From NCBI GenBank assembly GCA_021157605.1, contig JAGGWG010000006.1:2387-66386 (forward strand): a stretch of DNA of 64,000 nucleotides. Reading direction: 5' to 3'. Each line of letters begins with the position of its first letter. Position 1 is the first letter of the stretch. Below are positions 1 to 64,000 of this stretch, in pieces. The stretch comes from a bacterium (GTDB lineage: Bacteria > Patescibacteriota > UBA1384 > JAGGWG01). The translations under genes were made by a program, and so were the position numbers. The notes under the pieces are model-generated. The model searched no databases. It saw only the letters and a list, made by a program, of their open reading frames with translations, and was not told the DNA's origin.

Positions 1-1463
1 ATAACTGTTAAACCCAACCAATACTTTCTTGCTCTTTTCGCGAGCGCGTAAATAAATTTAGCTGAGTCTTCATGTTGCATCATTAACCATGCCTCATCAA
101 TAATCATTAATCTTTTCTTAAAATTTTGTTTTACCATATTCCAGACATAACCTAAAATCATATACATTGCGATTGGTCTTAGTTCTTCCTCTAAATTTTT
201 AATGCCAAAAACAATAAAGTTTTTGTCCAAATCAACATTGGTAGGGTTGTTAAAAAGTTGGGCAAAAGTTCCCCGAGCATATTTGTCTAAAAGTGTTGCC
301 AGACGCCCTCCCCCCTCCATACTGGCTAAAACCTTTTGCAGGTCTGAGATTAAGGGGGGAGGGTTTTTGTGGCTGGAGACATCAGGACCAATATCTTTTA
401 AAGCATAGGTTTCAAAAAGAGCTTTTTCCAAAATGCCTTCTTCTTCAGCACTAAGTTTTCCACCCACCATTAAAGCAATCAGTCCTTTTATTCTAATAAT
501 AGCTTCTCTTAAAATGTTTTCTCCTGATTCTTTGGTGTTTTGGGGCAAATCAAAGGGGTTGATATGGTGAGGAGATTTCAAACTAACATCAACAAAGGTG
601 CCGCCAGCAGCGCCAGCTAAATTTTTATACTCACCTTCAGGGTCAAGAACAATTATGTCTGTGCCCTGGATAAGATAACGCAAGGCTTCTAACTTGGCTA
701 AGTATGATTTTCCTGAACCCGAAGTGGCAAAGATAATTGAGTTTGCATTGGGTAGTTTAAAGCGATCAAAAATCACTAAAGACGAATTAAAGGAGTTTAT
801 GCCATAAAGAATGCCTGAGGTAGAGGTGATATTTTGGGAAACAAAAGGGAAAAAGGTGGAAAGAGAACCAGTATCAAAATTGCGCCATACTTGTAACTCG
901 TCTATATTAAGAGGCAGAGAAGAGTTAAATCCTTGCAGGTTGCGGAATATAGCTGGTTTAGTAATTATCATTTTTCCTCCTAGATCTGATTCTATTTCTT
1001 CTCTGAAAAGCTTGAGTTTTTTTAGACTTCGGGAGTAGATAGTGATGTAAAAACCGACAAGAAAAAGTTTTACTTCTCCTCTTTGCAGAGAAAAACGGAT
1101 TTCCTCAATATCTTGGAGCGCGGTTTCTAATTCTGGATCAGAAACAAGCCCTTTTTCTTTTTCCATCCGCCAAGTAGCCTCTAGAGAGGCTAAACGGTGT
1201 CTTAATTCTTTTAAAATCTGAGCGTTTTTTTGAGGATAAACAAAGATAGAGATGTCTAAAACAGAGTCTTTGTTAATAATGGAGTTAAACCAGCCGGGAG
1301 AGAGATAGCGGGGAAAGCCAAAAGCAAAAAGAGTAGTGATATAAAACTCATTAATTTTTAAGTAATTATTGCTTAGGCGCACAAAAGAAGGGGCAATAAT
1401 ATCTTGTAAAGTTATCTTCCCTTTTTCCAATAGTTTTTTGGCTTGTTTATCTGGTTTTTTCAT
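1..1463 (-). CDS. VirB4/TrbE-family type IV secretion ATPase, ATPase (C-terminal) portion. The 3' end runs off the window start.
   Basis: Not in the ORF track because it is truncated. Reverse translation from an ATG at 1463 gives ...IIFATSGSGKSYLAKLEALRYL (Walker A) and ...RLMIIDEAWLMM (Walker B). This is a typical VirB4/TraC ATPase core. Confidence 0.8.
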   Translation of the reverse strand, partial: MKKPDKQAKKLLEKGKITLQDIIAPSFVRLSNNYLKINEFYITTLFAFGFPRYLSPGWFNSIINKDSVLDISIFVYPQKNAQILKELRHRLASLEATWRMEKEKGLVSDPELETALQDIEEIRFSLQRGEVKLFLVGFYITIYSRSLKKLKLFREEIESDLGGKMIITKPAIFRNLQGFNSSLPLNIDELQVWRNFDTGSLSTFFPFVSQNITSTSGILYGINSFNSSLVIFDRFKLPNANSIIFATSGSGKSYLAKLEALRYLIQGTDIIVLDPEGEYKNLAGAAGGTFVDVSLKSPHHINPFDLPQNTKESGENILREAIIRIKGLIALMVGGKLSAEEEGILEKALFETYALKDIGPDVSSHKNPPPLISDLQKVLASMEGGGRLATLLDKYARGTFAQLFNNPTNVDLDKNFIVFGIKNLEEELRPIAMYMILGYVWNMVKQNFKKRLMIIDEAWLMMQHEDSAKFIYALAKRARKYWLGLTV

Positions 1464-2142
1464 TATTTTTCTTTAGTGATGTCCAAATGCTTTCCAAGTC
1501 TTCCAAAGCTTCACCGTTTCTTACTTGGGCACCCGGGTTATAACAAGAAAAGAAAAGCTCTATTAGTTCAGGGTTAGTGAGTTGCGCTACCTGCAAGCCT
1601 ATGCCAGCCAGACCAGAAGCAGCTACTTTGGTTCGTTCAAACAACTTTCTTTTAGCTTCTTTATAGCGACGCAAAACTATTTCTTGTGGCGGACCTGATA
1701 TTTGAAAACTTAGTTTTTGCCAAATACTTTTTGGGTGTATGGGTATAGGAGCATATCCTATAATTACATAAAAAGATTTATCCATAAGAGTGCCTAGGCG
1801 TCCTAACTGTTGGATAAAGTTAATGTATTCATAAGTTTCTATTCTTAGGGCATCAGTGGGTTGCTGGGGAGCTAGTGTTTTTAGTTTTTCCAGATAGGGA
1901 TCCAGGTTTACTGGTCGAGATTGAATTAAAATTTGGATGGGAAAATCCAAAGCATTAAGAAAGGTTTGAAAAGCATATAAAATTTGTTCTTTTTCGCGAT
2001 TAGCGTAGAGGTCAAAGTTGATCCCCGAAACCTTTAAAACTGCCCGCAGTTCTCCGTTTTGGAGAACCACTAAATTATCCCTAATGTCAGCAATAGGGAT
2101 AATTTGTTGTGTTGCTAAAGCTGAAGGTGTTTTTTTAACCAT
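1447..2142 (-). CDS. VirB4/TraC N-terminal domain (CagE_TrbE_VirB-like) as a separate 231-aa ORF, out of frame with the ATPase ORF. It is either a frameshifted pseudogene, a sequencing error or a genuinely split VirB4.
   Basis: The motif IIPIADIRDNLVVLQNGELRAVLKVSGINFDLYANREKEQILYAFQTFLNALDFPIQI matches the VirB4 N-terminal domain pattern. The TAA stop at 1447-1449 lies 14 nt from the ATG of the downstream ATPase ORF, a +2 frame offset. Confidence 0.6.
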   Translation of the reverse strand: MVKKTPSALATQQIIPIADIRDNLVVLQNGELRAVLKVSGINFDLYANREKEQILYAFQTFLNALDFPIQILIQSRPVNLDPYLEKLKTLAPQQPTDALRIETYEYINFIQQLGRLGTLMDKSFYVIIGYAPIPIHPKSIWQKLSFQISGPPQEIVLRRYKEAKRKLFERTKVAASGLAGIGLQVAQLTNPELIELFFSCYNPGAQVRNGEALEDLESIWTSLKKNNEKTR

Positions 2143-2166
2143 CTTTTGCTGTTTATTATACCACTT

Positions 2167-2748
2167 TTATTTTTTGTTTTTAGATAAAATAGAGTTTTGG
2201 GAGTGGGGTGTTGCTAGAAAAGTAGAAGGAACCTCTTGCTTTTCTTTTTGCGGCAGGTTTTTAAAAGGTTTTATTTTTATTTTTATATTTAATTTTTTCT
2301 GTCTGGCAACAATCCTTTTTCTGCTTTTCTGCGTTGGTATACCGTATATAGATATTTCTTCATGGAGATTTTGCAGACGGCTGCTCAGGCTTTTGGGGGT
2401 AGAGAATTTGTGTCTTTTTTTCTTTTTGCTTAATATTTTGACTCTAGGGGAAACAATTGTTGTTTTCCAAATAAATATCTTTGGACTGCGAAAAAAGCTC
2501 AAAAAAGCAACAATGATTTGGTCCATGTTTTGTTCTTGGAACTTGCCAAAAGCCAGAAATGAGGCTGAAAGCCATAGAGGCAGGGTCAAAATTATGCCCA
2601 CAAATATGCTTAGACCAAATATTTCTAAGGTTTTAATAATAATAATAGCGGGGATGCCGCCAGCCAGCAGATAGAGAAATTGGCGGAAGGTTAAAGGGCC
2701 AATAACTTTGTCTTCTAGATTAATTTTTTGTGGGACTTTATAAAGCAT
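2167..2748 (-). CDS. PrgI/VirB3-like small membrane protein of type IV secretion systems
   Basis: The N-terminus MLYKVPQKINLEDKVIGPLTFRQFLYLLAGG is followed by two TM helices, as in the PrgI family. It sits immediately upstream of VirB4, which is the canonical order. Confidence 0.5.
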   Translation of the reverse strand: MLYKVPQKINLEDKVIGPLTFRQFLYLLAGGIPAIIIIKTLEIFGLSIFVGIILTLPLWLSASFLAFGKFQEQNMDQIIVAFLSFFRSPKIFIWKTTIVSPRVKILSKKKKRHKFSTPKSLSSRLQNLHEEISIYGIPTQKSRKRIVARQKKLNIKIKIKPFKNLPQKEKQEVPSTFLATPHSQNSILSKNKK

Positions 2749-2763
2749 AAATTGTTATCTTGG

Positions 2764-5325
2764 TTAATCTTGTTTAGGTTTTTTCATTTCATATTGTACA
2801 TATTTATCCCTTCCTTTATCTATTTGTTGATAGTATTCATTTCGACTTTGGGGTAGGGGGCTTGATGAAGGTTTAGATTCTGTTTGGGGAGGAGGCAGTT
2901 GGGCTTTGGATTGTGCCTCTTTAACAACACCCTGAACAATCTGTCTTAGTTTTTGTTGTTCTTGATCAGAAAGAGGAGAGACTGATTCTGGGGTTTGGCC
3001 TTGGGCTATTTTTTGAATATCATTAGAGCTTAAAGAGACGCCCCTTTTACCGGTTATCCTATTGACTATACGTCTTGTTTCTTCATTAATGGTTCTGTTT
3101 GTGATTTCTATTTTGTAGTTATGCATAGCTTGTTGTTCATCTTTTTCTTTGGCAGAACTCTCTAAAAAGAGGAGTGCTTTTTCTAAAATTTCATCCGGTT
3201 TCTTGGCAGCAGGAAGATGATAGTTTTGCATTATACTAACAGCATCTTCATAATCACCCCTGCTTAAAAGATCTCTAGCCATTTCTAACTCACTTTTTAT
3301 AGTACTAATAGCTTTTTCCCTGTTGCCTAGGATTGTTTCTCTTTGACCAATAATAGATCTTATTTGATTTCCCAGAATTTGAGCCTTTCCTATTTCAATG
3401 TTGATTTTATCAGCTATTTTATCTCCTAATTCTCTAATTGATTCTGGATTAACAGAGACTGCTTGGGGATTTTCAAACTCCTCATTTGTTTCTTCAATAA
3501 TTTTTTGCACTTGGGGTTGGTCTGCTACTGGAGAATCAGGGCGAGGGGCAGTTTCTTTGGGCATATTGAAGGTTCTTAAATCAGTCATTAAGAGTTGATC
3601 AGAAGTGATATTTGCCGTGCTTGCCAATTCCCCCAGTGCTTTTTCGGCATCATTTTTTTCCTTGACATTAAAGCTTGAAAGCTTTCTGATCAAAGCACTC
3701 ACAACAGCTCTGATCTCGCCAATGTCTTCTGGTTTGACATCACGCAGTAGTGTTTCGTCACCGTTTTTGATTGCTTCAAATAGTTTTCCGGCATTGAGTT
3801 GTTCGAGCCTCTTGGACAAAAAATCAACGGGTTGAGAAGCATAGTCAGAAGCTTTGGCTAAATCTTCGCCACCACTGCGTTTAATAGCATCTACCAAAAC
3901 AGGATCAATGGCTTTTACATTGCCCTTATTTTTAACTAAAGCAGTGAGATAGCGTTTTTCTCTAAATTCTTTGTCTGTTTGTTCTATTTGTTTGGATAGG
4001 CCCTCTTCTAATTCTTTATCTTTACCTATAAGATTATACCTCATTATACCCATTGTTTTTCTGACCTGTGGTTTTTGCAAAAGCCCATAGGCCCCTTTCC
4101 GCAGGCTTCTTTGCAGTCCGCTGTATTTATAGGCTTTTTTGCCTATATCTTTTAATGGTCCAGTTATTTGTCCCATTTCATTTAATAAGCCGCTAGCCAT
4201 ACCAAAAGGCACCACTACAGCCAAAAGGCTAATAAGAAAACCCAAGCCAAAAGCAAAGTAATCTAATTTATGGGGTGTTTGTTTTGGTTCAAGAGTTCGG
4301 ATATTAATAATATTGCTGCTGCCTGTTTCTGTATTAGCAGACTCGCTGCCAGAGGATTCGTTTTGGGTTGATTCTTCTGTAGTTGGGGCTTGTTCTTCAT
4401 TATTTTCCTCTGCAGCTTGGGCTGTTTTTAGCTTTAGGGGAAATAGTGTAGACACTTCTTTGCTGAACTCTCTAGTTTTATTTTGGATTTTGGCTATAGC
4501 TGGTTGTTTAATCTGCTGGCTCATTAATCTGCCTCTGGCGGCATTGTTGAGCATAAAGCCAACCCAAAATATCGCAAAAATTATGGGGCCAGTGATAAGC
4601 CATCTAATAAACCAGTCCATCCATTTTTGAGAGAGAGAACTCAAGCCCGGTATTTCCAGTTTGAAAAAATAAAGGAAAAAGGCCAAAGGAGAAAATATCA
4701 CCAAAGCCAAGATTATATAAGCTCTGGTCCAAAGGATAATACCTACAGCCAAAAGCAAAAGTACGGGTAAGAGAAAAAGTAAAAGGATAAAGAAAACAAT
4801 AGCTATATCTAATGGCGCTACTATAATAGAAAAAGCACCTGCTCCTATTGCGCCAATCCCACCCAAATACCAGAGCCAGCTGTAAAGATCAACCATATTT
4901 TGGATAAACTTTTCTGGAGTGCCAATAAAAAGATTGGTTAAATTTTGGGCAAAATCAATAAAAAAGAGACAAATAGAGTAGCTGAGATTGGCTAAAATAA
5001 TTCCTACAATCAAACCGGGCAAAACTTTTTTGATTTGGTATTCTTCGTATTTAATATGGAAAATATTAGCTAAAGCAAAAACAATAAAGGCAATAAACAC
5101 CAAAATATCAAGTATGCCAACTACTGACTGCCAAGCGGTTTTAAAAGCCTCTCTTCCTTTAATAAAGTCAGCCAACCGGTATTGTTCTACTCTTTCGGGC
5201 ACAATTTCAAATACCTTATTTTCGTTTGGCTGATTTTCTTCTTGTGCGCGAACCGCAGCTGGCAGGAATAAACACCCAGACAATAACAGAATGGCAACAA
5301 TGATTAAACCTATTTTTTGGTTCAT
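2764..5325 (-). CDS. Large polytopic membrane protein with signal peptide, possibly a VirB6/TrbL-like T4SS channel component
   Basis: 853 aa. There is an N-terminal signal-like segment, at least 8 hydrophobic helices in the C-terminal third, and a long charged coiled-coil-like middle region. It is adjacent to PrgI-like and VirB4 genes. Confidence 0.4.
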   Translation of the reverse strand: MNQKIGLIIVAILLLSGCLFLPAAVRAQEENQPNENKVFEIVPERVEQYRLADFIKGREAFKTAWQSVVGILDILVFIAFIVFALANIFHIKYEEYQIKKVLPGLIVGIILANLSYSICLFFIDFAQNLTNLFIGTPEKFIQNMVDLYSWLWYLGGIGAIGAGAFSIIVAPLDIAIVFFILLLFLLPVLLLLAVGIILWTRAYIILALVIFSPLAFFLYFFKLEIPGLSSLSQKWMDWFIRWLITGPIIFAIFWVGFMLNNAARGRLMSQQIKQPAIAKIQNKTREFSKEVSTLFPLKLKTAQAAEENNEEQAPTTEESTQNESSGSESANTETGSSNIINIRTLEPKQTPHKLDYFAFGLGFLISLLAVVVPFGMASGLLNEMGQITGPLKDIGKKAYKYSGLQRSLRKGAYGLLQKPQVRKTMGIMRYNLIGKDKELEEGLSKQIEQTDKEFREKRYLTALVKNKGNVKAIDPVLVDAIKRSGGEDLAKASDYASQPVDFLSKRLEQLNAGKLFEAIKNGDETLLRDVKPEDIGEIRAVVSALIRKLSSFNVKEKNDAEKALGELASTANITSDQLLMTDLRTFNMPKETAPRPDSPVADQPQVQKIIEETNEEFENPQAVSVNPESIRELGDKIADKINIEIGKAQILGNQIRSIIGQRETILGNREKAISTIKSELEMARDLLSRGDYEDAVSIMQNYHLPAAKKPDEILEKALLFLESSAKEKDEQQAMHNYKIEITNRTINEETRRIVNRITGKRGVSLSSNDIQKIAQGQTPESVSPLSDQEQQKLRQIVQGVVKEAQSKAQLPPPQTESKPSSSPLPQSRNEYYQQIDKGRDKYVQYEMKKPKQD

Positions 5326-5343
5326 TTTAACTCTTTAATTGGT

Positions 5344-6780
5344 TTATAAAGGCGCGGAAGCAATTACCCCCCAAGTGATACGCAAAAGGGCGGTAAGCAG
5401 GTTGCGGATAGTATTTTTTACATAATCCAGTATTTTGTGGAAAAAGCCACTACCAGAGTCAAATTGGTCGTATCCTTCCTGTATTCCTGTGTTAAGAGCG
5501 CTTATTTCTCCCTCAATTCTGTTTTTTTCTCGTTCGATCTTGTCTCTTAAGTCCTTAGGAAGGTCTTGGTAGTTTTCTTGTTTTTGTAAACAGTCAAGAT
5601 AGTCATAAAGTTTGGCTTCGTAGTAAAGGGCAATTGCTGCTCGAGTGAAAGCTTTAGGTAGGTTGGTGCCTGTTATGGCTCTGGCTATTTTATTAATTGC
5701 TGATGCGCCCAAACCACAAGCTATTCCTCCTCCTACAGCGCCCCAAGGTCCTGCGGCTAGGCCTGATGCTATGGCTCCTATAAGGCAGCCTTTTATTTGT
5801 TGCTCTGAGACTGTTTCAATGTCTGTTTTGTTCCACATTTGTTGTATAGCACTCCCTAGTTGGTCAAGAACTTCACTTATCGCATTTCTTCTCAAGGAGG
5901 ATTCAGCGACAGGTTCAGCCGGGTCTTTAGGGATAATGCTTCTGAAGAGACTGTTGTTTTCTTGGCCAAAATTTGCTACCGGCACTTTGTTGGTGCTGTT
6001 TTCGTTTTTGGCATAGGTTTCATTCCAAGTGTCAAAAATTTGTTTTACATCTGCCGGAGGGTTGTTTAGATCAATAGGATTATCAGGCAATTTGTTTTGG
6101 CAGTTTTTAACTATTTGTGGTGTTACCCGTACATAAGAATCAATGCTTGGATCAGATAAATAGCCAACCTCGATATTAAATCTCCCATTAGCGGATACAT
6201 ATTGGCTGTATAGATTTTTATAAGGGGATAGCATAGAGTCAGCGATTTCTTGTGTTATGGGCACAAAAAATGATCTACTATTCTTTTCTCTTTTTAGAAA
6301 GAAAATACTGGTGTTGTTTCGGGCAACTTCTCTTTTGGCTTCTTCAAGACTACCAGCAAATAAAGTTCCTATCCTGGCAATTTCGCCATAGATATTATCA
6401 GCTTCAGAGGGGGTTACTAACAAAGACATTCTTTTCTCTACAGGGATAGAGCCACTGAGACGGAATAGTTCAGCTTTTTTTTCTGAACATACTTCTTGCA
6501 CGCTTGTGCTTATGCCTTCTGGATCAGGGTTATAAAGCAAATAACAAAGTTTTCCTGACGTGCCTGTACTTGTCTTAAAAATAAAGGTTGTGTCCCCCTT
6601 TTTTGTTTCTATTGTTTCTGTTTTTTTGTTATAAAACCATTTTACTGTAGTTGGGGTTGGGGTTAGGTCAGCTGCTTGGGGTTTGTGATAACGATTAAGC
6701 ACAGCAATGCCGCTAAACATAAAAAGTAGTAAAACTATTAGGACTAGAGAAATAACCTTTGTTTTTTTGCTTAAATACAT
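5344..6780 (-). CDS. Membrane-anchored or secreted hypothetical protein with a C-terminal glycine-zipper segment
   Basis: 478 aa. It has an N-terminal TM/signal segment (VISLVLIVLLLFMFSGIAVL) and a C-terminal GxxxG-rich helix (GAIASGLAAGPWGAVGGGIACGLGASAI). It overlaps the downstream TPR gene by 10 nt. Confidence 0.4.
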   Translation of the reverse strand: MYLSKKTKVISLVLIVLLLFMFSGIAVLNRYHKPQAADLTPTPTTVKWFYNKKTETIETKKGDTTFIFKTSTGTSGKLCYLLYNPDPEGISTSVQEVCSEKKAELFRLSGSIPVEKRMSLLVTPSEADNIYGEIARIGTLFAGSLEEAKREVARNNTSIFFLKREKNSRSFFVPITQEIADSMLSPYKNLYSQYVSANGRFNIEVGYLSDPSIDSYVRVTPQIVKNCQNKLPDNPIDLNNPPADVKQIFDTWNETYAKNENSTNKVPVANFGQENNSLFRSIIPKDPAEPVAESSLRRNAISEVLDQLGSAIQQMWNKTDIETVSEQQIKGCLIGAIASGLAAGPWGAVGGGIACGLGASAINKIARAITGTNLPKAFTRAAIALYYEAKLYDYLDCLQKQENYQDLPKDLRDKIEREKNRIEGEISALNTGIQEGYDQFDSGSGFFHKILDYVKNTIRNLLTALLRITWGVIASAPL

Positions 6781-7538
6781 AGACTAAATGTTTGCTGATA
6801 GGTTTTTAGTTTTTCCCAAACTTTTTTGTTTTTGTCTTTCAGCTCTTTTACTAATTTGCATCCTGTTTCTTCTTGCCCGCTTTTTATCCACCAATAAGCC
6901 AAAAAGGCTTTTTTAAATACAGGATTTTTGGATTGGTTGTAGGTTTGGATGATTTTTTGGCTTTTTTTGAATTTAACCATTTTTATTTTATCAATTTTTT
7001 CTACAAAAAGCATTAACAAGGTGTAGACAACTTCATAGTTTTCTTGTTTGTCTTTAATTGAGGCGAGTTTTTCTTCTGCTATATCCCATTTTTGAGAATC
7101 AATAGCTAAGCTGGCTTCTAAAAAGGCAATTTCAGGGTGTGCTGGTTCAGTGAGTTTGGCTTTATTGAGTGTTTTCTGGGCAATTTCAGGTTTTTTTTGT
7201 TTAATTTGAGCTTTGGCTAGCCAAAGATAGGTTTCAATGCTGTTTTTGTTAAGTCTTGTAGACCAGATAAAAAGATTTTCAGCCTGATCGTATTTTTTGT
7301 TTGCTAAAGCGATTTTGCCTAATTCTAAATAAGGAGCGTATGAGGCGGGAGTAAGGGCTAAGGCTTTAGACAAAAGGATAGCTTTTTCCTTTTTGGGGGC
7401 AGCTTGGGCTTGGCTGAGAAAGTATTTAGCCCATTGGTGACGAAAATCACGCAATACAAACCAAATAATAAGAACAAGTATTAAAAATACCAGCAAAAGA
7501 AAAAAGAGAATCTTTAAAACTTTCCTTGTTTTTTGCAC
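6771..7538 (-). CDS. Membrane-anchored tetratricopeptide (TPR)-like repeat protein
   Basis: It has an N-terminal TM helix followed by repeated A/L/K-rich helical pairs (LALTPASYAPYLELGKIALANKKYDQAENLF...). Confidence 0.45.
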   Translation of the reverse strand: MQKTRKVLKILFFLLLVFLILVLIIWFVLRDFRHQWAKYFLSQAQAAPKKEKAILLSKALALTPASYAPYLELGKIALANKKYDQAENLFIWSTRLNKNSIETYLWLAKAQIKQKKPEIAQKTLNKAKLTEPAHPEIAFLEASLAIDSQKWDIAEEKLASIKDKQENYEVVYTLLMLFVEKIDKIKMVKFKKSQKIIQTYNQSKNPVFKKAFLAYWWIKSGQEETGCKLVKELKDKNKKVWEKLKTYQQTFSLCI

Positions 7539-7558
7539 AAGACTATTGTATCAAGATT

Positions 7559-9664
7559 TTAGTTGATTTGGGGCCAAGGCTGAACAATGAGTTCGTTATC
7601 AGGTTTAATATAGGTTTTTTTCTTAAGAGCTAAAAAAGCGGCTTCAGTGACAAAAGGCATAAAAGGGTGAAGCATTTTTAGAGAATTAACTAAAAGAAAA
7701 ACCAAAAACAATGAAGTGGTTTTGTTTTTGTTTTTAAAAGCTTCTTTATTTTCCTCAATGACCTTGTCGCAGAAATAGTGCCAAAAAAAGGTGTAAGCGG
7801 ACTTAAGAGCTAAGTCAAAACGAAAACTCTCAATATTTTTCTCTACTGACTTAAGAGTGGTTTTAAACTCTTTTAAAGCTTGTTTTTGAGAAGGAGAAAG
7901 CTTGAGTTGTTTAATCTCTTTATAAGATAAAACCTTACTTTTTTGAAGATTAAGAATAATAAAGCGGGTGGCGTTCCAGATTTTGGTGGCAAAATTGCGG
8001 CCAGCAGTATAATCTTCTTCTTTAAAACGAATCTCTTGGCGCCAACCTGCTTTAATAGCCAGACCAAAACGAACTCCATCAGCTCCGAATTTTTCCCATA
8101 GTTCTAAAGGATTAATTCCTGTGCCAAGAGATTTGCTCATTCTTTTGCCCTCAGGATTAAGGATTGTGGAATGAATATAAACTTGGCTAAAAGGAATTTT
8201 CTTTTTAAAGAAGAGGCCAGAAAAGATCATTCTGGCTACCCAGAGATAGATAATATCTTTGGCTGTAAATAAAGACGAGGTGGGGTAGAAGTTCTTAAGG
8301 TCTTTGTTTTTAGCATCTTTTTTAGGATTTCCTGTCCAGCCCAAAGCAGCAAAGGACCAGAGAGCAGAAGAAAACCAAGTGTCTAAAACATCGTCCTCAC
8401 CTTTTAAAGGTATTTTATGCCCCCACCAGATTTGGCGGGAGATGCACCAATCCTTAATGTTTTTCATCCAATCAAGATAGACTTTTTTATAGCGCTTGGG
8501 GATAAACTCTATTTCCCCTTTTTCCACTACTTGGGAGGCCTTTTTGGCCAAAGGCTTCATTTTTACAAACCACTGCTTAGACAGTAGGGGTTCAATTTTG
8601 GTTCCACAGCGATAACAAAAAGCAACATTGTGTGAGTAAGCTTCTTTTTTGGCTAAAATCTTTTCTTTTTTAAGATCAGCTTCAATTTTTGCTCTAGCTG
8701 TTTGGATATCAAGGCCCTTGTAAGGAGTGGGCTTTATAATTTTTGCTTCCTCATTAATTACTTTAATAGCTTTTAATTTATGAGTTTTGGCAATCTCAAA
8801 ATCTAAAGGATCGTGGGCTGGTGTAATTTTTACTGCGCCAGTGCCAAAATTTATATCTACACGTTTATCAGCAATAACGGGGATCTTGCGGCCAACAAGA
8901 GGTAAAATAATCTTTTTACCAACTAATTTTTGGTATCGTTTGTCTTTAGGGTTAACAGCTACAGCTGTATCTCCCAGCATTGTCTCTGGTCTGGTGGTGG
9001 CTACAGTAATAAATTTAGTTTTGCCCTCAGGTTTAACTAAAGGATAGTTAATATACCAGAGAAAATTTTTTTCTTCTTTGTATTCTAGTTCAATATCAGA
9101 GAGAGCGGTTTGGCATCTTGGACACCAATTAATTATGCGTTCTCCTTGATAAATCAAGCCTTTTTTAAGATATGCTTTAAAGGCGTTTTTTACTGCTTCT
9201 TGGTAGCTGGGGTCAAGAGTAAAGGTTGTTCGGCTCCAGTCACAGCTTGCTCCTAAAATTTTGAGCTGGTCTAAAATAATCTCTCCATATTTTTCCTTCC
9301 ACTCCCAGATTTGTTTGATGAATTCGTCTCGTCCCAAATCTTGGCGCTTTTTTCCTTGTTTTAAGAGCTCTTTTTCCACTACATTTTGGGTAGCGATCCC
9401 AGCGTGGTCAATACCTGGGACCCAGAGAGTTTTAAACCCTTTCATTCTTTTATAGCGGACAACAATATCTTGGCAGGTAGCGTTAAGGGCATGCCCCATA
9501 TGTAAAGAACCAGTGATATTAGGAGGCGGAAGCATTACCGTGTAAGTTTTTTTGCGGGCTAGAGATTCAGGTAGTTTGTCAGGATTAAAATAGCCCTTCT
9601 TTTCCCAAAGGTTGTAGATTTCTTTTTCTTGATCTTTTTCAAAACGAGATGGGATTTTATTCAT
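7559..9664 (-). CDS. valS: Valyl-tRNA synthetase (short form, 701 aa)
   Basis: It has the class I motifs PPPNITGSLHMGHAL and KMSKSLG, plus the ValRS-typical WVPGIDHAGIATQ and WCPRCQTALSDIE. Confidence 0.8.
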   Translation of the reverse strand: MNKIPSRFEKDQEKEIYNLWEKKGYFNPDKLPESLARKKTYTVMLPPPNITGSLHMGHALNATCQDIVVRYKRMKGFKTLWVPGIDHAGIATQNVVEKELLKQGKKRQDLGRDEFIKQIWEWKEKYGEIILDQLKILGASCDWSRTTFTLDPSYQEAVKNAFKAYLKKGLIYQGERIINWCPRCQTALSDIELEYKEEKNFLWYINYPLVKPEGKTKFITVATTRPETMLGDTAVAVNPKDKRYQKLVGKKIILPLVGRKIPVIADKRVDINFGTGAVKITPAHDPLDFEIAKTHKLKAIKVINEEAKIIKPTPYKGLDIQTARAKIEADLKKEKILAKKEAYSHNVAFCYRCGTKIEPLLSKQWFVKMKPLAKKASQVVEKGEIEFIPKRYKKVYLDWMKNIKDWCISRQIWWGHKIPLKGEDDVLDTWFSSALWSFAALGWTGNPKKDAKNKDLKNFYPTSSLFTAKDIIYLWVARMIFSGLFFKKKIPFSQVYIHSTILNPEGKRMSKSLGTGINPLELWEKFGADGVRFGLAIKAGWRQEIRFKEEDYTAGRNFATKIWNATRFIILNLQKSKVLSYKEIKQLKLSPSQKQALKEFKTTLKSVEKNIESFRFDLALKSAYTFFWHYFCDKVIEENKEAFKNKNKTTSLFLVFLLVNSLKMLHPFMPFVTEAAFLALKKKTYIKPDNELIVQPWPQIN

Positions 9665-10667
9665 AAAGAAGAGAGTTTTCTGCTAATGCTTTTACACTAT
9701 ACCAGGGGACTTGATGTTTTTTCAAGAAATAGCCAGCCAAAGCAATAATAGAGGCATTGTCTCCAGCGTATTTTTTTTCACAAAAAAGAATCTCTTTTTT
9801 GGGAAGAGCTTTTAGTAATTTTTGGTAAAGAGCGTCTCTAAATGCCTGATTAGCAGCTACCCCGCCGCCCAAAAGAAAACTCTTTGGCTTATATTTAGCG
9901 ACCGCTGAAAATGTTTTCTCTACTAAGGATGTAATTATAGCGTCTTGAATAGCTTTAGCTAATTCTTTTTTATTTTCCGCAGTAATTTTTGTCTTTTGCA
10001 CAGTCCGTACCACCTCAGTTTTTAAGCCTGAAAAAGAAAAGTCAAAATCTCCTGAGTTAAGCATTGGTGGAGTGAAATGAAATCGGCTTTTTTTAATTTT
10101 AGCAGCTTCTTTTTCAATAGCTGGACCTCCGGGGTATCCCAATTTAATCAGGCGGGCTGTTTTATCAAATGCTTCACCGGCAGCATCATCGCGGGTAGAG
10201 CCAATAACTTTAAACTTATCTTTCGCGTTCGCTAAAATTAGTATTGTGTGTCCCCCACTCACTACTAGCCCTAAAATTGGGAACCTGAGTGTTTTTGTTG
10301 GTTCAGAAAGTAAAGCAGAATAAAAGTGAGCAATGAGATGGTTAACTGGTATAATAGGTTTTTGCCCCAAAAAAGCTAACGTTTTGGCAAAATTGACTCC
10401 TACAAGTAATGAGCCAAGCAAGCCTGGAGAGTGGGCAACTGCTAAAGAGTCAATTTTCTTGATATTAATTTTTTGTTTGAGTTCGTGGATCATTATTGGC
10501 AGTGTTTCTGCGTGGATTCGTGAAGCTACCTCAGGGATTATACCTGAGGTTTTTTGGTGAATTTTGATTTGGGTGGCTGTTTTTTCCCAGATTATTCTTT
10601 TTTGGGAGGAGTCAAAAACTGCCACTCCTGTTTCATCGCATGATGTTTCTATCCCCAATATTTTCAT
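9657..10667 (-). CDS. tsaD: tRNA N6-adenosine threonylcarbamoyltransferase TsaD (Kae1/Gcp)
   Basis: The N-terminus MKILGIETSCDETGVAVFD and the SGGVAANQ-like segment are typical. It has the right length at 336 aa. Confidence 0.9.
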   Translation of the reverse strand: MKILGIETSCDETGVAVFDSSQKRIIWEKTATQIKIHQKTSGIIPEVASRIHAETLPIMIHELKQKINIKKIDSLAVAHSPGLLGSLLVGVNFAKTLAFLGQKPIIPVNHLIAHFYSALLSEPTKTLRFPILGLVVSGGHTILILANAKDKFKVIGSTRDDAAGEAFDKTARLIKLGYPGGPAIEKEAAKIKKSRFHFTPPMLNSGDFDFSFSGLKTEVVRTVQKTKITAENKKELAKAIQDAIITSLVEKTFSAVAKYKPKSFLLGGGVAANQAFRDALYQKLLKALPKKEILFCEKKYAGDNASIIALAGYFLKKHQVPWYSVKALAENSLLYE

Positions 10668-10761
10668 AGGTTTTACTTAAGATTTTAAGATAAGGAAAAG
10701 AGAAGAAAAAAGCAATCTTTAAACTTGAAGACTCTTTGTTTTTGCCTTAAGCTTAATCAAA

Positions 10762-11796
10762 ATGAAGGTGGAATTTGTAGACGAAAGATGGAGAAAAAAA
10801 TGGGATCTCTTGCTTGCTGGTTCAAAGGGATCGTTTTTGCAGTCGTTTGCTTGGGGAGAGTTTAAGAAGGCTTTGGGGAAAAAAGTTTTTAGATTAGTGG
10901 TTTTAGAAACTACATCCAAAGCAGAATCTCCTTTTGAGGGTTCTACTAAGGTTTTGGCTTTAGCTCAAGTAATAAAGGAAGAGTTGCCTTATTTGGGGAG
11001 TTTTCTCTATATCCCTCATGGTCCTGTTTTTTTTAGTGCAGACAAAGAAAGAGTTTTTGAGAAGATAAAAGAAAAGGTATTTGCTCTTGCTCTTAAGGAG
11101 AAATCGTTTTGTGTGAGGTTTGAGCCAAAGGAGTCTTTGGATTTTGCTTGTAACCTTAAACACTATCGGAGTTCAATTCAGGCTCTTTATACCCTAAAAG
11201 TTGATTTAAAACCTTCTCTGGAAGAGATAATGGCTTCTTTTAAACAAAAAACCCGTTATAATGTGCGTTTGGCTACACGTAAAGGAGTAAGAGTAAAATT
11301 AGGCAAGGATAAAGACTTGAGGGAATTTCTGCGTCTTTTAAAGATTACTTCTAAAAGAGATGGTTTTAGTATTTATACAGATGAGTATTACCAAAGGCTT
11401 TATAAGGTTTTTAAAAAAGAAGATATGGTAGAGCTTTTGGTTGCTGAATACCAGAATGAAGTCTTGGGTGTGTTTTTTTGTGTTTTTTTTGGCAAGGAAT
11501 CTACTTATTTGCATGGAGCTACAAGCAACAAGTATCGCAACTTAATGGCTCCTTATGCTTTAATGTGGGAGGCAATAAAGAGAGCCAAAGAAAGGGGCTG
11601 TCGGGTTTTGGATCTTTGGGGAGTGGCGCCGGAAAATGAGATTAACCATCCTTGGTATGGGTTTACTCGTTTTAAACGTGGCTTTGCCCCCAAAGATCCT
11701 GTTGTTGCTTATCCGGGAACCTACTTTTTAGTTGTTAACAAACTAAAATTTTGGTTTTATCTTTGGCAAAAAATAATCAGGGGCAGGAGGATATAG
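10762..11796 (+). CDS. FemAB-family peptidoglycan interpeptide aminoacyltransferase
   Basis: 344 aa, with the FemAB-type N-terminus ...LLAGSKGSFLQSFAWGEFKK and the two-lobed GNAT-like organisation. Confidence 0.7.
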   Translation: MKVEFVDERWRKKWDLLLAGSKGSFLQSFAWGEFKKALGKKVFRLVVLETTSKAESPFEGSTKVLALAQVIKEELPYLGSFLYIPHGPVFFSADKERVFEKIKEKVFALALKEKSFCVRFEPKESLDFACNLKHYRSSIQALYTLKVDLKPSLEEIMASFKQKTRYNVRLATRKGVRVKLGKDKDLREFLRLLKITSKRDGFSIYTDEYYQRLYKVFKKEDMVELLVAEYQNEVLGVFFCVFFGKESTYLHGATSNKYRNLMAPYALMWEAIKRAKERGCRVLDLWGVAPENEINHPWYGFTRFKRGFAPKDPVVAYPGTYFLVVNKLKFWFYLWQKIIRGRRI

Positions 11797-11800
11797 ATAT

Positions 11801-13063
11801 ATGAAAGCAGTGAAAAAGATTTATTGGCATCTTAAAGCTTGGGTGGCTAATTTGATTTTTGGTTATCCGGCAAAGTCTTTGAAAATTATAGGGGTTACTG
11901 GGACTAATGGGAAAACTACCACCTGTTTTTACCTTGATAGTATTTTGCAAGCAGCTGGTTTGAGCACTGCCAGAATGACCACAGTTGATTATCACTTAAA
12001 TGATTCCCCAAAGGTAAATCCGGTTCATTTAACAACTTTTGACGCCTTTAGATTGCAGCGGTTTCTTAAGCAAGCCAAACAGAAAAAAATTAATTGGGTT
12101 GTTTTAGAACTTTCTTCACATGGCTTGGCTCAAGATAGGGCTTTGGGGATTGAATTAGAAGGCGGGGTAATTACCTATGTTTCCCGTGAGCATTTGGATT
12201 TCCATATTTCTTTGGCTGATTACTTTAGAGCTAAGGCCAAGATACTGGCAATGATAAAGCCGGAAGGATTTGCAGTTCTTAATCGTGATGATCGTAACTT
12301 TAATTACTTTAAATCTCGCCTAAACGGAAAAAAGCTTCTTACCTTTGGCCTTTTGCGAGGGGACATCAGGGCTGATAGGGTTAAATATCAGGCTGACGGC
12401 GTAGATTTTCTTTTGGTTACCCCTTTAGAAAAATTAAGAGTCAAACTCAAGTTGCCGGGGAGGTTTAATCTTTATAATGCTTTAGCTGCTTCAGCTGTTG
12501 CTTATGGTTTGGGTATTAAAGGAAATGATATTCGTAAAGGGTTGGAAAATTTGGACTATGTGCCGGGAAGAATGGAGGAGATAAAGGTAAAAAATCAGCC
12601 TTTTAGGTTAGTGGTTGATTATGTGCACACACCTGACGCTTTGGCTTTAGTTTTGGAGGAAATGCGTCAATCTGCTAAGGGGCGCTTAATTATTGTTTTT
12701 GGTATGCCCGGAGAAAGAGATCCCAGCAATCGCCCATTAATGGGCGAGGTGGCGCAAAGAGCAGACATTGTTATTATTACTAATGAGAATCCTCGTTCAG
12801 AAAAACCTGAAGATATTATTAACCAGATTGCTTCAGGGGTAAAAAATAAACAGGAAGGTAAAAACTTGTTTAAAATTGTGGACAGAAAAAAGGCTATTAA
12901 AAAGGCTATTGAACTTGCACAAGCAGGAGATCTTATTTTAGTGGCTGGCAAGGGACCGGAGAACTATATAGAGACCAAAAAAGGGATGATTCCTTGGGAT
13001 GATCGTTTAGTTTCCCGTCAGCTTATTAAAGAACATTTGGCTCAGCAAAAAGATTTTTCATGA
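11801..13063 (+). CDS. Mur ligase family protein (MurE-like UDP-MurNAc-peptide ligase, no N-terminal domain)
   Basis: It has the GVTGTNGKTTT P-loop, the DYVHTPDAL motif and a C-terminal Mur ligase domain. It is adjacent to FemAB-like. Confidence 0.75.
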   Translation: MKAVKKIYWHLKAWVANLIFGYPAKSLKIIGVTGTNGKTTTCFYLDSILQAAGLSTARMTTVDYHLNDSPKVNPVHLTTFDAFRLQRFLKQAKQKKINWVVLELSSHGLAQDRALGIELEGGVITYVSREHLDFHISLADYFRAKAKILAMIKPEGFAVLNRDDRNFNYFKSRLNGKKLLTFGLLRGDIRADRVKYQADGVDFLLVTPLEKLRVKLKLPGRFNLYNALAASAVAYGLGIKGNDIRKGLENLDYVPGRMEEIKVKNQPFRLVVDYVHTPDALALVLEEMRQSAKGRLIIVFGMPGERDPSNRPLMGEVAQRADIVIITNENPRSEKPEDIINQIASGVKNKQEGKNLFKIVDRKKAIKKAIELAQAGDLILVAGKGPENYIETKKGMIPWDDRLVSRQLIKEHLAQQKDFS

Positions 13064-15771
13064 AAAGAAAAAAATTTATTTTAATTGATGGGCATGCTTT
13101 GCTTCATCGAGCTTTTCATGCTTTGCCAGAACTGACCACTTCCAAAGGAGAATCAGTCAATGTGGTTTATGGATTCTTTTTAATTTTTTTAAATGCTATA
13201 AAAGAGATTAAGCCAGATTATATTGCTGTTTGTTTTGATCGGCCAGAGTTAACTTTTAGACATAAAAAGTTTAAGGCTTACAAAGCGCATCGTCCCAAAA
13301 CCCCTGAGGATCTTTTGCAGCAGATTCCTTTAGTTAAAGAGGGCTTGGAGGTTTTTGGGGTGCCGGTTTTAGAAAAAAAGGGTTTTGAGGCTGATGATTT
13401 AATCGCTTCTTTAGTGCGTTTGATTAAAGAGAAGTATCCTTGGATAGAGGCGATTATTGTTACCGGAGATTTAGACACTTTGCAAGCAGTGGGCAAAGGG
13501 GTAAAGGTGATGACTCTACGTAAAGGGATCACTGATACTGCTGTTTATGATGAGGCTGCAGTAAGAGAGAGGTTTGGTTTTGCTCCCAAGCTGTTGGCTG
13601 ACTACAAGGCTTTGCGAGGTGATCCTTCTGATAATATTCCGGGGGTAAGAGGCATTGGAGACAAGACTGCTAAAGAGTTGGTACAAAAGTATGGTTCTTT
13701 GGAGGAAATATACAAACATTTACAAAAAGGCACACTGAATGTTCAGGATAGAATTTTAAAACTGCTTCAGGAACAAAAAAAAGAGGCATTTTTAAGCAAG
13801 GAGCTGACTCTGTCTCAAGACAACTTAAAAATTGATTTTGGTTTAAAAGATTTTGCTTTTAAGGGGTTTAGTCAGGAAAGAGTTTTTCGCTGGTTCCAAA
13901 AAATGGAGTTCAAGTCCTTACTAAACAAGATACCTCATTTCAAAGAACAACCTTCCTTGTTTGGGGAAAAGAGTCCTGAGAGTGAAAAAGAGTGGGAATT
14001 GGTTGTTTTAGAACCATCTTCTCTTAAGAATTTTTATCAAAAGCTTAAAAAACAAAAAAGGTTTGTTTTTGATGTGGAGACATCATCTTTAGACAGGGAT
14101 TTGGTAGGTATTTCTTTTTGTTTTTCTAAAGACAGAGCTTACTTTTTACCTTTAGCTGATTTTTCTGATTTTAAATTTAAAAATAAAAAGAAGGTTTTTT
14201 ATTGGCTGAAAAAGATTTTTGCTCTTAAGATACCTAAAATCGGTCACAATCTTAAGTATGATTATAAGATTTTAAGACGTTATGGGATTGTAGCTAAGCC
14301 TCTTTTTTTTGACACTATGATTGCTTCGTGGCTTTTGGATCCGGAGACAAGAAACCATAGCTTAGATAGACTTAGTTTTGTGGAGCTCGGGTATCAAAAA
14401 ATTAATAAGGAAGAGTTTTTTGCTAAGGGCAAGAAGTTTGATCTGCGTCAACTTCCTCTTAGCAAAATCGCTGCCTATTCCGCTGAAGACAGCTGGGCAA
14501 CTTTTACCCTTTATCGCAAACTATACCCAAAAATTAAGAATTTAAATTTAAAGTTTGTTTTTCAAAAAATAGAGATGCCTTTGGTTGAGGTTTTAGCTTT
14601 AATGGAAGAATGGGGCATTAAAATAGATGTTGGTTTTCTAAAAAAGTTGGAGAGAAAAGTTGATAATCAGATTGAAAAAATTAAAAAAGAGGTTTTTCAT
14701 TTAGTTGGACAACGTTTTAACCTTAATTCCCCTTTACAGCTTCGGGAAATTTTGTTTCAGCGTCTCAGGTTGGATAGCACGAGAATCAAGAAAACAAAAA
14801 CAGGGCTTTCTACCGCTGCTTCTGAGCTTGAAAAAATGAAAGGAGAGCATAAGGTCATTGATTTGATTTTGCGTTATCGCGAATTAGCTAAACTTAAAAA
14901 TACTTATTTAGAAGCTTTACCTAAAATGGTTGATTCTTCCCAAAGACTTCATACCAATTTTAACCAGACAGTTACTGCTACCGGCAGATTAAGTTCTTCT
15001 GAGCCGAATTTGCAAAATATACCTGTGCGGACAAAATTAGGATGTTTGATTAGAGAGGCTTTTGTGGCTGACAAAGGTAAGGTTTTGGTTGGGGCTGATT
15101 ATTCCCAAATTGAATTGCGCATTGTTGCTCATTTGTCCAAAGATCCTAATATGATTAAAGCCTTTTTAGCAGATGAGGATATCCATACCGCCACAGCCTC
15201 TTTAATTTATAAAGTGCCTGCAAAAAAGGTAACTTCAGAAATGCGTCGGGTAGCCAAAACAGTTAATTTTGGTGTTATCTATGGTATGAGTCCTTATGGT
15301 TTAGCACAATCTTTAGGTGTGTCTCAACAGTATGCTCGCCGCTTTATTAAAAAGTATTTTATCTTTTTTCCTAAAGTCAAGGCTTATACAGAGAAAACAA
15401 TTAAAAAAGCAAAGAAATTAGGTTATGTTGAGACTTTGTTTGGGCGGCGGCGCTATTTGAAGGATATTAATTCGCGCTTACCTGATTTAAGAGCAGCGGC
15501 TGAGAGAGCGGCTATAAATATGCCTGTGCAGGGTACGGCTGCTGATATTATTAAGTTAGCAATGATAAAAATTTTTCGAGATAAACGCCGTTTTCCCTCT
15601 TTAAAAATGCTCCTTCAAGTGCATGATGAATTGGTTTTTGAGGTGGACAAAGCTGATGAAAAAAAAGCCAAACAATGGGTTAAGGAAATAATGGAAGATA
15701 TAGTGAAGCTTTCAGTGCCGCTAAAAGCTGAAATATACTCAGCTTCTTCTTGGGGAAAGATGAAAAAATAA
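13060..15771 (+). CDS. polA: DNA polymerase I
   Basis: 903 aa. It has an N-terminal 5'-3' exonuclease, a central 3'-5' exonuclease-like region and a C-terminal family A polymerase domain with the motifs RRVAKTVNFGVIYG and VHDELVFE. Confidence 0.95.
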   Translation: MKRKKFILIDGHALLHRAFHALPELTTSKGESVNVVYGFFLIFLNAIKEIKPDYIAVCFDRPELTFRHKKFKAYKAHRPKTPEDLLQQIPLVKEGLEVFGVPVLEKKGFEADDLIASLVRLIKEKYPWIEAIIVTGDLDTLQAVGKGVKVMTLRKGITDTAVYDEAAVRERFGFAPKLLADYKALRGDPSDNIPGVRGIGDKTAKELVQKYGSLEEIYKHLQKGTLNVQDRILKLLQEQKKEAFLSKELTLSQDNLKIDFGLKDFAFKGFSQERVFRWFQKMEFKSLLNKIPHFKEQPSLFGEKSPESEKEWELVVLEPSSLKNFYQKLKKQKRFVFDVETSSLDRDLVGISFCFSKDRAYFLPLADFSDFKFKNKKKVFYWLKKIFALKIPKIGHNLKYDYKILRRYGIVAKPLFFDTMIASWLLDPETRNHSLDRLSFVELGYQKINKEEFFAKGKKFDLRQLPLSKIAAYSAEDSWATFTLYRKLYPKIKNLNLKFVFQKIEMPLVEVLALMEEWGIKIDVGFLKKLERKVDNQIEKIKKEVFHLVGQRFNLNSPLQLREILFQRLRLDSTRIKKTKTGLSTAASELEKMKGEHKVIDLILRYRELAKLKNTYLEALPKMVDSSQRLHTNFNQTVTATGRLSSSEPNLQNIPVRTKLGCLIREAFVADKGKVLVGADYSQIELRIVAHLSKDPNMIKAFLADEDIHTATASLIYKVPAKKVTSEMRRVAKTVNFGVIYGMSPYGLAQSLGVSQQYARRFIKKYFIFFPKVKAYTEKTIKKAKKLGYVETLFGRRRYLKDINSRLPDLRAAAERAAINMPVQGTAADIIKLAMIKIFRDKRRFPSLKMLLQVHDELVFEVDKADEKKAKQWVKEIMEDIVKLSVPLKAEIYSASSWGKMKK

Positions 15772-15778
15772 TTTTTTT

Positions 15779-16681
15779 ATGTCTGTTTTAATTTTTCTTG
15801 GTGAAGACGAATTTTTAACCACAGAGTTGGCTCGTTCAGTGGCAGAAAGATTTAAAGCAGACAGGGTAATAGTTGAAAGCGAAGAGGATTGGGCTGGTTT
15901 TAATTTGCGTCAAGAGGGCTTATTTGCTCAAGGGACAAAAAAGGTAGTTTTTATTAAAAATCAATTGCGCCGGAAAAATAAAAAAAGAATAGAAAACTTA
16001 AAAAATAGTTTAGATTCCAATCATTTTATTTTTATTGAAAATGAAAAGAAGAAATTTTTTTGCCCTCGCTTTATTAAGCAAAAAGCCAAACTTTTTAATG
16101 TTGATGTTTTGAGTCGTCGGTACTCTTTTTGGAAAAAGGTTGCCGGCAAAATGGGTGCAACTTTAAGTTATGCTGAGTTTCAGGAAGCAGTAAGTTCTTT
16201 GGGCGGCAACCTTTCTTTGCTTTGGACATTATTAGCGCAAAAGGCGCTTATTGGTCGGCCTTTGTCGTACTTATTAAAAAGTTGGTCTTGGGGCAATGTT
16301 TTTGCTTTGATAGAGGCTTTTCACCAAGGATCTTTAGTCCGGGTTTTGCAAGAAATAAGATCACTGAGGCTTAGTGAAGCAGATCCTTTGCAGGTTTGGT
16401 ATTTGCTGGCAAGTGAATTTGTTCGTCTTTATCAATTCAAAAACGGGGTTCCTCTTACTGTCCATCCTTTTGTTAAACAGAAATTGAAACAAACAATAGG
16501 TCTTTATAGTTTAGAGCAATTAGAAGATATTTTGGGCCAACTTTATGAGACAGATCTAAAATTAAAAACCGGCTTTTTTGCCGGGTCTTCTTCCCAAAAA
16601 CATAACTGGGAAGTTATTTTGAGTTTTGTTTTTTGGTGGTTTTTTTCTTTTGATTCAAAGAAGTATTCAGCCAGATACTGA
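15779..16681 (+). CDS. Probable DNA polymerase III delta subunit (HolA-like)
   Basis: The N-terminus VLIFLGEDEFL is delta-like. It is ~300 aa and sits immediately after polA. Confidence 0.4.
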   Translation: MSVLIFLGEDEFLTTELARSVAERFKADRVIVESEEDWAGFNLRQEGLFAQGTKKVVFIKNQLRRKNKKRIENLKNSLDSNHFIFIENEKKKFFCPRFIKQKAKLFNVDVLSRRYSFWKKVAGKMGATLSYAEFQEAVSSLGGNLSLLWTLLAQKALIGRPLSYLLKSWSWGNVFALIEAFHQGSLVRVLQEIRSLRLSEADPLQVWYLLASEFVRLYQFKNGVPLTVHPFVKQKLKQTIGLYSLEQLEDILGQLYETDLKLKTGFFAGSSSQKHNWEVILSFVFWWFFSFDSKKYSARY

Positions 16682-16916
16682 TCCTTTTTTTAAGACGGGA
16701 TCCTTTGTTGCGGTGAAAAACCTTTTCTTTGACCGCTTTATCCACGTATTTGTAAAAGAGTTTTAAGCTTTCAGTTGCATCTTTTTTCTTTTTCTTGGCT
16801 AAAGCTTGGCGTATCTGTTTCCTCAAGAGGCGAATTTTTTTCAAATAATAAAGGTTTTGTCTACGATTGCGTAGGGATTTTTTCAGAGCTTTTTTAGCTG
16901 ATTTTGTTTGTGGCAC
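16614..16916 (-). CDS. rpsT: 30S ribosomal protein S20
   Basis: It has KSAKKALKKSLRNRRQN...HRNKGSRLKKRIS, the S20 signature. The basic C-terminal tail is extended. It overlaps the holA-like 3' end on the opposite strand by ~68 nt. Confidence 0.8.
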   Translation of the reverse strand: MPQTKSAKKALKKSLRNRRQNLYYLKKIRLLRKQIRQALAKKKKKDATESLKLFYKYVDKAVKEKVFHRNKGSRLKKRISIWLNTSLNQKKKTTKKQNSK

Positions 16917-17037
16917 AGAGATATTTATTTTTGAACAAAGCTATCTTAAAGAAAGATTAAACAAAAATCAAGGTTTTTAAATTTGCCCCTAATTTTTATT
17001 GATTAAAAATTATGTTTAATATATATTAAAAGCGCAT

Positions 17038-18135
17038 ATGGCTATTGAGGCGAAACAGGAGGTAGTAAAGATTTTGCAAGAGAAAGACAACTTTTTGATT
17101 TCCACTTGTGAAAGCGGACGAATTAGCGCTCTGGCTTCTATTTTAGCTTTGGGGCAAATTTTAAAACAATTAGGCAAACGCTATATCCTTTTTGTGCCAG
17201 AGTTACCTAATAAAAAGATAGATTTTTTGCCTTATTACCAGGAACTCAAAACAGAGATTGTTAGTGAAAATTTAGTTGTTTGGCTGGCAGAAAAAAAAGC
17301 CAGATTAAGAAAAATTGTTTGGGAGAGAAAGGATAAAAGACTAAAGCTGGAACTTGTTCCTTTAGAGGGGCAGTTCACTCCTCAAGATGTTTCTTTTGCT
17401 TATAGCAAACCAGATATTAACTGTTTGTTTTTTGTGGCTTCACCGCGTTCCTGCGCTTTTAAAGAGATTGAAAAGTTTAAAGAAAAATTAGTGGTTAACT
17501 TGGACTATCATCAAGACAATGACTTTTTTGCTGCCCTTAATTGGGTTGATAAAAAAAGCGTTTCTATGGCTGAAATGATGGTGGCTTTAATTGAGTCTTT
17601 AGAGTCAGCAACCAAAAAGACTATTCATAGTCCTGATATTGCCACCTTGCTTTATTTTTCTTTGTATTGGGCAACCAAAGGTTTAAAGGGAAAGATTCCA
17701 GCCAAAACTTTTTCTGTTGCTGCTCAGCTGATTTCCTGGGGGGCGGAAAAAGAAAAGGTGGAAGAAAGTTTTGAAAAGAGGTGGCCAGCAGATTTTTTCT
17801 CTCTTGTAGCTCGAATTTGGCAAAAAGGAAATTGTCAGAATAAACGTTTTGTGGGTTCTTTAAGAATTAAGAACAAAGATGAGGTTGCCTTGTGGGAGAA
17901 GCACCAGAAACATATTTTAAGAGAAATCCGAAACAAAACAGCAGAGATAGACGAGGTTTTTTTAGTGGTAAAAAACTCAGGACAAACTGAGCTTTGGGTA
18001 TATTCTCAAGACGACCCTCAAAAGTTTATTTGTTTAGAGGCAGATTGGATTTTTAAAAAGCCCCCTTTATTCCGTGCTCAACTCAAAGTGCCTTTTGAAA
18101 AAGCAGCAGAGAAATTAAGCAAAAGCTTATTTTAA
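17038..18135 (+). CDS. DHH/NrnA-like protein with degenerate catalytic motifs
   Basis: The overall N-terminal layout matches NrnA (KILQEKDNFLISTCESG...ALASILALGQILKQLGK). The HxxPDGDAxGS and DHH motifs are replaced (STCESGR; DYHQDN) and no GGGH is seen. Confidence 0.35.
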   Translation: MAIEAKQEVVKILQEKDNFLISTCESGRISALASILALGQILKQLGKRYILFVPELPNKKIDFLPYYQELKTEIVSENLVVWLAEKKARLRKIVWERKDKRLKLELVPLEGQFTPQDVSFAYSKPDINCLFFVASPRSCAFKEIEKFKEKLVVNLDYHQDNDFFAALNWVDKKSVSMAEMMVALIESLESATKKTIHSPDIATLLYFSLYWATKGLKGKIPAKTFSVAAQLISWGAEKEKVEESFEKRWPADFFSLVARIWQKGNCQNKRFVGSLRIKNKDEVALWEKHQKHILREIRNKTAEIDEVFLVVKNSGQTELWVYSQDDPQKFICLEADWIFKKPPLFRAQLKVPFEKAAEKLSKSLF

Positions 18136-18666
18136 ATTATAAAGCGGGACCCAGGTAAAACGGCGTCTATTTAGTGGCCAGAAAACAAAAGAGAGTTTGC
18201 CAATAATAAATTTTTTAGGCAGAGGTCCCCAGATGCGTGAATCATTGCTTGCTGGCCGATTATCTCCTAAGACAAAGTATTCGTCTTTCCCTAGTTTGAT
18301 CTTTTGAAAACCAAAGCTGGGAATCTCGCCTTGGTAATAAGATTCACCTAAAAGTTGATTATTGATGTAGATTTTATTTTCTTTTATTTCTATTGTTTCT
18401 CCGGGTAGACCAATAACTCTTTTAACGTATAAATCCTGTCGGGTGCCGGGAAAGCGGAAAACTACCACTTCTCCCCTTTTGGGATTTTGGAAAAAATAGC
18501 TTGTTCTGTCTATCCAAGCGAATTCATTGTTTTCAAGATTTGGATACATACTTTGACCGCTAATTGCCATTGGTGCTCCCACAAAAAAATAAACAAAAGC
18601 TAAAAAGCTGAAACCTATACTTATTCTCTTGATAATACCCCAGATGATAATTGTCTTTTTGTTCAT
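18127..18666 (-). CDS. lepB: Signal peptidase I
   Basis: It has the S26 motifs GQSMYPNL, VKRVIGLPGETI and GDNRPASNDSR. Confidence 0.85.
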   Translation of the reverse strand: MNKKTIIIWGIIKRISIGFSFLAFVYFFVGAPMAISGQSMYPNLENNEFAWIDRTSYFFQNPKRGEVVVFRFPGTRQDLYVKRVIGLPGETIEIKENKIYINNQLLGESYYQGEIPSFGFQKIKLGKDEYFVLGDNRPASNDSRIWGPLPKKFIIGKLSFVFWPLNRRRFTWVPLYNLK

Positions 18667-20192
18667 AAGCGGCTGACTGAGTTAATAAACTCCCCTAACT
18701 TTAGTGATGCTTTAATAACTTTTTCAACTTTCTGATAGGGTAGCTCCAAAGTGTTAAGACTGATTAAAAAAGGAGGGTTTCGGGGTGGTGCTACTTTCAA
18801 AAGCTCAATGAGTTTTTTTTCTTCTTGGAAAAAAATAAACCAAGGAAGTGTTTTGTATAGAGACTGCCAACTAGGTTGTTGTTTTAATATTTCTTTTTGC
18901 TTCTTTTGTAGTTGGTGTCGTCCAGCCTTTCCCAGTCTGGTAAAAAAGGTTAGAACCGGAATGCGTTCTCCCAAAAATACAAAAACAAGATTAGCAACAA
19001 TGGCTGGAAGAACTAACCACGGTAAGTTGCTAATCCAGGCAGAGATAGCCAAAAGAATAAGAGAAGCAAGACCAAGAATTGCAAGAATTGTTCTGGTATC
19101 CAGAAAACCTATTTTTGCCTGTTTAAGATATCCTTGGTTTTGCATTTCTAATAAAAGAAGGTCCTTAAGTCGCAAAAGAGAATGGGGGATTATTTCTTTC
19201 TCTGCTTGTTTTTCTATCTTTTCAAGATTAACTCTATTTTGGTTAGCAAAGAGGAAATCCCAAAGAATTTTTTCTGGATAAGTCAGCGAAGGGTCGCTTT
19301 TGTTTTTGCCAATAATGATTTTGCCTTCTCTTTCTATGAAAATAACAAGATTTTTTTGGGCCCAGTCAGCTAAGGTGGCGGCAATAGCTTCTGGGGTAAG
19401 GCGTTTATAATAAAGATAGCTGTTGGCTAAAAAAGATTGGGGTATTGAGGTGCCATAAGAGGAAGAGGGATAGAAGTAGTGTCTCCAAAAAAAGATTGCT
19501 GTTCCCAATAAAAAGATTAACAAGAGGGCTGTGTAAAGATAAAGGTACTCCTGAATAGTATTGACAAGTGTTTGGGTAAAAGGAAGATGGAAATCAAAAT
19601 CGCTTTTTGCTTCCCAAGAAAGAGAAGAATAGGGTTCAAGTGAAGCCTGGGCTTGGTAGGTGTTTTTGGTTGTCTTTTGAGAGTGTATAGAGCCGCCATG
19701 AATAAGGTAGAGACGGGGTTTTTTGATTGTAGCTTGCTGGGGCAAAATAATAGAAAGATCAAGGGTGGGAATATAGGTGTGGGGTTCTTTAGTGAGGGGA
19801 ACAAATATTTCCCAGAACTTTTCTTTATCTTTTTGAGAGGTGAGTCTGGTTTTATAACTTAAAGATAAATTAGGGAGATTGGGAAATAAAACTATTAGGC
19901 GGTCTTTTTGATGAATTAGGTTAAACTTGGTTTTTCCTTGAGCGGTGTTTACCGAGACATTAAAGGCATCTTTGGGTATAGACCAGCTTAACGCTGGTAA
20001 ATTACCTGGTACTTCAGAAATCTCAACTTTTGTTTCTGTTTCAAAATTATCTTTAATCTTGACTTCTATCTTGACTTTATTTATGATTGAAAAAACTCCA
20101 GAAAGGTTTTGAGCGTTAACTATTTGAGATTTAAGAAAAAAGATAACTATCAAAGGTATTAAGAAAGCTAAAGTGAGTTTTGACTTGATCAT
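18663..20192 (-). CDS. DUF2207-like membrane protein (signal peptide, extracellular N-domain, central and C-terminal TM helices)
   Basis: 509 aa. Topology is inferred from hydrophobic segments only. Confidence 0.35.
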   Translation of the reverse strand: MIKSKLTLAFLIPLIVIFFLKSQIVNAQNLSGVFSIINKVKIEVKIKDNFETETKVEISEVPGNLPALSWSIPKDAFNVSVNTAQGKTKFNLIHQKDRLIVLFPNLPNLSLSYKTRLTSQKDKEKFWEIFVPLTKEPHTYIPTLDLSIILPQQATIKKPRLYLIHGGSIHSQKTTKNTYQAQASLEPYSSLSWEAKSDFDFHLPFTQTLVNTIQEYLYLYTALLLIFLLGTAIFFWRHYFYPSSSYGTSIPQSFLANSYLYYKRLTPEAIAATLADWAQKNLVIFIEREGKIIIGKNKSDPSLTYPEKILWDFLFANQNRVNLEKIEKQAEKEIIPHSLLRLKDLLLLEMQNQGYLKQAKIGFLDTRTILAILGLASLILLAISAWISNLPWLVLPAIVANLVFVFLGERIPVLTFFTRLGKAGRHQLQKKQKEILKQQPSWQSLYKTLPWFIFFQEEKKLIELLKVAPPRNPPFLISLNTLELPYQKVEKVIKASLKLGEFINSVSRL

Positions 20193-20237
20193 TTAGGTTT
20201 ATTATACTAAAAACTCTGCTAATTTAATTTTTAACTT

Positions 20238-20501
20238 ATGCCCCAGACCATTTTCGAGAGATTAAAAAAGAAGTATCAGAGAAACAAAGAAGATACTGGT
20301 TCCCCAGTAGTACAGATAATTGTTATTTCAGAAAAAATTCAGGATTTGTCACAACACCTTAAAAAACATCCTCATGATATTGACGGGCGTTTAAGTTTGC
20401 TTAAGTTTTTAGCCAAAAGAAGAAGGCTTTTGGCTTATCTTTCTAAATTCGAAACTAATGTTTATAAAAAGGTTGTTAAAGATCTGGGCCTTAAGGCTTA
20501 A
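20238..20501 (+). CDS. rpsO: 30S ribosomal protein S15
   Basis: It has HLKKHPHDIDGRLSLLKFLAKRRRLLAYL, the S15 signature. It is upstream of pnp, the conserved rpsO-pnp arrangement. Confidence 0.9.
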   Translation: MPQTIFERLKKKYQRNKEDTGSPVVQIIVISEKIQDLSQHLKKHPHDIDGRLSLLKFLAKRRRLLAYLSKFETNVYKKVVKDLGLKA

Positions 20502-20509
20502 AGTTTTAT

Positions 20510-22627
20510 ATGAAGCAAAAAACGTACTCTAAAGAGTTTGACTGGAAGGGTAAAACTCTAAAACTGGAAACAGGCAAATTGGCTCATTTTGCTGATTCAG
20601 CAGTGCGGATAGATTTTGGCAAAACCACTGTGCTTTGCACAGTAGTGGTCAGCAAAGAGCCGCGTGAAGAAGCTGACTTTTTTCCTTTACTTATAGATTA
20701 TGAAGAAAAATACTATGCTTCAGGAAAGATCTCAGGGAGTCGTTTTATTAAAAGAGAAGGTCGGCCTTCTGAGGAAGCAGTTTTAAACGCCCGTTTGATT
20801 GACAGGCCTATTAGGCCTCTTTTCCCTAAATACTATCGCAATGATGTCCAGGTAGTGGTTACTGTTCTTTCTTATGACCCCCAATGCCCGCCGGAAATAC
20901 CTTCTATAATTGGTACTTCTTTGGCTCTTTCAATCTCCCAAGCTCCTTTTCAAGGTCCAGTAGGGGCAGTCAGAGTAGGGATGAAGAATAATGAAATAAT
21001 ATTGAATCCTTCTGATGAGATAGAGGGATTAGAGCTTGATCTTAAAGTGGTAGGAAACCGGGAAAGAATTTTAATGGTTGAGGGTTGGGCTAAAGAGATT
21101 TCAGAAAAAAGGATGCTGGAGGTACTGCGTTGGGCTCATAAGCAACTTCAATTTGCCATAAAGGTTCAAGAGGAATTTTTAGCTAATTTAGATATTAAGA
21201 AAGCCGAGTTATTAATATCTGAATCTGATATCCATGTTAAACTTTCTAGTTTGTTGGGTAGTAAAATTAAAAAAACACTCCAGCTTAAAAACGAAGAAAA
21301 ACGTCAAGAAGAGCTTAACCGGTTTGAGGAAAGAGTCCTTAAAGAGTTTGAAGGGGATTATAAACAGATAGAGATTCAAAATGCTTTTAATGATCTTATC
21401 AAAAAAGAAACCCGCCGCCTAATTATTGAGAAGGGATTCCGCCCTGACGGAAGAAAATTAGATGAGATTAGACCACTTAATATTGAGGTGGGCGTTTTGC
21501 CGCGTACTCACGGCAGTGCTCTTTTTTCTCGTGGGGAAACACAGGTTCTTAGCATTACTACCTTAGATTCTCCAGCTAAAGAGCAGTTGGTGGAAACAAT
21601 GGAAGAAGAGAGATCCAAACGCTTTATGCACCACTATAACTTCCCCCCTTATTCTACTGGAGATATTCGGCCATTGGGTTCTCCTTCGCGCAGAGAGATT
21701 GGTCACGGTGCTTTGGCAGAAAAGGCTTTGCAAAATATTATTCCTGACAAAACCTTTTTTCCTTACACTATTCGTGTTGTTTCTGAAGTGCTTTCTTCTA
21801 ATGGCTCAACTTCTATGGCGGCAACTTGCGCTTCCACTCTTTCTTTAATGGATGCTGGTGTGCCAATCAAAAGTCCTGTTGCTGGAATTGCTATGGGTTT
21901 AGTTACTGAAGAAAAAGATGGCAAGATTACAAACTATAAAGTACTGACCGATATTCAGGGGGTAGAAGATTTCTCCGGAGATATGGATTTTAAAGTAGCT
22001 GGCACCAAAAAAGGAATTACTGCTATTCAGCTTGATGTTAAAATTTCAGGTATTAGCTTTGAGATAATAGAAGAGGTATTTGTCCGTGCCAAAAAGGCTC
22101 GCTTGTACATTCTTGAAGAAATGGCAAAGGTTCTTCCCCATTATCGTAAACAAGTTTCTCCTTTGGCACCAAGAATTGAGGTGTTAAAGATTGATGCTGA
22201 AAAAATTAGAGATGTAATTGGTCCAGGCGGAAAGACTATAAGAGAGATTATTGCCCAGACTGGTGTTGAGATTGATATTGAACCAGACGGTACAGTCTAT
22301 ATCTCTTCTGAATCAGACAAAGGCAATATCAAACAGGCAAGAGAGTGGGTAGAGAATCTAACTCGCGAAATTAAGGTGGGCGAGATATTTAAAGGCAAGA
22401 TAACTCGGATAGTAGATTTTGGTGCTTTTGTTGAAATTTTACCCGGTCAAGAGGGTTTAGTGCATATTTCTGAATTTTCTGAAAAGCGCATTGACAATAT
22501 CCGCAATTTAGTTAAGGTTGGTGATATAATTCCAGTTAAGGTAATAAAAATTGACGAATTAGGTCGGATAAATCTTTCTGTTAAGGCTTTGCCTTCTAAT
22601 TTAAAAAAAGGTTTGCCTTTTAGCTAA
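20510..22627 (+). CDS. pnp: Polynucleotide phosphorylase
   Basis: 705 aa with two RNase PH domains and C-terminal KH and S1 domains (GKITRIVDFGAFVEILPGQEGLVHISE). Confidence 0.95.
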   Translation: MKQKTYSKEFDWKGKTLKLETGKLAHFADSAVRIDFGKTTVLCTVVVSKEPREEADFFPLLIDYEEKYYASGKISGSRFIKREGRPSEEAVLNARLIDRPIRPLFPKYYRNDVQVVVTVLSYDPQCPPEIPSIIGTSLALSISQAPFQGPVGAVRVGMKNNEIILNPSDEIEGLELDLKVVGNRERILMVEGWAKEISEKRMLEVLRWAHKQLQFAIKVQEEFLANLDIKKAELLISESDIHVKLSSLLGSKIKKTLQLKNEEKRQEELNRFEERVLKEFEGDYKQIEIQNAFNDLIKKETRRLIIEKGFRPDGRKLDEIRPLNIEVGVLPRTHGSALFSRGETQVLSITTLDSPAKEQLVETMEEERSKRFMHHYNFPPYSTGDIRPLGSPSRREIGHGALAEKALQNIIPDKTFFPYTIRVVSEVLSSNGSTSMAATCASTLSLMDAGVPIKSPVAGIAMGLVTEEKDGKITNYKVLTDIQGVEDFSGDMDFKVAGTKKGITAIQLDVKISGISFEIIEEVFVRAKKARLYILEEMAKVLPHYRKQVSPLAPRIEVLKIDAEKIRDVIGPGGKTIREIIAQTGVEIDIEPDGTVYISSESDKGNIKQAREWVENLTREIKVGEIFKGKITRIVDFGAFVEILPGQEGLVHISEFSEKRIDNIRNLVKVGDIIPVKVIKIDELGRINLSVKALPSNLKKGLPFS

Positions 22628-22629
22628 CA

Positions 22630-23208
22630 ATGACTCGCTCTTGGGATAAGTTGAAAAAAGAGGTTTCTGTTTGTCAGCAATGCGGTCTTTACAAAACAAG
22701 AACCAAAGTTGTTTTTGGTGAAGGAGGTTTTGAGAAAAAGGTTGTTCTTATTGGTGAAGCCCCTGGCAAAAATGAAGATTTACAGGGTCGTCCTTTTGTG
22801 GGTTCAGCTGGCAGGGTTTTAGACAAAATGTTGGGGCTAGCAGGTCTTTCCCGCAATGATGTTTTTATCACTAATGTAGTTAAATGTCGGCCGCCGCACA
22901 ATCGGGATCCTTTGCCAGAAGAGATAGAATCCTGTTTTCCTTTTTTGCGAAGGCAGCTGTTTTTAATTAAGCCAAAATTAGTTATTACTCTGGGTCGGTT
23001 CGCTTTGTCTCGGTTCAGTTCAGGCTTAATCAGTCAAGTGCATGGAGTGCCAAAGAGGGTAAAGTGGAGGTTTAAAAATAAAGAAATTAGTTTTATCCTT
23101 TTTCCTGTTTTTCATCCGGCGGTGGCTTTGTACAGGGGAGAATACCACAAGATGTTGGTCCAAGATTTTAAAAAAATAAAACGAATTATTAATTTAACTA
23201 AAGAGTGA
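22630..23208 (+). CDS. Uracil-DNA glycosylase, family 4
   Basis: It has GEAPGKNEDLQGRPFVGSAGRVLDKML, ITNVVKCRPP and HPA. Confidence 0.85.
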   Translation: MTRSWDKLKKEVSVCQQCGLYKTRTKVVFGEGGFEKKVVLIGEAPGKNEDLQGRPFVGSAGRVLDKMLGLAGLSRNDVFITNVVKCRPPHNRDPLPEEIESCFPFLRRQLFLIKPKLVITLGRFALSRFSSGLISQVHGVPKRVKWRFKNKEISFILFPVFHPAVALYRGEYHKMLVQDFKKIKRIINLTKE

Positions 23209-23227
23209 TTTAAAACTAAAAATTATT

Positions 23228-24958
23228 ATGAGTCAAATTCAGGATTACCATCCAAACGGGCAAAACAACCAAAAGACAGTTCTTAATTTTGAGGAAATGG
23301 ACGTATTGCGCATTATTCCTTTGGGCGGCTTAGGAGAGATTGGCCGCAATATGTTGGTTTTAGAGTATGGCAATGACATTATTATTATTGATGCCGGTAT
23401 TATGTTTCCTCCGGAGGAAATGTTGGGTATAGATTTTATTATTCCCAACACCCGTTATCTTGATGACAAAAAAAAGAATATCCGCGGTATTATTATTACC
23501 CATGGGCATGAAGATCATATAGGAGCTTTACCCTATGTTTTGCCTCGTTTGGGAAACCCAGTGATCTATACTGCTCCTTTAACCAAAGGTTTAATTGAGG
23601 TTAAGTTGAGCGAGTTCAGTTTGCAGGCACCCCGGATCGAAGTTGTTAAACCGGGTCAAAAGATAAAATTAGGAGTTTTTGAGGTTGATCCTTTTGAAGT
23701 TAATCACTCTATCCCCGACACTTTAGGTTTGGCCATTGATACTCCGGTAGGTCTGCTAATCCATTCTGGTGATTTCAAATTTGATTTTACTCCTGTGTCT
23801 GGTTCACCTATTAATTTGGCCAAATTGGCTGAATTGGGCAAAAAGAATGTTTTAGCTTTATTTTCAGATAGCACAAACGTGGAAGTTCCGGGCTACACCT
23901 TGAGTGAAAAAACTGTGGGTGAGAACTTTTTCAATATCTTTAGTCAGGCAGAAGGAAGGGTTATTGTTTCCAGTTTTGCCTCCCTAATTAATCGTATCCA
24001 GCAGGTATTTGACGCCTCCAAGCGTTTTAATCGCCATGTTTTTCTCTCTGGAAGAAGTTTGATTGGCAACGTAAAGGTAGCTTTAAAACTTGGCTATCTT
24101 AAAGCTCCAAAAGATCTTTTAATTGACGCTCATCAATTAAAACAACTTCGTGATGATCAGGTAACAATTATGTGTACTGGTTCTCAAGGGGAAATGTATT
24201 CTGCTTTAGTGCGTATGGCTTCTGATGATCACCCCCATATTAAGATTAAACCCGGTGATACAGTAGTAATTTCTGCTTCCCCCATACCCGGCAATGAAAC
24301 AGCGATTAACAGAACAATTAATAATCTTTTTCGGCGAGGAGCAAAGGTTATTTATGGTCGCGAACTGGATATCCATGTTTCTGGACATGCTGCCCAGGAA
24401 GAGTTGAAGATTTTTTATGAGATAGTTAAGCCCAAGTATTTTATACCTGTACATGGTGAAGATAGGCATCTGATTTTGCATTGCCGTTTGGTTCAAGATA
24501 TGGGTCATAGCCCCAATGCTGCTTTTGCTTTAGAAGATGGTCGGGTTTTAGAAATTGATAAAAACCAAAATGCGAGATTGCGGAAGGAGGTGGTTCCTTC
24601 TGGATATGTGCTTGTGGACGGATTGGGAGTTGGCGATGTGGGTGATGTTGTTTTGAGGGATAGGCAGGCAATGAGTAAGGAAGGAGTTTTTATGGTAGTT
24701 TGTATTGTTAATAACCGCACTAAAGAATTAGTCAGCAGTCCAGATATTATTTCTCGCGGTTTTGTTTATATGCGCGCTCACGAAAAATTAATTCAAGAAG
24801 CTAGAGGCAGGGTGCGAAGTATTATGCAAAAGTACAGCCAAAAACATCGTGGAGATTGGAGCCATGTCAAAAACGAACTAAGGGACAGAATAGGTGAGTT
24901 TTTGTTTCAAAAAACTAAGCGCCGTCCTTTGGTTCTGCCAGTGATTATTGAAGTTTAG
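23228..24958 (+). CDS. rnj: Ribonuclease J
   Basis: It has the metallo-beta-lactamase motif ITHGHEDHIGALP followed by beta-CASP and a C-terminal domain. It is 576 aa. Confidence 0.9.
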   Translation: MSQIQDYHPNGQNNQKTVLNFEEMDVLRIIPLGGLGEIGRNMLVLEYGNDIIIIDAGIMFPPEEMLGIDFIIPNTRYLDDKKKNIRGIIITHGHEDHIGALPYVLPRLGNPVIYTAPLTKGLIEVKLSEFSLQAPRIEVVKPGQKIKLGVFEVDPFEVNHSIPDTLGLAIDTPVGLLIHSGDFKFDFTPVSGSPINLAKLAELGKKNVLALFSDSTNVEVPGYTLSEKTVGENFFNIFSQAEGRVIVSSFASLINRIQQVFDASKRFNRHVFLSGRSLIGNVKVALKLGYLKAPKDLLIDAHQLKQLRDDQVTIMCTGSQGEMYSALVRMASDDHPHIKIKPGDTVVISASPIPGNETAINRTINNLFRRGAKVIYGRELDIHVSGHAAQEELKIFYEIVKPKYFIPVHGEDRHLILHCRLVQDMGHSPNAAFALEDGRVLEIDKNQNARLRKEVVPSGYVLVDGLGVGDVGDVVLRDRQAMSKEGVFMVVCIVNNRTKELVSSPDIISRGFVYMRAHEKLIQEARGRVRSIMQKYSQKHRGDWSHVKNELRDRIGEFLFQKTKRRPLVLPVIIEV

Positions 24959-25010
24959 ATTTTTAAAAGTTTGGTTTGAGTTAAAATAACAAAAAAGCTA
25001 TAATAAGCAG

Positions 25011-27077
25011 GTGGCAAGAAAGAGAAGGAAGAAGAGTGAAGAAAAAGAAATAAAGTCTCTCGAGTCCCAAAGAGAACTTTTTGGGATTATTCTTTTGGCT
25101 TTAGCTCTTTTCTTTTTGTTTTCTCTTTTGAATAAAGCTGGTATAGTTGGCTATTACTTTAATCAAATCCTTTTCTTTTTGGGCGGCTGGGCTGCTTGGT
25201 TGTTGCCTTTTTTGCTGCTCCCTCTTATTTATATGCTATTGCGCAAAAAAGAGGTTTCTTTAAATATCCTCTTGGGCGAGCTATTTATATTTCTTTCCGC
25301 AGCTTCTTTGCTTTCTCTTTTAGGTATGGAGAAAGCTGTTATTAATTGGCAAGGATTAGGAGGGACTGTTGGGGGAGTTCTGGCTTTTGTGTTTTTTAAG
25401 CTTTTTTCTTTTTGGTTTAGTTTTTTCCTTTTGGTTCTTTGGTTTTTGGCTGGGCTGATTTTGAGTTTTAACTTTTCTTTGAGTTCTCTGGTTTCAAAAT
25501 TTAAGCCTGTAACAAAGACTGAAAGAGAAAAGAAGAAAACAGAGGAACCTGTGGTGGCTTCTTCCCCTTTTCAAAAAAGAGGCCTTACTCTTTTTCCTTT
25601 TGCCAAAAAGCAGACCGAGACAGAGGGAGATAAAGAAGGCAAATACAGTATTGCAGTAGTAGACAAAGATTGGAACTTTCCTCCTATTGATCTTTTGGAT
25701 GTTGAAGAAAAGAAACCTGATGGCGGTTCAGTTGAAAAAAGAGCTGAGATTATTAAAAAAACTTTGGCTGATTATGATATTGAGGTGGAAATGGGGGAGA
25801 TTAGTGTGGGCCCAACTGTGACCCAGTTTACCCTAAAGCCTAAGACTGGGGTCAAGTTGAGTCAAATTGTTTCCCGGGCTGATGAAATCGCTTATGCTTT
25901 GGCTGCTCATCCTATTCGTATTGAGGCTCCTATCCCTGGCAAATCAGCTGTCGGCGTGGAAGTGCCTAATCAAGAGCAGGCAATTGTCAGGTTGCGCAGA
26001 TTATTACAATCCAAAGAGTTTGCTCAGCAAAAATCTCCCCTAGCTTTTCCTTTGGGCAGAAATGTGGCTGGCAAGCCTTTTATAACTGAGCTTACGCGTA
26101 TGCCTCATCTTTTGGTGGCTGGAGCTACTGGCACAGGTAAGAGTGTATGCTTAAATAGTATTTTGACTACTTTTCTTTTTCGTAATTCACCCAAAACTTT
26201 TAGATTGATTCTGGTTGATCCTAAACGGGTGGAATTTACTCTTTATAATGATATTCCCCATCTCTTGACCCCAGTTATTTCTGAAGTTGATAAAACCATT
26301 AGTGCTTTTAGATGGGCCACAGAAGAGATGGACAGACGCTATGTTCTTTTACAAGAAAAAGGCAAGCGGAATATTTTAGAGTTTAATCGTTCTGCCAAAC
26401 CTGATGAACGTTTGCCTTATATTGTAATTATTATTGATGAGCTGGCTGATTTGATGGTTCAGGCCAGACGCGAGGTAGAAGCTTCAATTGTGCGTTTGAC
26501 CCAGATGGCTCGGGCTACAGGAATTCATTTGATTTTAGCTACTCAGCGTCCGAGTACAGATGTTATTACTGGTTTAATTAAAGCCAATATTACTCACCGT
26601 ATTGCTTTTCAAGTCGCTTCCCAAATTGATTCCCGCACAATTTTGGATCAAGGAGGGGCGGAGAAACTTTTGGGTCGGGGAGATATGCTTTATCTTAGCG
26701 CTGATTCGCCTAAACCAAAGAGGCTTCAGGGTCCAATGGTTACAGAAGAAGAAGTACGCAGAATAACTAATTACCTCAAAGAAAAAGGATCGCCTCACTA
26801 TCAAGAAGAAATTACTTCTGCCAAGCCTCAAAGTGTTGGTTTAGGTAGTGATGGAGATGAATTGTTGGAGCAGGCGATTGAAGTGGTTTTGCAGGAGCGC
26901 AGAGCTTCAGCTTCATTGTTACAAAGGCGGTTGCGTATAGGTTATGCTCGCGCCGCTCGTTTAATTGATCTGCTGGAAGAAAAAGGAGTTGTTAGTCCCC
27001 AAGAAGGTTCTCGTTCGCGTCAAGTTTTAATTGATGAGCAAACCTTTCAAGATATGAAAGAAAAAGGTTTGTTTTAA
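25011..27077 (+). CDS. ftsK: DNA translocase FtsK/SpoIIIE (GTG start)
   Basis: It has N-terminal TM helices, the GATGTGKSV Walker A, DELADLM and a C-terminal gamma (winged-helix) domain. Confidence 0.9.
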   Translation: MARKRRKKSEEKEIKSLESQRELFGIILLALALFFLFSLLNKAGIVGYYFNQILFFLGGWAAWLLPFLLLPLIYMLLRKKEVSLNILLGELFIFLSAASLLSLLGMEKAVINWQGLGGTVGGVLAFVFFKLFSFWFSFFLLVLWFLAGLILSFNFSLSSLVSKFKPVTKTEREKKKTEEPVVASSPFQKRGLTLFPFAKKQTETEGDKEGKYSIAVVDKDWNFPPIDLLDVEEKKPDGGSVEKRAEIIKKTLADYDIEVEMGEISVGPTVTQFTLKPKTGVKLSQIVSRADEIAYALAAHPIRIEAPIPGKSAVGVEVPNQEQAIVRLRRLLQSKEFAQQKSPLAFPLGRNVAGKPFITELTRMPHLLVAGATGTGKSVCLNSILTTFLFRNSPKTFRLILVDPKRVEFTLYNDIPHLLTPVISEVDKTISAFRWATEEMDRRYVLLQEKGKRNILEFNRSAKPDERLPYIVIIIDELADLMVQARREVEASIVRLTQMARATGIHLILATQRPSTDVITGLIKANITHRIAFQVASQIDSRTILDQGGAEKLLGRGDMLYLSADSPKPKRLQGPMVTEEEVRRITNYLKEKGSPHYQEEITSAKPQSVGLGSDGDELLEQAIEVVLQERRASASLLQRRLRIGYARAARLIDLLEEKGVVSPQEGSRSRQVLIDEQTFQDMKEKGLF

Positions 27078-27086
27078 ATAGGTATT

Positions 27087-27758
27087 ATGGAAGCAAAATT
27101 TTCTCGCCGCACAATTGAGACACCCAAGAGTTTGGGTCGGACCTTGCGGAGCAGACGTCTAAAAAAGGGGATAACTCTCAAGGAGGCGGCTCAAAAAACA
27201 ATGGTGCGCAGGCACTATCTTTACTATCTCGAGACTAATCAATTTAAGCTTTTGCCTCCAGAACCTTATGGTTCTTATTTTGTTAAGCGGTATGCTGATT
27301 TTTTGGGACTTAACACTGAGGAAATAATGGTATGGTATCAGCAGGAGATTGGTGCCAGACAGAAAGATTCTGGCATAGTTAATCCTCCTGAGGAAGTACG
27401 TTTTTCAGTTCTTGGCTTTTTCCGCCAGCGTTTACGTTATTTTATTTTAGGTGGCTTGGCGATTTTGCTTTTGAGTTCTTTTTTGGCATATGAAGTAGTA
27501 GGTTTTACTCAAGGTCCCTACCTAAATATTGTTGCTCCCGAGCAAGAGGAGATAAGCACTAAGGAAGTTTTATTTACTATTAGAGGGGTAGCTGACAAGG
27601 AGTCATCTTTAACTTTAAATGGTGAGCTGATAGAGCTTGATTCGGGTGTATTTGAGAAAGAGGTAGTTCTTAAACCGGGGCAAAATCGCTTTGTTCTTGA
27701 GGCTCAAGATAATTTAGGGAAGAAAACCAAAAAGGAAATTGTTATTTGGCGTCTTTAG
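27087..27758 (+). CDS. RodZ-like helix-turn-helix membrane protein
   Basis: It has an N-terminal XRE-type HTH (ITLKEAAQKT), a single TM helix and a C-terminal beta-rich domain. Confidence 0.5.
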   Translation: MEAKFSRRTIETPKSLGRTLRSRRLKKGITLKEAAQKTMVRRHYLYYLETNQFKLLPPEPYGSYFVKRYADFLGLNTEEIMVWYQQEIGARQKDSGIVNPPEEVRFSVLGFFRQRLRYFILGGLAILLLSSFLAYEVVGFTQGPYLNIVAPEQEEISTKEVLFTIRGVADKESSLTLNGELIELDSGVFEKEVVLKPGQNRFVLEAQDNLGKKTKKEIVIWRL

Positions 27759-27817
27759 TTTGACGAGCTACTTGGCTCTGCTCTAAAATTAAAGTTAGAA
27801 AAACATAATTTTTAACT

Positions 27818-28804
27818 ATGCGAGACAAACGCAAGGAAGCGATTAAGATGGCTTTAGAACAAATTGAGCGCAACTTTGGCAAAGGCGCAATTATGCCTTT
27901 GGGCGCCAAAGAGGCGTTGGATGTAGCCACTATACCCACCGGTTCTCTTTCTTTGGATTGGGCTTTGGGAGTTGGGGGTTTGCCGCGAGGAAGAATTGTC
28001 GAGATTTATGGCCCTGAGTCTTCAGGAAAAACAACTTTAGCTTTGCATGTAATTGCTGAAGCCCAAAGAAAAGGAGGTTTAGCTGCTTTTATTGATGCTG
28101 AACATGCTTTTGATCCAGAGTACGCCAAGCGTATAGGCATTAACCTTGAAGATCTTTTAGTTTCTCAGCCTGATACTGGTGAGCAGGCCTTGGAGATTGC
28201 TGAAACATTAGTGCGTTCCAATGCTTTAGATGTCATTGTGGTTGATTCTGTAGCTGCTTTAGTGCCTCGGGCAGAAATTGAGGGTGAGATGGGTGAGTCG
28301 CAAATCGGTCTTCAGGCGCGGCTTATGAGTCAGGCTTTGCGCAAATTAGCTGGAGCTATTTCCAAATCAAAGACTATGGTTATCTTTATTAACCAGATTA
28401 GAATGAAGGTCGGGGTTTTGTTTGGCAATCCTGAGACAACTCCGGGTGGTTTGGCTTTAAAATTTTACTCTTCAGTTCGTTTAGAAATTAGACGTATTGG
28501 TCAGATTAAAAAAGGAAATGAGATTATTGGTAATCGTATAAGGGTTAAGGTGGTTAAAAACAAAGTGGCTCCTCCTTTTAAAACCGCTGAGTTTGATATT
28601 CGTTACGGTCAGGGTGTTGATAAAGTAAGTGAAATTTTAGATGTAGGCGAGGAAACAGGAGTTCTTTCGCGCAAGGGAAATACTTATTATTTCGGCAAAC
28701 AAAAATTAGGCGTTGGTCGTGAAAAAACGTTGGCATTATTAAAGGAAGATAAGCGTTTGGCTCAGCGTATCAGGAAAGAAATAGTGGCAAAAATGGAAAA
28801 ATGA
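27818..28804 (+). CDS. recA: Recombinase A
   Basis: It has the GPESSGKTT Walker A, VVDSVAAL and RecA L1/L2 loop regions. Confidence 0.95.
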
Positions 28805-29382
28805 AATGGTCTGTTAAGAAGAGAGGGCGTTTTTGGTTGGTTCAAGGGGGTAGAGAAAAGTTTTGGCTAACACCGTATTTTTTTAAAAAGCTTTCTCCTT
28901 ATTTTAAACAAGGGGTTGGGGCTGAAAAGATAAAAGAGCTTATTCTTTCTTTGCTCAAAGAAAGAGTGATTTACTTTTTGAGCCTTAGGGACAGAAGCGA
29001 GTTTGAAATTAAAAACTATGTTTTTAGATTGCGGCAGGAAAAGTTTTTACCCCAAATTATCAAATGGCTTAAGCATTTAAATCTTCTTAATGATTATAGT
29101 TTTGGTTTAAAGTTTGTTGACTATCAAAAACAGCGGCTTTTTGGCCCTTTTTATATTGCCCGCCAGCTTAAGAACAGGGGGTTGAATGAAAAACTTGTTG
29201 AGGAAGTTTTGTTAAAGAGCTATACTAAAGAAGAAGAGAGAAAAAAAGCAAGAGCGTTGTTTAAAAAATACAGCCCCAAGAAGCGGCTTAAAAATATCAA
29301 AGAAAAGGCAAAAATGCTGCGTTTTTTCTCTGGCCGGGGTTTTAGCAGAGAAATAATTTACGAACTAATGGAGGATTTATGA
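28801..29382 (+). CDS. recX: RecA regulator RecX
   Basis: It has a 4-nt ATGA overlap with the recA stop and is a ~190-aa all-helical repeat protein. Conserved recA-recX synteny supports the call. Confidence 0.6.
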
Positions 29383-29714
29383 ACAAAGAGATTAAAGAAA
29401 AAATATACGCTTCCCTTTATTATCTTGGTGGTTTGGGTATTATTTGTTTTTTGAAGAGATCAACTTCTTTTGAGAAGTTCCATGCTGTTCAGGGTTTGAG
29501 TTTATTTTCTTTTTTCAGTCTTTTGGTTATTTGGCTGTTTGTATCTTTATGGTTAGTGCCTATTTTATCCTTTCTTTCTATAATAGGATTTTTAGGGGTA
29601 ATATTTTGGCTAGGTTATGGTTTAAGTTCAGTTTGGCGCGGTCAAAAACTTAATCTTTCAGGATTGGAGTTTGTATCTCGTCCCTTTTCTTCTCGTTTGA
29701 TCGAGGAGGTTTAG
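29379..29714 (+). CDS. Small membrane protein (DUF4870-like)
   Basis: 111 aa with three hydrophobic helices and an N-terminal HAVQ-containing segment. Confidence 0.35.
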   Translation: MNKEIKEKIYASLYYLGGLGIICFLKRSTSFEKFHAVQGLSLFSFFSLLVIWLFVSLWLVPILSFLSIIGFLGVIFWLGYGLSSVWRGQKLNLSGLEFVSRPFSSRLIEEV

Positions 29715-31103
29715 ATGAAGGTTAAAATTGTTGCCACAATTGGTCCTGCCTCTGGAGATTTAGAGGTGCAAAAAGAAATGGTGGAGGCCGGGCTTTCAGT
29801 AGCACGGTTTAATTTTTCTCATGGTCAAAGAGAAGAGTTTAAAGAGTGGGCACAAAACTTTAGGTCCCTAAGCTCGCAAACAAAACAACCAGTAGCTATT
29901 TTACAGGATCTTCAGGGTCCACGATTAAGATTAGGAGAGTTAAAAAAAGAAAAAACTCTGTCTTTAGGGGAGGTTCTAAAAGTGGGTGTGCGTCGTTCGG
30001 GCAATGATTTGGTTTTAGATAATCCTGAAGTATTTGCTGATATTAAGCCTAAAGAACGCATTTTAGTTAATGATGGAGTAGTGGTTTTGCGGGTAAAAAA
30101 GAAAAAAAACCATAGTTTGGTTTGTGAGGTGGAAAGAGCAGGCAAAGTTAGAAGTCATAATGGAGTTAATCTGCCTGATTCCAAAATTTCTTTCCCTTCT
30201 TTAACTGAAAAGGACAAGGAAGATGCTTTGTTTGGTTTAGAACTCAGAGTTGATTACATGGCTTTATCTTTTGTTCGCAAAGCTGATGATATTAGACAGT
30301 TCAAAAAATACCTTGGTCATCGTAGTAATTTTAGGCCTCTTATTATTGCTAAAATAGAAAAACGAGAGGCAGTTGAAAATATAGAGGGAATTTTAAAGGT
30401 AGTTGATGGAATTATGGTTGCCAGAGGCGATCTTGGTATTGAGATGCCGCGAGAGGAAGTACCCTTGGTGCAAAAAGAGCTAATTAAAAAAGCGATTGCT
30501 GCCGGCAAAGCAGTGATTACAGCTACGCAAATGTTAGAGTCAATGGTTAAAAGACCTTTGCCAACGCGGGCAGAGGTAAGTGATGTTGCCAATGCAATTT
30601 TAGACGGGACAGACGCGGTAATGCTTTCAGAAGAAACTTCTATTGGCGATTATCCAGCGGAGGCTCTAAAAGAGATGGTTAAAGTGATTAAGGAGGTTGA
30701 GGAGGCTTATGATAATAACAGGTCAATTGGCCAAAAGCTTATTTCTGAAGTAGATGTTTTGGGTGAAGCAGCTTGTCGAATGGCTCAGGAGGCAAAAGCC
30801 CGTTATATTGTCTCTGTTACTAATTCAGGCCACACTGCCAGAATGATTGCTAAGCATAGACCAAAGACTCCTATTTTGGCTCTTACTCCTTACGAAACAG
30901 TGTGGAGACAGCTTAGTTTGGTGTGGGGAGTTACGCCTTTGCTTCTGCCAATGTTTCATACTACTGATGAGTTAATTTATCAAGCGACTAATTTGGTTAA
31001 AACTAAAAAATTAGTGAAACCTAAAGATAAGATAATAATCGTTGCTGGTCATCCAGCTGGCAAAAGAGGGCGGACTAATCTTTTGAAGCTTCAAATTGTA
31101 TGA
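29715..31103 (+). CDS. pyk: Pyruvate kinase
   Basis: It has MKVKIVATIGPAS, MVARGDLGIE and a C-terminal allosteric domain. Confidence 0.9.
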   Translation: MKVKIVATIGPASGDLEVQKEMVEAGLSVARFNFSHGQREEFKEWAQNFRSLSSQTKQPVAILQDLQGPRLRLGELKKEKTLSLGEVLKVGVRRSGNDLVLDNPEVFADIKPKERILVNDGVVVLRVKKKKNHSLVCEVERAGKVRSHNGVNLPDSKISFPSLTEKDKEDALFGLELRVDYMALSFVRKADDIRQFKKYLGHRSNFRPLIIAKIEKREAVENIEGILKVVDGIMVARGDLGIEMPREEVPLVQKELIKKAIAAGKAVITATQMLESMVKRPLPTRAEVSDVANAILDGTDAVMLSEETSIGDYPAEALKEMVKVIKEVEEAYDNNRSIGQKLISEVDVLGEAACRMAQEAKARYIVSVTNSGHTARMIAKHRPKTPILALTPYETVWRQLSLVWGVTPLLLPMFHTTDELIYQATNLVKTKKLVKPKDKIIIVAGHPAGKRGRTNLLKLQIV

Positions 31104-33334
31104 GAAACAAAATTATTTTTTGGTTTCCGGAAATTTCTCGTCGGGATATATCTTTGGTTGGGGGCAAAGGGGCAAATTTAGGAGAATTGAGTCGAGCCAA
31201 CTTTCCTGTCCCTGAAGGTTTTTGTCTTTCCACTAAAGCTTACTTTGATTTTATTCGCCAGTATAAAATTGACGAAATTATTGAGGAAGAGCTGACAGCT
31301 CTTAATTATGAAGATAGTGAATTATTGCACAAAGCTTCTGCTGTTATCAAAGAAGCGATTTTAGATGCTCCTTTACCCAAGAAAATTGAGGAAGAAATTA
31401 TCAAAGCTTATGAAAAAATAGACAATAGTTTTGTAGCCGTACGTTCTTCAGCTTCAGCTGAGGATTTGCCAGAAGCATCTTTTGCTGGTCAGCAAGCTAC
31501 CTTTTTGAATGTTAAAGGAAAAGATAAGCTTCTTGAAGCTGTTAAAAAGAGTTGGGCTTCTCTTTTTGAGGCAAGGGCGATTTACTACCGCTTTGTAAAT
31601 AATTTTGATCATCTTAAGGTTGGCCTCTCAGTAGTGGTACAGCGAATGATTCAATCTGAGGTTTCAGGAGTGATGTTTACTGTTGATCCTCTAACAAATA
31701 GAAAGGATCTAATTTATATTGAAGCAGCCTATGGTTTAGGAGAAGTAGTTGTTTCTGGTGCAGTTAGACCTGATCGTTATTGGGTTAAAAAACGTTCTTT
31801 TACTATCAGTAAAAAAGATATTTCGCGGCAAAATTGGATGCTGAAAAAGCAGGGTTTGGGGGACAGGCGGGTACCAGTAGCTTGTTCTTTGCAGAATCAA
31901 CAAAAACTTGCTAATGAACTAATTATTCAGTTAGCCCGCTTGGGAAAAAAGATTGAAAAACATTATGGTGTGCCTCAGGATATTGAGTGGGCAATGGAGA
32001 AGGAGAAACTCTACATTGTTCAGGCTCGTCCTGTTACCACATTGGAAAGAGGGAAAAAACAAAAGGAGGTTAAGGCTAAACATATTTTACTTAAAGGTCA
32101 GGGTGCTTCCTCGGGCCAAGTTTCTGGCAAAGTGGTTATTATCTCTTCACCAAAAGAGCTGAATAAGGTCAAGAAAGGGGATATTTTGGTGGCAAAAATG
32201 ACTAATCCCAGTTATGTGCCAGCAATGAGAAAAGCTGCCGGTATTATTACTGATGAGGGTGGAGCAACCTCCCATGCCGCTATTGTTAGTCGGGAGTTAG
32301 GTATTGCTTGTGTGGTGGGCACAGAAAAAGCTACAAAAGTGCTTAAAAACAATGAGTTGGTTACTGTTGATGGAGAAAGGGGGTTGGTTTATGCCGGTGA
32401 TGCTGTAATTAACAAAGAAGTTTCGGTAATAAGCCACAAAAAACTCCCTAAAACAAAAACTAAAATTTATGTCAATTTGGGCGAAGTGGCAGCTGCCAAA
32501 AAAGTGGCTAAACTTTCTGTTGATGGGGTCGGGCTTTTGCGGGCTGAGTTTATGATTGCTGAAATTGGAGTTCACCCCCGTTATATGTGGGAAAAGGGGG
32601 AAAGTGGGAAATTTGTTAAGCGTTTAACTGAAGGAATCAGGGTTTTTGCTCAAGCTTTTAACCCCCGGCCAGTGATTTATAGAGCGACAGATTTTAAAAC
32701 CAATGAATATCGCAATTTAAAAGGGGGGGAGAAGTATGAAAAAACAGAATCTAACCCAATGCTTGGGTATCGAGGGGCAATGCGCTATATTCAAGAGCCG
32801 GATCTTTTTGGGTTAGAGCTGGAAGCTTTAAAGAGGGTTCGCCGTCGCTACAAAAATGTTTGGTTAATGATTCCTTTTGTGCGCACTGTTGATGAGATGA
32901 AAAAAGTTTTGTTTTTGCTCAAAAAAGCAGGTTTAAAACGCAGCCAAAGTTTTAAGGTTTTGGCTATGTGCGAGGTTCCTTCTACCGTAATTTTAGCTGA
33001 TAAATTTATGGAAACTGGCATTGATGGTTTTTCTATTGGCTCCAATGATCTCACCCAGTTGCTTTTAGGTTTAGATAGAGACAATGAAAGATTAAGTTTT
33101 GAATTTGATGAGAGAGACCCGGCTGTAATCTGGGCAATTAGGAGAATTATTCGCTTAACGCATCGCAAAAAAGGCTTAGTTTCTATCTGTGGTCAGGCTC
33201 CTTCTCGGTATCCGGAGTATGTTAGATTCTTAGTTAAAGAAAAAATTGATTCAATTTCAGTTAATCCCGATGCAGTGGAAAAAACTAAAAAAATGGTGGC
33301 TGAAATAGAAAAAGAGCTTAAAATTAGCAAATAG
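31100..33334 (+). CDS. ppsA: Phosphoenolpyruvate synthase (PEP-utilising enzyme family)
   Basis: It has the N-terminal ATP-grasp motif LVGGKGANLGEL, the central phosphohistidine motif GGATSHAAIVSRELGIACVVG and a C-terminal PEP-binding TIM domain. Confidence 0.8.
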   Translation: MRNKIIFWFPEISRRDISLVGGKGANLGELSRANFPVPEGFCLSTKAYFDFIRQYKIDEIIEEELTALNYEDSELLHKASAVIKEAILDAPLPKKIEEEIIKAYEKIDNSFVAVRSSASAEDLPEASFAGQQATFLNVKGKDKLLEAVKKSWASLFEARAIYYRFVNNFDHLKVGLSVVVQRMIQSEVSGVMFTVDPLTNRKDLIYIEAAYGLGEVVVSGAVRPDRYWVKKRSFTISKKDISRQNWMLKKQGLGDRRVPVACSLQNQQKLANELIIQLARLGKKIEKHYGVPQDIEWAMEKEKLYIVQARPVTTLERGKKQKEVKAKHILLKGQGASSGQVSGKVVIISSPKELNKVKKGDILVAKMTNPSYVPAMRKAAGIITDEGGATSHAAIVSRELGIACVVGTEKATKVLKNNELVTVDGERGLVYAGDAVINKEVSVISHKKLPKTKTKIYVNLGEVAAAKKVAKLSVDGVGLLRAEFMIAEIGVHPRYMWEKGESGKFVKRLTEGIRVFAQAFNPRPVIYRATDFKTNEYRNLKGGEKYEKTESNPMLGYRGAMRYIQEPDLFGLELEALKRVRRRYKNVWLMIPFVRTVDEMKKVLFLLKKAGLKRSQSFKVLAMCEVPSTVILADKFMETGIDGFSIGSNDLTQLLLGLDRDNERLSFEFDERDPAVIWAIRRIIRLTHRKKGLVSICGQAPSRYPEYVRFLVKEKIDSISVNPDAVEKTKKMVAEIEKELKISK

Positions 33335-33353
33335 GAGCCGAATTTCAAAAGGG

Positions 33354-33665
33354 TTATTTAGCAGCAGAAGCGCTGCTTTTTTTTGTGTTCGTGGGGATAA
33401 CGCTGACAAAGGTTTTTAGACGAGTTTTTCCGTAAAAATTGCTTTTCTTTTTTTTAAAAAACTTCACCCGGCCCTGTTTAAGAGCAAAAATGGTAAAATC
33501 TTTACCTAAAGCAACGTTCTCGCCCGGGTTATATTTAGTCCCTCTTTGGCGGATAATAATTTCTCCAGCCTTAACTATCTGGCCGTCAGTGCGCTTAACG
33601 CCCAGCCTTTTGGATTCGCTGTCTCTACCCAGCCTAGTTGATCCTTGCGACGCCTTATGAGCCAT
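33354..33665 (-). CDS. rpmA: 50S ribosomal protein L27 with a ~20-aa C-terminal basic extension
   Basis: It has [25 protein letters not shown]...[10 protein letters not shown]. The ORF track starts 18 codons upstream at 33719, but the conserved MAHK start is at 33665. Confidence 0.85.
33360..33385 (+). terminator. Rho-independent terminator after ppsA
   Basis: AGCAGC-agaagc-GCTGCT forms a 6-bp stem. It is followed by TTTTTTTT. It overlaps the codons of the rpmA C-terminal tail on the opposite strand. Confidence 0.5.
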
Positions 33666-33809
33666 AACCAAATTTAGTTTAGACAAAAAAACAATAAAGG
33701 GGAAATCTCTTTTTGTCAAGAGTTTTATCAGGGTATTTTAAAACTATTTTTAGTTTTAAGATTCCCCACTTTGTTTTGTTTTTAACTTTTTGTTAAATTT
33801 AAATACAGT

Positions 33810-36800
33810 ATGGCTCGACCTGAATTTGTTCATCTTCACGTGCACTCGCATTACTCTATTTTAGATGGATTAGGCAAAATTGACTCATTGGTAGAGAAGG
33901 CAAAGAAGCTAAAACAGAAAGCTGTGGCTTTAACTGACCATGGCGTGATGTATGGAGCGGTGGAATTTTTTCTTAAAGCTAAAGAAGCGGGTATTAAACC
34001 AATAATTGGTTCTGAAGTTTATCTTGCCCCTAAGTCAATGGAAGATAAAAGCAGGGAGGACACTAACCCTTACCACCTTGTTCTATTGGCTAAAAACGAA
34101 GAGGGCTATAAAAATTTGATGCATCTTTTAACTTTGGCTCATCTTAAAGGGTATTATTATAAGCCGCGCATAGACAAAAAAACACTTAAAAAATATGCTA
34201 AAGGATTAATTGCCCTTTCTGCCTGTTTGCAGGGGGAAATCCCCCGTTTAATTTTAAGCGGCGCTCAAGACAAGCTCAAAAAGTCTTTGGATTTTTATCA
34301 AGAGGTTTTTGGCAAGGATTTTTATTTAGAGATACAGCACCATCCTAATATTGAGGAACAAGCTAAAGTAAATCAGGAAATAGTAAAAATAGCCAAAAAG
34401 TTAGGTATCAAGGTTGTAGCCACTCAAGACGCACACTACCTTGATATTGAAGACAAGGAGGCGCATGAAGCGCTTCTCTGTATTCAGACAGGCCGTTTTC
34501 TTTCTGATAAAGACAGAATGTCAATGGCTGAGGATAATTTTCATTTGGCTTCTACTGAAGAAATGGCAGAGGCTTTCAAAGAATATCCTCAGGTTTTAAA
34601 AAATACGCTGGAAGTGGCAGAAAAAATCGAGTTGGAGATCAAGCCTTCTGGAAAATTGCTTTTGCCCAAATTCCCTCTTCCTAAGGGATATACAGCAGAA
34701 AAGTATTTACGGGAGTTGGCTTTAAGGGGTTTGCGTTGGCGTTATGGCAGCTGGTCGCGCGAAAAGGCTCAAGCCTCTGAATCAAATAATTTTGAGGTTT
34801 CTAAAGAGGTTATGGACAGGTTGAATTATGAGCTTTCAATTATTGAAAAAACAGGTTATGCTTCCTATTTTTTGATTGTTGCTGACTTTATCAACTTTGC
34901 CAAGAACAAAGGCATAGCTGTAGGGCCGGGTAGAGGAAGTGCTGCTGGTAGTTTGGTTTCTTATCTTTTGGGTATTACTGACATTGATCCCTTAAGATAT
35001 GGTTTAATTTTTGAACGTTTTCTTAACCCAGAAAGAGTTTCCCCGCCTGATATTGATATTGATTTTGCTGATGATCGACGAGATGAAGTTATCCAGTATG
35101 TTCGTCACAAATATGGCGAGGATAAGGTGGCCCAAATTGCTACCTTTGGTAAAATGGAGAGTCGTCAGGTTGTCAGAGATGTAGCCAGAGTAATGGGTTT
35201 AAGTTATTCTGACGGAGATCGAATTGCTAAAGCTATTCCTTTTGGCAGCAAACTTGAAGAAGCTCTAGAGGTTTCACCAGAATTAAAAAAGATGTATGAG
35301 AGCGAAGATCAGGTGCAGAAGGTTGTTGATTTGGCTAAGCGTTTGGAAGGGGTAGTGCGTCAGACTGGTATTCACGCTGCCGGAGTAGTTATTGCTCCTG
35401 AAGAGTTGCCTAATTTTACCCCTCTTCAGCGTGCGCCCAAAGGCGATCTTTCTATTACCACCCAATACTCAATGTACGATATAGAAAAGCTTGGTTTGGT
35501 AAAGATGGATTTTTTGGGTCTTTCTAATCTTTCCATTATTCAGCAAGCTTTAAGGGTAATCGCCAAAACCAAAGATACAAAAATCGATATTTCTAATTTG
35601 CCCCTAGAGGATAAAAAGACATTTAAACTTCTTTCTCAAGGTTATACAGTTGGTGTTTTTCAGCTTTCCAGTGAAGGGATGAGGCGTTACTTAAAGCAGC
35701 TTAAGCCTTCCCAGTTTGAGGATTTGATTGCTATGGTTGCCCTTTACCGTCCGGGGCCAATTGAGTTTATTCCCCAATATATTGCTGGCAAACATGGCGC
35801 CGAAGTCAAATATTTACACCCAAAACTTGAGTCAATTCTTCAAGAAACCTACGGGATTGCTGTTTATCAGGAACAGGTGCTTGAAATTGCTCGTCAGCTT
35901 GGAGGTTTTACTTATGGTGAAGCTGATATTTTAAGACGGGCAGTAGGCAAAAAAATCAAAGAGCTTTTATTAGAACAAAAGAAAAAGTTGATTAGCGGTA
36001 TGCTTAAAAATGGGGTGAATAAGGGAGTAGCTAAAAAAATATGGGAGTTTATCCAGCCTTTTGCTCGTTATGGTTTTAATAAATCTCATGCTGCTGGCTA
36101 CGCTATGATTGCCTACATCACCGCTTACCTAAAAGCTAATTATCCATCAGAATTTATGTCCGCTCTTTTAACTGCAGATCAGGAGGATTTGGATAAAATT
36201 GCCAGGGATATCGCTGAGTGTGAAAGAATGGGGATCAAGGTTTTGCCGCCTGATGTCAATGAGTCATTTGTTGAATTCGGCGTAGTTAAGGATACAGGAG
36301 ATATTAGATTTGCTTTAGCGGCAATTAAAAACATAGGGGAGACACCAGCTGAGGTGATTGTGGAAGAGCGGAAGAAAAATGGTGCTTACAAAACTTTAGA
36401 GGATTTTCTTAAAAGGCTTTCGCCAATAATAAACAAAAAAATTTTGGAAAGCTTAATTAAAGCTGGAGCGCTGGATAGTTTTGCCGAAAGGCAACTTCTT
36501 TTGCACAATTTGGAAAAACTACTTCGGTATGCCAGCTCCTTTGCCCGACGTAACCAGAGTAATCAGACAGATCTTTTTGGTATGAGTGAAAAACCGATTT
36601 TAAAGGAAAATTTAGATCTTGAGCCGGTAGAACCAGCTAGTGAATCGCAAAAGATGAGCTGGGAGCGGGAACTTTTAGGTATTTATCTTTCTCTACATCC
36701 TTTAGATAATCATAAAAAACTTCTCAAGTCTCTACCTTATCAGATTAAGGATTTAGCACAAATGCCAGAGAACAAACAGGTTATTGCTGTGGGTGTTATT

Positions 36801-37298
36801 ACTGAAATTCAAAAGATATATACCCGTTCTCAAGAACTTATGCTTTTTGTCCGTATTGAAGACAAAACCGCTTCAGTTGAGGCTTTAGTTTTCCCAAAAG
36901 TTTTGCAGGAATTTGGCGATGTTTTCCAAATGGATAGTGTCATTGGGATCAAAGGGCGTTTAACTTTTAAGGAGAGAGGAGAAAGAACAACAGAACCTAA
37001 AATTATTGTGGAAAAAGCCAAAAGAGCTGAACACATTCAGATTAAGACAAATGCGAAAAAATTGGACACACCTCAGCGTCAGGCGCTAATCCTAAAACTC
37101 TCCCATTACTCTCGTCCCTTGATGGAGTCCTTGAAAAATATCATTACTTCCCAAAAAGGAGATCTCCCTGTTTATTTAGTAGTTAGGGAGAATGGGATTG
37201 ATAAAGAGATACGTCTGCGTCAGGGAGTTAATTGTTCCAAAAAACTGCTAAAAGAGATGCGTTCTCTTTTGGGTAAAGAAAATGTTTCTTGGCGTTAA
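33810..37298 (+). CDS. dnaE: DNA polymerase III alpha subunit
   Basis: 1162 aa with the PHP domain HLHVHSHYSILDG, a polymerase core and a C-terminal OB fold. Confidence 0.95.
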   Translation: MARPEFVHLHVHSHYSILDGLGKIDSLVEKAKKLKQKAVALTDHGVMYGAVEFFLKAKEAGIKPIIGSEVYLAPKSMEDKSREDTNPYHLVLLAKNEEGYKNLMHLLTLAHLKGYYYKPRIDKKTLKKYAKGLIALSACLQGEIPRLILSGAQDKLKKSLDFYQEVFGKDFYLEIQHHPNIEEQAKVNQEIVKIAKKLGIKVVATQDAHYLDIEDKEAHEALLCIQTGRFLSDKDRMSMAEDNFHLASTEEMAEAFKEYPQVLKNTLEVAEKIELEIKPSGKLLLPKFPLPKGYTAEKYLRELALRGLRWRYGSWSREKAQASESNNFEVSKEVMDRLNYELSIIEKTGYASYFLIVADFINFAKNKGIAVGPGRGSAAGSLVSYLLGITDIDPLRYGLIFERFLNPERVSPPDIDIDFADDRRDEVIQYVRHKYGEDKVAQIATFGKMESRQVVRDVARVMGLSYSDGDRIAKAIPFGSKLEEALEVSPELKKMYESEDQVQKVVDLAKRLEGVVRQTGIHAAGVVIAPEELPNFTPLQRAPKGDLSITTQYSMYDIEKLGLVKMDFLGLSNLSIIQQALRVIAKTKDTKIDISNLPLEDKKTFKLLSQGYTVGVFQLSSEGMRRYLKQLKPSQFEDLIAMVALYRPGPIEFIPQYIAGKHGAEVKYLHPKLESILQETYGIAVYQEQVLEIARQLGGFTYGEADILRRAVGKKIKELLLEQKKKLISGMLKNGVNKGVAKKIWEFIQPFARYGFNKSHAAGYAMIAYITAYLKANYPSEFMSALLTADQEDLDKIARDIAECERMGIKVLPPDVNESFVEFGVVKDTGDIRFALAAIKNIGETPAEVIVEERKKNGAYKTLEDFLKRLSPIINKKILESLIKAGALDSFAERQLLLHNLEKLLRYASSFARRNQSNQTDLFGMSEKPILKENLDLEPVEPASESQKMSWERELLGIYLSLHPLDNHKKLLKSLPYQIKDLAQMPENKQVIAVGVITEIQKIYTRSQELMLFVRIEDKTASVEALVFPKVLQEFGDVFQMDSVIGIKGRLTFKERGERTTEPKIIVEKAKRAEHIQIKTNAKKLDTPQRQALILKLSHYSRPLMESLKNIITSQKGDLPVYLVVRENGIDKEIRLRQGVNCSKKLLKEMRSLLGKENVSWR

Positions 37299-37819
37299 AC
37301 ATTGTGTCTTAGCCAATATTCTTTGAGATTTAAAATTTGGCGCTTGAGTTTTTCCGGGTTAGCTACTTTTTCTAATTTAATTTTGCCGCCCGGTGTTTTA
37401 ATAATTAGGTCTCCAAAACCAAGTATAGATGCTTTTAAGCCTTTGATTTTATACTCTACCTCTAAAATATCTTTGAGGGCAGTCTCTTTTACTTTAGTTT
37501 CAAAGGCTCCTTTTTGGGTTTTGGACCATAATCTTTTATTGGTCAAAAAAGCTTGATTGCGGTAGAAACGAGAATAGCTAAAGATGGCGTAGGTTCCTAA
37601 AACGCCAACACAGATTAAAAAAACAACAAAGAACCAAAAAGAAAATCCTGCTTTAGCTAAAGTAAAAGCTAAAAGAAAAAAAGCTAAACTGAGAGACCAG
37701 AAAAGCGGCCAAACTAAAAAATAAGAATGAGGAGTGATTTCCAGAAGTATTTTTTCATCTTCGTCCAGATCAAACATAGTTTTAATGTATAAAATATGGC
37801 AAAAGAAGACCCAAAGCAA
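37295..37819 (-). CDS. Bacterial PH-domain (YdbS/YdbT-like) membrane protein
   Basis: It has two N-terminal TM helices, then a PH-like domain with NQAFLTNKRL. Confidence 0.45.
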   Translation of the reverse strand: MLWVFFCHILYIKTMFDLDEDEKILLEITPHSYFLVWPLFWSLSLAFFLLAFTLAKAGFSFWFFVVFLICVGVLGTYAIFSYSRFYRNQAFLTNKRLWSKTQKGAFETKVKETALKDILEVEYKIKGLKASILGFGDLIIKTPGGKIKLEKVANPEKLKRQILNLKEYWLRHNV

Positions 37820-37851
37820 CTATGACAATAATAACAATCCAGATAACGCGC

Positions 37852-38865
37852 TTAAGTTCTTTCATTGTTTCTTTTTTCTATTATATCTAAAACTGCGAAA
37901 AAAATGAGGCAGACTCCAGAGAGAATAACTAAACCAAAAAATTTAATTTGGGTTGAAGCAGGAATAATCAGCAATCCAAAAACAAGCGATATTAGCCAGA
38001 AGAAAAAAGTTGTCTGTTTTTCGCTTAGTCCCAATCTGAGCAGGCGGTGATGGAGGTGGCGCTTGTCTGCCAAAAAGATATTTTTTTTGCCTTTAATCCT
38101 TTGCATTATCACCCATAATCCGTCTAGTATAGGCAGACCCAAAACTAAGAATGAGGTTGCTAATTTGGAGCCGCCCAAGATAGAAGTAAGGGCTAGCATA
38201 AAGCCCAAAAAATTGCTGCCTGAATCACCCATAAAAATTTCTCCTTTAAGAAAATTGTAAGGCAAAAAGGCTAAAAGGATACCGATTAAAATGCTAGCCA
38301 AAAGTACAGCAGGAAAGGCATTTACCCAAGGTAGAAAGGCGGTGTAAATAATAGCTAAGAAGGCAATAATGCTGACTCCGGCAGCTAAACCGTTCAGCCC
38401 GTCCAGCCAATTAAGGATATTGATAAGCAGAACAACCCAAAATATAGTAGCAAGAGCTGAAAACCAAAAATTAAGAGTAATCATGCCCAGCAAAGGGATA
38501 TTAATAACTTCTATTCTAATGCCTAGTGCTACCAACAGCCCGGCGCCAAGCAGTTGTCCCAAAAGTTTAATTTGTGGAGAGAGATTAAAGATATCATCCA
38601 AAAGTCCAACAACAAAGATAATCAAAGCCGGCAGAAAAATTTTTCCCAAAACAGCTAAACTAAGATAAGAAAAGTGAGAAAAAAAGGAAACAGCAAGTAA
38701 AACAAGCCAAAAAGCAGAAAAGAAAATAATTCCTCCTGTGCGGGGAACAGGTTGTCGGTGGATTTTTCGTTTTGCTGGCTGGTCTAAAATCTGAATTCTT
38801 TTTGCCAGCGGGTAGCCCAGCAAAGAGGCAAAGAAGCTGGCAATTGAAGCAAGGATATAAATCAT
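37852..38865 (-). CDS. Glycosyltransferase family 4 polyprenyl-phosphate sugar-phosphate transferase (MraY/WecA family)
   Basis: It is polytopic and has the DDxxD-type motif VGLLDDIFNL and RKIHRQPVPRTGG. Confidence 0.75.
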   Translation of the reverse strand: MIYILASIASFFASLLGYPLAKRIQILDQPAKRKIHRQPVPRTGGIIFFSAFWLVLLAVSFFSHFSYLSLAVLGKIFLPALIIFVVGLLDDIFNLSPQIKLLGQLLGAGLLVALGIRIEVINIPLLGMITLNFWFSALATIFWVVLLINILNWLDGLNGLAAGVSIIAFLAIIYTAFLPWVNAFPAVLLASILIGILLAFLPYNFLKGEIFMGDSGSNFLGFMLALTSILGGSKLATSFLVLGLPILDGLWVIMQRIKGKKNIFLADKRHLHHRLLRLGLSEKQTTFFFWLISLVFGLLIIPASTQIKFFGLVILSGVCLIFFAVLDIIEKRNNERT

Positions 38866-38869
38866 ATTT

Positions 38870-39340
38870 TTAGGATAGATCCTCTTTAGAATAAAGTATA
38901 TTCCAATCTATCCGTTCATAAGGGAAAAGCTCTCTCTTTTTAAAGAAGCGCTCTATCTCTTTTTTGGCTGTTTCAGGTGAGTCTGAGGCGTGGACCACAT
39001 TGTGAGATATTGAGATGGCAAAATCCCCCCTGATTGTGCCCGGAGGTGCTTCAACACCAAAAGTAGGCCCAGTAATTTTTCTCACTACTGAGACCGCTTC
39101 ATTGCCCTCCAAAACTATCAAAATTGTAGGAGAGAGTTTCATAAAATCCACCAAATCTTTGAAAAAGGGCTTGCCGCGATGGTGAGCATAATGTTCGTGC
39201 AATACCTTGTCTTTTAGATGGACCATTTTTAGACCAATGATTTTTAGCCCTTTGCGCTCAAAGCGGTGGATGATTTCGCCAATCAGCCCGCGGTTGACAG
39301 CATCAGGTTTGACAATAACCAGCGTTCGTTCTAAAGCCAT
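38870..39340 (-). CDS. ndk: Nucleoside diphosphate kinase
   Basis: It has ERTLVIVKPDAV and the NVVHASDS active-site region. Confidence 0.9.
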   Translation of the reverse strand: MALERTLVIVKPDAVNRGLIGEIIHRFERKGLKIIGLKMVHLKDKVLHEHYAHHRGKPFFKDLVDFMKLSPTILIVLEGNEAVSVVRKITGPTFGVEAPPGTIRGDFAISISHNVVHASDSPETAKKEIERFFKKRELFPYERIDWNILYSKEDLS

Positions 39341-39343
39341 AAT

Positions 39344-40630
39344 TTATTTTATTTTCTGAATTAATTCTAACAGGCCTTCTTTTTCTTTCAAAGGTCCTAA
39401 AAGAGTAAGAGCTGTGTTTTGGGGTTTAATTAGTTCTCTAAGGACCCTGTCCATGTCTTTTTTGGTGATTGCCTGAGTGGTTCTTTTTATTTCCTCTATG
39501 GATAAAGGACGGTTAAACAGCCTGATGCCTTCTAAGGCAAAATGAGCAATAGTTTGAGGGTTGTCTAAGCTTGTCTCTAGTTCTCCAAGATTGCCTTTTT
39601 TTGCCTCCCTGAGTTTTTGCTCGTCAATACCAGAAGTTTTTAGTTTTTGGAAAATCTTTCCCATTTTCTGGATTGCTTTTTTTGTTTTTTCCGGGGCAAA
39701 GCCGCCAGATACAGAAAGAAGCTGAAAACTTTTAAAGTCAAAACTATGGGCACTAATGTCATAGCTTAGGCCAAGTTTTGTTCTGATTTCAGAGAATAAA
39801 ATCGAATTCAGACCTTGCCCCAAAATTTTTGCCAAAAGTTGTATAGCAATGTTTTCTTTGAGGTTTGCTGGCTTTACTCTTTCAAAAAGCCAAACAAGGT
39901 TAGTCTGCTTAATTTTTTTGTAATGCACAGCAAGGCGTGGTTTTTGGGGAGAGACGTAAGTGGGGATAGAACGTTTCCGCTCTAGCGGCTTTTTGTTGGG
40001 AATAAGTTTTTCTACTTTTTCAGCGAATTTATGTGTCCCGGGGCCAGAAAGAGTTATAACGCAGTTTTGGGGAAGATAGTTGTTTTGCCACCAATTTGTA
40101 AGTTTTTTTTTATCAATGCTTTTGATTGTTTTTTGGTAGCCAATAGTTGGTTGCGAAATTGGATGGTTAGTATTTAAATTTTTATCTGCCAGTTCATCTA
40201 CATAGCTGTCCGGCCTGTCTTTATACATTTTTCTTTCTTCTAAAATTACCTGTTTTTCTTTTTCTATCTCTTCTCTTTTTTTGATTGCTAGGGGATTGAA
40301 GACAACATCAAAAAGCACAGGGAGGGTTTTTTCAGTGTATATTTTTGGGCTAACTAACCAAAAAATAGTGCGTTCAGCGCTGGTAAAGGCGTTGATTATT
40401 CCCCCGTATTTTTCTACCGCAGCTCCTATTGCTTGTTCGTTAGGGTGTTTTTTACTTCCTTTGAAAACCATATGCTCTAAAAAATGGGATATGCCGGCTT
40501 CTTTTTTGTTTTCCAAAAACGATCCCACCCAAAAATTAATGTTTAGAGCCAGAGAATGCAGATGGTTTAATTCAATACTAATGATTTTGGCACCTTTTGT
40601 TTTTTTTAGCCTGAATTTTATTTTAGACAT
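39344..40630 (-). CDS. M16-family (insulinase-like) zinc peptidase
   Basis: It has the inverted zinc motif HFLEHMVFKGS and is 428 aa. Confidence 0.75.
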   Translation of the reverse strand: MSKIKFRLKKTKGAKIISIELNHLHSLALNINFWVGSFLENKKEAGISHFLEHMVFKGSKKHPNEQAIGAAVEKYGGIINAFTSAERTIFWLVSPKIYTEKTLPVLFDVVFNPLAIKKREEIEKEKQVILEERKMYKDRPDSYVDELADKNLNTNHPISQPTIGYQKTIKSIDKKKLTNWWQNNYLPQNCVITLSGPGTHKFAEKVEKLIPNKKPLERKRSIPTYVSPQKPRLAVHYKKIKQTNLVWLFERVKPANLKENIAIQLLAKILGQGLNSILFSEIRTKLGLSYDISAHSFDFKSFQLLSVSGGFAPEKTKKAIQKMGKIFQKLKTSGIDEQKLREAKKGNLGELETSLDNPQTIAHFALEGIRLFNRPLSIEEIKRTTQAITKKDMDRVLRELIKPQNTALTLLGPLKEKEGLLELIQKIK

Positions 40631-41096
40631 AACTAAGAGTTAGTTGTTTGCCTATTTTGAGACTCAAGACAATAAGGACTGCTTGGATTATAAGTCCCAA
40701 AAAAATTAAAAACAAGGATGTGCTTTTTTTAGGATTAAAAAGATAAGCAACTAAGCCTGCTGTATAACTCCCTCCTATGATAGGTATGGGTACAGCAGCA
40801 AGAAGAAAGATTAACCCCAGTCCCAGACGGCGAAAGTTTTTCTCGTGTTTTTGCCGGGTATAGAGAAAAATCTTTTCTTTTATTTTCTTTAAAAAAGGAA
40901 TAAAGTCAATCAGTTTTTCTATTTGCCCCAAAAGCAAAATTGTGATCAACCCCCCCAGCCAAGCACCAATAATGCTGATTGTCATTGCCGCTAAAAGAGG
41001 GAGATTGTATTGAAGTAAAGCCAAAGGGATTGAGCCTCTCATCTCAACTACAGGGGCAAAAGCCAGAAAAAGTATTTTTAGGTATATTGCTAACAT
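40623..41096 (-). CDS. Small membrane protein, putative small multidrug export family (COG2426-like)
   Basis: It has PVVEMRGSIPLAL at the N-terminus and four TM helices. Confidence 0.4.
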   Translation of the reverse strand: MLAIYLKILFLAFAPVVEMRGSIPLALLQYNLPLLAAMTISIIGAWLGGLITILLLGQIEKLIDFIPFLKKIKEKIFLYTRQKHEKNFRRLGLGLIFLLAAVPIPIIGGSYTAGLVAYLFNPKKSTSLFLIFLGLIIQAVLIVLSLKIGKQLTLSYV

Positions 41097-41099
41097 TGG

Positions 41100-41861
41100 T
41101 TAAATTAAAAAATAGATTATTATCCCTGAAGCGACCAAAAAGCGCCAGATAGCGAAGGGCCAAAGGCGGTGATGTTCTAAATAGCGGAGGAGCCAGGCTA
41201 CAACTAAATAGCTAAAGGCAAAGCTGGTTAAAAAGCCTATTAGATAAGGCACAAGAAAAGAGTGGTTTAAGGAAATAATTTTTGGAGCTTCTAAAAGAGT
41301 TGCCCCCAGTATGGCTGGTGTGGCTAAAAGAAAGGAGAACTTGGCTGCTTCTTTTCTTTTTAGACCTAAAAATAGGGCTACAGAAATTGTAATGCCTGAA
41401 CGGGAAACACCCGGGAAAAGGGCCAAAGCTTGGGCTAAACCAATTAGCAAAGCATCTGTTAAAGTAAGCTGTTTTGCTGTTTTTTCTCCGGTTTTTTGGT
41501 CTGCCCAAATCAGAATCAAGCCAAAGAAAATAAGATTAAAGAGAGTCAGACTGGTTATGCGCCAAAACGATGGCTGGGTTTTTTCCAGAACAATACCTAA
41601 AACCGTAGCAGGGATTAAGGCTAAAAAGAGTTTGAAAATTAAGGAAGAAGACAGGGGGCGTTCTTTAAAAAGAGCTGGCCACTTTTTAGCAAAATAAACA
41701 ATTAGAGCTAAAGCAGAACCAAAGTGGATAAAGACATCAAAGCTCAAGTCAAAAGAAAGATGAAATAATTTTTCAGTTAAAAAAAGATGGGCTGAAGAAG
41801 ATATAGGTAGAAACTCAGTTAAAGCTTGGATTAAAGCTAAAATTACTGCCTGAATACCCAT
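41100..41861 (-). CDS. uppP: Undecaprenyl-diphosphatase
   Basis: It has ALTEFLPISSSAHL and SRSGITI, the BacA/UppP motifs. Confidence 0.85.
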   Translation of the reverse strand: MGIQAVILALIQALTEFLPISSSAHLFLTEKLFHLSFDLSFDVFIHFGSALALIVYFAKKWPALFKERPLSSSLIFKLFLALIPATVLGIVLEKTQPSFWRITSLTLFNLIFFGLILIWADQKTGEKTAKQLTLTDALLIGLAQALALFPGVSRSGITISVALFLGLKRKEAAKFSFLLATPAILGATLLEAPKIISLNHSFLVPYLIGFLTSFAFSYLVVAWLLRYLEHHRLWPFAIWRFLVASGIIIYFLI

Positions 41862-41982
41862 TACTTAGATATCATACATTTTTTAAGAGATAAAATTCAA
41901 GTTTCTCTTGATGAAAATAAATTTTTTATTTAGTTTAAAAATCACTTTGACAAGTTAGTGTTTGACGAAGGAGGGGACACAC

Positions 41983-42543
41983 ATGGCGGTTTTGGATCGG
42001 GCTGTGATTGTCGCCGGCAGGAGGATTCTGGCCGGGGACAAGAGGGTACTAATCAACAACCTCGTTATTTTCGAGAAAGGATCAAAGGGGTGGCACTTTG
42101 ACCCCAGCGGCTGGTTGCTTGCTGGGGAGGCAGGGGTGACGTCAGACGAGCTCTGGCACATACTCACCCATCCTCCATTCAATTTTCCTTTAGATTCCTG
42201 CTGGGACAACAAAAAATGCTCGGAGGATAAGTGTTGTAAGATTCCTCCGGGGCTGACAGAAAAAGAGTTCACCTCTTTTTTGGAGGCAGGCTACGATTGG
42301 GACCTTTTTGACTTTAGGACTTACATGGTCCGTCCTAGGAAAGGCGAGGACGGCTACTGCATTTTTCACAATTCAGAAGGAGGTTGCCAGCTCTTTGGCA
42401 GCCCCTTGCGCCCCCAGCAGTGCCGTTGGCGTTACTGCTGGGATGACGTTTTAGACAACGGGCCGGATCTGTCCCGTTACATTTTGAGCTGGTACCCACC
42501 GGCACCCTCAGATAGGGTGCGCCAGCGCTATAATCTAAGGTAA
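41983..42543 (+). CDS. YkgJ/UPF0153-family Cys-rich (CxxCxxCC-type) putative metal-binding protein, encoded in a G+C-rich patch
   Basis: The Cys pattern CWDNKKCSEDKCCK...GYCIFHNSEGGCQLFGSPLRPQQCRWRYC matches the YkgJ consensus C..C..CC ... C.IY..RP..CR..P. The preferred start is the ATG at 41983, which has a GAAGGAGGGG Shine-Dalgarno sequence 7 nt upstream. The track uses a TTG at 41962. Confidence 0.55.
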   Translation: MAVLDRAVIVAGRRILAGDKRVLINNLVIFEKGSKGWHFDPSGWLLAGEAGVTSDELWHILTHPPFNFPLDSCWDNKKCSEDKCCKIPPGLTEKEFTSFLEAGYDWDLFDFRTYMVRPRKGEDGYCIFHNSEGGCQLFGSPLRPQQCRWRYCWDDVLDNGPDLSRYILSWYPPAPSDRVRQRYNLR

Positions 42544-42578
42544 CCAAAGCAAAAGACCCTGCTTATTAGCAGGGTCTT

Positions 42579-43118
42579 TCAGTTTATTGATATTTCTGAT
42601 AAGTGCTCTCCCAAATTAACCACTGTATTAGCTTCTATCTCCAGCCAATAGTTAACAGGAGAGACAGAAGGTTCGGGTGAAGAGGATACATATGGAAATG
42701 GCAGATAAAACTCTGGAATTACTATTTCTACATTTGGATTGATGTTTTTGACCTCTTGAACACTTTCAACAAAATCGCCGTCCCGCGACATAAGAGCCAA
42801 CTTCTCTCCTTTAGACAGGGTTCGCCCCTTTTCTACAATTAGCTCTTTTATTTTTTGATCTACCCACGCATCTTTTTTTTCAAAAATAATAGAGTCCCTA
42901 TCTTTGAGAAAGGTTATAACACGTGGGTCACAAGAGATAGCATAAACAAAGCTCTTGTAAGCTTCACTTATAGGTTCTAAGGAAACATATAAGAACTCAA
43001 ACTTTTTTCCTACCAACAGTTCTGCCACCTTAATTATATCTAAGTTGCAGCCGCAGGTCTCCATTATCTCCCGCCGCCAGTAGTTCCAGTTGGGTCCGTC
43101 CACAATAACAACATTCAC
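42579..43118 (-). CDS. NYN-domain (LabA-like) predicted ribonuclease
   Basis: It has an N-terminal VVIVDGPNW and an MSRDGDFV (SxDxDF-like) motif. Confidence 0.55.
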   Translation of the reverse strand: MNVVIVDGPNWNYWRREIMETCGCNLDIIKVAELLVGKKFEFLYVSLEPISEAYKSFVYAISCDPRVITFLKDRDSIIFEKKDAWVDQKIKELIVEKGRTLSKGEKLALMSRDGDFVESVQEVKNINPNVEIVIPEFYLPFPYVSSSPEPSVSPVNYWLEIEANTVVNLGEHLSEISIN

Positions 43119-43372
43119 TTTTATCTACCGCCTTCTGCCTTGTTTTGAATGTCCTAATGTTGTATCAGTTTTAGCACTTTTTATATTTTTGTCAATGTTT
43201 ATTTAAAAAATAAAAGCAAAAATAAAGCAAAACACTTTAAAAACACAGATGCTTAAACCTAATTTACAAGTTTAAAACTTTTTGCTTTAGCTGTTTGAAA
43301 ATTTTTAAATAGTTTATTTTTTTAGTTTTTGTTTTTTGTTATGCTATTTTTAAAGACAAATTAATTTTTATT
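43119..43372. promoter_or_regulatory. 254-bp AT-rich intergenic spacer, a likely promoter region for the yfiH-like-dnaG-rpoD operon
   Basis: It is the longest non-coding gap in the window and is very AT-rich, with TTGAAA and TATGCT-like hexamers. No ORF or structured RNA was evident. Confidence 0.3.
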
Positions 43373-44245
43373 ATGGCAAGTAAAGAAACAGGGATGATTT
43401 CTGAAAGTTTGACACATGAGCGCGAACGGGAGGAGCGAATAAAAGATGGGGTTTGGCGGCCAAAGATTTTAGCCCCTTTTAGAGAAGTGGTTTGCGGTGC
43501 TTCTACAAAGAGTTTTCCGGGTTTAATTTATCTGCGAAATCCTGATCGTTTTAAGGAGCCTTTAACAGAACCACAAAAAGTAAGGGCAGCCAAGAGTTTG
43601 ATTTCTTTTATCAGAGCTCTTGATCCTGATCTTGATCCTAAAAAAGTTGCTTATCCAGAGCTTAGCCATTCAACTAATATGGTAGTTTTAGATGAACAAA
43701 CAGCAAAAAGACACGTTGAACCAAGAATAAAGATTGAAAATACCGATGGTTTAATTTCTCAGCTTAAAGGCTACACCTTAATGATTTTAGGAGCAGATTG
43801 TCCTTCTATAGCTCTTTTTGATCCTAAAACTCACTCTGTGGGTGTTTTTCACTCAGGTTGGCGGGGAACTGCTCAAGGCATTGTAATTGAAGGGGTAAAG
43901 AAGATGCAGGAAGTTTTTGCTGCTAATTCTAGTGATTTTTACGCCGTAGTAGGTCCGGGCTACAGCCGCAATTATGAAGTTCGCGAAGATGTACTGGAGG
44001 CATTTAGAGCCAGCCAAATTTTTTCAGAAGAAGAGCTGAACCGCTTTTTTGTTCGCAAAGACGAAGAACACTTTAATTTAGATCTTCACCAGGCTTTAGC
44101 TCTTGAGCTCCAAAAAGCAGGTGTCCCTGAAAATCAAACAGAGATAACCTCTTTGCGAACAGATTTAGATAATGATCTTTTTCCTTCTTATCGTTTGGAA
44201 AAAGATCAAGCTGATCGTTTTGCCTTTGCTATTGCTTTAAAATAA
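43373..44245 (+). CDS. YfiH/PgeF (DUF152, laccase-domain) family protein
   Basis: It has GADCPSIALFDPKTHSVGVFHSGWRGTAQGIV and an extra ~60-aa N-terminal region. Confidence 0.7.
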   Translation: MASKETGMISESLTHEREREERIKDGVWRPKILAPFREVVCGASTKSFPGLIYLRNPDRFKEPLTEPQKVRAAKSLISFIRALDPDLDPKKVAYPELSHSTNMVVLDEQTAKRHVEPRIKIENTDGLISQLKGYTLMILGADCPSIALFDPKTHSVGVFHSGWRGTAQGIVIEGVKKMQEVFAANSSDFYAVVGPGYSRNYEVREDVLEAFRASQIFSEEELNRFFVRKDEEHFNLDLHQALALELQKAGVPENQTEITSLRTDLDNDLFPSYRLEKDQADRFAFAIALK

Positions 44246-44284
44246 CTTTACAAGCAAGTTTTTTGTTTTTACTCTTAAAGGGCA

Positions 44285-46036
44285 ATGCCAGATCCCTTAG
44301 AGGAGATTAAACAAAAAGTTGATATTGTTGATTTAATCTCTTCTTATATTTCTTTAAAAAAGGCAGGTCGCAACTATAAAGCCCTTTGCCCTTTTCATCA
44401 GGAAAAAACCCCTTCTTTTATGGTTTCCCCGGAAAAACAGATTTGGCACTGTTTTGGTTGTGGTCGCGGAGGTGATGCCATTTCCTTTGTTATGGAAATG
44501 GAGGGTTTGGAGTTTTATGAGGCTTTAAAGTTTTTAGGGGAAAAAGTGGGGGTAAAAGTAGAGCCCCTAAACCAAGAGGCTTATTCAGAGAAAAAGCGCC
44601 TCTATGAGCTAAATGAGATAGCGGCTAAGTTTTTTCAGTATGTTTTATGGAAAACTGCTCCCGGCAAGAAAGCACTGAAGTATTTGCGTGATCGCGGACT
44701 AAAAGATACAACTATTGATGAATTCCACATAGGTTATGCTCCTAATCAAAAAGATGCTTTAAGCAAATTTCTGCTTAAACGTAAATACCCTGTTCCACTT
44801 TTGGTAAAATCAGGTTTAGTTATTAAAAAAGATAATCCGTCTCCAAAAGAAACTCCTATTTTTGATAGGTTTCGCGGTCGCGTAATCTTTCCTGTATTTA
44901 ATCAGGGGGGTTCAATTGTGGGTTTTTCTGGAAGAATTATGCCTCATTTGGAAAGCGACAATTTAGCTAAATATCTTAATTCTCCTGATACCCCTGTGTT
45001 TAATAAAAGTTTTGTTTTGTATGGCTTAAACTTTGCCAAGCAGGCAATTATGAAAAAGGGTTTTGTTGTTTTAGTAGAGGGACAGATGGATGTTATCTCT
45101 GCTCATCAAGCAGGCTTTTTAAACACAGTGGCTTCTTCTGGCACTTCCTTAACTGAACCTCAGCTTGATTTGCTCCGCCGATTTACTAATAAGATATATT
45201 TTGCCTTTGATCAAGATTCAGCTGGGCAAGTTGCTACTGAAAGGGGGATTGAGTTAGCTCTTAAGAAAGGTTTTTTGGTATATGTAGTGTTTATTCCTAA
45301 GCCGTATAAAGATGTAGATGAGTGCGTAAAGTCTAACCCTAAAAAATGGGAGGAAGCCTTATCTAAAAAGCGCAGTATTATTGAATACTTTTTTCAGATT
45401 TATGCCAAAGGGGCCAAGACTATTGAGCAGCGCAAAGAAGCAGCAGAAAAAGTTTTGCTTTGGATTAAAGTGATCCCTGACCCGATCTTACAGGGAGAGT
45501 GGATGCAAAAGCTGAGTTCTGCTCTTGATATTGGAGAACCCTATCTTTATGAGGCTTTACAGAATCTCTCTAAAGATAAAGTTAAAACTCAACCAGTCGG
45601 GGGAGACAAAGCTAAATCTTCTTTTGGCAAAGAGGAAGTAAAAAAACGAATTGTGGCTTTTTTGTTTGTTTTTCCTTCATTCTATAAAAGATCAAAATCT
45701 AAACTAAATAGACTTTTGAAGCAAAACAAACTTTACAATCTTTGGTTTAAATTCTACAATCAGAAAGATAGAGTTAAAGATAGTTTTTTGGCTCGTCTTA
45801 AAAGCCCAGAGTTGCCTTTAGCAGTACTGGAAGTGGAGAATGATTATGATCAGGGTGACAAAAAGTTGGCTTGGCAGGAATTTAATGATTTAGTGCAGTT
45901 TTTATACAGAGAAGCAAAAGAGATGCAGATTGCTAAGCTTCAGCGTCAGATTAAAATCTGTGAGAAGAAAAAAGATTCCCTTCATCTTAAAAAACTTCTT
46001 AGAAAATTGCAAGATTTAATTATGGATAAACAATAA
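44285..46036 (+). CDS. dnaG: DNA primase
   Basis: It has the CHC2 zinc finger [30 protein letters not shown] and a TOPRIM domain ([12 protein letters not shown]). Confidence 0.9.
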
Positions 46037-46043
46037 AATTTTT

Positions 46044-47174
46044 ATGGTTGATCCCAATGTTTTACGTTTTCATCCAGAGAATCTTCATGATGTCCCCCCG
46101 CGCTTTCAGGAATTGATTGAGAAAGGGGATAGGGACGGTTTTGTTTCTGCTAAAGAGATTTTAAACCTTATCCCTAATCCTGAATCTCGGCTTAAAGATG
46201 CTGACTATCTTTTTCTTTTATTGCAAGAAAGGGGAATTGAAATGATAGCCGGAGAACCAAAGCGAATTTTGGACAGATTTATGGAAGATGAAAAACGGGA
46301 GGAAGAGGAAGCTCTTTCTTCAATACGCATTAATGATATCTCTGATTATATTGATGACTCTGTTAGGCTTTATCTGCGGGAAATAGGTAAGGTTTCTCTT
46401 TTGACGCCTGTGTCTGAAAAAGCTTTAGCCAAAAGAGTGGCTTGGGGAGATGAGGTAGCCAAAAGAAAATTAGCGCGAGCGAATTTGCGTTTAGTTGTTT
46501 CTATTGCCAAAAAATATATTGGCAGAGGTTTGGGTTTTTTGGATTTAATTCAAGAGGGCAATATTGGTTTAATGCGCGCGGTCGAGAAATTTGATTGGAA
46601 AAGAGGTTATAAGTTTTCTACCTATGCTACTTGGTGGATTAGACAAGCAATTACCAGAGCCATTGCTGATCAGGCGCGTACTATTAGAATTCCTGTACAT
46701 ATGGTGGAAACAATCAACAAAATCCATAAAGCCCAAAGGATGTTGGTTCAGGAATTAGGTAGGGAGCCCCTGCCTGAAGAGATTGGAGCTGAGATCGGTT
46801 TGCCTGCAGAAAAAGTTGAACAGATTTTAAAAATGACCCAAGATACAGTTTCTTTAGAGGCTCCTGTGGGTGAAGATGAAGACTCAATTTTAGGAGATTT
46901 TATTGAAGACAAGCAAGCTGCTACTCCTGAGGATGCTGCCTCCCAGCAGTTTTTACGCCAACAGATCAGAGATATTCTTAAATATCTGACTCCGCGGGAA
47001 CAAAAAATTTTAAGGATGCGTTTTGGCCTTGAGGACGGGGAGACTCATACTCTTGAAGAAGTAGGAAAAGAGTTTGGGGTAACCCGTGAAAGAGTGCGCC
47101 AGATTGAAGCCAAAGCCTTGGAAAAGCTAAGAGAGATGAAGGTTCATCGTCGTCTAAAAGAATACTTGCACTAA
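46044..47174 (+). CDS. rpoD: RNA polymerase sigma-70 factor
   Basis: It has [47 protein letters not shown] and a region 4 HTH. Confidence 0.95.
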
Positions 47175-47178
47175 GTTT

Positions 47179-48204
47179 TTATTCTTCTGTCCATCTTTTT
47201 TTCAGCATTTCTCGAACATCTTTTCTTTTGCCAAAATGGTCATCCTCATCAGCCCAATAGCCAATAAAGACACCTGAAAAGTTGTGCTTTTTTAAAATAT
47301 CAAGTCCTATACTAATAGCTTGGGCATAGATTTGAGCATCAGGCAGAGGGCTGTGTTCAGCGCTTCCTTGCCAGTAATCCAAACCCATAGGTACTGCTAA
47401 CTTACAAGAGATGTTGTATTTTTTAGCTAATTTGTCAATGGTTGTTGTTTCTTTTTCAATATAATCTCTGACGTCTTCAAAGCTTCTAATATCGCTTATG
47501 CCGTCATACTCTTTACGCGGATAAAAAGTAAGGCCCAAACAGTCATAGCCCCAAAAAGACTGGCTTTTATCTAGGATTTTCCATCTTTCTGCGTCATAGT
47601 GTTCAGCAGTAATGACTTTGCCGCTGTAAATTTCTCTTATTTGAGGCAGGATTTCTTTAAGCCACCTGCCTGATATTTTTTCATCTAAAATAAGGTTCAT
47701 CTCTACTCCCGGAGCAAACATTTCCACCTCATTTTCTTGGGCAAACTTAGCCCAAGTCAGCACTGTCTCTGTCCAAATATCTTCAGAAAGCCGCCATTTT
47801 TTATTAACCCAATATTCTCTGGATTCTACATATGGCACAAGAAAAATTTTAAAGCCTTTTTTATGGGCTTCGTTGATTGCTTTTTTTAGAACTCTTTGGG
47901 CTTTTTCTGTATTGCCTTCAAGGCCGCCATCTGGGGTGCCGTTGTAAAAAGCTCTTATTAATAAAAAATTGGCTCCTGTATTTTTAGCTTTGTTTAAAAT
48001 GCGTTTATTGGACAAAAAGTTGTAGCCTTGTTTATAAATAAAGGGGTTGTAATAATAAGAATAGGTGCGCCAAGTTAGTCCTTGGATATCAAACTCTTTT
48101 TTTATTTGGACGGTTGGTTCTTTTTGAAAGTAAAAGTAACTAGATGTTGCTATTAAAACGAGGGCAACAAGAGTTAAAATAATCCAAATCCAGATTCTTT
48201 TCAC
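47179..48204 (-). CDS. Membrane-anchored putative glycoside-hydrolase-like (TIM-barrel) protein
   Basis: It has an N-terminal TM helix, and the ENEVEMFAPGVEMN region resembles a GH acid/base segment. This is a weak call. Confidence 0.3.
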   Translation of the reverse strand: MKRIWIWIILTLVALVLIATSSYFYFQKEPTVQIKKEFDIQGLTWRTYSYYYNPFIYKQGYNFLSNKRILNKAKNTGANFLLIRAFYNGTPDGGLEGNTEKAQRVLKKAINEAHKKGFKIFLVPYVESREYWVNKKWRLSEDIWTETVLTWAKFAQENEVEMFAPGVEMNLILDEKISGRWLKEILPQIREIYSGKVITAEHYDAERWKILDKSQSFWGYDCLGLTFYPRKEYDGISDIRSFEDVRDYIEKETTTIDKLAKKYNISCKLAVPMGLDYWQGSAEHSPLPDAQIYAQAISIGLDILKKHNFSGVFIGYWADEDDHFGKRKDVREMLKKRWTEE

Positions 48205-48240
48205 TCTTCTATTATAGATTTTAAATATTTAAATGTCAGT

Positions 48241-48861
48241 TTGGATTCTTTTTGGTTCTCAAGAAGGGTTATGTTATTATTGAGGCAGAAAATAAAAGTA
48301 ATTATGAAAACTAACAAGGTGCTTATTTTGGTCTTAGTGATTGTGGGTGTTTTGATTTTAGGTAGTTTATTGTCTTTTGTCTTTATGGGTCAGATGTTTT
48401 GGGCACGTTTTGTTCCAATACTTTCGCATTCAAGCAAGCAATCAGTAAGTTCAGAGCAACAGAGTTCTGAAAGTAGTGAGCAATCTGCGAGCCAAACAGA
48501 AGAAAGTTCTTCTTTTTCTTCAGCCAATGAGGTGACGCCCACAGGTTCAGCTGTTAGCTGGGATAGTGAAGTGAAACCTATTATTGAATCTGTTTTTGGC
48601 GGAGCCAGTTTGATTGAGTTCACTACTGCTAAAGGTCAGAATGCTTACTTAAAGTATGCTATCCCGCGTCGCGCCAGCTCAAGTGATTTAGCCAAAATTT
48701 TAAGCTTATTTAAACAAAAAGGATACAGCGAAGTAGTTTCCGGATCTAACAGCGGCACCAACACAGCCATTATGAGCAAAGGCGATACTCAGGCAGTTGT
48801 CACTTTTGAAGATAATAGCGACTACGTAGAGGTGACAATTGCTGAGACCCCTTCTTATTAA
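48241..48861 (+). CDS. Membrane-anchored hypothetical protein with a Ser/Glu-rich linker. The likely true start is the MKTNK codon at 48304.
   Basis: It has a TM helix LILVLVIVGVLILGSLLSFVF, then the low-complexity stretch SSEQQSSESSEQSASQTEESSS, then a ~100-aa domain. Confidence 0.35.
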   Translation: MDSFWFSRRVMLLLRQKIKVIMKTNKVLILVLVIVGVLILGSLLSFVFMGQMFWARFVPILSHSSKQSVSSEQQSSESSEQSASQTEESSSFSSANEVTPTGSAVSWDSEVKPIIESVFGGASLIEFTTAKGQNAYLKYAIPRRASSSDLAKILSLFKQKGYSEVVSGSNSGTNTAIMSKGDTQAVVTFEDNSDYVEVTIAETPSY

Positions 48862-48894
48862 AGCCTCTGTTTTTAAATTAATATTGTTAGTCTA

Positions 48895-49629
48895 TCAGTA
48901 TCTTTCTATTTCTCCTGCTTTTTGGCGGTATTGGCAGTATTCGCAAGTTGTTTTTGGCTTAGGGAGTTTATCGCTTTGCAGTATTTTTTTGATTTCTTTT
49001 AGTGTTGGCTCTATCCAAGAGGTTGAGCCTTTATAAGGCAGAAGCTTAACATCAAACTCCAGTTTGCCGTCAAAAGCTTTGCGGTCACGCTTGGCATTAA
49101 CATAGACAAAGTAGGCAGTGTCTGAAACCTTAAAGCCATTGTTTCTAAAAAGCCATTGATAGATTTCCAGCTGTCTTTTGTATCCTTCTTTCCATTCTCC
49201 GTCTAAGGTTACCTCCCCGTTAATACTCGTAGCTTTATAATCAACCACAATCAGCTCTTCTTTTTTGCTGATCCAAATGTCGTCAATAGCTCCATAAACC
49301 AAAAAATTAGTTTCAGGATCATGGTACTGAATACCTTGCCTGAAATTACGCCAGTTTTCCAATTCTTGATGCTGAAATGGTACTGCCTCTAAGCCGTAGT
49401 TTTTGAGTAGGGGGTGAGTGGAGTTTTTAGCGCGATGAATATCAAACTCTTTTTTAAGCAAATGATCAACAGCGCTGTTAAGAGTGAAAGCCGGCCACGA
49501 GGGTCGTCTGATGCCTAGTTTTACATCTAGGTAGAAACATCTTGGACACTCCACAAACAACTCAATTTTTGACCGACTGAGTTTGAAGGGGCTTTTTGGT
49601 TTTTGAAAGAAAAGATTTTGCTGCGGCAT
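48895..49629 (-). CDS. Cas4/RecB-like PD-(D/E)XK nuclease (orphan, no CRISPR array or cas genes nearby)
   Basis: It has SKIELFVECPRCFYLD at the N-terminus, a core IDDIWISKKEELIVVDYK (D...D/ExK) and the C-terminal Cys pair CEYC. Confidence 0.55.
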   Translation of the reverse strand: MPQQNLFFQKPKSPFKLSRSKIELFVECPRCFYLDVKLGIRRPSWPAFTLNSAVDHLLKKEFDIHRAKNSTHPLLKNYGLEAVPFQHQELENWRNFRQGIQYHDPETNFLVYGAIDDIWISKKEELIVVDYKATSINGEVTLDGEWKEGYKRQLEIYQWLFRNNGFKVSDTAYFVYVNAKRDRKAFDGKLEFDVKLLPYKGSTSWIEPTLKEIKKILQSDKLPKPKTTCEYCQYRQKAGEIERY

Positions 49630-49880
49630 AGTTTTAATTAGTGGTAATTTTTATATCCTTTTTTACTTTTTCGGGTTTGCTTTTGTATTATTTTGCGTTG
49701 CGGATTTTTTGTCAAAGCCTAGAACCGCTTGGACCAATCATCTCAAGGGTGAGCAGAACAACGAGAATAATAAGAATTTTTATCATCCTTCTTTTTTATT
49801 TTCTCTTTTATTGTATATTTCCATCTTGACTTTTGGGACAAATAGTTACAGAGAGAGGATTTGTTACGTCTTTTGTCTTC

Positions 49881-50612
49881 TTAAATCCTTTTTAGGTATT
49901 TTTCTATTCTTTGTATTTTTTTATCATCCAACTTATCAATTTTCTCCAGTATATATTTTAGTAAATAATGTAGTTTGTGGCTTAAGGCATTTGAGTCAAT
50001 TCCTATTTCATTTTTTCTTGTTAATGCGAATACATCTCGACTTTGATAAAAGAGAACAATAGAACGGAAGTCAGCTTTTGGCATAAAAGGCAGACCTGCG
50101 GCCGGTATATTTTTTGGTGTAAATTCATGTACGAGACTATTCCTTACTCTTAAAAGCTTTTCAATTTCTTCATCATTTAAATTTGTCAGTCTTTTCGTCG
50201 CCTTGAGGAGCTTTTTAATTTTTTTGTGCGTTCCTACCTTTAATTCTCCTTCTTTTGGCATCTGGCCAAAAGGTCTTAATAAGAAATCTGTTATCCATTT
50301 TTTACTTCTGCTTCTATATAATTTTGTTATTTTTATTTTTGCTTCTTCTAATTCTTTTATTTCTTTTTTGCTCCAAAAATCTTTTTCTTTGCTTTCTACA
50401 ATTGCGTTAACTGTTCCAAGAAACTCGATAGTTGCCAAGGTAGATAAAAGAACTGTGAAGTTGCCCCCTCCGATTGGTATTTCTCGGCTATCTTTCTCAA
50501 TGGTGGATACACATTTTGTGTATAGAAAGGTATTGCTGTCAGCAATGGAATAGCTTACTATTTTTGCGATTTTTTTGCTTACCTTATTTTTGAGAATCTT
50601 TTTTTTATTCAC
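49881..50612 (-). CDS. Hypothetical protein with a HEPN-type R-N-x3-H motif (predicted RNase-like effector)
   Basis: It has EIEKLLRVRNSLVHEF (Rx4-6H with N after R) in a helical context. It is 243 aa and overlaps the upstream gene by 8 nt. Confidence 0.4.
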   Translation of the reverse strand: MNKKKILKNKVSKKIAKIVSYSIADSNTFLYTKCVSTIEKDSREIPIGGGNFTVLLSTLATIEFLGTVNAIVESKEKDFWSKKEIKELEEAKIKITKLYRSRSKKWITDFLLRPFGQMPKEGELKVGTHKKIKKLLKATKRLTNLNDEEIEKLLRVRNSLVHEFTPKNIPAAGLPFMPKADFRSIVLFYQSRDVFALTRKNEIGIDSNALSHKLHYLLKYILEKIDKLDDKKIQRIEKYLKRI

Positions 50613-51561
50613 AGACTTCTTTTTTTTTAATACTCAAAGGGAAAAATATAAGTTTGAGCAAAAAGGTTATGATGAAAATTATGCTTAGTATAGCTAACGT
50701 AATTAGAGATAGTGTAAGTGGTAGCCAGGGAATTTTGGCAAGCAAAAAACCTAGATATGCAAGGCTAGCAGGGAATAGTTGCCGGATTAATAACAATATA
50801 CCGAGACAAATTATGATCCATGCTGATAACAGAAAGAATTTGTAAGTCCAGTATGGCCATTTATCCTTCATCAGTTTTTCTCCGCATACAATTTTGGTAG
50901 TTTCCCAAATAACCTCTCCCATTAGCAGTCCTTCTTTAGTTATGAGTATGCCATCGCGTGTGTCTTGACCATTTGCGAATTTGGCAAATCCGCGCATAAC
51001 TAAATTTTTTAGGATTCTATCTCTGCCGATCTTGTCTACTTCTTCCTGTTTGATTTTCATATCGTCTAGTTTTGGAGAATAACTATCTATATCGGCTTGT
51101 TTTAAATTGACTATAAGATTAGAAATTATCTTTTCTTTTGCTTCGGCAGGCAGTCTTTTTTCATCTGGTGGCAACCGGTCTTTGTCATTTCTAAGCTGTT
51201 TTTCTAACTTTCTTATATCTTCCAAAAAAATCAGCCAACTCTTTTCCAATACATCCAAAACAGCCTCGGCAAATTGTTTCTCTTCCTGTGTATCGAGATC
51301 CTGGTTTAGTTTTTCGCGCTGTGCGAGTAGATGGTGTTCGTATTTCTTTTTTCTTGCCTCTATGGTTTTGGCTTTTTCAAAGAGATCAAATTCAAATATA
51401 GGACTGCCCAGATGTTTATGTCCCCAATAAGTCCACCGTAAGATTCTTTTTTCAATAGGCCAAAGGCTTTCTTTTTGGTGGTCTGCTTGGGCATTTAATT
51501 GTTGGAGGGTCTGGAAAAGTTCCAATTTTTTGTAAAATTTAATAGTAAAAGGCAGGTTCAT
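50605..51561 (-). CDS. Hypothetical protein with a soluble charged coiled-coil N-domain and 2-3 C-terminal TM helices
   Basis: 318 aa. The C-terminal segments FFLLSAWIIICLGILLLI and LTLSLITLAILSIIFIITFLL are hydrophobic. It is translationally coupled to the HEPN-motif gene. Confidence 0.4.
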   Translation of the reverse strand: MNLPFTIKFYKKLELFQTLQQLNAQADHQKESLWPIEKRILRWTYWGHKHLGSPIFEFDLFEKAKTIEARKKKYEHHLLAQREKLNQDLDTQEEKQFAEAVLDVLEKSWLIFLEDIRKLEKQLRNDKDRLPPDEKRLPAEAKEKIISNLIVNLKQADIDSYSPKLDDMKIKQEEVDKIGRDRILKNLVMRGFAKFANGQDTRDGILITKEGLLMGEVIWETTKIVCGEKLMKDKWPYWTYKFFLLSAWIIICLGILLLIRQLFPASLAYLGFLLAKIPWLPLTLSLITLAILSIIFIITFLLKLIFFPLSIKKKEVCE

Positions 51562-51684
51562 GCTGTATTTATTTTACTACAAATACTAATCTGTCAAAGT
51601 TAGAGCTAGTTCCGCGTAGCTTTTCCATCTGCTGTTACTTTACAAATCTGCCTCCGAAGTCTGCTATCTCTTTAAAATGTTTGC

Positions 51685-52488
51685 TCAACAATCCTCTCTA
51701 GCTTCCTGGCCCAACAGCCATTTTTCTTTCTTCAGAACTGCCTCGTAGGTTTTTTTGTGCCAATAGAACAGCCTTTTGTCAAGTTCATCTGATATATGAT
51801 AAAAATGAAGATGGGCATACATTTCGGTTAATTTTTTTGCAAAAATCTTTTCCTTAGGTTTAAGCTCTTGAGGTTTTTTCAGCTTCTTCAACCACTGTCG
51901 GGCTTCAACATGCTCCGGCACATTGAGTTTTAGATGTAATACTATATTTTTATACGCATCGCTGCTAAATTTAAATCTCCGGATTTCTTCCAATGTGTTG
52001 TTAAAACTTCGAATTTCTTGATTAAGTCGTGCAAGATATTCATTAATTTTGGGGCCCAGTTTCGCGGTTCCTGGCAATAAAAGTGTTTGTCCAAGCACTG
52101 TATGAACATCAGGATTAAAGATATTATAGAAAGGATTGCCCCACTCTCTCAGCTTGCTGTCCGCTGTTCTTGCCATGTCGTACCGGTGATATCCCCCTTC
52201 TTCATATTTCGTCCAGCTTCCCAGAATCTCTAATTGTTTCTTCAATAGATTAATCGCCTGCATTTTTTCTTCGAAAGTTTTTTTCTCATAAAGGTAAAAA
52301 GCTACCTCCACAGAGAGTCCAGGTATAAGAGCAGGAATAATACCTGAAAGAATATTCTGCAATGAAAAAATATATCCAGTTTTCACCCATCTTGCCCATC
52401 CAAGAGCTAGTATCAAGAGGACTAGGAGTGTGGCAAACCAAAGAGTGGCTGGGTAATTTCTCAATGTTTTCTTCCACAAACTGCACAT
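51685..52488 (-). CDS. Hypothetical protein with two N-terminal TM helices and a soluble C-domain
   Basis: 267 aa. The N-terminus ATLWFATLLVLLILALGW and IIPALIPGLSVEVAFYL is hydrophobic. I recognised no catalytic motif. Confidence 0.4.
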   Translation of the reverse strand: MCSLWKKTLRNYPATLWFATLLVLLILALGWARWVKTGYIFSLQNILSGIIPALIPGLSVEVAFYLYEKKTFEEKMQAINLLKKQLEILGSWTKYEEGGYHRYDMARTADSKLREWGNPFYNIFNPDVHTVLGQTLLLPGTAKLGPKINEYLARLNQEIRSFNNTLEEIRRFKFSSDAYKNIVLHLKLNVPEHVEARQWLKKLKKPQELKPKEKIFAKKLTEMYAHLHFYHISDELDKRLFYWHKKTYEAVLKKEKWLLGQEAREDC

Positions 52489-52584
52489 AGCGACTTTTAG
52501 CTTGCGTTTTTGCTGACAAACCTCTACTGGTAATTCATCTAATCTATCATATCTCTTGGGCCTAGGTCAATAATAGTATTTTTT

Positions 52585-52612
52585 ACAAAAAAGGGGCTCT
52601 GCCGAACCCCTT
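52585..52612 (-). terminator. Rho-independent terminator downstream of hsdR
   Basis: On the minus strand, AAGGGGUUCGGCAGAGCCCCUU forms a hairpin. It is followed by a U-run, which reads as the plus-strand A6 at 52587-52592. Confidence 0.5.
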
Positions 52613-52666
52613 ATTCTTATTCTTATCTTTCTCACTTCATCCTCTCCGCCACCACTTCGGCGAATT

Positions 52667-55663
52667 TTAATCTGAAGAACCAGCATCTTCAAACAAAAAT
52701 TGAGCTTGTTTTAAAGTAACCTGAGCAATGGGCTCAGCCTCCTGTGGCGGAATTCCCGATCGATAAAGAATCCTTTTAATTTTGCCTCTAATCCTAGCAA
52801 GCAACACGTCATTATTCGTCCAATCTACCGCCAGATCTTCTTTAATTGCCTGTACCACTTCCTTTGCTAACCGTCTCAATTCTTTATCCTCTTTTATATA
52901 CTTTTTCCCTTTTGTCAATGCGTCATAAAAAGCTAACTCTTCCTCACTCAAGCCTAATTTTTGCCCCTTTCTCTCTTCTGCTTTTATCTCCTTTGCCAAG
53001 TCAATCAACTTATCAATAGTTTCGGCAGAATCTATAAATTTCTTCTCATATTTCTCAATTACCTCTTCCAATCTTTCTCTAAGAGAGTCATACCGCACTA
53101 TATTTTTCCTTAATCGCGAATTAATTTCATCACTTAGCAATTTTCTTAATACTTGAATCGCCAAATTGGGGTAGGCCATCTGCTTTAGTCTTTTCAAAAA
53201 TTCTTCATCAAAGATCGAAACCTCCGGCTTTTTCTTGCCTTGCATCTCTAAGATATCTATTGGTTTGTCAGCTGCAATGCTCTCGGCAATCAGCTCTTTA
53301 ACTGTAGTTTCTATTTTCTGCTCCACCGTTAGTGGCCGAACAATTACTCTTTTAACAATATTTTTCTTAATCGCCTGAAAGAACTCTACTTCTTTTTGAA
53401 TTTTATCTGCTTCGGGATGGGGCCGAATAAAAGCCCACAATTTAAACAATGCTGTTGCCTCTTTTATAAAACGTTTTTGTTTTTCTTCATCAATTCTCCC
53501 TGTTTCTTCATCAGTAATAACTTTGTTAATCGCCCGCTGAAAGAGTCGAGCCAATTTCCTTCCTGGTAGCTTGTGCCAGCTTTTGTATCTCATCCCAGCA
53601 AAATAAGAACGAACGATATCGTATTTCTCGTGCATTCTCTCAATTAACTCCTCTAGAGGGATCAAGGCTTCTTTGACCTCTTTTTCACTATAGATGTTCA
53701 ATGCTTTCCTCAAATCATCCGCAATCCCAATATAATCAACGATTAAACCTCCCTGCTTATCCTTAAAAACCCTGTTCACTCTCGCAATCGCCTGCATCAA
53801 AGTATGGTTTTTCAAAGGCTTGTCCATATACATTGTGGCCAAGCAAGGCACATCAAACCCCGTCAACCACATATCGCAAACAATCACCATTTTGAGCGGA
53901 TCATCTGGATCCACAAATCTCTCTTTTAGCTGTTCCACATCCAAATCATCCTGAACCTTTCCTTTAAAATCAGTCAACCCGGAAACAGCCACTGCACACT
54001 CTGGAGCCTCAGGGTTTTTAGAAATTAGTTTATACATCTTGACCGCTACTTTTCGACTAATGGTCACCACCATCGCTTTTCCTTCAACTGCCCGATGGTT
54101 GAAATGCCAGACGATATCTCGGGCGATTTTCTCTAGCCGGTCAGGGTCACTGATCAGCTTTTCTAATCTGGAATACCTCTTCTTAAGTTCTTCTTTTGCC
54201 TCTGTATCTAAATTCGCCGTAAGATGGTCAAAATCTTCATCTATAAACTCGTTTGTTAAATGCAAAGGCACAAGTCTTCCTTCGTAATAGATAGGAACGA
54301 CTGCTTTATCTTCCACCGCTCTATCGATAGGATAAACACTAATATAATCTCCAAAAACCAACCTCGTATCTCTATCCCGAAGGCTGATTGGAGTCCCAGT
54401 AAAACCGAGAAAAGAAGCATTGGGCATTGCCTGACGAGCATTGCCTGCAAGTTTTGCGTATTGCGATCGATGAGCTTCGTCAGCAATAACAATTAGATTA
54501 TGCTTCTTAGAGAGAAGAGGGTATTTTTCTTCTTCACGCTCGGTCTCAAATTTTTGAATTGTGGTAAAGATTATGTCTCCACTTGCTCTTTTAAGTCTCT
54601 CTCGTAAATCTCTGATTGACTTTGCCTGTTTAGGAAAGAGGCCACACCTTTTAAACTTCTTAAAAAGTTGGTTGTCAAGATCGTTTCTGTCAGTCAAAAA
54701 TACAAAAGCTGGATTTTTAAGTTCTTTAAGTTGTCGTACTTTGTTCACATAAAAAATCATTGAAATAGATTTTCCCGAGCCTTGCGTGTGCCAAAAAACT
54801 CCAATGCGACCATCTCCTTTAGGCTTAACTTTTGTCTTTGTGGCTTCAATCGCTTTGTTCACCCCAAAGTATTGGTGATAAAGGGGCATCTTTTTGACAA
54901 AAGTGCTCCCTTCTTTCTCAAAAATGATGAAATTTTGAACGATATCTAAAAAACGAGCCTTGTGGAAAATGCCTTTAATCAAAACCTCAAGTTGGTTCAC
55001 TCCTTTTGTTTTTTCGTTTTCATTCTCAATTTTTTTCCAAACCGAGAACCATTCGCGGGTAGAACTAATTGTACCGTGCTTAGCTTCTAAAAGATCAGAA
55101 ATAACAATGACTTGATTGTATTTAAAGATATCGGGGATATCTTTTTTGTAACCTTTCATCACTTGATCGTAAGCATCATCGATTGTGGCATTTTCTGTAG
55201 CCGGGTTTTTGAATTCAAAAAGAGCCAAAGGCAAACCATTTACAAAGACTATGAGATCGGGCCGCCTTACTTTTTCTGTGCCTTGAACGGAAAATTGGTT
55301 AACGATTAAAAAGTCATTTCGCTCCGGCTGCTCAAAATCAATTAGCTTAACATAATCCCATTTTTCTTCGTCAATCTTGAGCGGTACACCCTGAATAAGC
55401 AGTCGGTAAAAGTTCTTGTTAGCAATTATAAGGTCCGGATGTTCGATTCGTTGAATTTCCTCAATCGTTTCTTCTATTGCTGCTTGAGGAATTCCCGGAT
55501 TCAAATTTACCAAAGCCTCTTTGAGCCTTCTTTCTAAAATTACCTGGCGATAATCTCTTCGTTCCAATACCAAATCTTTTGGACCAAAGGCATAATCATA
55601 CCCAAGGCTTTTAAACCACTCAATTGCTGGTTGTTCTGTTAGGGTTTGTTCGATTAGTTTCAT
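52667..55663 (-). CDS. hsdR: Type I restriction enzyme R subunit
   Basis: 998 aa. It has an N-terminal PD-(D/E)XK region, an SF2 helicase motif I (FWHTQGSGKS) and motif II VIADEAHRSQ. The C-terminal half is helical. Confidence 0.9.
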   Translation of the reverse strand: MKLIEQTLTEQPAIEWFKSLGYDYAFGPKDLVLERRDYRQVILERRLKEALVNLNPGIPQAAIEETIEEIQRIEHPDLIIANKNFYRLLIQGVPLKIDEEKWDYVKLIDFEQPERNDFLIVNQFSVQGTEKVRRPDLIVFVNGLPLALFEFKNPATENATIDDAYDQVMKGYKKDIPDIFKYNQVIVISDLLEAKHGTISSTREWFSVWKKIENENEKTKGVNQLEVLIKGIFHKARFLDIVQNFIIFEKEGSTFVKKMPLYHQYFGVNKAIEATKTKVKPKGDGRIGVFWHTQGSGKSISMIFYVNKVRQLKELKNPAFVFLTDRNDLDNQLFKKFKRCGLFPKQAKSIRDLRERLKRASGDIIFTTIQKFETEREEEKYPLLSKKHNLIVIADEAHRSQYAKLAGNARQAMPNASFLGFTGTPISLRDRDTRLVFGDYISVYPIDRAVEDKAVVPIYYEGRLVPLHLTNEFIDEDFDHLTANLDTEAKEELKKRYSRLEKLISDPDRLEKIARDIVWHFNHRAVEGKAMVVTISRKVAVKMYKLISKNPEAPECAVAVSGLTDFKGKVQDDLDVEQLKERFVDPDDPLKMVIVCDMWLTGFDVPCLATMYMDKPLKNHTLMQAIARVNRVFKDKQGGLIVDYIGIADDLRKALNIYSEKEVKEALIPLEELIERMHEKYDIVRSYFAGMRYKSWHKLPGRKLARLFQRAINKVITDEETGRIDEEKQKRFIKEATALFKLWAFIRPHPEADKIQKEVEFFQAIKKNIVKRVIVRPLTVEQKIETTVKELIAESIAADKPIDILEMQGKKKPEVSIFDEEFLKRLKQMAYPNLAIQVLRKLLSDEINSRLRKNIVRYDSLRERLEEVIEKYEKKFIDSAETIDKLIDLAKEIKAEERKGQKLGLSEEELAFYDALTKGKKYIKEDKELRRLAKEVVQAIKEDLAVDWTNNDVLLARIRGKIKRILYRSGIPPQEAEPIAQVTLKQAQFLFEDAGSSD

Positions 55664-55672
55664 TTTGCCTCA

Positions 55673-56911
55673 TTAGAAAAAATAAAAATACATCCCACTA
55701 ATCCAACACCTCTTTTGCCCTTCAAAATCTGGGCCGCAAAAAGGAAGGGTTCGAGAAGTGCTGTCATTCAAAAGAAAGGGTTTGGTAGGATAACGTAGTC
55801 CCGTCCCAATATTAGCCTCATTTTTGTAAACATTTGCTATATCATCACAGATCACCGCTAAAAAAGAAGCGAAGACAGTGTCATTATGAATCATTTTGTT
55901 TTTTTGGAAAATCTCAAAAAAAGTCTCTCCCTTTTCATTCTTTAAAAATTTCGACGCTTCAACACAAATGGTCACTCTGAAATCAGCTTGAAAATCTGCT
56001 TGCAATTGCTGCTGATACACAATGTTTGCTTTTCTCAAAATGGTTTTTAAAAGTCGGGGAGACATTGTTTGGGGAAATTCTTGAAAAAGGGCCATAAAGA
56101 AAGAAGCAAGTTGATCTTTGGCGGGCTTATATTCTTCATTTTCTAAAAAATCAGGATCAAAAATTTGTTCGATAAACTCTTCAAAATGTGAGATTTTGGG
56201 GTAGAAAAACTCTGCGTAGTCCAAAAACTTTAAATATCTCTGGGTCTCTTTCTGGAAGTTTTCACTACCTATGAGAGCAATGACTATAAATTTCTTTTTT
56301 AGATTTTCTCTGCACAAAATGTTTCTGATAAAGTAACTAAGAGTTTCGAGGAAAAAGAGTCCTTCTTCTCCTGAACGATCAGCATCTTCTATTATCAAAA
56401 AGAAATCTTGCCGCTTCAAAAGTTTCTTCGACCCTTCTAGGAACAACTTTTGAAATTCAACCATAGCTTCCGGGGGGAGTTCGCGAAACAGATCCAATAG
56501 TCCAGTTAATCCACCAAGACGGGCAGAAGACAAAATGGCTTTAAAAAGTTCAATAGCGAAATTTCGGCCACTTTTCCCTTTCATCTTCTTTTCCAAAAAA
56601 GATAACTCCGAAGTCTGTTGAACCATCTCTAACAACAGCCCCTCCCATAAAAGTTTTCTGTTGGGATAACTCCAAGCCTCAAACTTTATCCATTTTTCCT
56701 TTTTCGACCTTTTTCTTTTGTCCATTATTTGGTACAACATTGTGCTCTTACCTATACCATAAGGACCAATAAGACCTACTAGAGCTGGCTTATCGATTGA
56801 AGACAATTTTTGCTCAAAGGATCTGATATATTCTGAAAAATTTAAAAGATCCGGCACCTCGGGTGTCTCTTGAAGCAGTTTCAAGTTTTTAATAAAACCT
56901 TTTGTCTTCAT
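55673..56911 (-). CDS. KAP-family P-loop NTPase embedded between hsdS and hsdR
   Basis: It has the Walker A motif LIGPYGIGKST, the KAP-typical FEAWSYPNRKLLWEGLL and the Walker B motif FFLIIEDADRS. It starts 2 nt after the hsdS stop and stops 9 nt before hsdR. Confidence 0.6.
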   Translation of the reverse strand: MKTKGFIKNLKLLQETPEVPDLLNFSEYIRSFEQKLSSIDKPALVGLIGPYGIGKSTMLYQIMDKRKRSKKEKWIKFEAWSYPNRKLLWEGLLLEMVQQTSELSFLEKKMKGKSGRNFAIELFKAILSSARLGGLTGLLDLFRELPPEAMVEFQKLFLEGSKKLLKRQDFFLIIEDADRSGEEGLFFLETLSYFIRNILCRENLKKKFIVIALIGSENFQKETQRYLKFLDYAEFFYPKISHFEEFIEQIFDPDFLENEEYKPAKDQLASFFMALFQEFPQTMSPRLLKTILRKANIVYQQQLQADFQADFRVTICVEASKFLKNEKGETFFEIFQKNKMIHNDTVFASFLAVICDDIANVYKNEANIGTGLRYPTKPFLLNDSTSRTLPFCGPDFEGQKRCWISGMYFYFF

Positions 56912-56913
56912 GG

Positions 56914-58137
56914 CTATACCCTTATTTCCCCACTCATTAATTTAGGCAAAAGTAAATCGCGAAGAGACGATAAAAGTTGGTTTTCTTTTACATTCCGGAT
57001 AAGTTGTTTATAAAGGGGGAAGCACATTTTTTCGAAATGATTAAGCAGCTTCTTTGGAGGGAGAACAAAAGGCATTCTGCAAAGATCATCCCATTTTACC
57101 ACAGGCATCTTGGTCCCCGATGCGCATTTGGAAGCGAATTCTATTGTAGAAGCAGAGAATAAGAGAGAAATTGAAAATGAATATAACTCTCGCTTTCTAG
57201 GATAAATCACAAAAACTGATTGATTTGTGACACCATCGAAAGGTGCTATAACTACCTTGTGAAAATAAGGCCTTACGGCTCCGAAAAGAATATCCCCTTT
57301 GTAAAATCTAAATGCCGATGTCTTAATCTCTGCACCCTTACCAAAAGTGGAAACACTCAGACTTCGCCGAGGAAACCTCCCTAGATCAAGTAACTTTTCT
57401 CTCTTCCACTCCTCAAAGGTTTTAATTCTCTCCCTCCGTCGCTCTACGATCTCTCCCAACCTCTCTACTCTCCATCCTTCCGGAATTTTGCCTAATTCGC
57501 TGTCAACAAATTTCACTTTTTCCCAACCCGGGAATCTAAATTTCACAAACCACTCTTCAAAAATCGCCTGCGCCATTTCCTCCAGTGTCTGGTTAATCTT
57601 GTTGTTGAGCTCAATCTTCTCATCAAAAGCAGAAAGAATATCCGCAATGCGCTTTTGTTCGTTGAGGTCTTGGGGGATTGTTATTTCAAAGTTCTCAAAT
57701 TTGGATTTAGAAATATTCGTGTATACCGACCCACTATATTTTAACAATCGAGGTTTCACGTATTTAAAACAGTAATAAAGGAATTCGGGTAGAATTTTAT
57801 CTATATCGCAAATTACAGAATTGATTTGTTGATTAGTAAAGCTTTCCCTGCATGTTATTCCGACTTCTCCTACAGTAGCCAAACACGAAACCACAACAGC
57901 TTTGGGTGGCAACTTTAAATTTCTCATCGATTGTGCCCCTTTTTCTGAAAGAGTTCGCTCTGTTTTCTCTATGTAGCGCTGATTTTTTAGATCGGGAATG
58001 GTAATAAATGGGTAACGACCGCCGAAATTTCTTGGATCAGTAGTAGAAGGAGTTTTGCCTGTTATAACCTTCCCGATTTCTTTAATTTTCACGCTTTTCC
58101 ATTTTTTACTCTTGGAAAACATCTTTTCGTCCTCCAT
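56914..58137 (-). CDS. hsdS: Type I restriction-modification specificity subunit
   Basis: It has two target-recognition domains separated by conserved helical spacers (e.g. the IFEEWFVKFRFPGW and LRDLLLPKLMSGEI repeats). An alternative start at the MFSK codon (58122) has a better GGAGGA Shine-Dalgarno sequence. Confidence 0.85.
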   Translation of the reverse strand: MEDEKMFSKSKKWKSVKIKEIGKVITGKTPSTTDPRNFGGRYPFITIPDLKNQRYIEKTERTLSEKGAQSMRNLKLPPKAVVVSCLATVGEVGITCRESFTNQQINSVICDIDKILPEFLYYCFKYVKPRLLKYSGSVYTNISKSKFENFEITIPQDLNEQKRIADILSAFDEKIELNNKINQTLEEMAQAIFEEWFVKFRFPGWEKVKFVDSELGKIPEGWRVERLGEIVERRRERIKTFEEWKREKLLDLGRFPRRSLSVSTFGKGAEIKTSAFRFYKGDILFGAVRPYFHKVVIAPFDGVTNQSVFVIYPRKRELYSFSISLLFSASTIEFASKCASGTKMPVVKWDDLCRMPFVLPPKKLLNHFEKMCFPLYKQLIRNVKENQLLSSLRDLLLPKLMSGEIRV

Positions 58138-58169
58138 TTTTAATTTTTAACTTTATCCTCCACCAATTT

Positions 58170-59075
58170 TTATTTAAAAAGCTCCTCCAAGAAAATCCTA
58201 ATTTTAACTGCTGCACCTTCCACGTCTGACAATTGAATATTGATCGAGTATGAATGTTGAGCACTATCAATTAAAATTTTGTAATTCATTACCTCTTTGT
58301 AAATTCTTTTGTTGGAAAGCAACCTTTCCGCTTTCCCCAAGAGATTTTTTGTCTCTAAATACTGCCCCTTTTCATCTTTGACTTCTGACTCTTTGTTTAT
58401 TTGCTGGAACTTCCTCACAATAGAAAGAGGCAAAATTCTTCTTAAAATTAATATAGATGCTATTGGTCTTTTGTTGGCGAAATTAAAATTAAAATCATCA
58501 CACAATATTTTCAAATCTGGAGGTAGCTTTTTCACCAAGCTGTTTGGAAATAAATCTTTCTCAGTTCGACTGCTTCTTATTGTTGGTTTATCTTTAGTTT
58601 TGCTAATCGTCCAATCAAGAAGCTTATCACGCACAGCCTCTAAAACTGAAACTATCTGGCTTTGAGGGAAAAACATTGCAAACTCTGTCCGCATCTTAAC
58701 TGCTTGTGCAAGCATTTCTTGCATGGGTGGTGGATATTTAATTTGCAAGTAGTCTTCACTTTTATCAAGCAGGTTCTCAAGTTCGGGAATTGACTCAAAG
58801 ATGTGTTGTCGAGAAAGCAAATCTTGAGTTTTGTCGTCTTTGGGAAACATCACGGGTATCCATCGACCCAAAACAGGATTAAGTGCCTTGGGCTCACCTC
58901 TTATCAACCTATAGCTAGGTGGTTTGCCTGAACTGTAACCATTCATTTCGCGATCAATCCATTTTAAAAATTCTTTATCGCCCAATTCACTCGCCAGGAT
59001 CTTTGCCTTCCTTAATAACTCCGAAACTTTTGCTTCAGATTTAATGATCTCGTTTTTAAATTCCTGGATATCCAT
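58170..59075 (-). CDS. Hypothetical ~300-aa protein embedded between hsdM and hsdS (possibly Abi-like)
   Basis: I prefer the MDIQEF start at 59075 with a GAGGG Shine-Dalgarno sequence. The track starts at 59117 and would overlap the upstream gene by 32 nt. The N-terminal segment LKWIDREMNGY resembles abortive-infection (AbiTii-like) N-domains, but this is unverified. Confidence 0.4.
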   Translation of the reverse strand: MDIQEFKNEIIKSEAKVSELLRKAKILASELGDKEFLKWIDREMNGYSSGKPPSYRLIRGEPKALNPVLGRWIPVMFPKDDKTQDLLSRQHIFESIPELENLLDKSEDYLQIKYPPPMQEMLAQAVKMRTEFAMFFPQSQIVSVLEAVRDKLLDWTISKTKDKPTIRSSRTEKDLFPNSLVKKLPPDLKILCDDFNFNFANKRPIASILILRRILPLSIVRKFQQINKESEVKDEKGQYLETKNLLGKAERLLSNKRIYKEVMNYKILIDSAQHSYSINIQLSDVEGAAVKIRIFLEELFK

Positions 59076-59085
59076 ACTTCCCTCT

Positions 59086-59379
59086 TTATCTGATAACGAA
59101 AAATTTATAAATCTCAAAAAGCAAACTTGCTATAGCAATTAGCATTCCAATGCCCGCTATGATAACACCAGCTAAAGTGATTTTATTTAAGGCTTTTGTT
59201 AACTTCTCTGAAGAGGCGGTGGCCTTCTCGATATTCGAATTAAGGTTTTTTAGCTCTTCCTTAATCCTTCCCACTGTACGAAAAAAGCCTGAAGGCCAAG
59301 GTCTCACAGAGAAATAGGAAGTCAAAGTGTCCAAAAATTTCCGGATTTTTTCATAATCTTCTTCCTTAAATCTCATCAT
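59086..59379 (-). CDS. Small tail-anchored membrane protein (97 aa)
   Basis: It has a soluble helical N-terminus and a single C-terminal TM (ITLAGVIIAGIGMLIAIASLLF). There is a 4-nt ATGA overlap with the GIY-YIG stop. Confidence 0.35.
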   Translation of the reverse strand: MMRFKEEDYEKIRKFLDTLTSYFSVRPWPSGFFRTVGRIKEELKNLNSNIEKATASSEKLTKALNKITLAGVIIAGIGMLIAIASLLFEIYKFFVIR

Positions 59380-59681
59380 TTTCCTTTCTGTTCTTTATTA
59401 AATGGCGGTTTTCTTCTCCTAACAAGAAAAGTCTCTAGCCTTTTGGCTTCTTCTACAGAGTTAGTAAGAATCACTCCAAACTTTACCGCTTGCTGTTTCT
59501 GCTCTCGAATCTCCCGCACACTTTCCAAAATTCTTTTTGGCAAACGTCCTCTTTTCGCTCGCCCCACTTTTTGAAGTCGACCAGAACGAGTGAAGATCCC
59601 GTATACCCCCGGCTTGTCTTTGGGCAATTGTTTGAGAGTGACTTTGGTGATCTTTTTGATTGAAACAAATTTTTTACGCAT
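59376..59681 (-). CDS. Small stand-alone GIY-YIG nuclease domain protein (YhbQ-like, 101 aa)
   Basis: It has KPGVYGIF...GRLQKVGRAKRGRL...ILESVREI...VILTNSVEEAKRLETFLVRRRKPPFN. This places the GIY / Y(K)VG / Arg / Glu / Asn catalytic pattern in order. It overlaps the hsdM stop by 8 nt and has a GGGAG Shine-Dalgarno sequence. Confidence 0.6.
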   Translation of the reverse strand: MRKKFVSIKKITKVTLKQLPKDKPGVYGIFTRSGRLQKVGRAKRGRLPKRILESVREIREQKQQAVKFGVILTNSVEEAKRLETFLVRRRKPPFNKEQKGK

Positions 59682-61278
59682 TTTGTCTCCCTAAACGCTT
59701 TAAGTTATGCTTAATTTTTCTTTCTAGCTTCCTCGACTCCTTGAAATATTTTTCTAATTGCTTCGTCAATTTTTTCATCTTCTTCTCAAACGGTATGCCG
59801 TCGTCTTCTTCGGGCTTAATACCCACATATCTTCCCGGCGTCAAAACATAACCTGCTTTTCTAATTTCTTCGATAGTGACTGCCTTACAAAATCCTGGCT
59901 CATCCTTGTATTTTCCGGCTCCCTTTTCTCCCCGCCAAGCTCTAACAGTATCAGCGATTTTCTGAATCTGCTTGTCAGTGATCACATATTGTTTTCTGGA
60001 AATTGGCTCATACATTTCGCGCGCATCAATAAACAAAGTTTCACCACGACGGTCTCTAAATCTTTTATTTCTTTTGTCTTTGGTCAAAAACCAAAGAGAG
60101 ACCGGCAATGAAACGTTGTAGAAAAGTTTGGGCGGACAGGCAATAATTACGTCTACCAAATCATCTCTAATAATTCTTTTTCTAATTTCGCCTTCTTTGC
60201 CTCCCACAGCCAGGGCGCCATTTGCCATCACAAAACCAGCTACTCCGCCGGGAGCCAAGTGGTAAACAAAGTGCTGGATCCACATAAAGTTTGCGTTGCT
60301 GTTAGGAGGAAGACCATATTTGATCCTTGGATCTTTCTGAATTCTATCTGCGCCCCAATCTGAAAAGTTAAAGGGGGGATTGGAAATTACAATATCTGCT
60401 CGGAGATCAGGGAATTTGTCATTGTGGTAAGAATCGCCTTGTTCAACGTGGGCGATGATCCCTCTAATTGCCAAATTCATTTGGCAAAGCCGCCAGGTGG
60501 TTGAGTTTTTTTCTTGGCCATAAAAGTTTATTTTGCTGGGATCTTTTTTGTGCATTTCAATAAATTTTCTGCTTTGGATAAACATACCTCCGCTTCCGCA
60601 GGCTGGGTCAAAAACCCGACAGTTTTCATAGGGCTCCAAAATCTCTATCAGTAACTTTACTAAACATCGAGGCGTGTAGAATTCGCCACCTCTTTTGCCC
60701 TCTGCAGAAGCAAACTGACCAATGAAATACTCATAGATTCTTCCCAAGAGATCTTTGTCTTTTTCTTTTTGTTCTTGAATCTTGCTAAAGAGATTGATCA
60801 GCTCGCCTAGAATTCTGGGTTCTAAATCTCTGACTCGCGTGTACTCCACAAAAATTTTAGGCAGAACACCTTTTAGTTGAGGGTTTTCTTGTTCTATTAA
60901 TTCCATTGCCTTGTCTAGCTTACGAGCAATATCAGAGGAGGTAGCGTTTTCTTGAAGATAGGACCATCGGGCTTCTGGGGGAATATAAAAAATGCCCTGG
61001 CTAAGGTAAGAATCTTTGTCTTCAGTAATAGCTTCTCGAGCTTGAGGCGTAGGGGCGTAATAGGGGCTGTTTTTGTCTTGGGTGGCTTTTTCGAGAAATC
61101 TCTTTCGCTTATCAAAAGCCTCAGAAATGTATTTTAAAAAGATCAATCCCAAAACAATATGTTTGTATTCAGAGGCATCCATGCTGCCTCGCAGCTTGTC
61201 AGCTGCTTGCCAAAGTTGGTTTTCAAAATCGATGTCTTTCATTTCTGCTATCTTAGCAGATTTACCCCTAAAAATCAA
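59674..61278 (-). CDS. hsdM: Type I restriction-modification N6-adenine DNA methyltransferase subunit
   Basis: It has an N-terminal HsdM_N helix domain, the motif I region FDPACGSGGMF and motif IV NPPFNFSDW. Confidence 0.9.
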   Translation of the reverse strand: MIFRGKSAKIAEMKDIDFENQLWQAADKLRGSMDASEYKHIVLGLIFLKYISEAFDKRKRFLEKATQDKNSPYYAPTPQAREAITEDKDSYLSQGIFYIPPEARWSYLQENATSSDIARKLDKAMELIEQENPQLKGVLPKIFVEYTRVRDLEPRILGELINLFSKIQEQKEKDKDLLGRIYEYFIGQFASAEGKRGGEFYTPRCLVKLLIEILEPYENCRVFDPACGSGGMFIQSRKFIEMHKKDPSKINFYGQEKNSTTWRLCQMNLAIRGIIAHVEQGDSYHNDKFPDLRADIVISNPPFNFSDWGADRIQKDPRIKYGLPPNSNANFMWIQHFVYHLAPGGVAGFVMANGALAVGGKEGEIRKRIIRDDLVDVIIACPPKLFYNVSLPVSLWFLTKDKRNKRFRDRRGETLFIDAREMYEPISRKQYVITDKQIQKIADTVRAWRGEKGAGKYKDEPGFCKAVTIEEIRKAGYVLTPGRYVGIKPEEDDGIPFEKKMKKLTKQLEKYFKESRKLERKIKHNLKRLGRQNA

Positions 61279-61346
61279 TCTTGATTTTTGGAATAAATAT
61301 TGTGTAATTTGGGCTGGTTTTGGGGGTGAAAGTAGTGTTAGGGCTT

Positions 61347-61378
61347 AAAACAAAAACCTTCGCAAAGTATTGCGAAGG
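61347..61378 (-). terminator. Rho-independent terminator separating the zinc-ribbon genes from the hsdM operon
   Basis: A perfect 9-bp stem CCTTCGCAA / TTGCGAAGG with a 4-nt loop is followed on the minus strand by a U-rich run (plus AAAACAAAAA). Confidence 0.6.
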
Positions 61379-61391
61379 TGAATTGATTGGG

Positions 61392-61559
61392 TTAATCCTC
61401 TCTGCTGCTAGTGAGCTGCCCCCATTCTTTTTCTCCATAAACGACTTTTCCGCAACGGGGACAGCGGTAAACCACTGTTGTCAGGTTGTCCCTGACAGTA
61501 GTGGTTCCCCCTTTTTGGAGGAGAGTTTCACAATTTGGGCAGTGGTCATGATGATCCAT
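61392..61559 (-). CDS. 55-aa zinc-ribbon protein (CPNC...CPRC), not in the supplied ORF track
   Basis: My hand translation gives MDHHDHCPNCETLLQKGGTTTVRDNLTTVVYRCPRCGKVVYGEKEWGQLTSSRED. It lies in a G+C-rich patch and is the first of three tandem zinc-ribbon ORFs. Confidence 0.35.
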   Translation of the reverse strand: MDHHDHCPNCETLLQKGGTTTVRDNLTTVVYRCPRCGKVVYGEKEWGQLTSSRED

Positions 61560-61578
61560 ATCTTGCCTCCCCGGACTT

Positions 61579-61935
61579 TTAGTCTCCCGGCAGAAAAGGA
61601 TGGTTGCCTTTTTCTTCCACGGTCTCGATCAAAGTGATAATGATGACTATTGGTAATAAGAAGAGGTAAAGGCACATTCCTCCAAATTTCTGCAGAGCGA
61701 ATCTTATTCGCCATTCTGCGGGAGCAATGAGTCTGTTCCAAAAATACAGGCTCGCGCTGTAGCGAATTACTTGTTCCGGAGGTATTGCGAGTATTCTTCG
61801 CTCTATGACTTCCACGAAATGATGACACCGGTTACAAAAATAACGATTTACTTTGGTGTCTCCTGATTCTAGTATTGGTTCTACGAACTGCAAAAAGTTA
61901 TTGCACCGTTCACATCTTATTTCAGCACCTCTCAT
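61579..61935 (-). CDS. Zinc-ribbon protein with a hydrophobic C-terminal region (paralog A)
   Basis: It has CERC...CNRC, then LYFWNRLIAPAEW, then a C-terminal TM (LYLFLLPIVIIITLI). Confidence 0.45.
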   Translation of the reverse strand: MRGAEIRCERCNNFLQFVEPILESGDTKVNRYFCNRCHHFVEVIERRILAIPPEQVIRYSASLYFWNRLIAPAEWRIRFALQKFGGMCLYLFLLPIVIIITLIETVEEKGNHPFLPGD

Positions 61936-62282
61936 TTTAATACCTCCTCTTCTTCGTAATCGTTTTCGCGCGAGATGAGATCCATAACATAATCAACTGT
62001 AAACAAAGGCACAATGATAGAAAGGAGACCCAACTCCCTTATTTCTTCGAGGGCGAAAGATACCCCCCATGCCAAAGGAGCAACCAGCTTTCTCCAAAAA
62101 TAAAGTGTTGGGCCACACCTTTTTTGCTCTGTGAGAGTAAGATTGAGACCAGGATCGTACCACGATATTACCTCAACATATTCATTGCAATTGCCGCAAT
62201 AATAACGCTCAATGTCTTTGTCGTCGAGACTGAGTATAGTCTCGACGAATCGCAGTAACTTCCCGCATTTGTCGCACTTCAT
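61932..62282 (-). CDS. Zinc-ribbon protein with a hydrophobic C-terminal region (paralog B)
   Basis: It has CDKC...CGNC, then LYFWRKLVAPLAW, then a hydrophobic helix. It aligns colinearly with paralog A and overlaps it by 4 nt. Confidence 0.45.
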   Translation of the reverse strand: MKCDKCGKLLRFVETILSLDDKDIERYYCGNCNEYVEVISWYDPGLNLTLTEQKRCGPTLYFWRKLVAPLAWGVSFALEEIRELGLLSIIVPLFTVDYVMDLISRENDYEEEEVLK

Positions 62283-62355
62283 TATTGTGATACCCCCTTT
62301 TGGTAAAGTGCTTTTCTCACCATAGGAGAAACAGGGACAAAATGCAAGTTTATAG

Positions 62356-63165
62356 TCAGCTGGCTATATCCCGTTTAGAAAAAACTATAATGGCCAAGAG
62401 GGTAAAAAGTATTGCTACTCCCAGAAAAACCCAAACAGCCAAGTTTTCAATCTGATTATTAATTAGAGCTTGGCTGGGATCGTAATAATGGAAAAAAGAG
62501 AAGTATTTTGTCTTGTTCCATTCGTTTTTTAGGGAAGAGACAATGTTGACTACATACATTGCTACAATAATAGCTACAGAGACAAAATAGACCTTTCCTT
62601 TTTCAGAAAATAAAGCAGAAAAAAACATAGCTAAACTAAAGGTTGCCCAACCTAATAAAAAGCCAACAATAGCCAAACTTAAATAATGGGAAGTTTGGAA
62701 CTCTATATTATAAAGAGAGGCCAAAGGGATAGCTGAAAAAATAGAAATAGCGGTAAAAACTATCAGGGCTGAAATGCCTGATAAGTATTTAGCCAAAAAG
62801 ATTTTGAGGCGGGATATGGGCTGGGATAACAAAATCTCAATAGTCTTTTTTTCTATTTCTCCGGCAATTGAGGAGCCTGCCCAAGAAATAGTTAAAGCAA
62901 AGAGCATTATCGGCCAAACAAAGCTAAACTGCTCTACAGACAGAAAGTTTTCCAGCTTGGTAAAAGAAAGCTCAGGAGATTCAATATCAAAAGCCTTAAG
63001 TAAGGATTCCGGATAAGTCTTCATTAGTTCTTGCAACTGTTGCGCCTGTTCCTTGATCGAGGGAAAGAGAGCGACATACATCCATAGAAGGAGAATTCCG
63101 GCTAAACAGTAAGCCAAAATAGTGTATTTTCTATCTTTAATTGTGCGCCAGAATAAAGCAAGCAT
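62356..63165 (-). CDS. ABC-2 family transporter permease
   Basis: 269 aa with six hydrophobic helices. It is adjacent to an ABC ATPase. Confidence 0.55.
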   Translation of the reverse strand: MLALFWRTIKDRKYTILAYCLAGILLLWMYVALFPSIKEQAQQLQELMKTYPESLLKAFDIESPELSFTKLENFLSVEQFSFVWPIMLFALTISWAGSSIAGEIEKKTIEILLSQPISRLKIFLAKYLSGISALIVFTAISIFSAIPLASLYNIEFQTSHYLSLAIVGFLLGWATFSLAMFFSALFSEKGKVYFVSVAIIVAMYVVNIVSSLKNEWNKTKYFSFFHYYDPSQALINNQIENLAVWVFLGVAILFTLLAIIVFSKRDIAS

Positions 63166-63166
63166 T

Positions 63167-64000
63167 TTATTTTTTATTTTTGTAAAATTCTAAAAATATC
63201 TCTTCCAGTGAAGCTTGAGCAATCTCTATATTTTTCAACCGATAACGGGCGAGTTTTTTAAGCAAAGGGTTGATGTCTTCTTTGATTTGCAAAATCAAAC
63301 TCTCTGAATTTTGGTGAATAATTTTTGTGTTTTTCAGCTGAAAGTCCTCTTTCTTAAAGGTTGAATCAAAATTAATTTTTGCCTGATAGATTTTCCTTTT
63401 CTTCAAATCAGCAATAGTTTCTGTAGCAATAAGTTTCCCTTTTTTAATAATTCCTACCCGCGTGCAGACATTTTCTACTTCATGAAGGTTGTGGGAAGAC
63501 ATAAAAATTGTGCTTCCATTTTGTTGGAGTTCTCTTAAAATTCCGTAGATTGTATTTTGCAAAAGAGGGTCAAGACCGGCTGTCGGCTCATCTAAAATGA
63601 TTACTTTTGGCTGGTGCATTAAAGCGAGAATGAGGTTTAATTTTTGTTTGTTGCCAGTAGAAAGAGTTTTGACTTTAGGTAAAGGATTAAAATCCAATTT
63701 TTTTATCAGCTTATCGCGCAGAGGCGCTTTGCCTTTAATTTTTTCCAAAAGATTGATGTGTTCATAGCCGTTCCAATTGTCATAAAGCTCGGCTTCACTT
63801 GATAGATAACCGACATATTTTTTAAGTTGGACAGATTCTTCTTGGGCGTCGTAATTTAAAATTTTAATAGAGCCTGCAGTGGGAGAAACAAAATTCATCA
63901 TACACCTGATAGTGGTAGTTTTGCCTGCTCCATTTGGGCCCAGAAAGCCGAAGATCTCTCCTTTTTTAACAACAAAAGAGATGCCGTCTATTGCTTTGAT
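63167..64000 (-). CDS. ABC transporter ATP-binding protein (5' end beyond window)
   Basis: The Walker A motif GPNGAGKTT is found by reverse translation of 63925-63951. The signature LSTGNKQKLNL, the Walker B motif VIILDEPTAGLD and an H-loop are present. The C-terminal ~90 aa form an accessory domain. Confidence 0.85.
   Translation of the reverse strand: MKAIDGISFVVKKGEIFGFLGPNGAGKTTTIRCMMNFVSPTAGSIKILNYDAQEESVQLKKYVGYLSSEAELYDNWNGYEHINLLEKIKGKAPLRDKLIKKLDFNPLPKVKTLSTGNKQKLNLILALMHQPKVIILDEPTAGLDPLLQNTIYGILRELQQNGSTIFMSSHNLHEVENVCTRVGIIKKGKLIATETIADLKKRKIYQAKINFDSTFKKEDFQLKNTKIIHQNSESLILQIKEDINPLLKKLARYRLKNIEIAQASLEEIFLEFYKNKK

What the first reader, a model, noticed from the sequence alone, without database searches (positions are those of the whole stretch)
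52667..61278. Composite Type I RM operon carrying four embedded accessory genes
All seven genes are co-directional with at most 32-nt gaps or with overlaps: hsdM, GIY-YIG, tail-anchored TM, ~300-aa unknown, hsdS, KAP NTPase, hsdR. The operon is bounded by terminators at ~61347-61378 and ~52585-52612. Type I operons are known to host latent suicide modules, such as PrrC in prrABCD and RloC. Here two different insert positions are occupied at once by proteins unrelated to PrrC. This suggests an RM-coupled multi-component defence locus that I cannot match to a described system.
Basis: partly seen in the sequence, partly recalled or inferred. Interest (0 to 1): 0.75.

Follow-up and report, generated by a model that had tools for sequence, protein, structure and literature searches.

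The report
Type I restriction operon with embedded defence genes
This is an intact, horizontally mobile Type I restriction-modification operon from an uncultivated bacterium that carries four extra defence-type genes between its subunit genes; the arrangement is real, but it is a further example of the already described habit of defence genes nesting inside restriction operons, not a new kind of system.

Summary
Seven co-directional minus-strand genes lie at 52667-61278, with gaps of -8, -4, +10, +32, +2 and +9 nt, and terminator-like hairpins flank them.

- The 101-aa protein is a UvrC-like GIY-YIG mini-nuclease. Its family is 60-93% identical and often lies directly after hsdM.
- The 412-aa protein is a soluble KAP/Cdc6-like ATPase. 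It recurs between hsdS and hsdR in three other, distant Type I operons, and also sits beside Shedu-like and GmrSD nucleases.
- The 97-aa protein is tail-anchored in the membrane. Its membrane segment recurs upstream of stand-alone AbiTii-HEPN genes.

A 90%-identical operon in a related genome sits at another chromosomal site. It keeps the GIY-YIG and membrane genes, lacks AbiTii-HEPN, and has a different gene in place of KAP.

The inserts are therefore separately exchangeable cassettes in two known insertion hotspots. This is the "guilt-by-embedding" pattern seen with PrrC, DarTG2 and TgvAB. Functional coupling to the restriction complex is neither shown nor excluded. I rate it a new variant of a known kind, of moderate interest.

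The parts
59674..61278 (-). hsdM, Type I N6-adenine DNA methyltransferase (534 aa from the TTG; an ATG 12 codons in is an alternative start)
   Evidence: Pfam N6_Mtase E 3e-108 and HsdM_N E 2e-29. PADLOC MTase_I E 5e-167. Motifs DPACGSG and NPPF are present.
59376..59681 (-). 101-aa stand-alone GIY-YIG mini-nuclease, UvrC-N-terminal-like, pI 11.6. Its start overlaps the hsdM stop by 8 nt.
   Evidence: NCBIfam UvrC E 8e-6. A family profile (A3) hits the UvrC GIY-YIG domains 1yd6 and 1ycz at E 6e-7 over the whole domain. Invariant or near-invariant residues: Y27, G40-R41-A42-K43, R46, R50, E83, N95. The second Tyr is replaced by K38. The family has 61 clusters at 51-93% identity, nearly all 99-104 aa long.
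59086..59379 (-). 97-aa tail-anchored membrane protein: soluble N-terminal part of about 65 aa and one C-terminal membrane helix
   Evidence: Kyte-Doolittle 19-residue maximum of 2.58 at residues 69-87. It is 86% identical in the related operon L056. Its last 42 residues are 73-79% identical to the C-terminus of an 81-aa protein that precedes stand-alone AbiTii-HEPN genes in L019-L023. PADLOC AbiTi scores only E 0.0085.
58170..59075 (-). 301-aa AbiTii-HEPN protein: AbiTii N-terminal domain (about aa 1-161, window 58593-59075), a disordered linker, and a DUF4145-clade HEPN C-terminal domain (aa 175-301, window 58173-58553)
56914..58137 (-). hsdS, specificity subunit with two target-recognition domains (407 aa)
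   Evidence: Pfam Methylase_S E 1e-42 in two stretches. PADLOC Specificity_I E 8e-90. Against L056, only the central and C-terminal conserved regions keep nucleotide homology.
55673..56911 (-). 412-aa soluble KAP-family P-loop NTPase with an Orc1/Cdc6-like AAA+ fold and no fused effector domain
52667..55663 (-). hsdR, restriction/translocase subunit (998 aa)
   Evidence: Pfam HSDR_N, SWI2_SNF2, T1R_D3-like and T1RH-like_C. NCBIfam hsdR E 1e-193. Motifs D136...E150-x-K152, GSGKS and DEAH are present.
61356..61379 (-). Terminator-like hairpin upstream of the operon; it would end the preceding transcription unit
   Evidence: 10-bp stem with 5 GC pairs, followed by a T-run.
52591..52612 (-). Terminator-like hairpin 55 nt after the hsdR stop
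   Evidence: 9-bp stem with 5 GC pairs, followed by a T-run.
52632..61305 (-). Extent of the horizontally mobile block: the operon plus about 27 nt of upstream promoter-like sequence
   Evidence: blastn against L056 from a related genome. Homology of 82-86% runs exactly over 61305-59098 and 55664-52632, while the housekeeping flanks are 69-76% identical. In L056 the operon lies between the homologues of window positions 41837 and 43424.

Best explanation
This is a catalytically intact Type I R-M operon (hsdM, hsdS, hsdR) that moves horizontally as a unit. Its two inter-subunit junctions have been colonised by separately exchangeable defence-type cassettes, all read from the operon's own promoter.

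Slot 1 (hsdM|hsdS) holds three genes:
- a 101-aa UvrC-like GIY-YIG mini-nuclease;
- a 97-aa tail-anchored membrane protein;
- a 301-aa abortive-infection protein made of an AbiTii sensor domain and a HEPN domain that is probably an RNase.

Slot 2 (hsdS|hsdR) holds a soluble KAP/Cdc6-like ATPase.

Proposed working. HsdMSR methylates host DNA and cuts unmethylated incoming DNA. The embedded genes are second-line layers for phages that escape restriction.
- The AbiTii domain recognises a phage component and releases the HEPN domain to cleave RNA and stop growth. The membrane protein may be an optional partner.
- The KAP protein acts as an ATP-driven switch or sensor that works with a nearby nuclease.
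- The GIY-YIG protein supplies an accessory nuclease activity.

Shown: gene order and spacing, domain identities and folds, conserved catalytic-type residues, recurrence of each family in the same slot of distant Type I operons, independent presence or absence of each insert, and mobility of the operon.

Inferred: co-transcription, anti-phage function, RNase and nuclease activity, the triggers, and whether any insert needs HsdMSR.
For: Identity of the parts.

Slot recurrence.
- AbiTii-HEPN has hsdM within 2.2 kb upstream in 16 of about 20 informative loci and hsdS downstream in about 16. The HsdM proteins in those loci are only 30-68% identical to the window's. One operon has the order hsdR-hsdM-...-hsdS.
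- The GIY-YIG gene lies directly after hsdM in L056 and L059-62, and sits inside the operon in L065-67.
- KAP lies between hsdS and hsdR in L009 and L064, and in L003-5 together with other inserts there.

Independence of the cassettes.
- L056 has HsdM 92% and HsdR 90% identical. It keeps GIY-YIG (88%) and the membrane protein (86%), lacks AbiTii-HEPN, and has a 187-aa gene where the window has KAP.
- Many operons have AbiTii-HEPN alone: L021, L028, L036.
- The membrane protein plus AbiTii-HEPN pair occurs outside any Type I operon in L019-23.
- KAP occurs beside a SduA_C nuclease (L001/2), among GmrSD genes (L063), or alone (L006).
- GIY-YIG occurs beside LexA-like and methyltransferase genes without hsdMSR (L057, L068).

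Other inserts fill the same slots elsewhere: DUF3800-like genes, Abi_C, PIN-like genes, ATPases and membrane proteins.

Literature.
- Embedding in Type I, BREX and DISARM systems is common and 96.7% co-oriented (Payne 2024).
- The hsdS|hsdR site has been called a recombination hotspot (PMC12255303).
- A sensor-plus-RNase model for AbiTii-HEPN has been proposed (PMC3710099).
Against: - No transcript or phenotype data exist for this uncultivated lineage.
- The HEPN motif lacks the canonical Arg (it reads K-x7-H), so RNase activity is not assured.
- The KAP protein has no effector domain, and no partner has been identified for it.
- A 101-aa GIY-YIG domain has no obvious DNA-targeting part.
- The strict positional conservation of AbiTii-HEPN (hsdM|hsdS) and KAP (hsdS|hsdR) is stronger than pure random insertion predicts. 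So is the recurrence of HEPN protein + hsdS + KAP in the Peribacteria operon L009. Both could reflect functional coupling.
- The locus counts are not de-replicated. They come from pattern-based scans that favour the conserved C-terminal domain.
Confidence: 0.6

Rival explanations
1. PrrC-like guard. One or more inserts, above all AbiTii-HEPN with or without the membrane protein, and possibly KAP, bind the HsdMS or HsdR complex. The complex keeps them latent. They fire when a phage anti-restriction protein disables it, so the locus is one integrated multi-component system.
For: - AbiTii-HEPN lies almost always between hsdM and hsdS, across Type I families whose HsdM is only about 30% identical and even across different gene orders.
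- KAP is always immediately upstream of hsdR when embedded.
- The combination of HEPN C-terminal-domain protein, hsdS, KAP and hsdR recurs in L009.
- Genes overlap or abut, which suggests translational coupling.
- PrrC is a precedent: a HEPN-superfamily nuclease found almost only inside Type I operons.
Against: - Each insert is absent from close relatives of this operon or present outside Type I operons.
- The HEPN C-terminal domain with other N-terminal domains is embedded in only 5 of 19 informative loci.
- The partner HsdM proteins are too diverse for one conserved interface.
- In tested cases of embedding (TgvAB, HEC systems) the embedded genes work on their own.
Confidence: 0.2
2. Accessory subunits or regulators of the R-M enzyme itself rather than separate defences. 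Examples: KAP as a Cdc6/TnsC/BrxC-like ATP-dependent loader or restriction-alleviation switch for HsdR, and GIY-YIG as an extra nicking or cleavage module used by the translocating complex.
For: - The KAP fold is closest to DNA-bound ATP switches: Cdc6/Orc1, TnsC, MuB and BrxC.
- KAP homologues always neighbour a DNA nuclease: HsdR, SduA_C or GmrSD.
- GIY-YIG is translationally coupled to hsdM in the window and in L056.
- The GIY-YIG family is unusually conserved and is confined to R-M and methyltransferase neighbourhoods.
Against: - HsdR already has an intact PD-(D/E)xK nuclease and motor.
- The closest operons do without KAP (L056, L059), and most Type I operons do without either gene.
- No co-variation with the HsdR family is seen: KAP occurs with HsdR proteins only 34-39% identical to the window's.
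Confidence: 0.12
3. Selfish passengers. The inserts are addiction or toxin-like modules, or mobility genes (a GIY-YIG homing-type nuclease), that hitch-hike in a frequently transferred operon and give the host no anti-phage benefit.
For: - The operon is mobile and more conserved than its chromosomal flanks.
- The 'genomic sink' idea and the selfish benefit of embedding are discussed in Payne 2024.
- The GIY-YIG family is 60-93% identical across very different contexts, as expected for a recently spreading element.
- HEPN proteins are often toxins.
Against: - No cognate antitoxin-like partner is evident for HEPN.
- The 101-aa GIY-YIG has no DNA-binding domain of homing-endonuclease type.
- No relative of it was found in 2.9 million viral contigs or in PHROGs.
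- No integrase, transposase or target-site duplication lies at the block ends.
Confidence: 0.08

Closest known systems
EcoprrI (hsdMSR) with embedded PrrC anticodon nuclease; RloC
   Same: A latent RNase gene is nested and co-oriented inside a Type I operon. PMC3710099 places the PrrC nuclease domain in the HEPN superfamily, as for the C-terminal domain here. The logic is layered R-M plus abortive infection.
   Different: PrrC has an ABC-ATPase N-terminal domain and sits between hsdS and hsdR. Here the sensor is an AbiTii domain, the HEPN is of the DUF4145 clade without the Arg, and the gene sits between hsdM and hsdS. No PrrC or RloC model matched. Guarding by the R-M complex is not shown here.
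EPEC RRDM island (RptR, hsdM, hsdS, DarTG2, hsdR; PMC12255303) and V. cholerae VPI-2 Type I cluster with TgvAB (PMC11411939)
   Same: These are multi-ORF Type I operons with an independent defence system in the hsdS|hsdR junction. The genes are co-oriented, and the site has been described as a recombination hotspot.
   Different: The embedded genes differ: DarTG2 toxin-antitoxin and a GmrSD-like type IV system, against a KAP ATPase here. Those islands use one slot; this operon uses two, with four genes. No RptR-like regulator is seen here.
Guilt-by-embedding candidates (Payne et al. 2024, bioRxiv 10.1101/2024.01.29.577857; PADLOC PDC models)
   Same: It is the same general phenomenon: thousands of genes embedded in Type I, BREX, DISARM and Hma systems, 96.7% co-oriented, and many of unknown function.
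   Different: None of the four inserts reaches a convincing PDC match. KAP against PDC-S20 scores only E 2e-4 over the P-loop region. That census used RefSeq genomes, whereas these families are largely confined to uncultivated, CPR-type lineages.
Lactococcus lactis AbiT (AbiTi + AbiTii)
   Same: The AbiTii domain matches strongly (Pfam E 5e-36). A small gene lies immediately upstream, giving a two-gene layout.
   Different: The lactococcal AbiTii has no HEPN domain (PMC13064643, PMC3710099). The upstream 97-aa protein is a tail-anchored membrane protein with only an E 0.0085 match to AbiTi, and AbiTi is reported to have an endoribonuclease-like fold. AbiT is plasmid-borne, not R-M-embedded.
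AbiTii-NTD + c2405-family HEPN proteins (DUF4145-like clade; Anantharaman et al. 2013)
   Same: The architecture is identical: AbiTii N-terminal domain, then a HEPN domain that keeps the His but lacks the Arg of Rx4-6H. The domain links to DUF4145 through distant members.
   Different: No direct comparison with c2405 itself was possible. The proteobacterial plasmid AbiTii proteins I retrieved share only the N-terminal domain. The family here is small, 80 clusters at 50% identity among 1.84 billion representatives, and mostly from uncultivated bacteria.
KAP-type and related ATPases of defence systems (QatA, PifA, BrxC)
   Different: The QatA and PifA hits cover only the P-loop region (E about 2e-5). 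No QatBCD or BREX partners are present. The protein is much shorter (412 aa) and has no effector or membrane insert.

Membership tests
Type I restriction-modification system | HsdM with AdoMet-binding and NPPF catalytic motifs | tested here: met
   N6_Mtase E 3e-108. DPACGSG at residue 224 and NPPF at residue 300.
Type I restriction-modification system | HsdS with two target-recognition domains | tested here: met
   Methylase_S in two stretches, E 1e-42. Full-length Specificity_I models match.
Type I restriction-modification system | HsdR with an N-terminal PD-(D/E)xK nuclease and an SF2 motor | tested here: met
   HSDR_N, SWI2_SNF2 and T1RH-like_C domains. D136...E150-x-K152, GSGKS and DEAH motifs.
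Type I restriction-modification system | Sequence-specific methylation and ATP-dependent restriction | not testable with these tools
   Needs methylome data or expression of the operon.
AbiT (L. lactis two-gene abortive infection system) | AbiTii domain protein | tested here: met
   Pfam PF18864 at 125 bits against a cut-off of 27.6. PADLOC AbiTii E 8e-38.
AbiT (L. lactis two-gene abortive infection system) | AbiTi partner encoded immediately upstream | tested here: inconclusive
   A small gene is present upstream, but the PADLOC AbiTi match is only E 0.0085 at 14 bits. The protein is a tail-anchored membrane protein, unlike the endoRNase-like AbiTi described in PMC13064643.
HEPN superfamily | Four-helix up-and-down HEPN fold | tested here: met
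HEPN superfamily | Rx4-6H catalytic motif | tested here: not met
   The His (H274) is invariant, but the Arg is replaced: K266-x3-D270-x3-H274, which aligns with R-x3-N-x3-H in the DUF4145-positive relatives. This matches the published 'conserved H but lacks R' c2405 type.
DUF4145-like HEPN clade / c2405 family | Sequence relationship to DUF4145 or c2405 | tested here: inconclusive
   The link is transitive only. The C-terminal domain reaches P0246 by phmmer at E 3e-4, and P0246 hits PF13643 at 24.1 bits against GA 23.1. The window's C-terminal domain alone gives no Pfam hit. c2405 itself was not compared.
GIY-YIG nuclease superfamily | GIY and YIG motifs plus the conserved Arg, Glu and Asn | tested here: met
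   The profile matches the UvrC GIY-YIG domain at E 6e-7 over the full domain. Y27, R46/R50, E83 and N95 are conserved. The YIG Tyr is replaced by K38, a variant. The single sequence is below Pfam detection.
KAP family P-loop NTPases | Pfam KAP_NTPase above the gathering score, with Walker A and B motifs | tested here: met
   25.3 bits against 20, covering profile positions 2-290 of 293. GxxGxGKST and EDxD are invariant. Most homologues carry PF07693.
KAP family P-loop NTPases | Transmembrane helices inserted in the NTPase domain (typical of many KAP proteins; stated from my own knowledge of the family description) | tested here: not met
   No segment exceeds Kyte-Doolittle 1.16. Residues 114-143 are a disordered insert.
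PrrC/RloC anticodon nucleases | ABC-ATPase N-terminal domain fused to the nuclease domain | tested here: not met
   No PrrC, RloC or ABC-ATPase model matched any of the four inserts in PADLOC, Pfam or NCBIfam.

The most novel reading that the evidence does not exclude
The inserts are not mere passengers. AbiTii-HEPN (with the tail-anchored membrane protein), the KAP/Cdc6-like ATPase and the mini GIY-YIG nuclease would dock on HsdM/HsdS/HsdR and form a PrrC-style guard circuit with new sensors. The Type I complex would hold an RNase, an ATP switch and a nuclease latent, and release them when a phage neutralises restriction. This would explain the strict slot conservation: AbiTii-HEPN always at hsdM|hsdS, and KAP always just before hsdR. 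It would also define a second, widespread family of R-M-guarded suicide effectors in uncultivated bacteria.
Probability: 0.15. Interest if true: 0.7.

Novelty: new variant of a known kind. Interest (0 to 1): 0.35.

Why it matters
The locus is a clean, compact example of one restriction operon stacking several second-line defences in its two junctions, and it comes from poorly studied, probably CPR-type uncultivated bacteria. Neighbours include Peribacteria, Magasanikbacteria, Paceibacterota and Patescibacteria.

It yields three concrete, testable candidates that current defence catalogues do not cover:
- a highly conserved 101-aa GIY-YIG family tied to R-M neighbourhoods and LexA-like regulators;
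- a rare KAP/Cdc6-like ATPase that always neighbours a DNA nuclease;
- an AbiTii-HEPN family that is embedded between hsdM and hsdS in about 80% of the contexts seen.

If any of them proved to depend on the R-M complex, the PrrC paradigm would extend to new sensors. If they act alone, they are ordinary additions to the list of embedded defence genes.

Tried and rejected
- **Apparent hsdM lesions.** Near-identical metagenome copies L072 and L073 seemed to carry a 44-aa deletion and a split gene in hsdM. Alignment shows both are runs of N at scaffold gaps, so they are artefacts.
- **c2405 test through plasmid proteins.** I tried to test c2405 membership using proteobacterial plasmid AbiTii proteins. 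Only the N-terminal domain matches. The C-terminal part of the Aeromonas protein shows no profile similarity to the window's C-terminal domain (hhalign probability 0.1).
- **Single-sequence Pfam scans.** At E up to 10, the C-terminal domain, the 97-aa protein and the 101-aa protein gave nothing useful.
- **Phage origin.** PHROGs gave no hit for any of the four inserts. No GIY-YIG relative was found in viral contigs. A phage origin is not supported.
- **KAP on plasmids.** No match.
- **PADLOC candidates.** PDC-S20, QatA and PifA hits to KAP cover only the P-loop region at E 2e-4 to 2e-5. I do not count them as membership.
- **Mobility signatures.** I searched for an integrase, a transposase or target-site duplications at the ends of the mobile block. 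None was found.
- **Composition.** The inserts do not stand out: GC 0.36-0.41 against 0.38 for the window.
- **Internal signals.** Internal promoter and terminator hits are at chance level.
- **Unavailable resources.** The afdb50 fold library was not available. The Bouchard 2002 AbiT paper is not held. The supplements of Payne 2024 gave no entry for AbiTii, GIY-YIG or DUF4145.


Full report
**1. Observation**

The seven minus-strand ORFs exist as described. Their intergenic distances are -8, -4, +10, +32, +2 and +9 nt. This uses the ATG at 59075 for the fourth gene, which gives the 301-aa protein annotated in GenBank.

HsdM, HsdS and HsdR are full length by Pfam, PADLOC and NCBIfam. They keep their catalytic motifs.

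The two strongest minus-strand terminator-like hairpins in the region flank the block, at 61379-61356 and 52612-52591. Internal promoter-like and terminator-like hits are at chance level.

The window is a contig of an uncultivated "bacterium" MAG with locus tags J7K05. There, all four inserts are annotated as hypothetical proteins.

**2. What the four inserts are**

(a) 59376-59681, 101 aa, pI 11.6.
- A single-sequence search gives only weak UvrC hits.
- The protein belongs to a tight family of 61 clusters, nearly all 99-104 aa long and 51-93% identical.
- A profile of that family matches the solved UvrC N-terminal GIY-YIG domains at E 6e-7 across the whole domain.
- Y27, R46/R50, E83 and N95 are conserved. 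The YIG tyrosine is replaced by lysine.
- It is therefore a stand-alone GIY-YIG mini-nuclease domain.

(b) 59086-59379, 97 aa.
- It has one strong C-terminal hydrophobic helix and no family hit apart from AbiTi at E 0.0085.
- It is 86% identical in the related operon L056.
- Its last 42 residues are 73-79% identical to the C-terminus of an otherwise different 81-aa protein. That protein sits just upstream of stand-alone AbiTii-HEPN genes in L019-L023.

(c) 58170-59075, 301 aa.
- The N-terminal half is an AbiTii domain (Pfam E 5e-36).
- The C-terminal 127 residues are the most conserved part. They also occur behind at least two unrelated N-terminal domains.
- A full HMMER scan of 1.84 billion representatives finds only 80 clusters, always with this domain at the C-terminus. 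The most distant of these hit Pfam DUF4145.
- The invariant K266-x3-D270-x3-H274 aligns with R-x3-N-x3-H in those relatives.
- This is the architecture that Anantharaman et al. [quoted passage not shown] They interpreted it as a sensor plus a suicidal RNase.
- I could not compare the domain with c2405 itself.

(d) 55673-56911, 412 aa.
- Pfam KAP_NTPase scores above the gathering cut-off over the whole profile.
- Walker A, Walker B and the W/F/AW motifs are invariant. There is no membrane segment.
- The family is rare: 42 homologues at 42% identity or less. None occurs on PLSDB plasmids.

**3. Comparative context**

*A close relative at a different chromosomal site.*
- L056 comes from a related genome, GCA_054042585.1. 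Its operon has HsdM 92%, GIY-YIG 88%, the membrane protein 86% and HsdR 90% identical to the window's.
- It lies at a different chromosomal site, between the homologues of window positions 41837 and 43424.
- Nucleotide identity is 82-86% within the operon and 69-76% in the housekeeping flanks. The homologous block ends exactly at window 61305 and 52632.
- The operon, with its short upstream region, is therefore a horizontally mobile unit. No integrase or target duplication is seen at its ends.

*The middle of the operon is swapped.*
- L056 lacks AbiTii-HEPN.
- It has different HsdS recognition domains and an N-terminal PIN-like extension on HsdS.
- It has a 187-aa gene where the window has KAP.
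- The same 182-187-aa family fills that slot in L059.

*AbiTii-HEPN across 49 loci from genome and metagenome scans.*
- It has hsdM within 2.2 kb upstream in 16 of about 20 informative loci, and hsdS downstream in about as many. The HsdM proteins there are 30-68% identical to the window's.
- L065-67 repeat GIY-YIG followed by AbiTii-HEPN inside an operon of the order hsdR-hsdM-...-hsdS.
- The exceptions are stand-alone pairs of the membrane protein and AbiTii-HEPN (L019-23).
- Versions with other N-terminal domains are embedded in only 5 of 19 informative loci.

*KAP homologues.*
- They lie between hsdS and hsdR in L009 (Peribacteria, together with a HEPN C-terminal-domain protein in slot 1) and in L064. 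In L003-5 they share the slot with Abi_C, DUF3800 and other genes.
- They also lie next to a SduA_C nuclease (L001/2), among three GmrSD genes (L063), or alone (L006).

*The GIY-YIG family.*
- It follows hsdM in L056 and L059-62.
- Elsewhere it sits beside LexA-like S24 regulators and methyltransferases without hsdMSR.

*Other occupants.* Many other genes fill the same two slots in related operons.

**4. Interpretation**

The data fit best a mobile Type I operon with two junctions that act as insertion or recombination hotspots. Each junction holds independently exchangeable defence-type cassettes, co-oriented and probably co-transcribed.

This pattern is already described in general:
- Payne et al. 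2024 found 17,432 non-redundant genes embedded in BREX, DISARM and Type I systems, with 96.7% of embedded genes co-oriented (that figure also includes Hma-embedded genes). They named PrrC as the case almost exclusively embedded in Type I operons.
- The EPEC RptR island has DarTG2 between hsdS and hsdR, and its authors call that site a hotspot.
- V. cholerae TgvAB is embedded in a Type I cluster and works without HsdR activity.

The likely mechanism is layered defence. Restriction acts first. An AbiTii-sensed HEPN RNase follows, possibly helped by the membrane protein. An ATP-switch KAP protein and a small nuclease add further layers. Every step beyond domain identity is inference.

The main rival is a PrrC-like guard arrangement. 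The strict slot conservation and the L009 recurrence keep it alive. The independent distribution of every insert counts against it.

**5. Verdict**

- Observation: confirmed.
- Interpretation: partly supported. The locus is composite and multi-slot, but it is built from recognisable, independently mobile families within a known phenomenon.
- Novelty: a new variant of a known kind.
- Interest: moderate. It rests on three uncharacterised families (mini GIY-YIG, KAP/Cdc6-like ATPase, AbiTii-HEPN) that are good candidates for testing.

Noticed in passing
window 37996-41837 and 43424-45555; L056 3-3845 and 14091-16225: This block of housekeeping genes (NDK, M16 peptidase, BacA, Cu-oxidase_4, DnaG and others) is syntenic with a related genome at 69-76% nt identity. 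In that genome the Type I operon is inserted between these genes. In the window it lies about 10 kb away.
   Followed up: partly
L065 5862-9023 (also L066, L067): Inside a Type I operon of order hsdR-hsdM-...-hsdS lie five genes in a row: a LexA-like S24 repressor gene, two tandem mini GIY-YIG genes (105 and 101 aa), AbiTii-HEPN, and a 179-aa protein with an RNGVAH (Rx4H, HEPN-like) motif. A GmrSD_N gene follows hsdS.
   Followed up: partly
L057/L058 6850-8306; L068-L070 3043-7285: The 101-aa GIY-YIG family repeatedly neighbours a LexA_DNA_bind/Peptidase_S24 gene and DNA methyltransferases outside Type I operons. This hints at an SOS-like regulator of R-M islands in these lineages.
   Followed up: no
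L001 8562-11308, L002; L063 1499-13241: KAP homologues are paired with a SduA_C (Shedu-type) nuclease gene at a 3-nt spacing. In another contig, three KAP paralogues are interleaved with three GmrSD genes and a methylase/helicase pair. KAP therefore always neighbours a DNA nuclease.
   Followed up: partly
L019 3500-3745, L020 2908-3153 against window 59086-59211: The membrane helix and the preceding 'SSEKLTKALNxITLAG' stretch are 73-79% identical between the 97-aa protein and an 81-aa protein with a CPFC motif. That is far more conserved than expected for a simple membrane anchor.
   Followed up: no
L056 8593-9057; L026 2404-2856: A PIN-like segment of about 150 aa (motif 'YFVTNDIKDF') is fused to the N-terminus of HsdS in L056. 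It is a separate ORF after AbiTii-HEPN in L026.
   Followed up: no
window 48895-49629 and 49881-52488: A PD-(D/E)XK/Cas4-like nuclease gene lies here, and three co-directional ORFs (243, 318 and 267 aa) without any Pfam hit lie just downstream of the operon's terminator.
   Followed up: no
window 61470-61506 (+ strand): A very strong 16-bp hairpin followed by a T-run lies about 200 nt upstream of hsdM, between the neighbouring units. It is probably the terminator of a plus-strand unit.
   Followed up: no
window 61250-61305: This sequence upstream of hsdM is conserved between the window and L056. It contains TTGATT, a 17-nt spacer and TAAGAT, ending 7 nt before the internal ATG at 61242. It may be a promoter giving a near-leaderless hsdM mRNA. 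It also suggests the ATG, not the TTG, is the true start.
   Followed up: no

What the first reader, a model, noticed from the sequence alone, without database searches (positions are those of the whole stretch)
55673..56911. KAP-family P-loop NTPase in the PrrC-equivalent slot between hsdS and hsdR
It has Walker A (GPYGIGKST), the KAP hallmark FEAWSYPNRKLLW and Walker B (FLIIEDADRS). It lacks the inserted TM helices that many KAP NTPases carry, and has a ~200-aa C-terminal domain with no motif I recognise. In prrABCD, the gene at this position is an ATPase-regulated anticodon nuclease held in check by the RM complex. A KAP NTPase in that position invites the hypothesis of an analogous RM-masked effector or sensor.
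Basis: partly seen in the sequence, partly recalled or inferred. Interest (0 to 1): 0.7.

Follow-up and report, generated by a model that had tools for sequence, protein, structure and literature searches.

The report
Swappable KAP ATPase inside restriction operon
A real gene for a small, soluble KAP-family ATPase sits between the hsdS and hsdR genes of a Type I restriction operon, where it is one of many interchangeable passenger genes; it is probably an extra anti-phage gene and not a PrrC-style hidden toxin.

Summary

The protein belongs to a compact family of about 250 clusters, mostly from Patescibacteria. In 14 of 127 homologous loci the gene occupies the same hsdS-to-hsdR slot. The other loci lie in mobile or defence islands.

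The decisive test was a sister genome whose HsdR is 90% identical. It has an unrelated 187-aa gene in that slot, and DNA homology breaks exactly at the hsdS stop and the hsdR start. All seven of the closest HsdR relatives I inspected carry some other cargo there.

I conclude that this is a swappable embedded defence cargo gene: a new member of known kinds. PrrC-like coupling to the restriction system is not excluded, but nothing specific supports it.

The parts
55673..56911 (-). Gene for a 412-aa soluble KAP-family P-loop NTPase (the finding).
   Evidence: ORF. Pfam KAP_NTPase scores 25.3 bits against a gathering score of 20. 42 homologues. AF2 model has pLDDT 84.4 and pTM 0.82.
56741..56767 (-). 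Walker A / P-loop, GPYGIGKST (aa 49-57).
   Evidence: G49, G52, G54, K55 and S56 are invariant in the 38-sequence alignment A1.
56645..56683 (-). KAP hallmark FEAWSYPNRKLLW (aa 77-89).
   Evidence: W74, F77, A79, W80 and W89 are invariant.
56372..56401 (-). Walker B, FLIIEDADRS (aa 171-180).
   Evidence: E175, D176 and D178 are invariant; R179 is nearly invariant.
56494..56572 (-). Low-confidence linker (about aa 114-139) at the site where other KAP NTPases carry TM helices.
   Evidence: pLDDT is below 50 at aa 114-120 and 128-139. P0031 and P0042 have hydrophobic inserts at the equivalent position.
56006..56194 (-). Helical lid of the AAA+-like module (about aa 240-302), with invariant R286, K289 and R293 (MSPRLLKTILRKAN).
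   Evidence: Secondary structure, invariant columns. This region is still inside the Pfam KAP match.
55676..56005 (-). C-terminal domain of about 110 aa (aa 303-412), mainly helical, of unknown fold. Only D310, R312 and Y408 are conserved.
56914..58137 (-). hsdS (specificity subunit). Its stop codon is 2 nt before the KAP ATG.
   Evidence: Pfam Methylase_S, E 1e-42. Junction sequence.
52667..55663 (-). hsdR (restriction subunit). Its ATG is 9 nt after the KAP stop, with a GAGG in the spacer.
   Evidence: Pfam HSDR_N, SWI2_SNF2, T1R_D3-like and T1RH-like_C. Junction sequence.
59674..61278 (-). hsdM (methylase subunit), first gene of the operon.
   Evidence: Pfam N6_Mtase, E 2.8e-108, and HsdM_N.
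58170..59117 (-). AbiTii-family gene: second cargo, in the hsdM-hsdS slot.
   Evidence: Pfam AbiTii, E 4.9e-36. PADLOC AbiTii, E 7.8e-38.
59086..59681 (-). Two small genes in the hsdM-hsdS slot. One is 101 aa with weak NCBIfam hits to the N-terminal region of UvrC; the other is 97 aa with a weak AbiTi hit.
   Evidence: NCBIfam uvrC N-terminal hit, E 8.4e-6. PADLOC AbiTi, E 0.0085. Both are conserved in L132 at 88% and 86% aa identity.
52591..52612 (-). Terminator-like hairpin just after hsdR (end of the operon).
61356..61379 (-). Terminator-like hairpin just upstream of hsdM (end of the preceding transcription unit).

Best explanation
The gene encodes a compact, soluble KAP-family P-loop NTPase. 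It has an ORC/Cdc6-like AAA+ base and lid, followed by a family-specific C-terminal domain of about 110 aa. It is an interchangeable cargo cassette in the hsdS-hsdR slot of a Type I R-M operon and is co-transcribed, and probably translationally coupled, with hsdM, hsdS and hsdR. It most likely acts as an autonomous NTP-dependent anti-phage or anti-MGE protein that adds a second layer of defence to the restriction system. The analogy is with the experimentally validated single-gene KAP NTPase defences. It is not an R-M subunit and not a PrrC-type masked nuclease. Shown here: the family membership, the fold, the absence of a known effector domain, the operon structure, the recurrence in T1RM slots and the cassette swap. 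Inferred: the defence function, NTP-driven switching or oligomerisation, and a sensing or output role for the C-terminal domain.
Against: There are no functional data for this subfamily. It differs from the validated KAP defences, which have TM helices and large C-terminal regions. No effector domain is recognisable, so the output step is unknown. PADLOC matches to QatA, PifA and PDC-S20 are weak and cover only the N-terminus. Some neighbours of non-RM homologues are housekeeping genes. No homologue was found in the viral or plasmid collections. KAP and HsdR divergence correlate within RM-linked loci (r 0.78), and KAP is nearly always the gene abutting hsdR; both could mean a closer functional tie to HsdR than 'autonomous cargo' implies.
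Confidence: 0.6

Rival explanations
1. PrrC-like guard. The KAP NTPase is held silent by the HsdMSR complex, or monitors it, and is triggered when a phage anti-restriction protein disables the enzyme. It then switches on an NTP-dependent abortive or inhibitory response.
For: It occupies the same slot as prrC, tightly coupled to hsdR. The placement recurs in 14 of 127 loci, in several KAP clades and in distinct HsdR lineages. In 13 of those 14 loci KAP directly abuts hsdR, even when other cargo shares the slot. KAP and HsdR identities co-vary (r 0.78).
Against: About 89% of family members have no adjacent R-M system. There is no nuclease, HEPN or TIR domain, and no conserved His or Glu cluster in the C-terminal domain. 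There is no homology to PrrC's ABC-type ATPase. The closest relatives of this operon work with unrelated cargo, and the swap is clean. The same slot hosts Shedu, PIN, UvrD and similar genes, which act on their own. The correlation uses non-independent pairs and may reflect host phylogeny.
Confidence: 0.12
2. Accessory factor of the restriction enzyme. An ORC/Cdc6- or TnsC-like AAA+ adaptor binds DNA or HsdR and modulates loading, translocation or restriction alleviation.
For: The top structural neighbours are DNA-bound initiator or adaptor AAA+ proteins: Cdc6/Orc1, TnsC and MuB. The gene is immediately adjacent to hsdR and tightly coupled to it. KAP and HsdR co-diverge.
Against: Most Type I systems, including this operon's 90%-identical relative, lack it. 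Most family members are far from any hsdR. The C-terminal domain is not a recognisable winged helix or DNA-binding fold.
Confidence: 0.08
3. It is not a defence gene. It could be a selfish or maintenance function of mobile elements (for example addiction or exclusion of competing elements), or an NTPase with an unrelated cellular role that merely hitch-hikes in a recombination-prone slot.
For: Non-RM copies lie near large serine recombinases, a T4SS coupling protein and Bro-N/Fic genes. Some neighbours are housekeeping genes. No trigger or effector has been identified.
Against: Enrichment next to bona fide defence genes and inside R-M operons is the classic signature of defence. Four KAP NTPases have been shown to give phage protection.
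Confidence: 0.1

Closest known systems
KAP P-loop NTPase anti-phage proteins (EF_KAP and three metagenomic KAP proteins; bioRxiv 10.1101/2025.10.07.681051), plus PifA of the F plasmid
   Same: Same Pfam family (PF07693) and same Walker A, hallmark and Walker B layout. It is a single gene found in defence or mobile islands, with a C-terminal region that has no known domain.
   Different: The window protein has no TM helices and is much smaller (412 aa, against 720 profile positions for the PADLOC PifA model). Its extra C-terminal part is about 110 aa, against 322 aa in EF_KAP. Similarity to PifA in PADLOC is only E 2.5e-5, over the N-terminal ~70 aa. It sits inside an R-M operon. It is untested.
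PrrC / RloC anticodon nucleases in Type I R-M loci
   Same: A gene placed between hsdS and hsdR, a P-loop NTPase N-terminal module, and optional cargo of the operon.
   Different: PrrC has an ABC-type ATPase (Pfam AAA_13) and a C-terminal anticodon nuclease domain. Here the fold is AAA+/ORC-like, there is no AAA_13 hit, and no nuclease domain or catalytic triad is seen.
Other Type I R-M-embedded defence genes (TgvAB in V. cholerae VPI-2, PMC11411939; the rlo genes of Campylobacter jejuni, cited there)
   Same: An independent defence gene nested between hsd genes and co-expressed with them. The cargo varies between related operons.
   Different: The protein family differs: TgvAB is GmrSD-like (type IV restriction). 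No KAP NTPase cargo turned up in my limited literature searches.
QatA (QatABCD) and RADAR RdrA / BREX BrxC ATPases
   Same: They are ORC/Cdc6-like or KAP-like ATPase modules used in anti-phage systems. PADLOC QatA, E 2.4e-5; Foldseek RdrA, E 1.4e-5, and BrxC, E 6.5e-5.
   Different: Those proteins are 550-850+ aa and work with dedicated partners (QatBCD, RdrB, BrxB/PglZ and others). None of these partners was detected in the Pfam or PADLOC scans of the genes around it.

Membership tests
KAP family P-loop NTPase (Pfam PF07693) | The profile HMM match passes the curated gathering score over the whole domain. | tested here: met
   25.3 bits against a gathering score of 20, over aa 26-299, which is profile 2-290 of 293. 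PF07693 is precomputed on most of the 42 homologues.
KAP family P-loop NTPase (Pfam PF07693) | Walker A GxxGxGKS/T, the aromatic W/F..AW hallmark after strand 2, and Walker B hhhhEDxDR. | tested here: met
   All are present and invariant in alignment A1.
KAP family P-loop NTPase (Pfam PF07693) | Transmembrane helices inserted between Walker A and Walker B (typical of the family but not universal). | tested here: not met
   The highest KD19 mean is 1.16, so there is no TM segment in the window protein. The site is a short, low-pLDDT linker. P0031 and P0042 keep hydrophobic inserts there.
PrrC/RloC anticodon nuclease | N-terminal ABC-type ATPase (Pfam AAA_13). | tested here: not met
   No AAA_13 hit at E <= 0.1. 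ABC_tran matches only at the P-loop (E 0.022). The fold is AAA+/ORC-Cdc6-like.
PrrC/RloC anticodon nuclease | C-terminal anticodon nuclease domain with conserved catalytic Arg, Glu and His residues. | tested here: not met
PrrC/RloC anticodon nuclease | Encoded between hsdS and hsdR of a Type I R-M operon. | tested here: met
PrrC/RloC anticodon nuclease | Activity is masked by the R-M complex and released by a phage anti-restriction factor. | not testable with these tools
   This needs toxicity and interaction assays.
Type I R-M-embedded defence cargo | Nested within the hsd operon, co-oriented and co-transcribed. | tested here: met
   Gaps of 2 and 9 nt, and terminator-like hairpins only at the operon ends.
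Type I R-M-embedded defence cargo | Dispensable and variable: closely related operons lack it or carry other genes in its place. | tested here: met
   L132-L138. The homology breakpoints fall exactly at the gene borders.
Type I R-M-embedded defence cargo | Confers protection on its own. | not testable with these tools
   This needs phage challenge of an expressing host.
QatABCD (QatA) | A full-length QatA match, with QatB, QatC (QueC-like) and QatD (TatD) genes nearby. | tested here: not met
   The QatA matches cover only aa 21-111 (PADLOC, E 2.4e-5) or aa 39-83 (NCBIfam, 17 bits against a cut-off of 600). No QueC or TatD family was found in the neighbours.

The most novel reading that the evidence does not exclude
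The KAP NTPase is a dedicated guard of HsdR. It senses stalling, inactivation or inhibition of the Type I enzyme (for example by Ocr/ArdA-like anti-restriction proteins) through its family-specific C-terminal domain. It then switches, by NTP-driven oligomerisation, to a non-nuclease output. That would be PrrC logic built on an ORC/Cdc6-like ATPase. It would explain why KAP almost always abuts hsdR, why it has been captured by several distinct T1RM lineages, and why it co-diverges with HsdR.
Probability: 0.12. Interest if true: 0.7.

Novelty: new member of a known kind. Interest (0 to 1): 0.4.

Why it matters
The KAP gene alone is a modest addition: an uncharacterised, TM-less, minimal branch of a family that has only recently been shown experimentally to give phage defence. 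It is concentrated in Patescibacteria (CPR), where defence biology is barely explored.

The more useful result concerns the operon. This lineage of Type I R-M operons has two cargo slots, hsdM-hsdS and hsdS-hsdR, which are swapped cleanly at the gene borders. All seven of the closest relatives I inspected carry cargo there, and most of those genes match nothing in Pfam or PADLOC. That makes the hsdS-hsdR slot a practical bait for finding new defence genes in uncultured bacteria. The KAP gene would serve as a control cargo for asking whether embedded genes act independently of the restriction enzyme or are coupled to it.

Tried and rejected
3. Sequence search of the PDB: only P-loop-level ABC matches, at E >= 0.035.
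4. A conserved partner gene in non-RM loci: all-against-all clustering of neighbours found none more recurrent than hsdS, hsdR and hsdM (7, 7 and 6 of 56 loci). The next most recurrent clusters are large serine recombinases.
5. Phage or plasmid origin: no homologue in IMG/VR contigs or in PLSDB plasmids by tblastn.
6. A single RM-embedded clade: rejected, because the RM-linked members fall in at least 4 places on an NJ tree. That tree is distance-based and has no support values.
7. The afdb50 fold library was unavailable, so no structural comparison with other predicted KAP proteins was made.
8. The original 2004 KAP family paper could not be opened. Its content is cited only as summarised in the 2025 preprint.
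9. One PADLOC scan failed on the size limit and was repeated on 136 neighbours. That output gives family counts, not a per-locus table.

Full report
**Observation**

The ORF listing shows a 412-aa ORF at 55673..56911 on the - strand. The three quoted motifs are present: GPYGIGKST at aa 49-57, FEAWSYPNRKLLW at aa 77-89 and FLIIEDADRS at aa 171-180. Pfam places the protein in KAP_NTPase (PF07693) at 25.3 bits, above the gathering score of 20. The match covers aa 26-299, which is profile positions 2-290 of 293. The weaker AAA_22, AAA_16, nSTAND and NB-ARC matches all fall below their thresholds.

The flanking genes on the same strand form one operon:
- hsdM, 59674-61278
- a 101-aa gene with weak NCBIfam hits to the N-terminal region of UvrC
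- a 97-aa gene with a weak AbiTi hit
- AbiTii, 58170-59117
- hsdS, 56914-58137
- the KAP gene
- hsdR, 52667-55663

The hsdS stop is 2 nt before the KAP ATG. The KAP stop is 9 nt before the hsdR ATG, and that spacer contains GAGG. Terminator-like hairpins occur just upstream of hsdM and just downstream of hsdR. The only terminator-like matches in between are weak (5-7 pairs). The window is chromosomal: dnaG and rpoD lie nearby. The same contig is present in public metagenome assemblies.

**Anatomy of the protein**

An AF2 model built on a 38-sequence family alignment is confident (pLDDT 84.4, pTM 0.82). The low-confidence parts are aa 114-139 and aa 361-400.

The invariant residues are:
- Walker A: G49, G52, G54, K55, S56
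- the hallmark: W74, F77, A79, W80, W89
- Walker B: E175, D176, D178
- K228
- lid residues R286, K289, R293

The window protein has no hydrophobic segment. Relatives P0031 and P0042 carry strongly hydrophobic inserts exactly between Walker A and Walker B, the classical KAP insert site. In the window protein that site is the short low-pLDDT linker.

**The family**

A word-indexed search found 42 homologues; the best is 42% identical. An exhaustive profile search found 252 representatives of 50%-identity clusters at E <= 1e-30, 405 at E <= 1e-10 and 4440 at E <= 1e-3. Nearly all of the 150 listed hits are 390-460 aa and match end to end. Hosts named in genome records are mostly Patescibacteria/CPR: Saccharibacteria, Paceibacteria, Gracilibacteria, Peribacteria and others. 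A few are Zixibacteria, Gammaproteobacteria, Bacteroidetes and Bdellovibrionales. Many copies are intact only under genetic code 25. No homologue was found in IMG/VR viral contigs or PLSDB plasmids.

**Neighbourhoods**

I collected 127 loci and screened them with the window's Hsd proteins.
- 14 loci have hsdS upstream and/or hsdR downstream on the same strand. That is 9 of 105 loci with enough downstream sequence to judge, and 10 of 94 with enough upstream sequence.
- In 13 of the 14, KAP directly abuts hsdR, or the contig ends first. The gap is 0-7 nt, or a short overlap. L085 has two further genes in between.
- L020 has the KAP gene directly after an EcoEI-type hsdR.
- Among all neighbours, hsdS, hsdR and hsdM were the most recurrent families.
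- On an NJ tree the RM-linked members fall in at least four places, and the window protein is a long lone branch.

Where the slot holds more than one gene, the other genes are known defence types:
- HEPN_Cthe2314 (L004)
- OLD-like AAA_15/AAA_21, with or without TOPRIM (L007, L040)
- Shedu SduA (L016)
- PIN (L076)
- UvrD (L077)
- Abi_C and DUF3800 (L085)

In non-RM loci the neighbours include the following. PADLOC matches to DpdF, GajA, PsyrT, AriA and type II methylases. A T4SS coupling protein, an ankyrin-trypsin protein, DUF4268 and a RelA/SpoT-like protein. Large serine recombinases in about ten loci, and Bro-N and Fic genes. There are also plain housekeeping genes. Overall the context is mobile and defence islands.

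**The decisive comparison**

The window's HsdR has very close relatives: 90%, 69%, 67% identity and so on, with more than 100 at >= 55%. Its KAP has none above 42%.

The 90% relative (L132) has hsdM, the same 101-aa and 96-aa genes, hsdS, an unrelated 187-aa gene, and then hsdR. blastn between the two loci shows 82-86% identity over four stretches:
- hsdM plus the two small genes (window 61305-59098)
- the central part of hsdS (57671-57452)
- the last 70 nt of hsdS (56985-56916)
- hsdR (55664-52632)

Identity ends at the hsdS stop codon and resumes one base before the hsdR ATG. The KAP gene is thus a cleanly exchanged cassette, and AbiTii is likewise absent from L132.

The next six HsdR relatives carry other genes in the slot. 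These are a 294-aa, a 262-aa (N-terminally hydrophobic), a GajB-like UvrD, a >= 327-aa, a four-gene set and a 229-aa gene. None is related to KAP where I compared sequences, and none matches PADLOC except the UvrD.

Conversely, the HsdRs of the other KAP-linked loci are only 36-43% identical to the window's. KAP has therefore been captured by distinct T1RM lineages. The same cargo types (AbiTii, DUF3800, OLD-like, UvrD) also circulate among these operons.

Within RM-linked loci, KAP and HsdR pairwise identities correlate (Pearson 0.78, 45 non-independent pairs). This fits long co-inheritance in some clades, but host phylogeny could also explain it.

**Interpretation**

The gene is a bona fide KAP NTPase, and its position matches that of prrC. 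It fails the PrrC membership tests on the ATPase type and on the nuclease domain. Most relatives live without an adjacent R-M system. In this operon's own lineage the slot is a general cargo bay.

Embedded cargo in Type I operons is documented. TgvAB is functional and largely independent of HsdR, though protection was higher in the full cluster. That paper also cites the Campylobacter rlo genes and embedded genes in other defence systems (PMC11411939).

KAP NTPases were long suspected of a role in excluding foreign DNA. They have now been shown to protect against phage as single genes. In the protein tested in detail (EF_KAP), Walker B mutations or deletion of the C-terminal region abolished defence, and it did not act by abortive infection (bioRxiv 10.1101/2025.10.07.681051).

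The best-supported reading is therefore an autonomous, NTP-dependent defence protein co-expressed with the restriction system. The ORC/Cdc6-like module probably acts as a nucleotide-gated switch or oligomeriser, and the orphan C-terminal domain as sensor or output; both steps are inferred, not shown. A PrrC-like guard role or an HsdR accessory role remain minority possibilities. The near-constant adjacency to hsdR keeps them alive.

**Verdict**

The gene is a new member of known kinds: KAP NTPase defence candidates and T1RM-embedded cargo. Interest is moderate. The more valuable by-product is the demonstration of a cleanly swapping cargo slot, full of unannotated genes, in CPR Type I operons.

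Noticed in passing
window 58170-59681 (- strand): The hsdM-hsdS slot also carries cargo: a 101-aa gene with weak hits to the UvrC N-terminal region, a 97-aa membrane-anchored protein with a weak AbiTi hit, and an AbiTii gene. This may be a complete two-gene AbiT-like system. The two small genes are conserved (88% and 86% aa identity) in sister locus L132, but AbiTii is not.
   Followed up: partly
window 48895-52488 (- strand): Three genes directly downstream of hsdR have no Pfam or PADLOC match: 267 aa, 318 aa with a hydrophobic C-terminus, and 243 aa. A Cas4-like PD-(D/E)XK nuclease follows. This may be a continuation of the defence island.
   Followed up: partly
window 61579-62282 (- strand): Two adjacent paralogous small proteins (118 and 116 aa) lie just upstream of hsdM, separated from it by a terminator-like hairpin. 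Each has an N-terminal CxxC...CxxC zinc-ribbon-like motif and a hydrophobic tail.
   Followed up: no
L132-L138 (hsdS-hsdR slots): All seven of the closest relatives of the window's HsdR that I inspected carry one to four genes between hsdS and hsdR. Apart from one GajB-like UvrD, none matches Pfam or PADLOC. The slot could serve as bait for new defence genes.
   Followed up: partly
L007, L040, L133; L077, L135; L085, L134; window, L005, L134: The same cargo types recur in different Type I operons: OLD-like AAA_15/21, UvrD, DUF3800 and AbiTii. This suggests a shared pool of cassettes exchanged between hsd operons.
   Followed up: no
L013, L019, L022, L026, L028, L035, L041, L042, L046: Non-RM copies of the KAP gene, mostly in Saccharibacteria, lie within 10 kb of large serine recombinases, sometimes several per locus. 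In L041 and L042 a T4SS coupling protein follows directly downstream. This points to integrative mobile elements.
   Followed up: partly
L010, L014, L021, L023, L041, L046, L047, L050-L057, L060, L062, L067, L084, L093, L097-L098, L101-L102, L104, L106, L109-L111, L118-L120, L126: In these 32 loci the KAP ORF is substantially longer when translated with genetic code 25 (UGA = Gly). The named hosts are mainly Gracilibacteria and Peribacteria, with a few of other phyla. In some loci this may only reflect an upstream extension of the ORF.
   Followed up: partly
L093 3965-5608 and 7001-8455; P0024/P0028/P0039; P0029/P0036; P0022/P0040: Some genomes appear to hold two or three paralogues. L093 carries two copies about 1.4 kb apart. 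The other groups share the same longest-contig length (47,268, 57,481 and 2,087,519 nt), which suggests one contig each.
   Followed up: no

What the first reader, a model, noticed from the sequence alone, without database searches (positions are those of the whole stretch)
58170..59681. Three-gene cassette between hsdM and hsdS: mini GIY-YIG nuclease, tail-anchored membrane protein, and a ~300-aa helical protein
The 101-aa protein has the full GIY-YIG catalytic constellation (GVY...KVG, Arg, ILE-Glu, LTN-Asn) but no DNA-binding domain. Its start overlaps the hsdM stop, and its stop overlaps the start of a 97-aa tail-anchored membrane protein in ATGA fashion. Next comes a ~300-aa protein whose N-terminus (LKWIDREMNGY) loosely recalls abortive-infection protein N-domains. 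A minimal nuclease with a small membrane protein and a helical sensor-like protein is a plausible effector, membrane-disruptor and sensor triad. I do not recognise it as a named system.
Basis: partly seen in the sequence, partly recalled or inferred. Interest (0 to 1): 0.75.

Follow-up and report, generated by a model that had tools for sequence, protein, structure and literature searches.

The report
Three separate add-on genes inside a restriction operon
The three genes are real, but they are three independently shuffled accessory genes lodged inside a mobile type I restriction-modification operon of an uncultured ultra-small bacterium, not one dedicated system: one is a known Abi-type protein, and two (a tiny nuclease and a small membrane protein) belong to rare families I found no description of.

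Summary
On the minus strand, hsdM, a 101-aa GIY-YIG protein, a 97-aa tail-anchored protein, a 301-aa protein, hsdS, a KAP-like NTPase and hsdR form one tightly packed operon.

The triad reading does not hold. In 51 related loci the three genes occur in every partial combination, and all three occur together only here.

- **101-aa protein:** a very basic, stand-alone GIY-YIG domain like the UvrC N-terminus. Tyr27, Arg46, Glu83 and Asn95 are conserved, and Lys replaces the second Tyr. The family is rare and seen mostly in Patescibacteria. It is 57-92% identical across operons whose HsdM proteins are mostly only 26-37% identical, and it lies in or next to type I RM in 16 of about 25 distinct loci.
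- **97-aa protein:** usually translationally coupled to hsdS. Its match to AbiTi is noise.

This is a new variant of the known theme of defence genes embedded in RM operons. How the nuclease and the membrane protein work is inferred, not shown.

The parts
59674..61278 (-). hsdM, type I RM methyltransferase (534 aa); first gene of the operon
   Evidence: Pfam N6_Mtase 2.8e-108 and HsdM_N 2.4e-29. 93% aa identity to the hsdM of L001.
59376..59681 (-). Stand-alone mini GIY-YIG nuclease domain (101 aa; K+R 31 of 101 residues), similar to the UvrC N-terminal domain
59086..59379 (-). Tail-anchored coiled-coil membrane protein (97 aa, 'TM97'); family usually translationally coupled to hsdS
   Evidence: C-terminal TM segment at residues 69-87, KD 2.58. 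Invariant SSEKLTKALNxITLxGVII core. Directly upstream of hsdS with a 4-nt overlap in L001, L043-L048 and L051.
58593..59075 (-). AbiTii N-terminal alpha+beta domain (aa 1-161) of the 301-aa protein; presumed sensor
   Evidence: Pfam PF18864 E 4.9e-36, PADLOC AbiTii 7.8e-38. AF2 pLDDT above 90.
58170..58544 (-). HEPN domain (aa 178-301) of the 301-aa protein, c2405-type: conserved His274, no Arg of the Rx4-6H motif; presumed RNase effector
56914..58137 (-). hsdS specificity subunit (407 aa)
   Evidence: Pfam Methylase_S 1e-42, two stretches. Only the conserved central and C-terminal regions match L001.
55673..56911 (-). KAP-family P-loop NTPase (412 aa), a second embedded gene in the hsdS-hsdR slot
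   Evidence: Pfam KAP_NTPase 1.1e-5, 25.3 bits against a cut-off of 20. Weak PADLOC QatA/PifA matches. Replaced by an unrelated 187-aa gene in L001.
52667..55663 (-). hsdR restriction subunit (998 aa), with the nuclease motif present
   Evidence: 90% aa identity to the hsdR of L001, which carries HSDR_N, ResIII, SWI2_SNF2 and T1RH-like_C. The sequence shows RPDLIVFVNGLPLALFEFK, i.e. PD...ExK.

Best explanation
The 'cassette' is a mosaic of three separately inherited accessory modules. They sit in the hsdM-hsdS slot of a horizontally mobile, seven-gene type I RM operon: hsdM, GIY, TM97, AbiTii-HEPN, hsdS, KAP NTPase, hsdR. The host is a likely Patescibacteria/CPR bacterium.

Shown:
- The operon backbone (hsdM + GIY + TM97 ... 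hsdR) is shared at 82-86% nt identity with another genome. There it lies at a different chromosomal site and lacks the AbiTii gene.
- Each of the three families occurs without the others elsewhere.

Inferred mechanism: layered defence.
1. The type I enzyme restricts unmodified DNA.
2. The AbiTii-HEPN protein is a second-line abortive-infection module. Its variable N-domain senses a phage cue and its conserved HEPN domain cuts RNA. It may be kept latent by the RM complex, as PrrC is by EcoprrI.
3. The mini GIY-YIG is a bare catalytic DNA-cutting module with no targeting domain. Like the UvrC N-domain, which needs UvrB, it most likely acts only when recruited by a DNA-bound partner. The only recurrent candidates are the HsdM/HsdS(/HsdR) complex. 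In other loci it is linked to a LexA-type repressor, which suggests DNA-damage control.
4. TM97 is either a membrane tether for the HsdS-containing complex or a small membrane effector.
For: Operon packing, from coordinates: overlaps of 8 and 4 nt, then gaps of 10, 32, 2 and 9 nt.

Independence of the modules: context tables of 51 loci.

Comparison with L001:
- 86% identity over window 61305..59098.
- 82% identity over 55664..52632.
- The AbiTii gene is absent and the KAP gene is replaced.

Mobility: flanking housekeeping genes are only 69-76% identical, and they map to window 37996-41837 and 43424-45555, not next to the RM operon.

GIY family:
- Proteins are 57-92% identical between operons whose HsdM are mostly 26-37% identical, in two different gene orders.
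- 13 of about 25 distinct GIY loci have it between hsdM and hsdS or directly upstream of hsdS, and 3 more lie beside a type I operon.
- Its neighbours are defence-type or nuclease genes: OLD ATPase, RnlA-like, DUF4145, HNH, RmuC, GmrSD.
- A LexA-like S24 repressor is adjacent in 6 loci.
- The fold and catalytic residues are supported.

AbiTii-HEPN: identity and the conserved-effector, variable-sensor pattern. The architecture and the RM-linked HEPN logic are published (PMC3710099).

Embedding of defence genes in type I RM is an established pattern: TgvAB, PMC11411939; guilt-by-embedding and PrrC, bioRxiv 10.1101/2024.01.29.577857.
Against: - No biochemical or genetic data exist for any of the three proteins.
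- The HEPN domain lacks the Arg of Rx4-6H, so RNase activity is uncertain.
- The GIY second Tyr is replaced by Lys, and the protein scores below Pfam's GIY-YIG threshold.
- Nine of about 25 GIY loci show no type I RM genes within the available flanks, although several are short contigs. Recruitment by Hsd proteins therefore cannot be obligatory.
- The much higher conservation of GIY than of HsdM argues against tight co-evolution with a specific Hsd partner.
- The loci came from pattern-based scans of metagenomes and are not an unbiased sample.
- A TM97-like C-terminus next to AbiTii recurs once more (L049/L050), so a looser functional pairing of those two is not excluded.
Confidence: 0.78

Rival explanations
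1. One reading: GIY (DNA effector), TM97 (membrane disruptor) and the 301-aa protein (sensor) form one dedicated three-component abortive-infection system that happens to sit in an RM operon.
For: The three genes are contiguous, co-oriented and translationally coupled or nearly so in the window. Each pair is seen together at least once elsewhere: GIY+TM97 in L001 and L051, GIY+AbiTii in L004, a TM97-like gene plus AbiTii in L049/L050.
Against: All three occur together only in the window among 51 loci. The closest relative operon lacks AbiTii. AbiTii-HEPN is complete on its own (sensor plus effector in one chain) and stands alone between hsdM and hsdS in L037-L042. GIY stands directly before hsdS, with no partner gene between them, in L007, L011 and L019, and in L009 and L010 where the upstream context is missing or different.
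Confidence: 0.06
2. TM97 plus the 301-aa protein are a diverged homologue of the lactococcal two-component AbiT system (AbiTi + AbiTii), and GIY is unrelated to them.
For: A small ORF immediately upstream of an AbiTii-domain gene mirrors the abiTi-abiTii order. PADLOC gives an AbiTi match of E 0.0085 for the window protein. A gene ending in the TM97 C-terminus also precedes AbiTii in L049/L050.
Against: The AbiTi match appears in only 2 of 19 family members, at E about 0.005-0.009. It lies in the coiled-coil region and sits among equally weak LmuB, CorA and other hits. A 2026 review models AbiTi as an endoribonuclease-like domain (PMC13064643), whereas TM97 is a coiled coil plus a TM helix. 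In most loci TM97 precedes hsdS with no AbiTii present, and AbiTii mostly lacks TM97.
Confidence: 0.12
3. The mini GIY-YIG gene is a selfish, homing-endonuclease-like mobile cassette with a preference for the hsdM-hsdS junction. It contributes nothing to defence, and its variable neighbours are hitch-hikers.
For: - GIY is far more conserved (57-92%) than the HsdM of the operons that carry it (mostly 26-37%).
- A roughly 40-nt leader, AAGGTCGAAAATTATAAATAAAAAATYATAAATTTATG, recognisable in whole or in part in about eight loci with unrelated upstream genes, travels with it. In four loci a GC hairpin does too.
- Decayed copies exist in L024, L027, L032 and L036.
- Free-standing GIY-YIG homing genes between conserved genes are known in T4-like phages (established knowledge).
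Against: At 101 aa there is no DNA-recognition domain, unlike I-TevI or the Seg proteins. The family is absent from IMG/VR viral contigs. The catalytic residues are invariant across the family. It is consistently co-oriented and packed inside operons, and in the window and L001 it is fused to hsdM with no leader. The hairpin occurs once per locus and does not flank the cargo genes.
Confidence: 0.15
4. The 101-aa protein is a housekeeping repair nuclease (YhbQ/UPF0213-like or a mini-UvrC/Cho) that is only coincidentally next to hsdM.
For: The best sequence and structural matches are the UvrC N-domains. A LexA-type repressor is adjacent in six loci, as expected for an SOS gene such as cho.
Against: - It was found in only 3 of 185,579 species-representative genomes by the pattern scan.
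- The exhaustive profile search gave only 18 cluster representatives at E <= 1e-10 among 1.84 billion.
- There is no Pfam GIY-YIG (PF01541) hit.
- 16 of about 25 loci are in or beside type I RM.
- The gene moves with the RM island, not with conserved housekeeping synteny.
Confidence: 0.03

Closest known systems
AbiTii-domain proteins fused to c2405-family HEPN domains (Anantharaman et al. 2013, PMC3710099)
   Same: Same two-domain architecture: an AbiTii N-domain of about 160-180 aa, and a C-terminal HEPN domain with the conserved His but no Arg. Same genomic theme, HEPN genes embedded in RM operons.
   Different: This clade is from CPR-type metagenomes. It is found here specifically in the hsdM-hsdS slot. 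The same HEPN domain is also attached to other, unrelated N-domains (P0105-P0122). No member has been tested.
Lactococcus lactis AbiT (AbiTi + AbiTii), an abortive-infection system
   Same: It shares the AbiTii domain. A small gene lies directly upstream of the AbiTii gene.
   Different: Lactococcal AbiTii has no HEPN domain (PMC3710099, PMC13064643). The upstream 97-aa protein is not demonstrably AbiTi. The lactococcal system is plasmid-borne and not RM-embedded (established knowledge; Bouchard 2002 could not be read).
Defence genes embedded in type I RM operons: PrrC in EcoprrI, RloC and other Rlo genes in Campylobacter, TgvAB in Vibrio cholerae VPI-2, and the 'guilt-by-embedding' candidates
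   Same: Accessory defence genes are inserted between hsd genes, co-transcribed with them, and swapped between related operons.
   Different: The embedded families here, a mini GIY-YIG and a tail-anchored coiled-coil protein, are not named in the main text of the two papers checked for this. The slot used is hsdM-hsdS as well as hsdS-hsdR.
UvrC / Cho N-terminal GIY-YIG domain
   Different: It has no UvrB-binding region, EndoV-like domain or HhH domain. The second Tyr is replaced by Lys. It has extra basic N- and C-terminal tails. It is rare and RM-linked rather than universal.
E. coli SymE, the SOS-induced toxin encoded beside hsd genes in the immigration control region
   Same: A small LexA-linked nucleic-acid-targeting protein located next to type I RM genes. 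This is an analogy for the LexA-GIY loci. RM-linked symE is mentioned in PMC3710099; the rest is established knowledge.
   Different: Unrelated fold (AbrB/MazE-like versus GIY-YIG). The window locus itself has no LexA gene.

Membership tests
GIY-YIG nuclease superfamily (101-aa protein) | Beta-beta-alpha-beta-alpha core fold | tested here: met
GIY-YIG nuclease superfamily (101-aa protein) | First-motif Tyr (GIY) | tested here: met
   Y27 is invariant in 22 sequences and aligns with UvrC Y19.
GIY-YIG nuclease superfamily (101-aa protein) | Second-motif Tyr (YIG) | tested here: not met
   K38 (QKVG) is nearly invariant at the position of UvrC Y29. Only P0058 has Tyr.
GIY-YIG nuclease superfamily (101-aa protein) | Catalytic Arg, metal-binding Glu, structural Asn | tested here: met
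   R46 aligns with UvrC R39, E83 with E76 and N95 with N88. R46 and E83 are invariant and N95 is conserved in at least 90%.
GIY-YIG nuclease superfamily (101-aa protein) | Reaches the curated Pfam PF01541 threshold | tested here: not met
   No Pfam family at E <= 1. Recognised only through NCBIfam UvrC models (8.4e-6, far below their cut-offs) and the family profile against PDB (6.9e-7).
GIY-YIG nuclease superfamily (101-aa protein) | Metal-dependent nuclease activity | not testable with these tools
   Needs purified protein and DNA substrates.
YhbQ/UPF0213-type housekeeping mini GIY-YIG | Widely conserved and independent of genomic position across relatives | tested here: not met
   3 loci in 185,579 representative genomes. 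Tight family of one 50%-identity cluster at E < 1e-30. Mostly inside type I RM operons.
UvrC / Cho excinuclease | Additional UvrB-binding, EndoV/RNase H-like and HhH domains | tested here: not met
   The protein is 101 aa. The match covers only UvrC residues of about 4-90.
AbiTii domain family, PF18864 (301-aa protein) | Scores above the curated Pfam threshold over most of the model | tested here: met
   125.1 bits against a cut-off of 27.6, profile positions 3-166 of 189. PADLOC AbiTii 7.8e-38.
HEPN superfamily, c2405-like (301-aa protein, C-domain) | HEPN helical-bundle fold | tested here: met
HEPN superfamily, c2405-like (301-aa protein, C-domain) | Rx4-6H catalytic motif | tested here: not met
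   H274 is nearly invariant, but positions -4 to -6 are I, L, I. D270, Q273 and S275 are conserved instead. This is exactly the c2405 description, 'conserved H but lacks R'.
Lactococcal AbiT two-component system | An AbiTi homologue encoded upstream of AbiTii | tested here: inconclusive
   PADLOC AbiTi E 0.0085. Only 2 of 19 family members hit, amid equally weak coiled-coil noise.
Lactococcal AbiT two-component system | Abortive-infection phenotype that requires both genes | not testable with these tools
   Needs phage assays.
Type I restriction-modification operon | hsdM, hsdS and hsdR present and intact | tested here: met
   Pfam N6_Mtase, HsdM_N and Methylase_S. hsdR is 90% identical to an HSDR_N/ResIII/T1RH-like_C protein. 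The PD...ExK motif is visible in the sequence.
   All three occur together only in the window among 51 loci. Every partial combination is observed.

The most novel reading that the evidence does not exclude
The mini GIY-YIG protein, and possibly TM97, are true accessory subunits of CPR type I restriction enzymes rather than independent neighbours. The bare, highly basic GIY-YIG domain would be recruited in trans by the DNA-bound HsdM2S or HsdR2M2S complex, as UvrB recruits the UvrC N-domain, and would add a second DNA-cutting activity. In the LexA-linked loci this would be under DNA-damage control. TM97, translationally coupled to hsdS, would tether the complex to the membrane where foreign DNA enters. 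That would be a previously unknown fourth and fifth component of a type I RM enzyme.
Probability: 0.18. Interest if true: 0.75.

Novelty: new variant of a known kind. Interest (0 to 1): 0.45.

Why it matters
Type I RM operons are now recognised as docking sites for extra defence genes. This locus shows two slots, hsdM-hsdS and hsdS-hsdR, being filled and swapped in ultra-small CPR bacteria, which largely lack CRISPR and are thought to depend on RM.

The AbiTii-HEPN gene adds one more instance of a known RM plus Abi pairing.

The useful new leads are two small families: a roughly 100-aa UvrC-like nuclease domain, and a tail-anchored protein coupled to hsdS. Both are tied to type I RM across unrelated Hsd families and are annotated only as hypothetical proteins. 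If either modulates restriction, it would change the textbook three-subunit picture of type I enzymes. If not, they are new embedded defence or selfish cassettes to add to the catalogues.

Tried and rejected
1. AbiTi identity of the 97-aa protein. The single weak PADLOC hit did not hold across the family. A PDB profile search gave only coiled-coil noise.
2. GIY as a replacement for a missing HsdR nuclease. Rejected, because the HsdR PD...ExK motif is present.
3. Gram-positive-type LexA boxes (GAAC-N4-GTTC-like) upstream of GIY or the second mini GIY-YIG. None lay in the relevant intergenic regions.
4. Rfam families in five GIY loci: none.
5. The GC hairpin as an attC-like site flanking several cassettes. 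It occurs once per locus, only upstream of GIY. Neither it nor the conserved leader is in the window.
6. Phage origin. Neither GIY nor TM97 relatives were found in IMG/VR.
7. Domain fusions that might reveal a GIY partner. The close relatives (E < 1e-10) are almost all solo proteins of about 95-107 aa. More distant fusions are UvrB/UvrC-like, Metallophos or DEDD types and are not specific to this family.
8. A plasmid search for lactococcal AbiT. It gave only AbiTii N-domain matches in Aeromonas, Klebsiella and similar hosts.
9. Bouchard 2002 (PMC151939) is not held.
10. The Patescibacteria HGT paper mentions GIY-YIG only generically.
Full report
**Observation**

All genes of interest lie on the minus strand and form one packed operon:

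| Gene | Coordinates | Size |
|---|---|---|
| hsdM | 61278..59674 | 534 aa |
| GIY-YIG-like ORF | 59681..59376 | 101 aa |
| tail-anchored ORF | 59379..59086 | 97 aa |
| AbiTii-HEPN ORF | 59075..58170 | 301 aa |
| hsdS | 58137..56914 | 407 aa |
| P-loop NTPase | 56911..55673 | 412 aa |
| hsdR | 55663..52667 | 998 aa |

- The junctions are an 8-nt overlap, an ATGA overlap, and then gaps of 10, 32, 2 and 9 nt.
- The mechanical ORF for the third gene starts at TTG 59117.
- ATG 59075 follows AAGAGGGAAG and is the start of the identical NCBI protein.
- NCBI annotates all three genes only as hypothetical proteins: MCD6194734/33/32, J7K05_00805/00800/00795, from an unclassified 'bacterium' MAG.
- Each has a family of homologues, so they are genes rather than chance ORFs.

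**The 301-aa protein**

- It scores 125 bits on Pfam AbiTii (cut-off 27.6) and 7.8e-38 on PADLOC AbiTii, over residues 17-176.
- An AlphaFold model built on 44 homologues has pLDDT 92. It shows an alpha+beta N-domain (1-161), a disordered linker (163-171) and a helical C-domain (178-301).
- The C-domain is the more conserved half, with FNFNF, R212, R221 and D270-x-x-Q-H274-S. It lacks an Arg 4-6 residues before the His.
- That is the 'c2405' HEPN family, which Anantharaman et al. [quoted passage not shown] They place it in their general picture of HEPN RNases embedded in RM operons (PMC3710099).
- The same C-domain also occurs behind unrelated N-domains (P0105-P0122), and the AbiTii domain occurs before other C-termini (P0123-P0126). 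This is the usual pattern of a variable sensor and a conserved effector.
- In four further look-ups the full-length protein sits alone between hsdM and hsdS, overlapping both (L037-L042).

**The 101-aa protein**

- Pfam finds nothing.
- NCBIfam UvrC models match weakly.
- A profile of the family hits the crystallised UvrC N-terminal GIY-YIG domains at E 6.9e-7.
- The alignment maps Y27 to UvrC Y19, K38 to Y29, R41 to K32, R46 to R39, R50 to Y43, E83 to E76 and N95 to N88. All are invariant or nearly so in the family.
- The AlphaFold model (pLDDT 83) has the beta-beta-alpha-beta-alpha core.
- The protein is extremely basic, with 31 K+R against 8 D+E, and has no further domain.
- An exhaustive profile search of 1.84 billion cluster representatives finds only one representative at E < 1e-30 and 18 at E < 1e-10, almost all of about 95-107 aa. 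Full-length UvrC appears only at about 1e-6.
- Only three hits turned up in 185,579 species-representative genomes: two Patescibacteria, and one MAG labelled Gammaproteobacteria.
- None turned up in IMG/VR.

**Context of the GIY family**

I collected 36 loci, called ORFs, clustered them and annotated them. After removing duplicates there are about 25 distinct loci.

- In 13 of them the gene lies between hsdM and hsdS, or directly before hsdS or after hsdM on a truncated contig.
- In 3 more it is beside a type I operon.
- A LexA-type S24 repressor is adjacent in 6.
- A second, canonical mini GIY-YIG family ('C6') directly precedes it in 4 (hhalign E 3e-5).
- The other neighbours vary. They include an OLD-family ATPase-TOPRIM, an RnlA-like protein, DUF4145, small HEPN-like proteins, HNH, RmuC and GmrSD.
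- GIY proteins are 57-92% identical between operons whose HsdM proteins are mostly only 26-37% identical and whose gene orders differ (hsdR-hsdM-...-hsdS against hsdM-...-hsdS-...-hsdR).
- The gene therefore moves independently of the RM backbone yet keeps landing in, or being kept in, the same slot.
- About eight loci with unrelated upstream genes share all or part of a roughly 40-nt leader immediately 5' of the ATG.
- Four of these loci share a GC hairpin (GGCGAGGA...TCCTCGCC) further upstream.
- The window copy has neither, because it is fused to the end of hsdM.
- Four loci hold decayed copies.

**The 97-aa protein**

- It has a coiled-coil N-part and a C-terminal TM helix (KD 2.58), with an invariant juxtamembrane core.
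- The PADLOC AbiTi hit (E 0.0085) is seen in only 2 of 19 members, among equally weak coiled-coil matches. I do not accept it.
- The family is small, with 19 clusters.
- In L001, L043-L045, L046-L048 and L051/L022 it lies directly upstream of hsdS with a 4-nt overlap, with or without GIY and without AbiTii.
- In L049/L050 an 81-aa chimera carrying only its C-terminal 40 residues precedes an AbiTii-HEPN gene.
- It mostly tracks the window's own Hsd family. It is also present, together with GIY, in an operon whose HsdM is only 34% identical.

**The decisive comparison**

- Locus L001, from a 508-kb Patescibacteria-type contig, matches the window at 86% nt identity across hsdM + GIY + TM97 (61305..59098).
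- It matches at 82% across hsdR (55664..52632).
- In between, only the conserved parts of hsdS match.
- The AbiTii-HEPN gene is missing.
- The KAP NTPase is replaced by an unrelated 187-aa gene.
- The housekeeping genes that flank the L001 operon are only 69-76% identical to the window. They map to window 37996-41837 and 43424-45555, which is not next to the window's RM operon.
- The operon is therefore a mobile island. GIY + TM97 belong to its backbone in this lineage, and AbiTii-HEPN and the KAP NTPase are exchangeable cargo.

**Interpretation**

The second criterion, a housekeeping YhbQ-type protein, is not.

The best-supported reading is a layered defence operon of a known kind. Precedents are PrrC in EcoprrI, the Rlo genes, TgvAB and the 'guilt-by-embedding' candidates. 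This one is filled with one known module (AbiTii-HEPN) and two small families that I found no description of in the papers searched.

Mechanistic steps beyond identity and context are inference:

- **AbiTii-HEPN.** Sensing by the N-domain and RNA cleavage by the HEPN domain. The missing Arg leaves catalysis uncertain.
- **GIY.** A bare catalytic domain that, like the UvrC N-domain, probably needs a DNA-bound partner. Hsd proteins are the only recurrent candidates, but 9 of about 25 loci lack visible Hsd genes, and GIY does not co-evolve with HsdM.
- **TM97.** A tether for the HsdS complex or a small membrane effector.

A selfish-cassette reading of GIY remains a serious rival.

**Verdict**

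The triad interpretation is not supported. This is a new variant of a known kind, of moderate interest, mainly for the RM-linked mini GIY-YIG and the hsdS-coupled membrane protein.

Noticed in passing
window 55673-56911 (-): A 412-aa KAP-family P-loop NTPase (Walker A GPYGIGKST; Pfam KAP_NTPase 1.1e-5; weak PADLOC QatA/PifA) fills the hsdS-hsdR slot. The closely related operon L001 carries an unrelated 187-aa gene there.
   Followed up: partly
window 51685-52488 (-): A 267-aa protein with an N-terminal hydrophobic segment lies 179 nt downstream of hsdR. It has no family match in Pfam, PADLOC, NCBIfam or PHROGs and is absent after the hsdR of L001. It may be part of the island.
   Followed up: partly
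window 61392-62282 (-): Immediately upstream of hsdM are two paralogous small proteins of about 117 aa with CxxC...CxxC zinc-ribbon motifs (61932..62282 and 61579..61935). A 55-aa zinc-ribbon ORF follows (61392..61559). Function unknown; possibly island cargo or regulators.
   Followed up: no
window 37996-41837 and 43424-45555, compared with L001:3-3845 and L001:14091-16225: The housekeeping genes that flank the RM operon in L001 are syntenic with a window region about 10 kb away that holds no RM genes. They are only 69-76% identical, against 82-86% for the operon. The whole RM operon has therefore moved or been transferred.
   Followed up: yes
L010, L011, L012, L016, L018, L051 and L002, the ~45 nt before the GIY ATG (e.g. 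L016:9960-10003): A conserved leader, AAGGTCGAAAATTATAAATAAAAAATYATAAATTTATG, travels with the GIY gene behind unrelated upstream genes. It contains a TTATAA-N8-TTATAA repeat and no obvious Shine-Dalgarno sequence. It is absent from the window.
   Followed up: partly
L002:7911-7942, L004:7916-7949, L019:4973-5009, L021:9914-9947: A GC-rich hairpin with a conserved stem base (GGCGAGGA...TCCTCGCC) and variable, compensating upper stems lies 55-90 nt upstream of GIY in four unrelated contexts. No Rfam match. It could be a terminator or a regulatory or boundary element of the GIY cassette.
   Followed up: partly
L004:7596-7913, L002:7621-7902, L014:5462-5875, L020:4360-4665: A second family of mini GIY-YIG proteins (93-137 aa, canonical Y...Y...R...H...E...N) sits directly upstream of the GIY gene in four loci, often with a LexA-like S24 repressor. 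This suggests a LexA plus two-nuclease module.
   Followed up: partly
P0105-P0122: The HEPN C-domain of the 301-aa protein (52-67% identical over that part) is attached to at least two or three other, unrelated N-terminal domains in proteins of 260-340 aa. This indicates sensor swapping on a fixed effector.
   Followed up: no
L024:3081-3371, L027:3188-3430, L032:761-1071, L036:1851-2033: Decayed copies of the GIY gene: one with an in-frame stop, plus N-terminally truncated or split copies. They show that the gene is dispensable and is lost in some lineages.
   Followed up: no
L049:2908-3153 (protein P0143): An 81-aa chimera. Its N-terminus resembles a zinc ribbon (FKCPFCNAYTKQS), and it is joined to the last ~40 residues of the TM97 family, directly upstream of an AbiTii-HEPN gene. 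One member of the TM97 alignment hit PADLOC PD-T7-4 at 7e-8; which member was not identified.
   Followed up: no
L051:6056-6319: A further, canonical 87-aa GIY-YIG gene (Pfam PF01541, 5e-16) follows hsdS in the same operon that already has the mini GIY and TM97 before hsdS.
   Followed up: no
window 59490-59663 (+) and the equivalent positions in many loci: A long antisense ORF, up to 130 aa in some loci, overlaps the GIY gene and displaced it in naive longest-ORF gene calling. It is probably a by-product of the Lys/Arg-rich codon usage and not a gene.
   Followed up: partly
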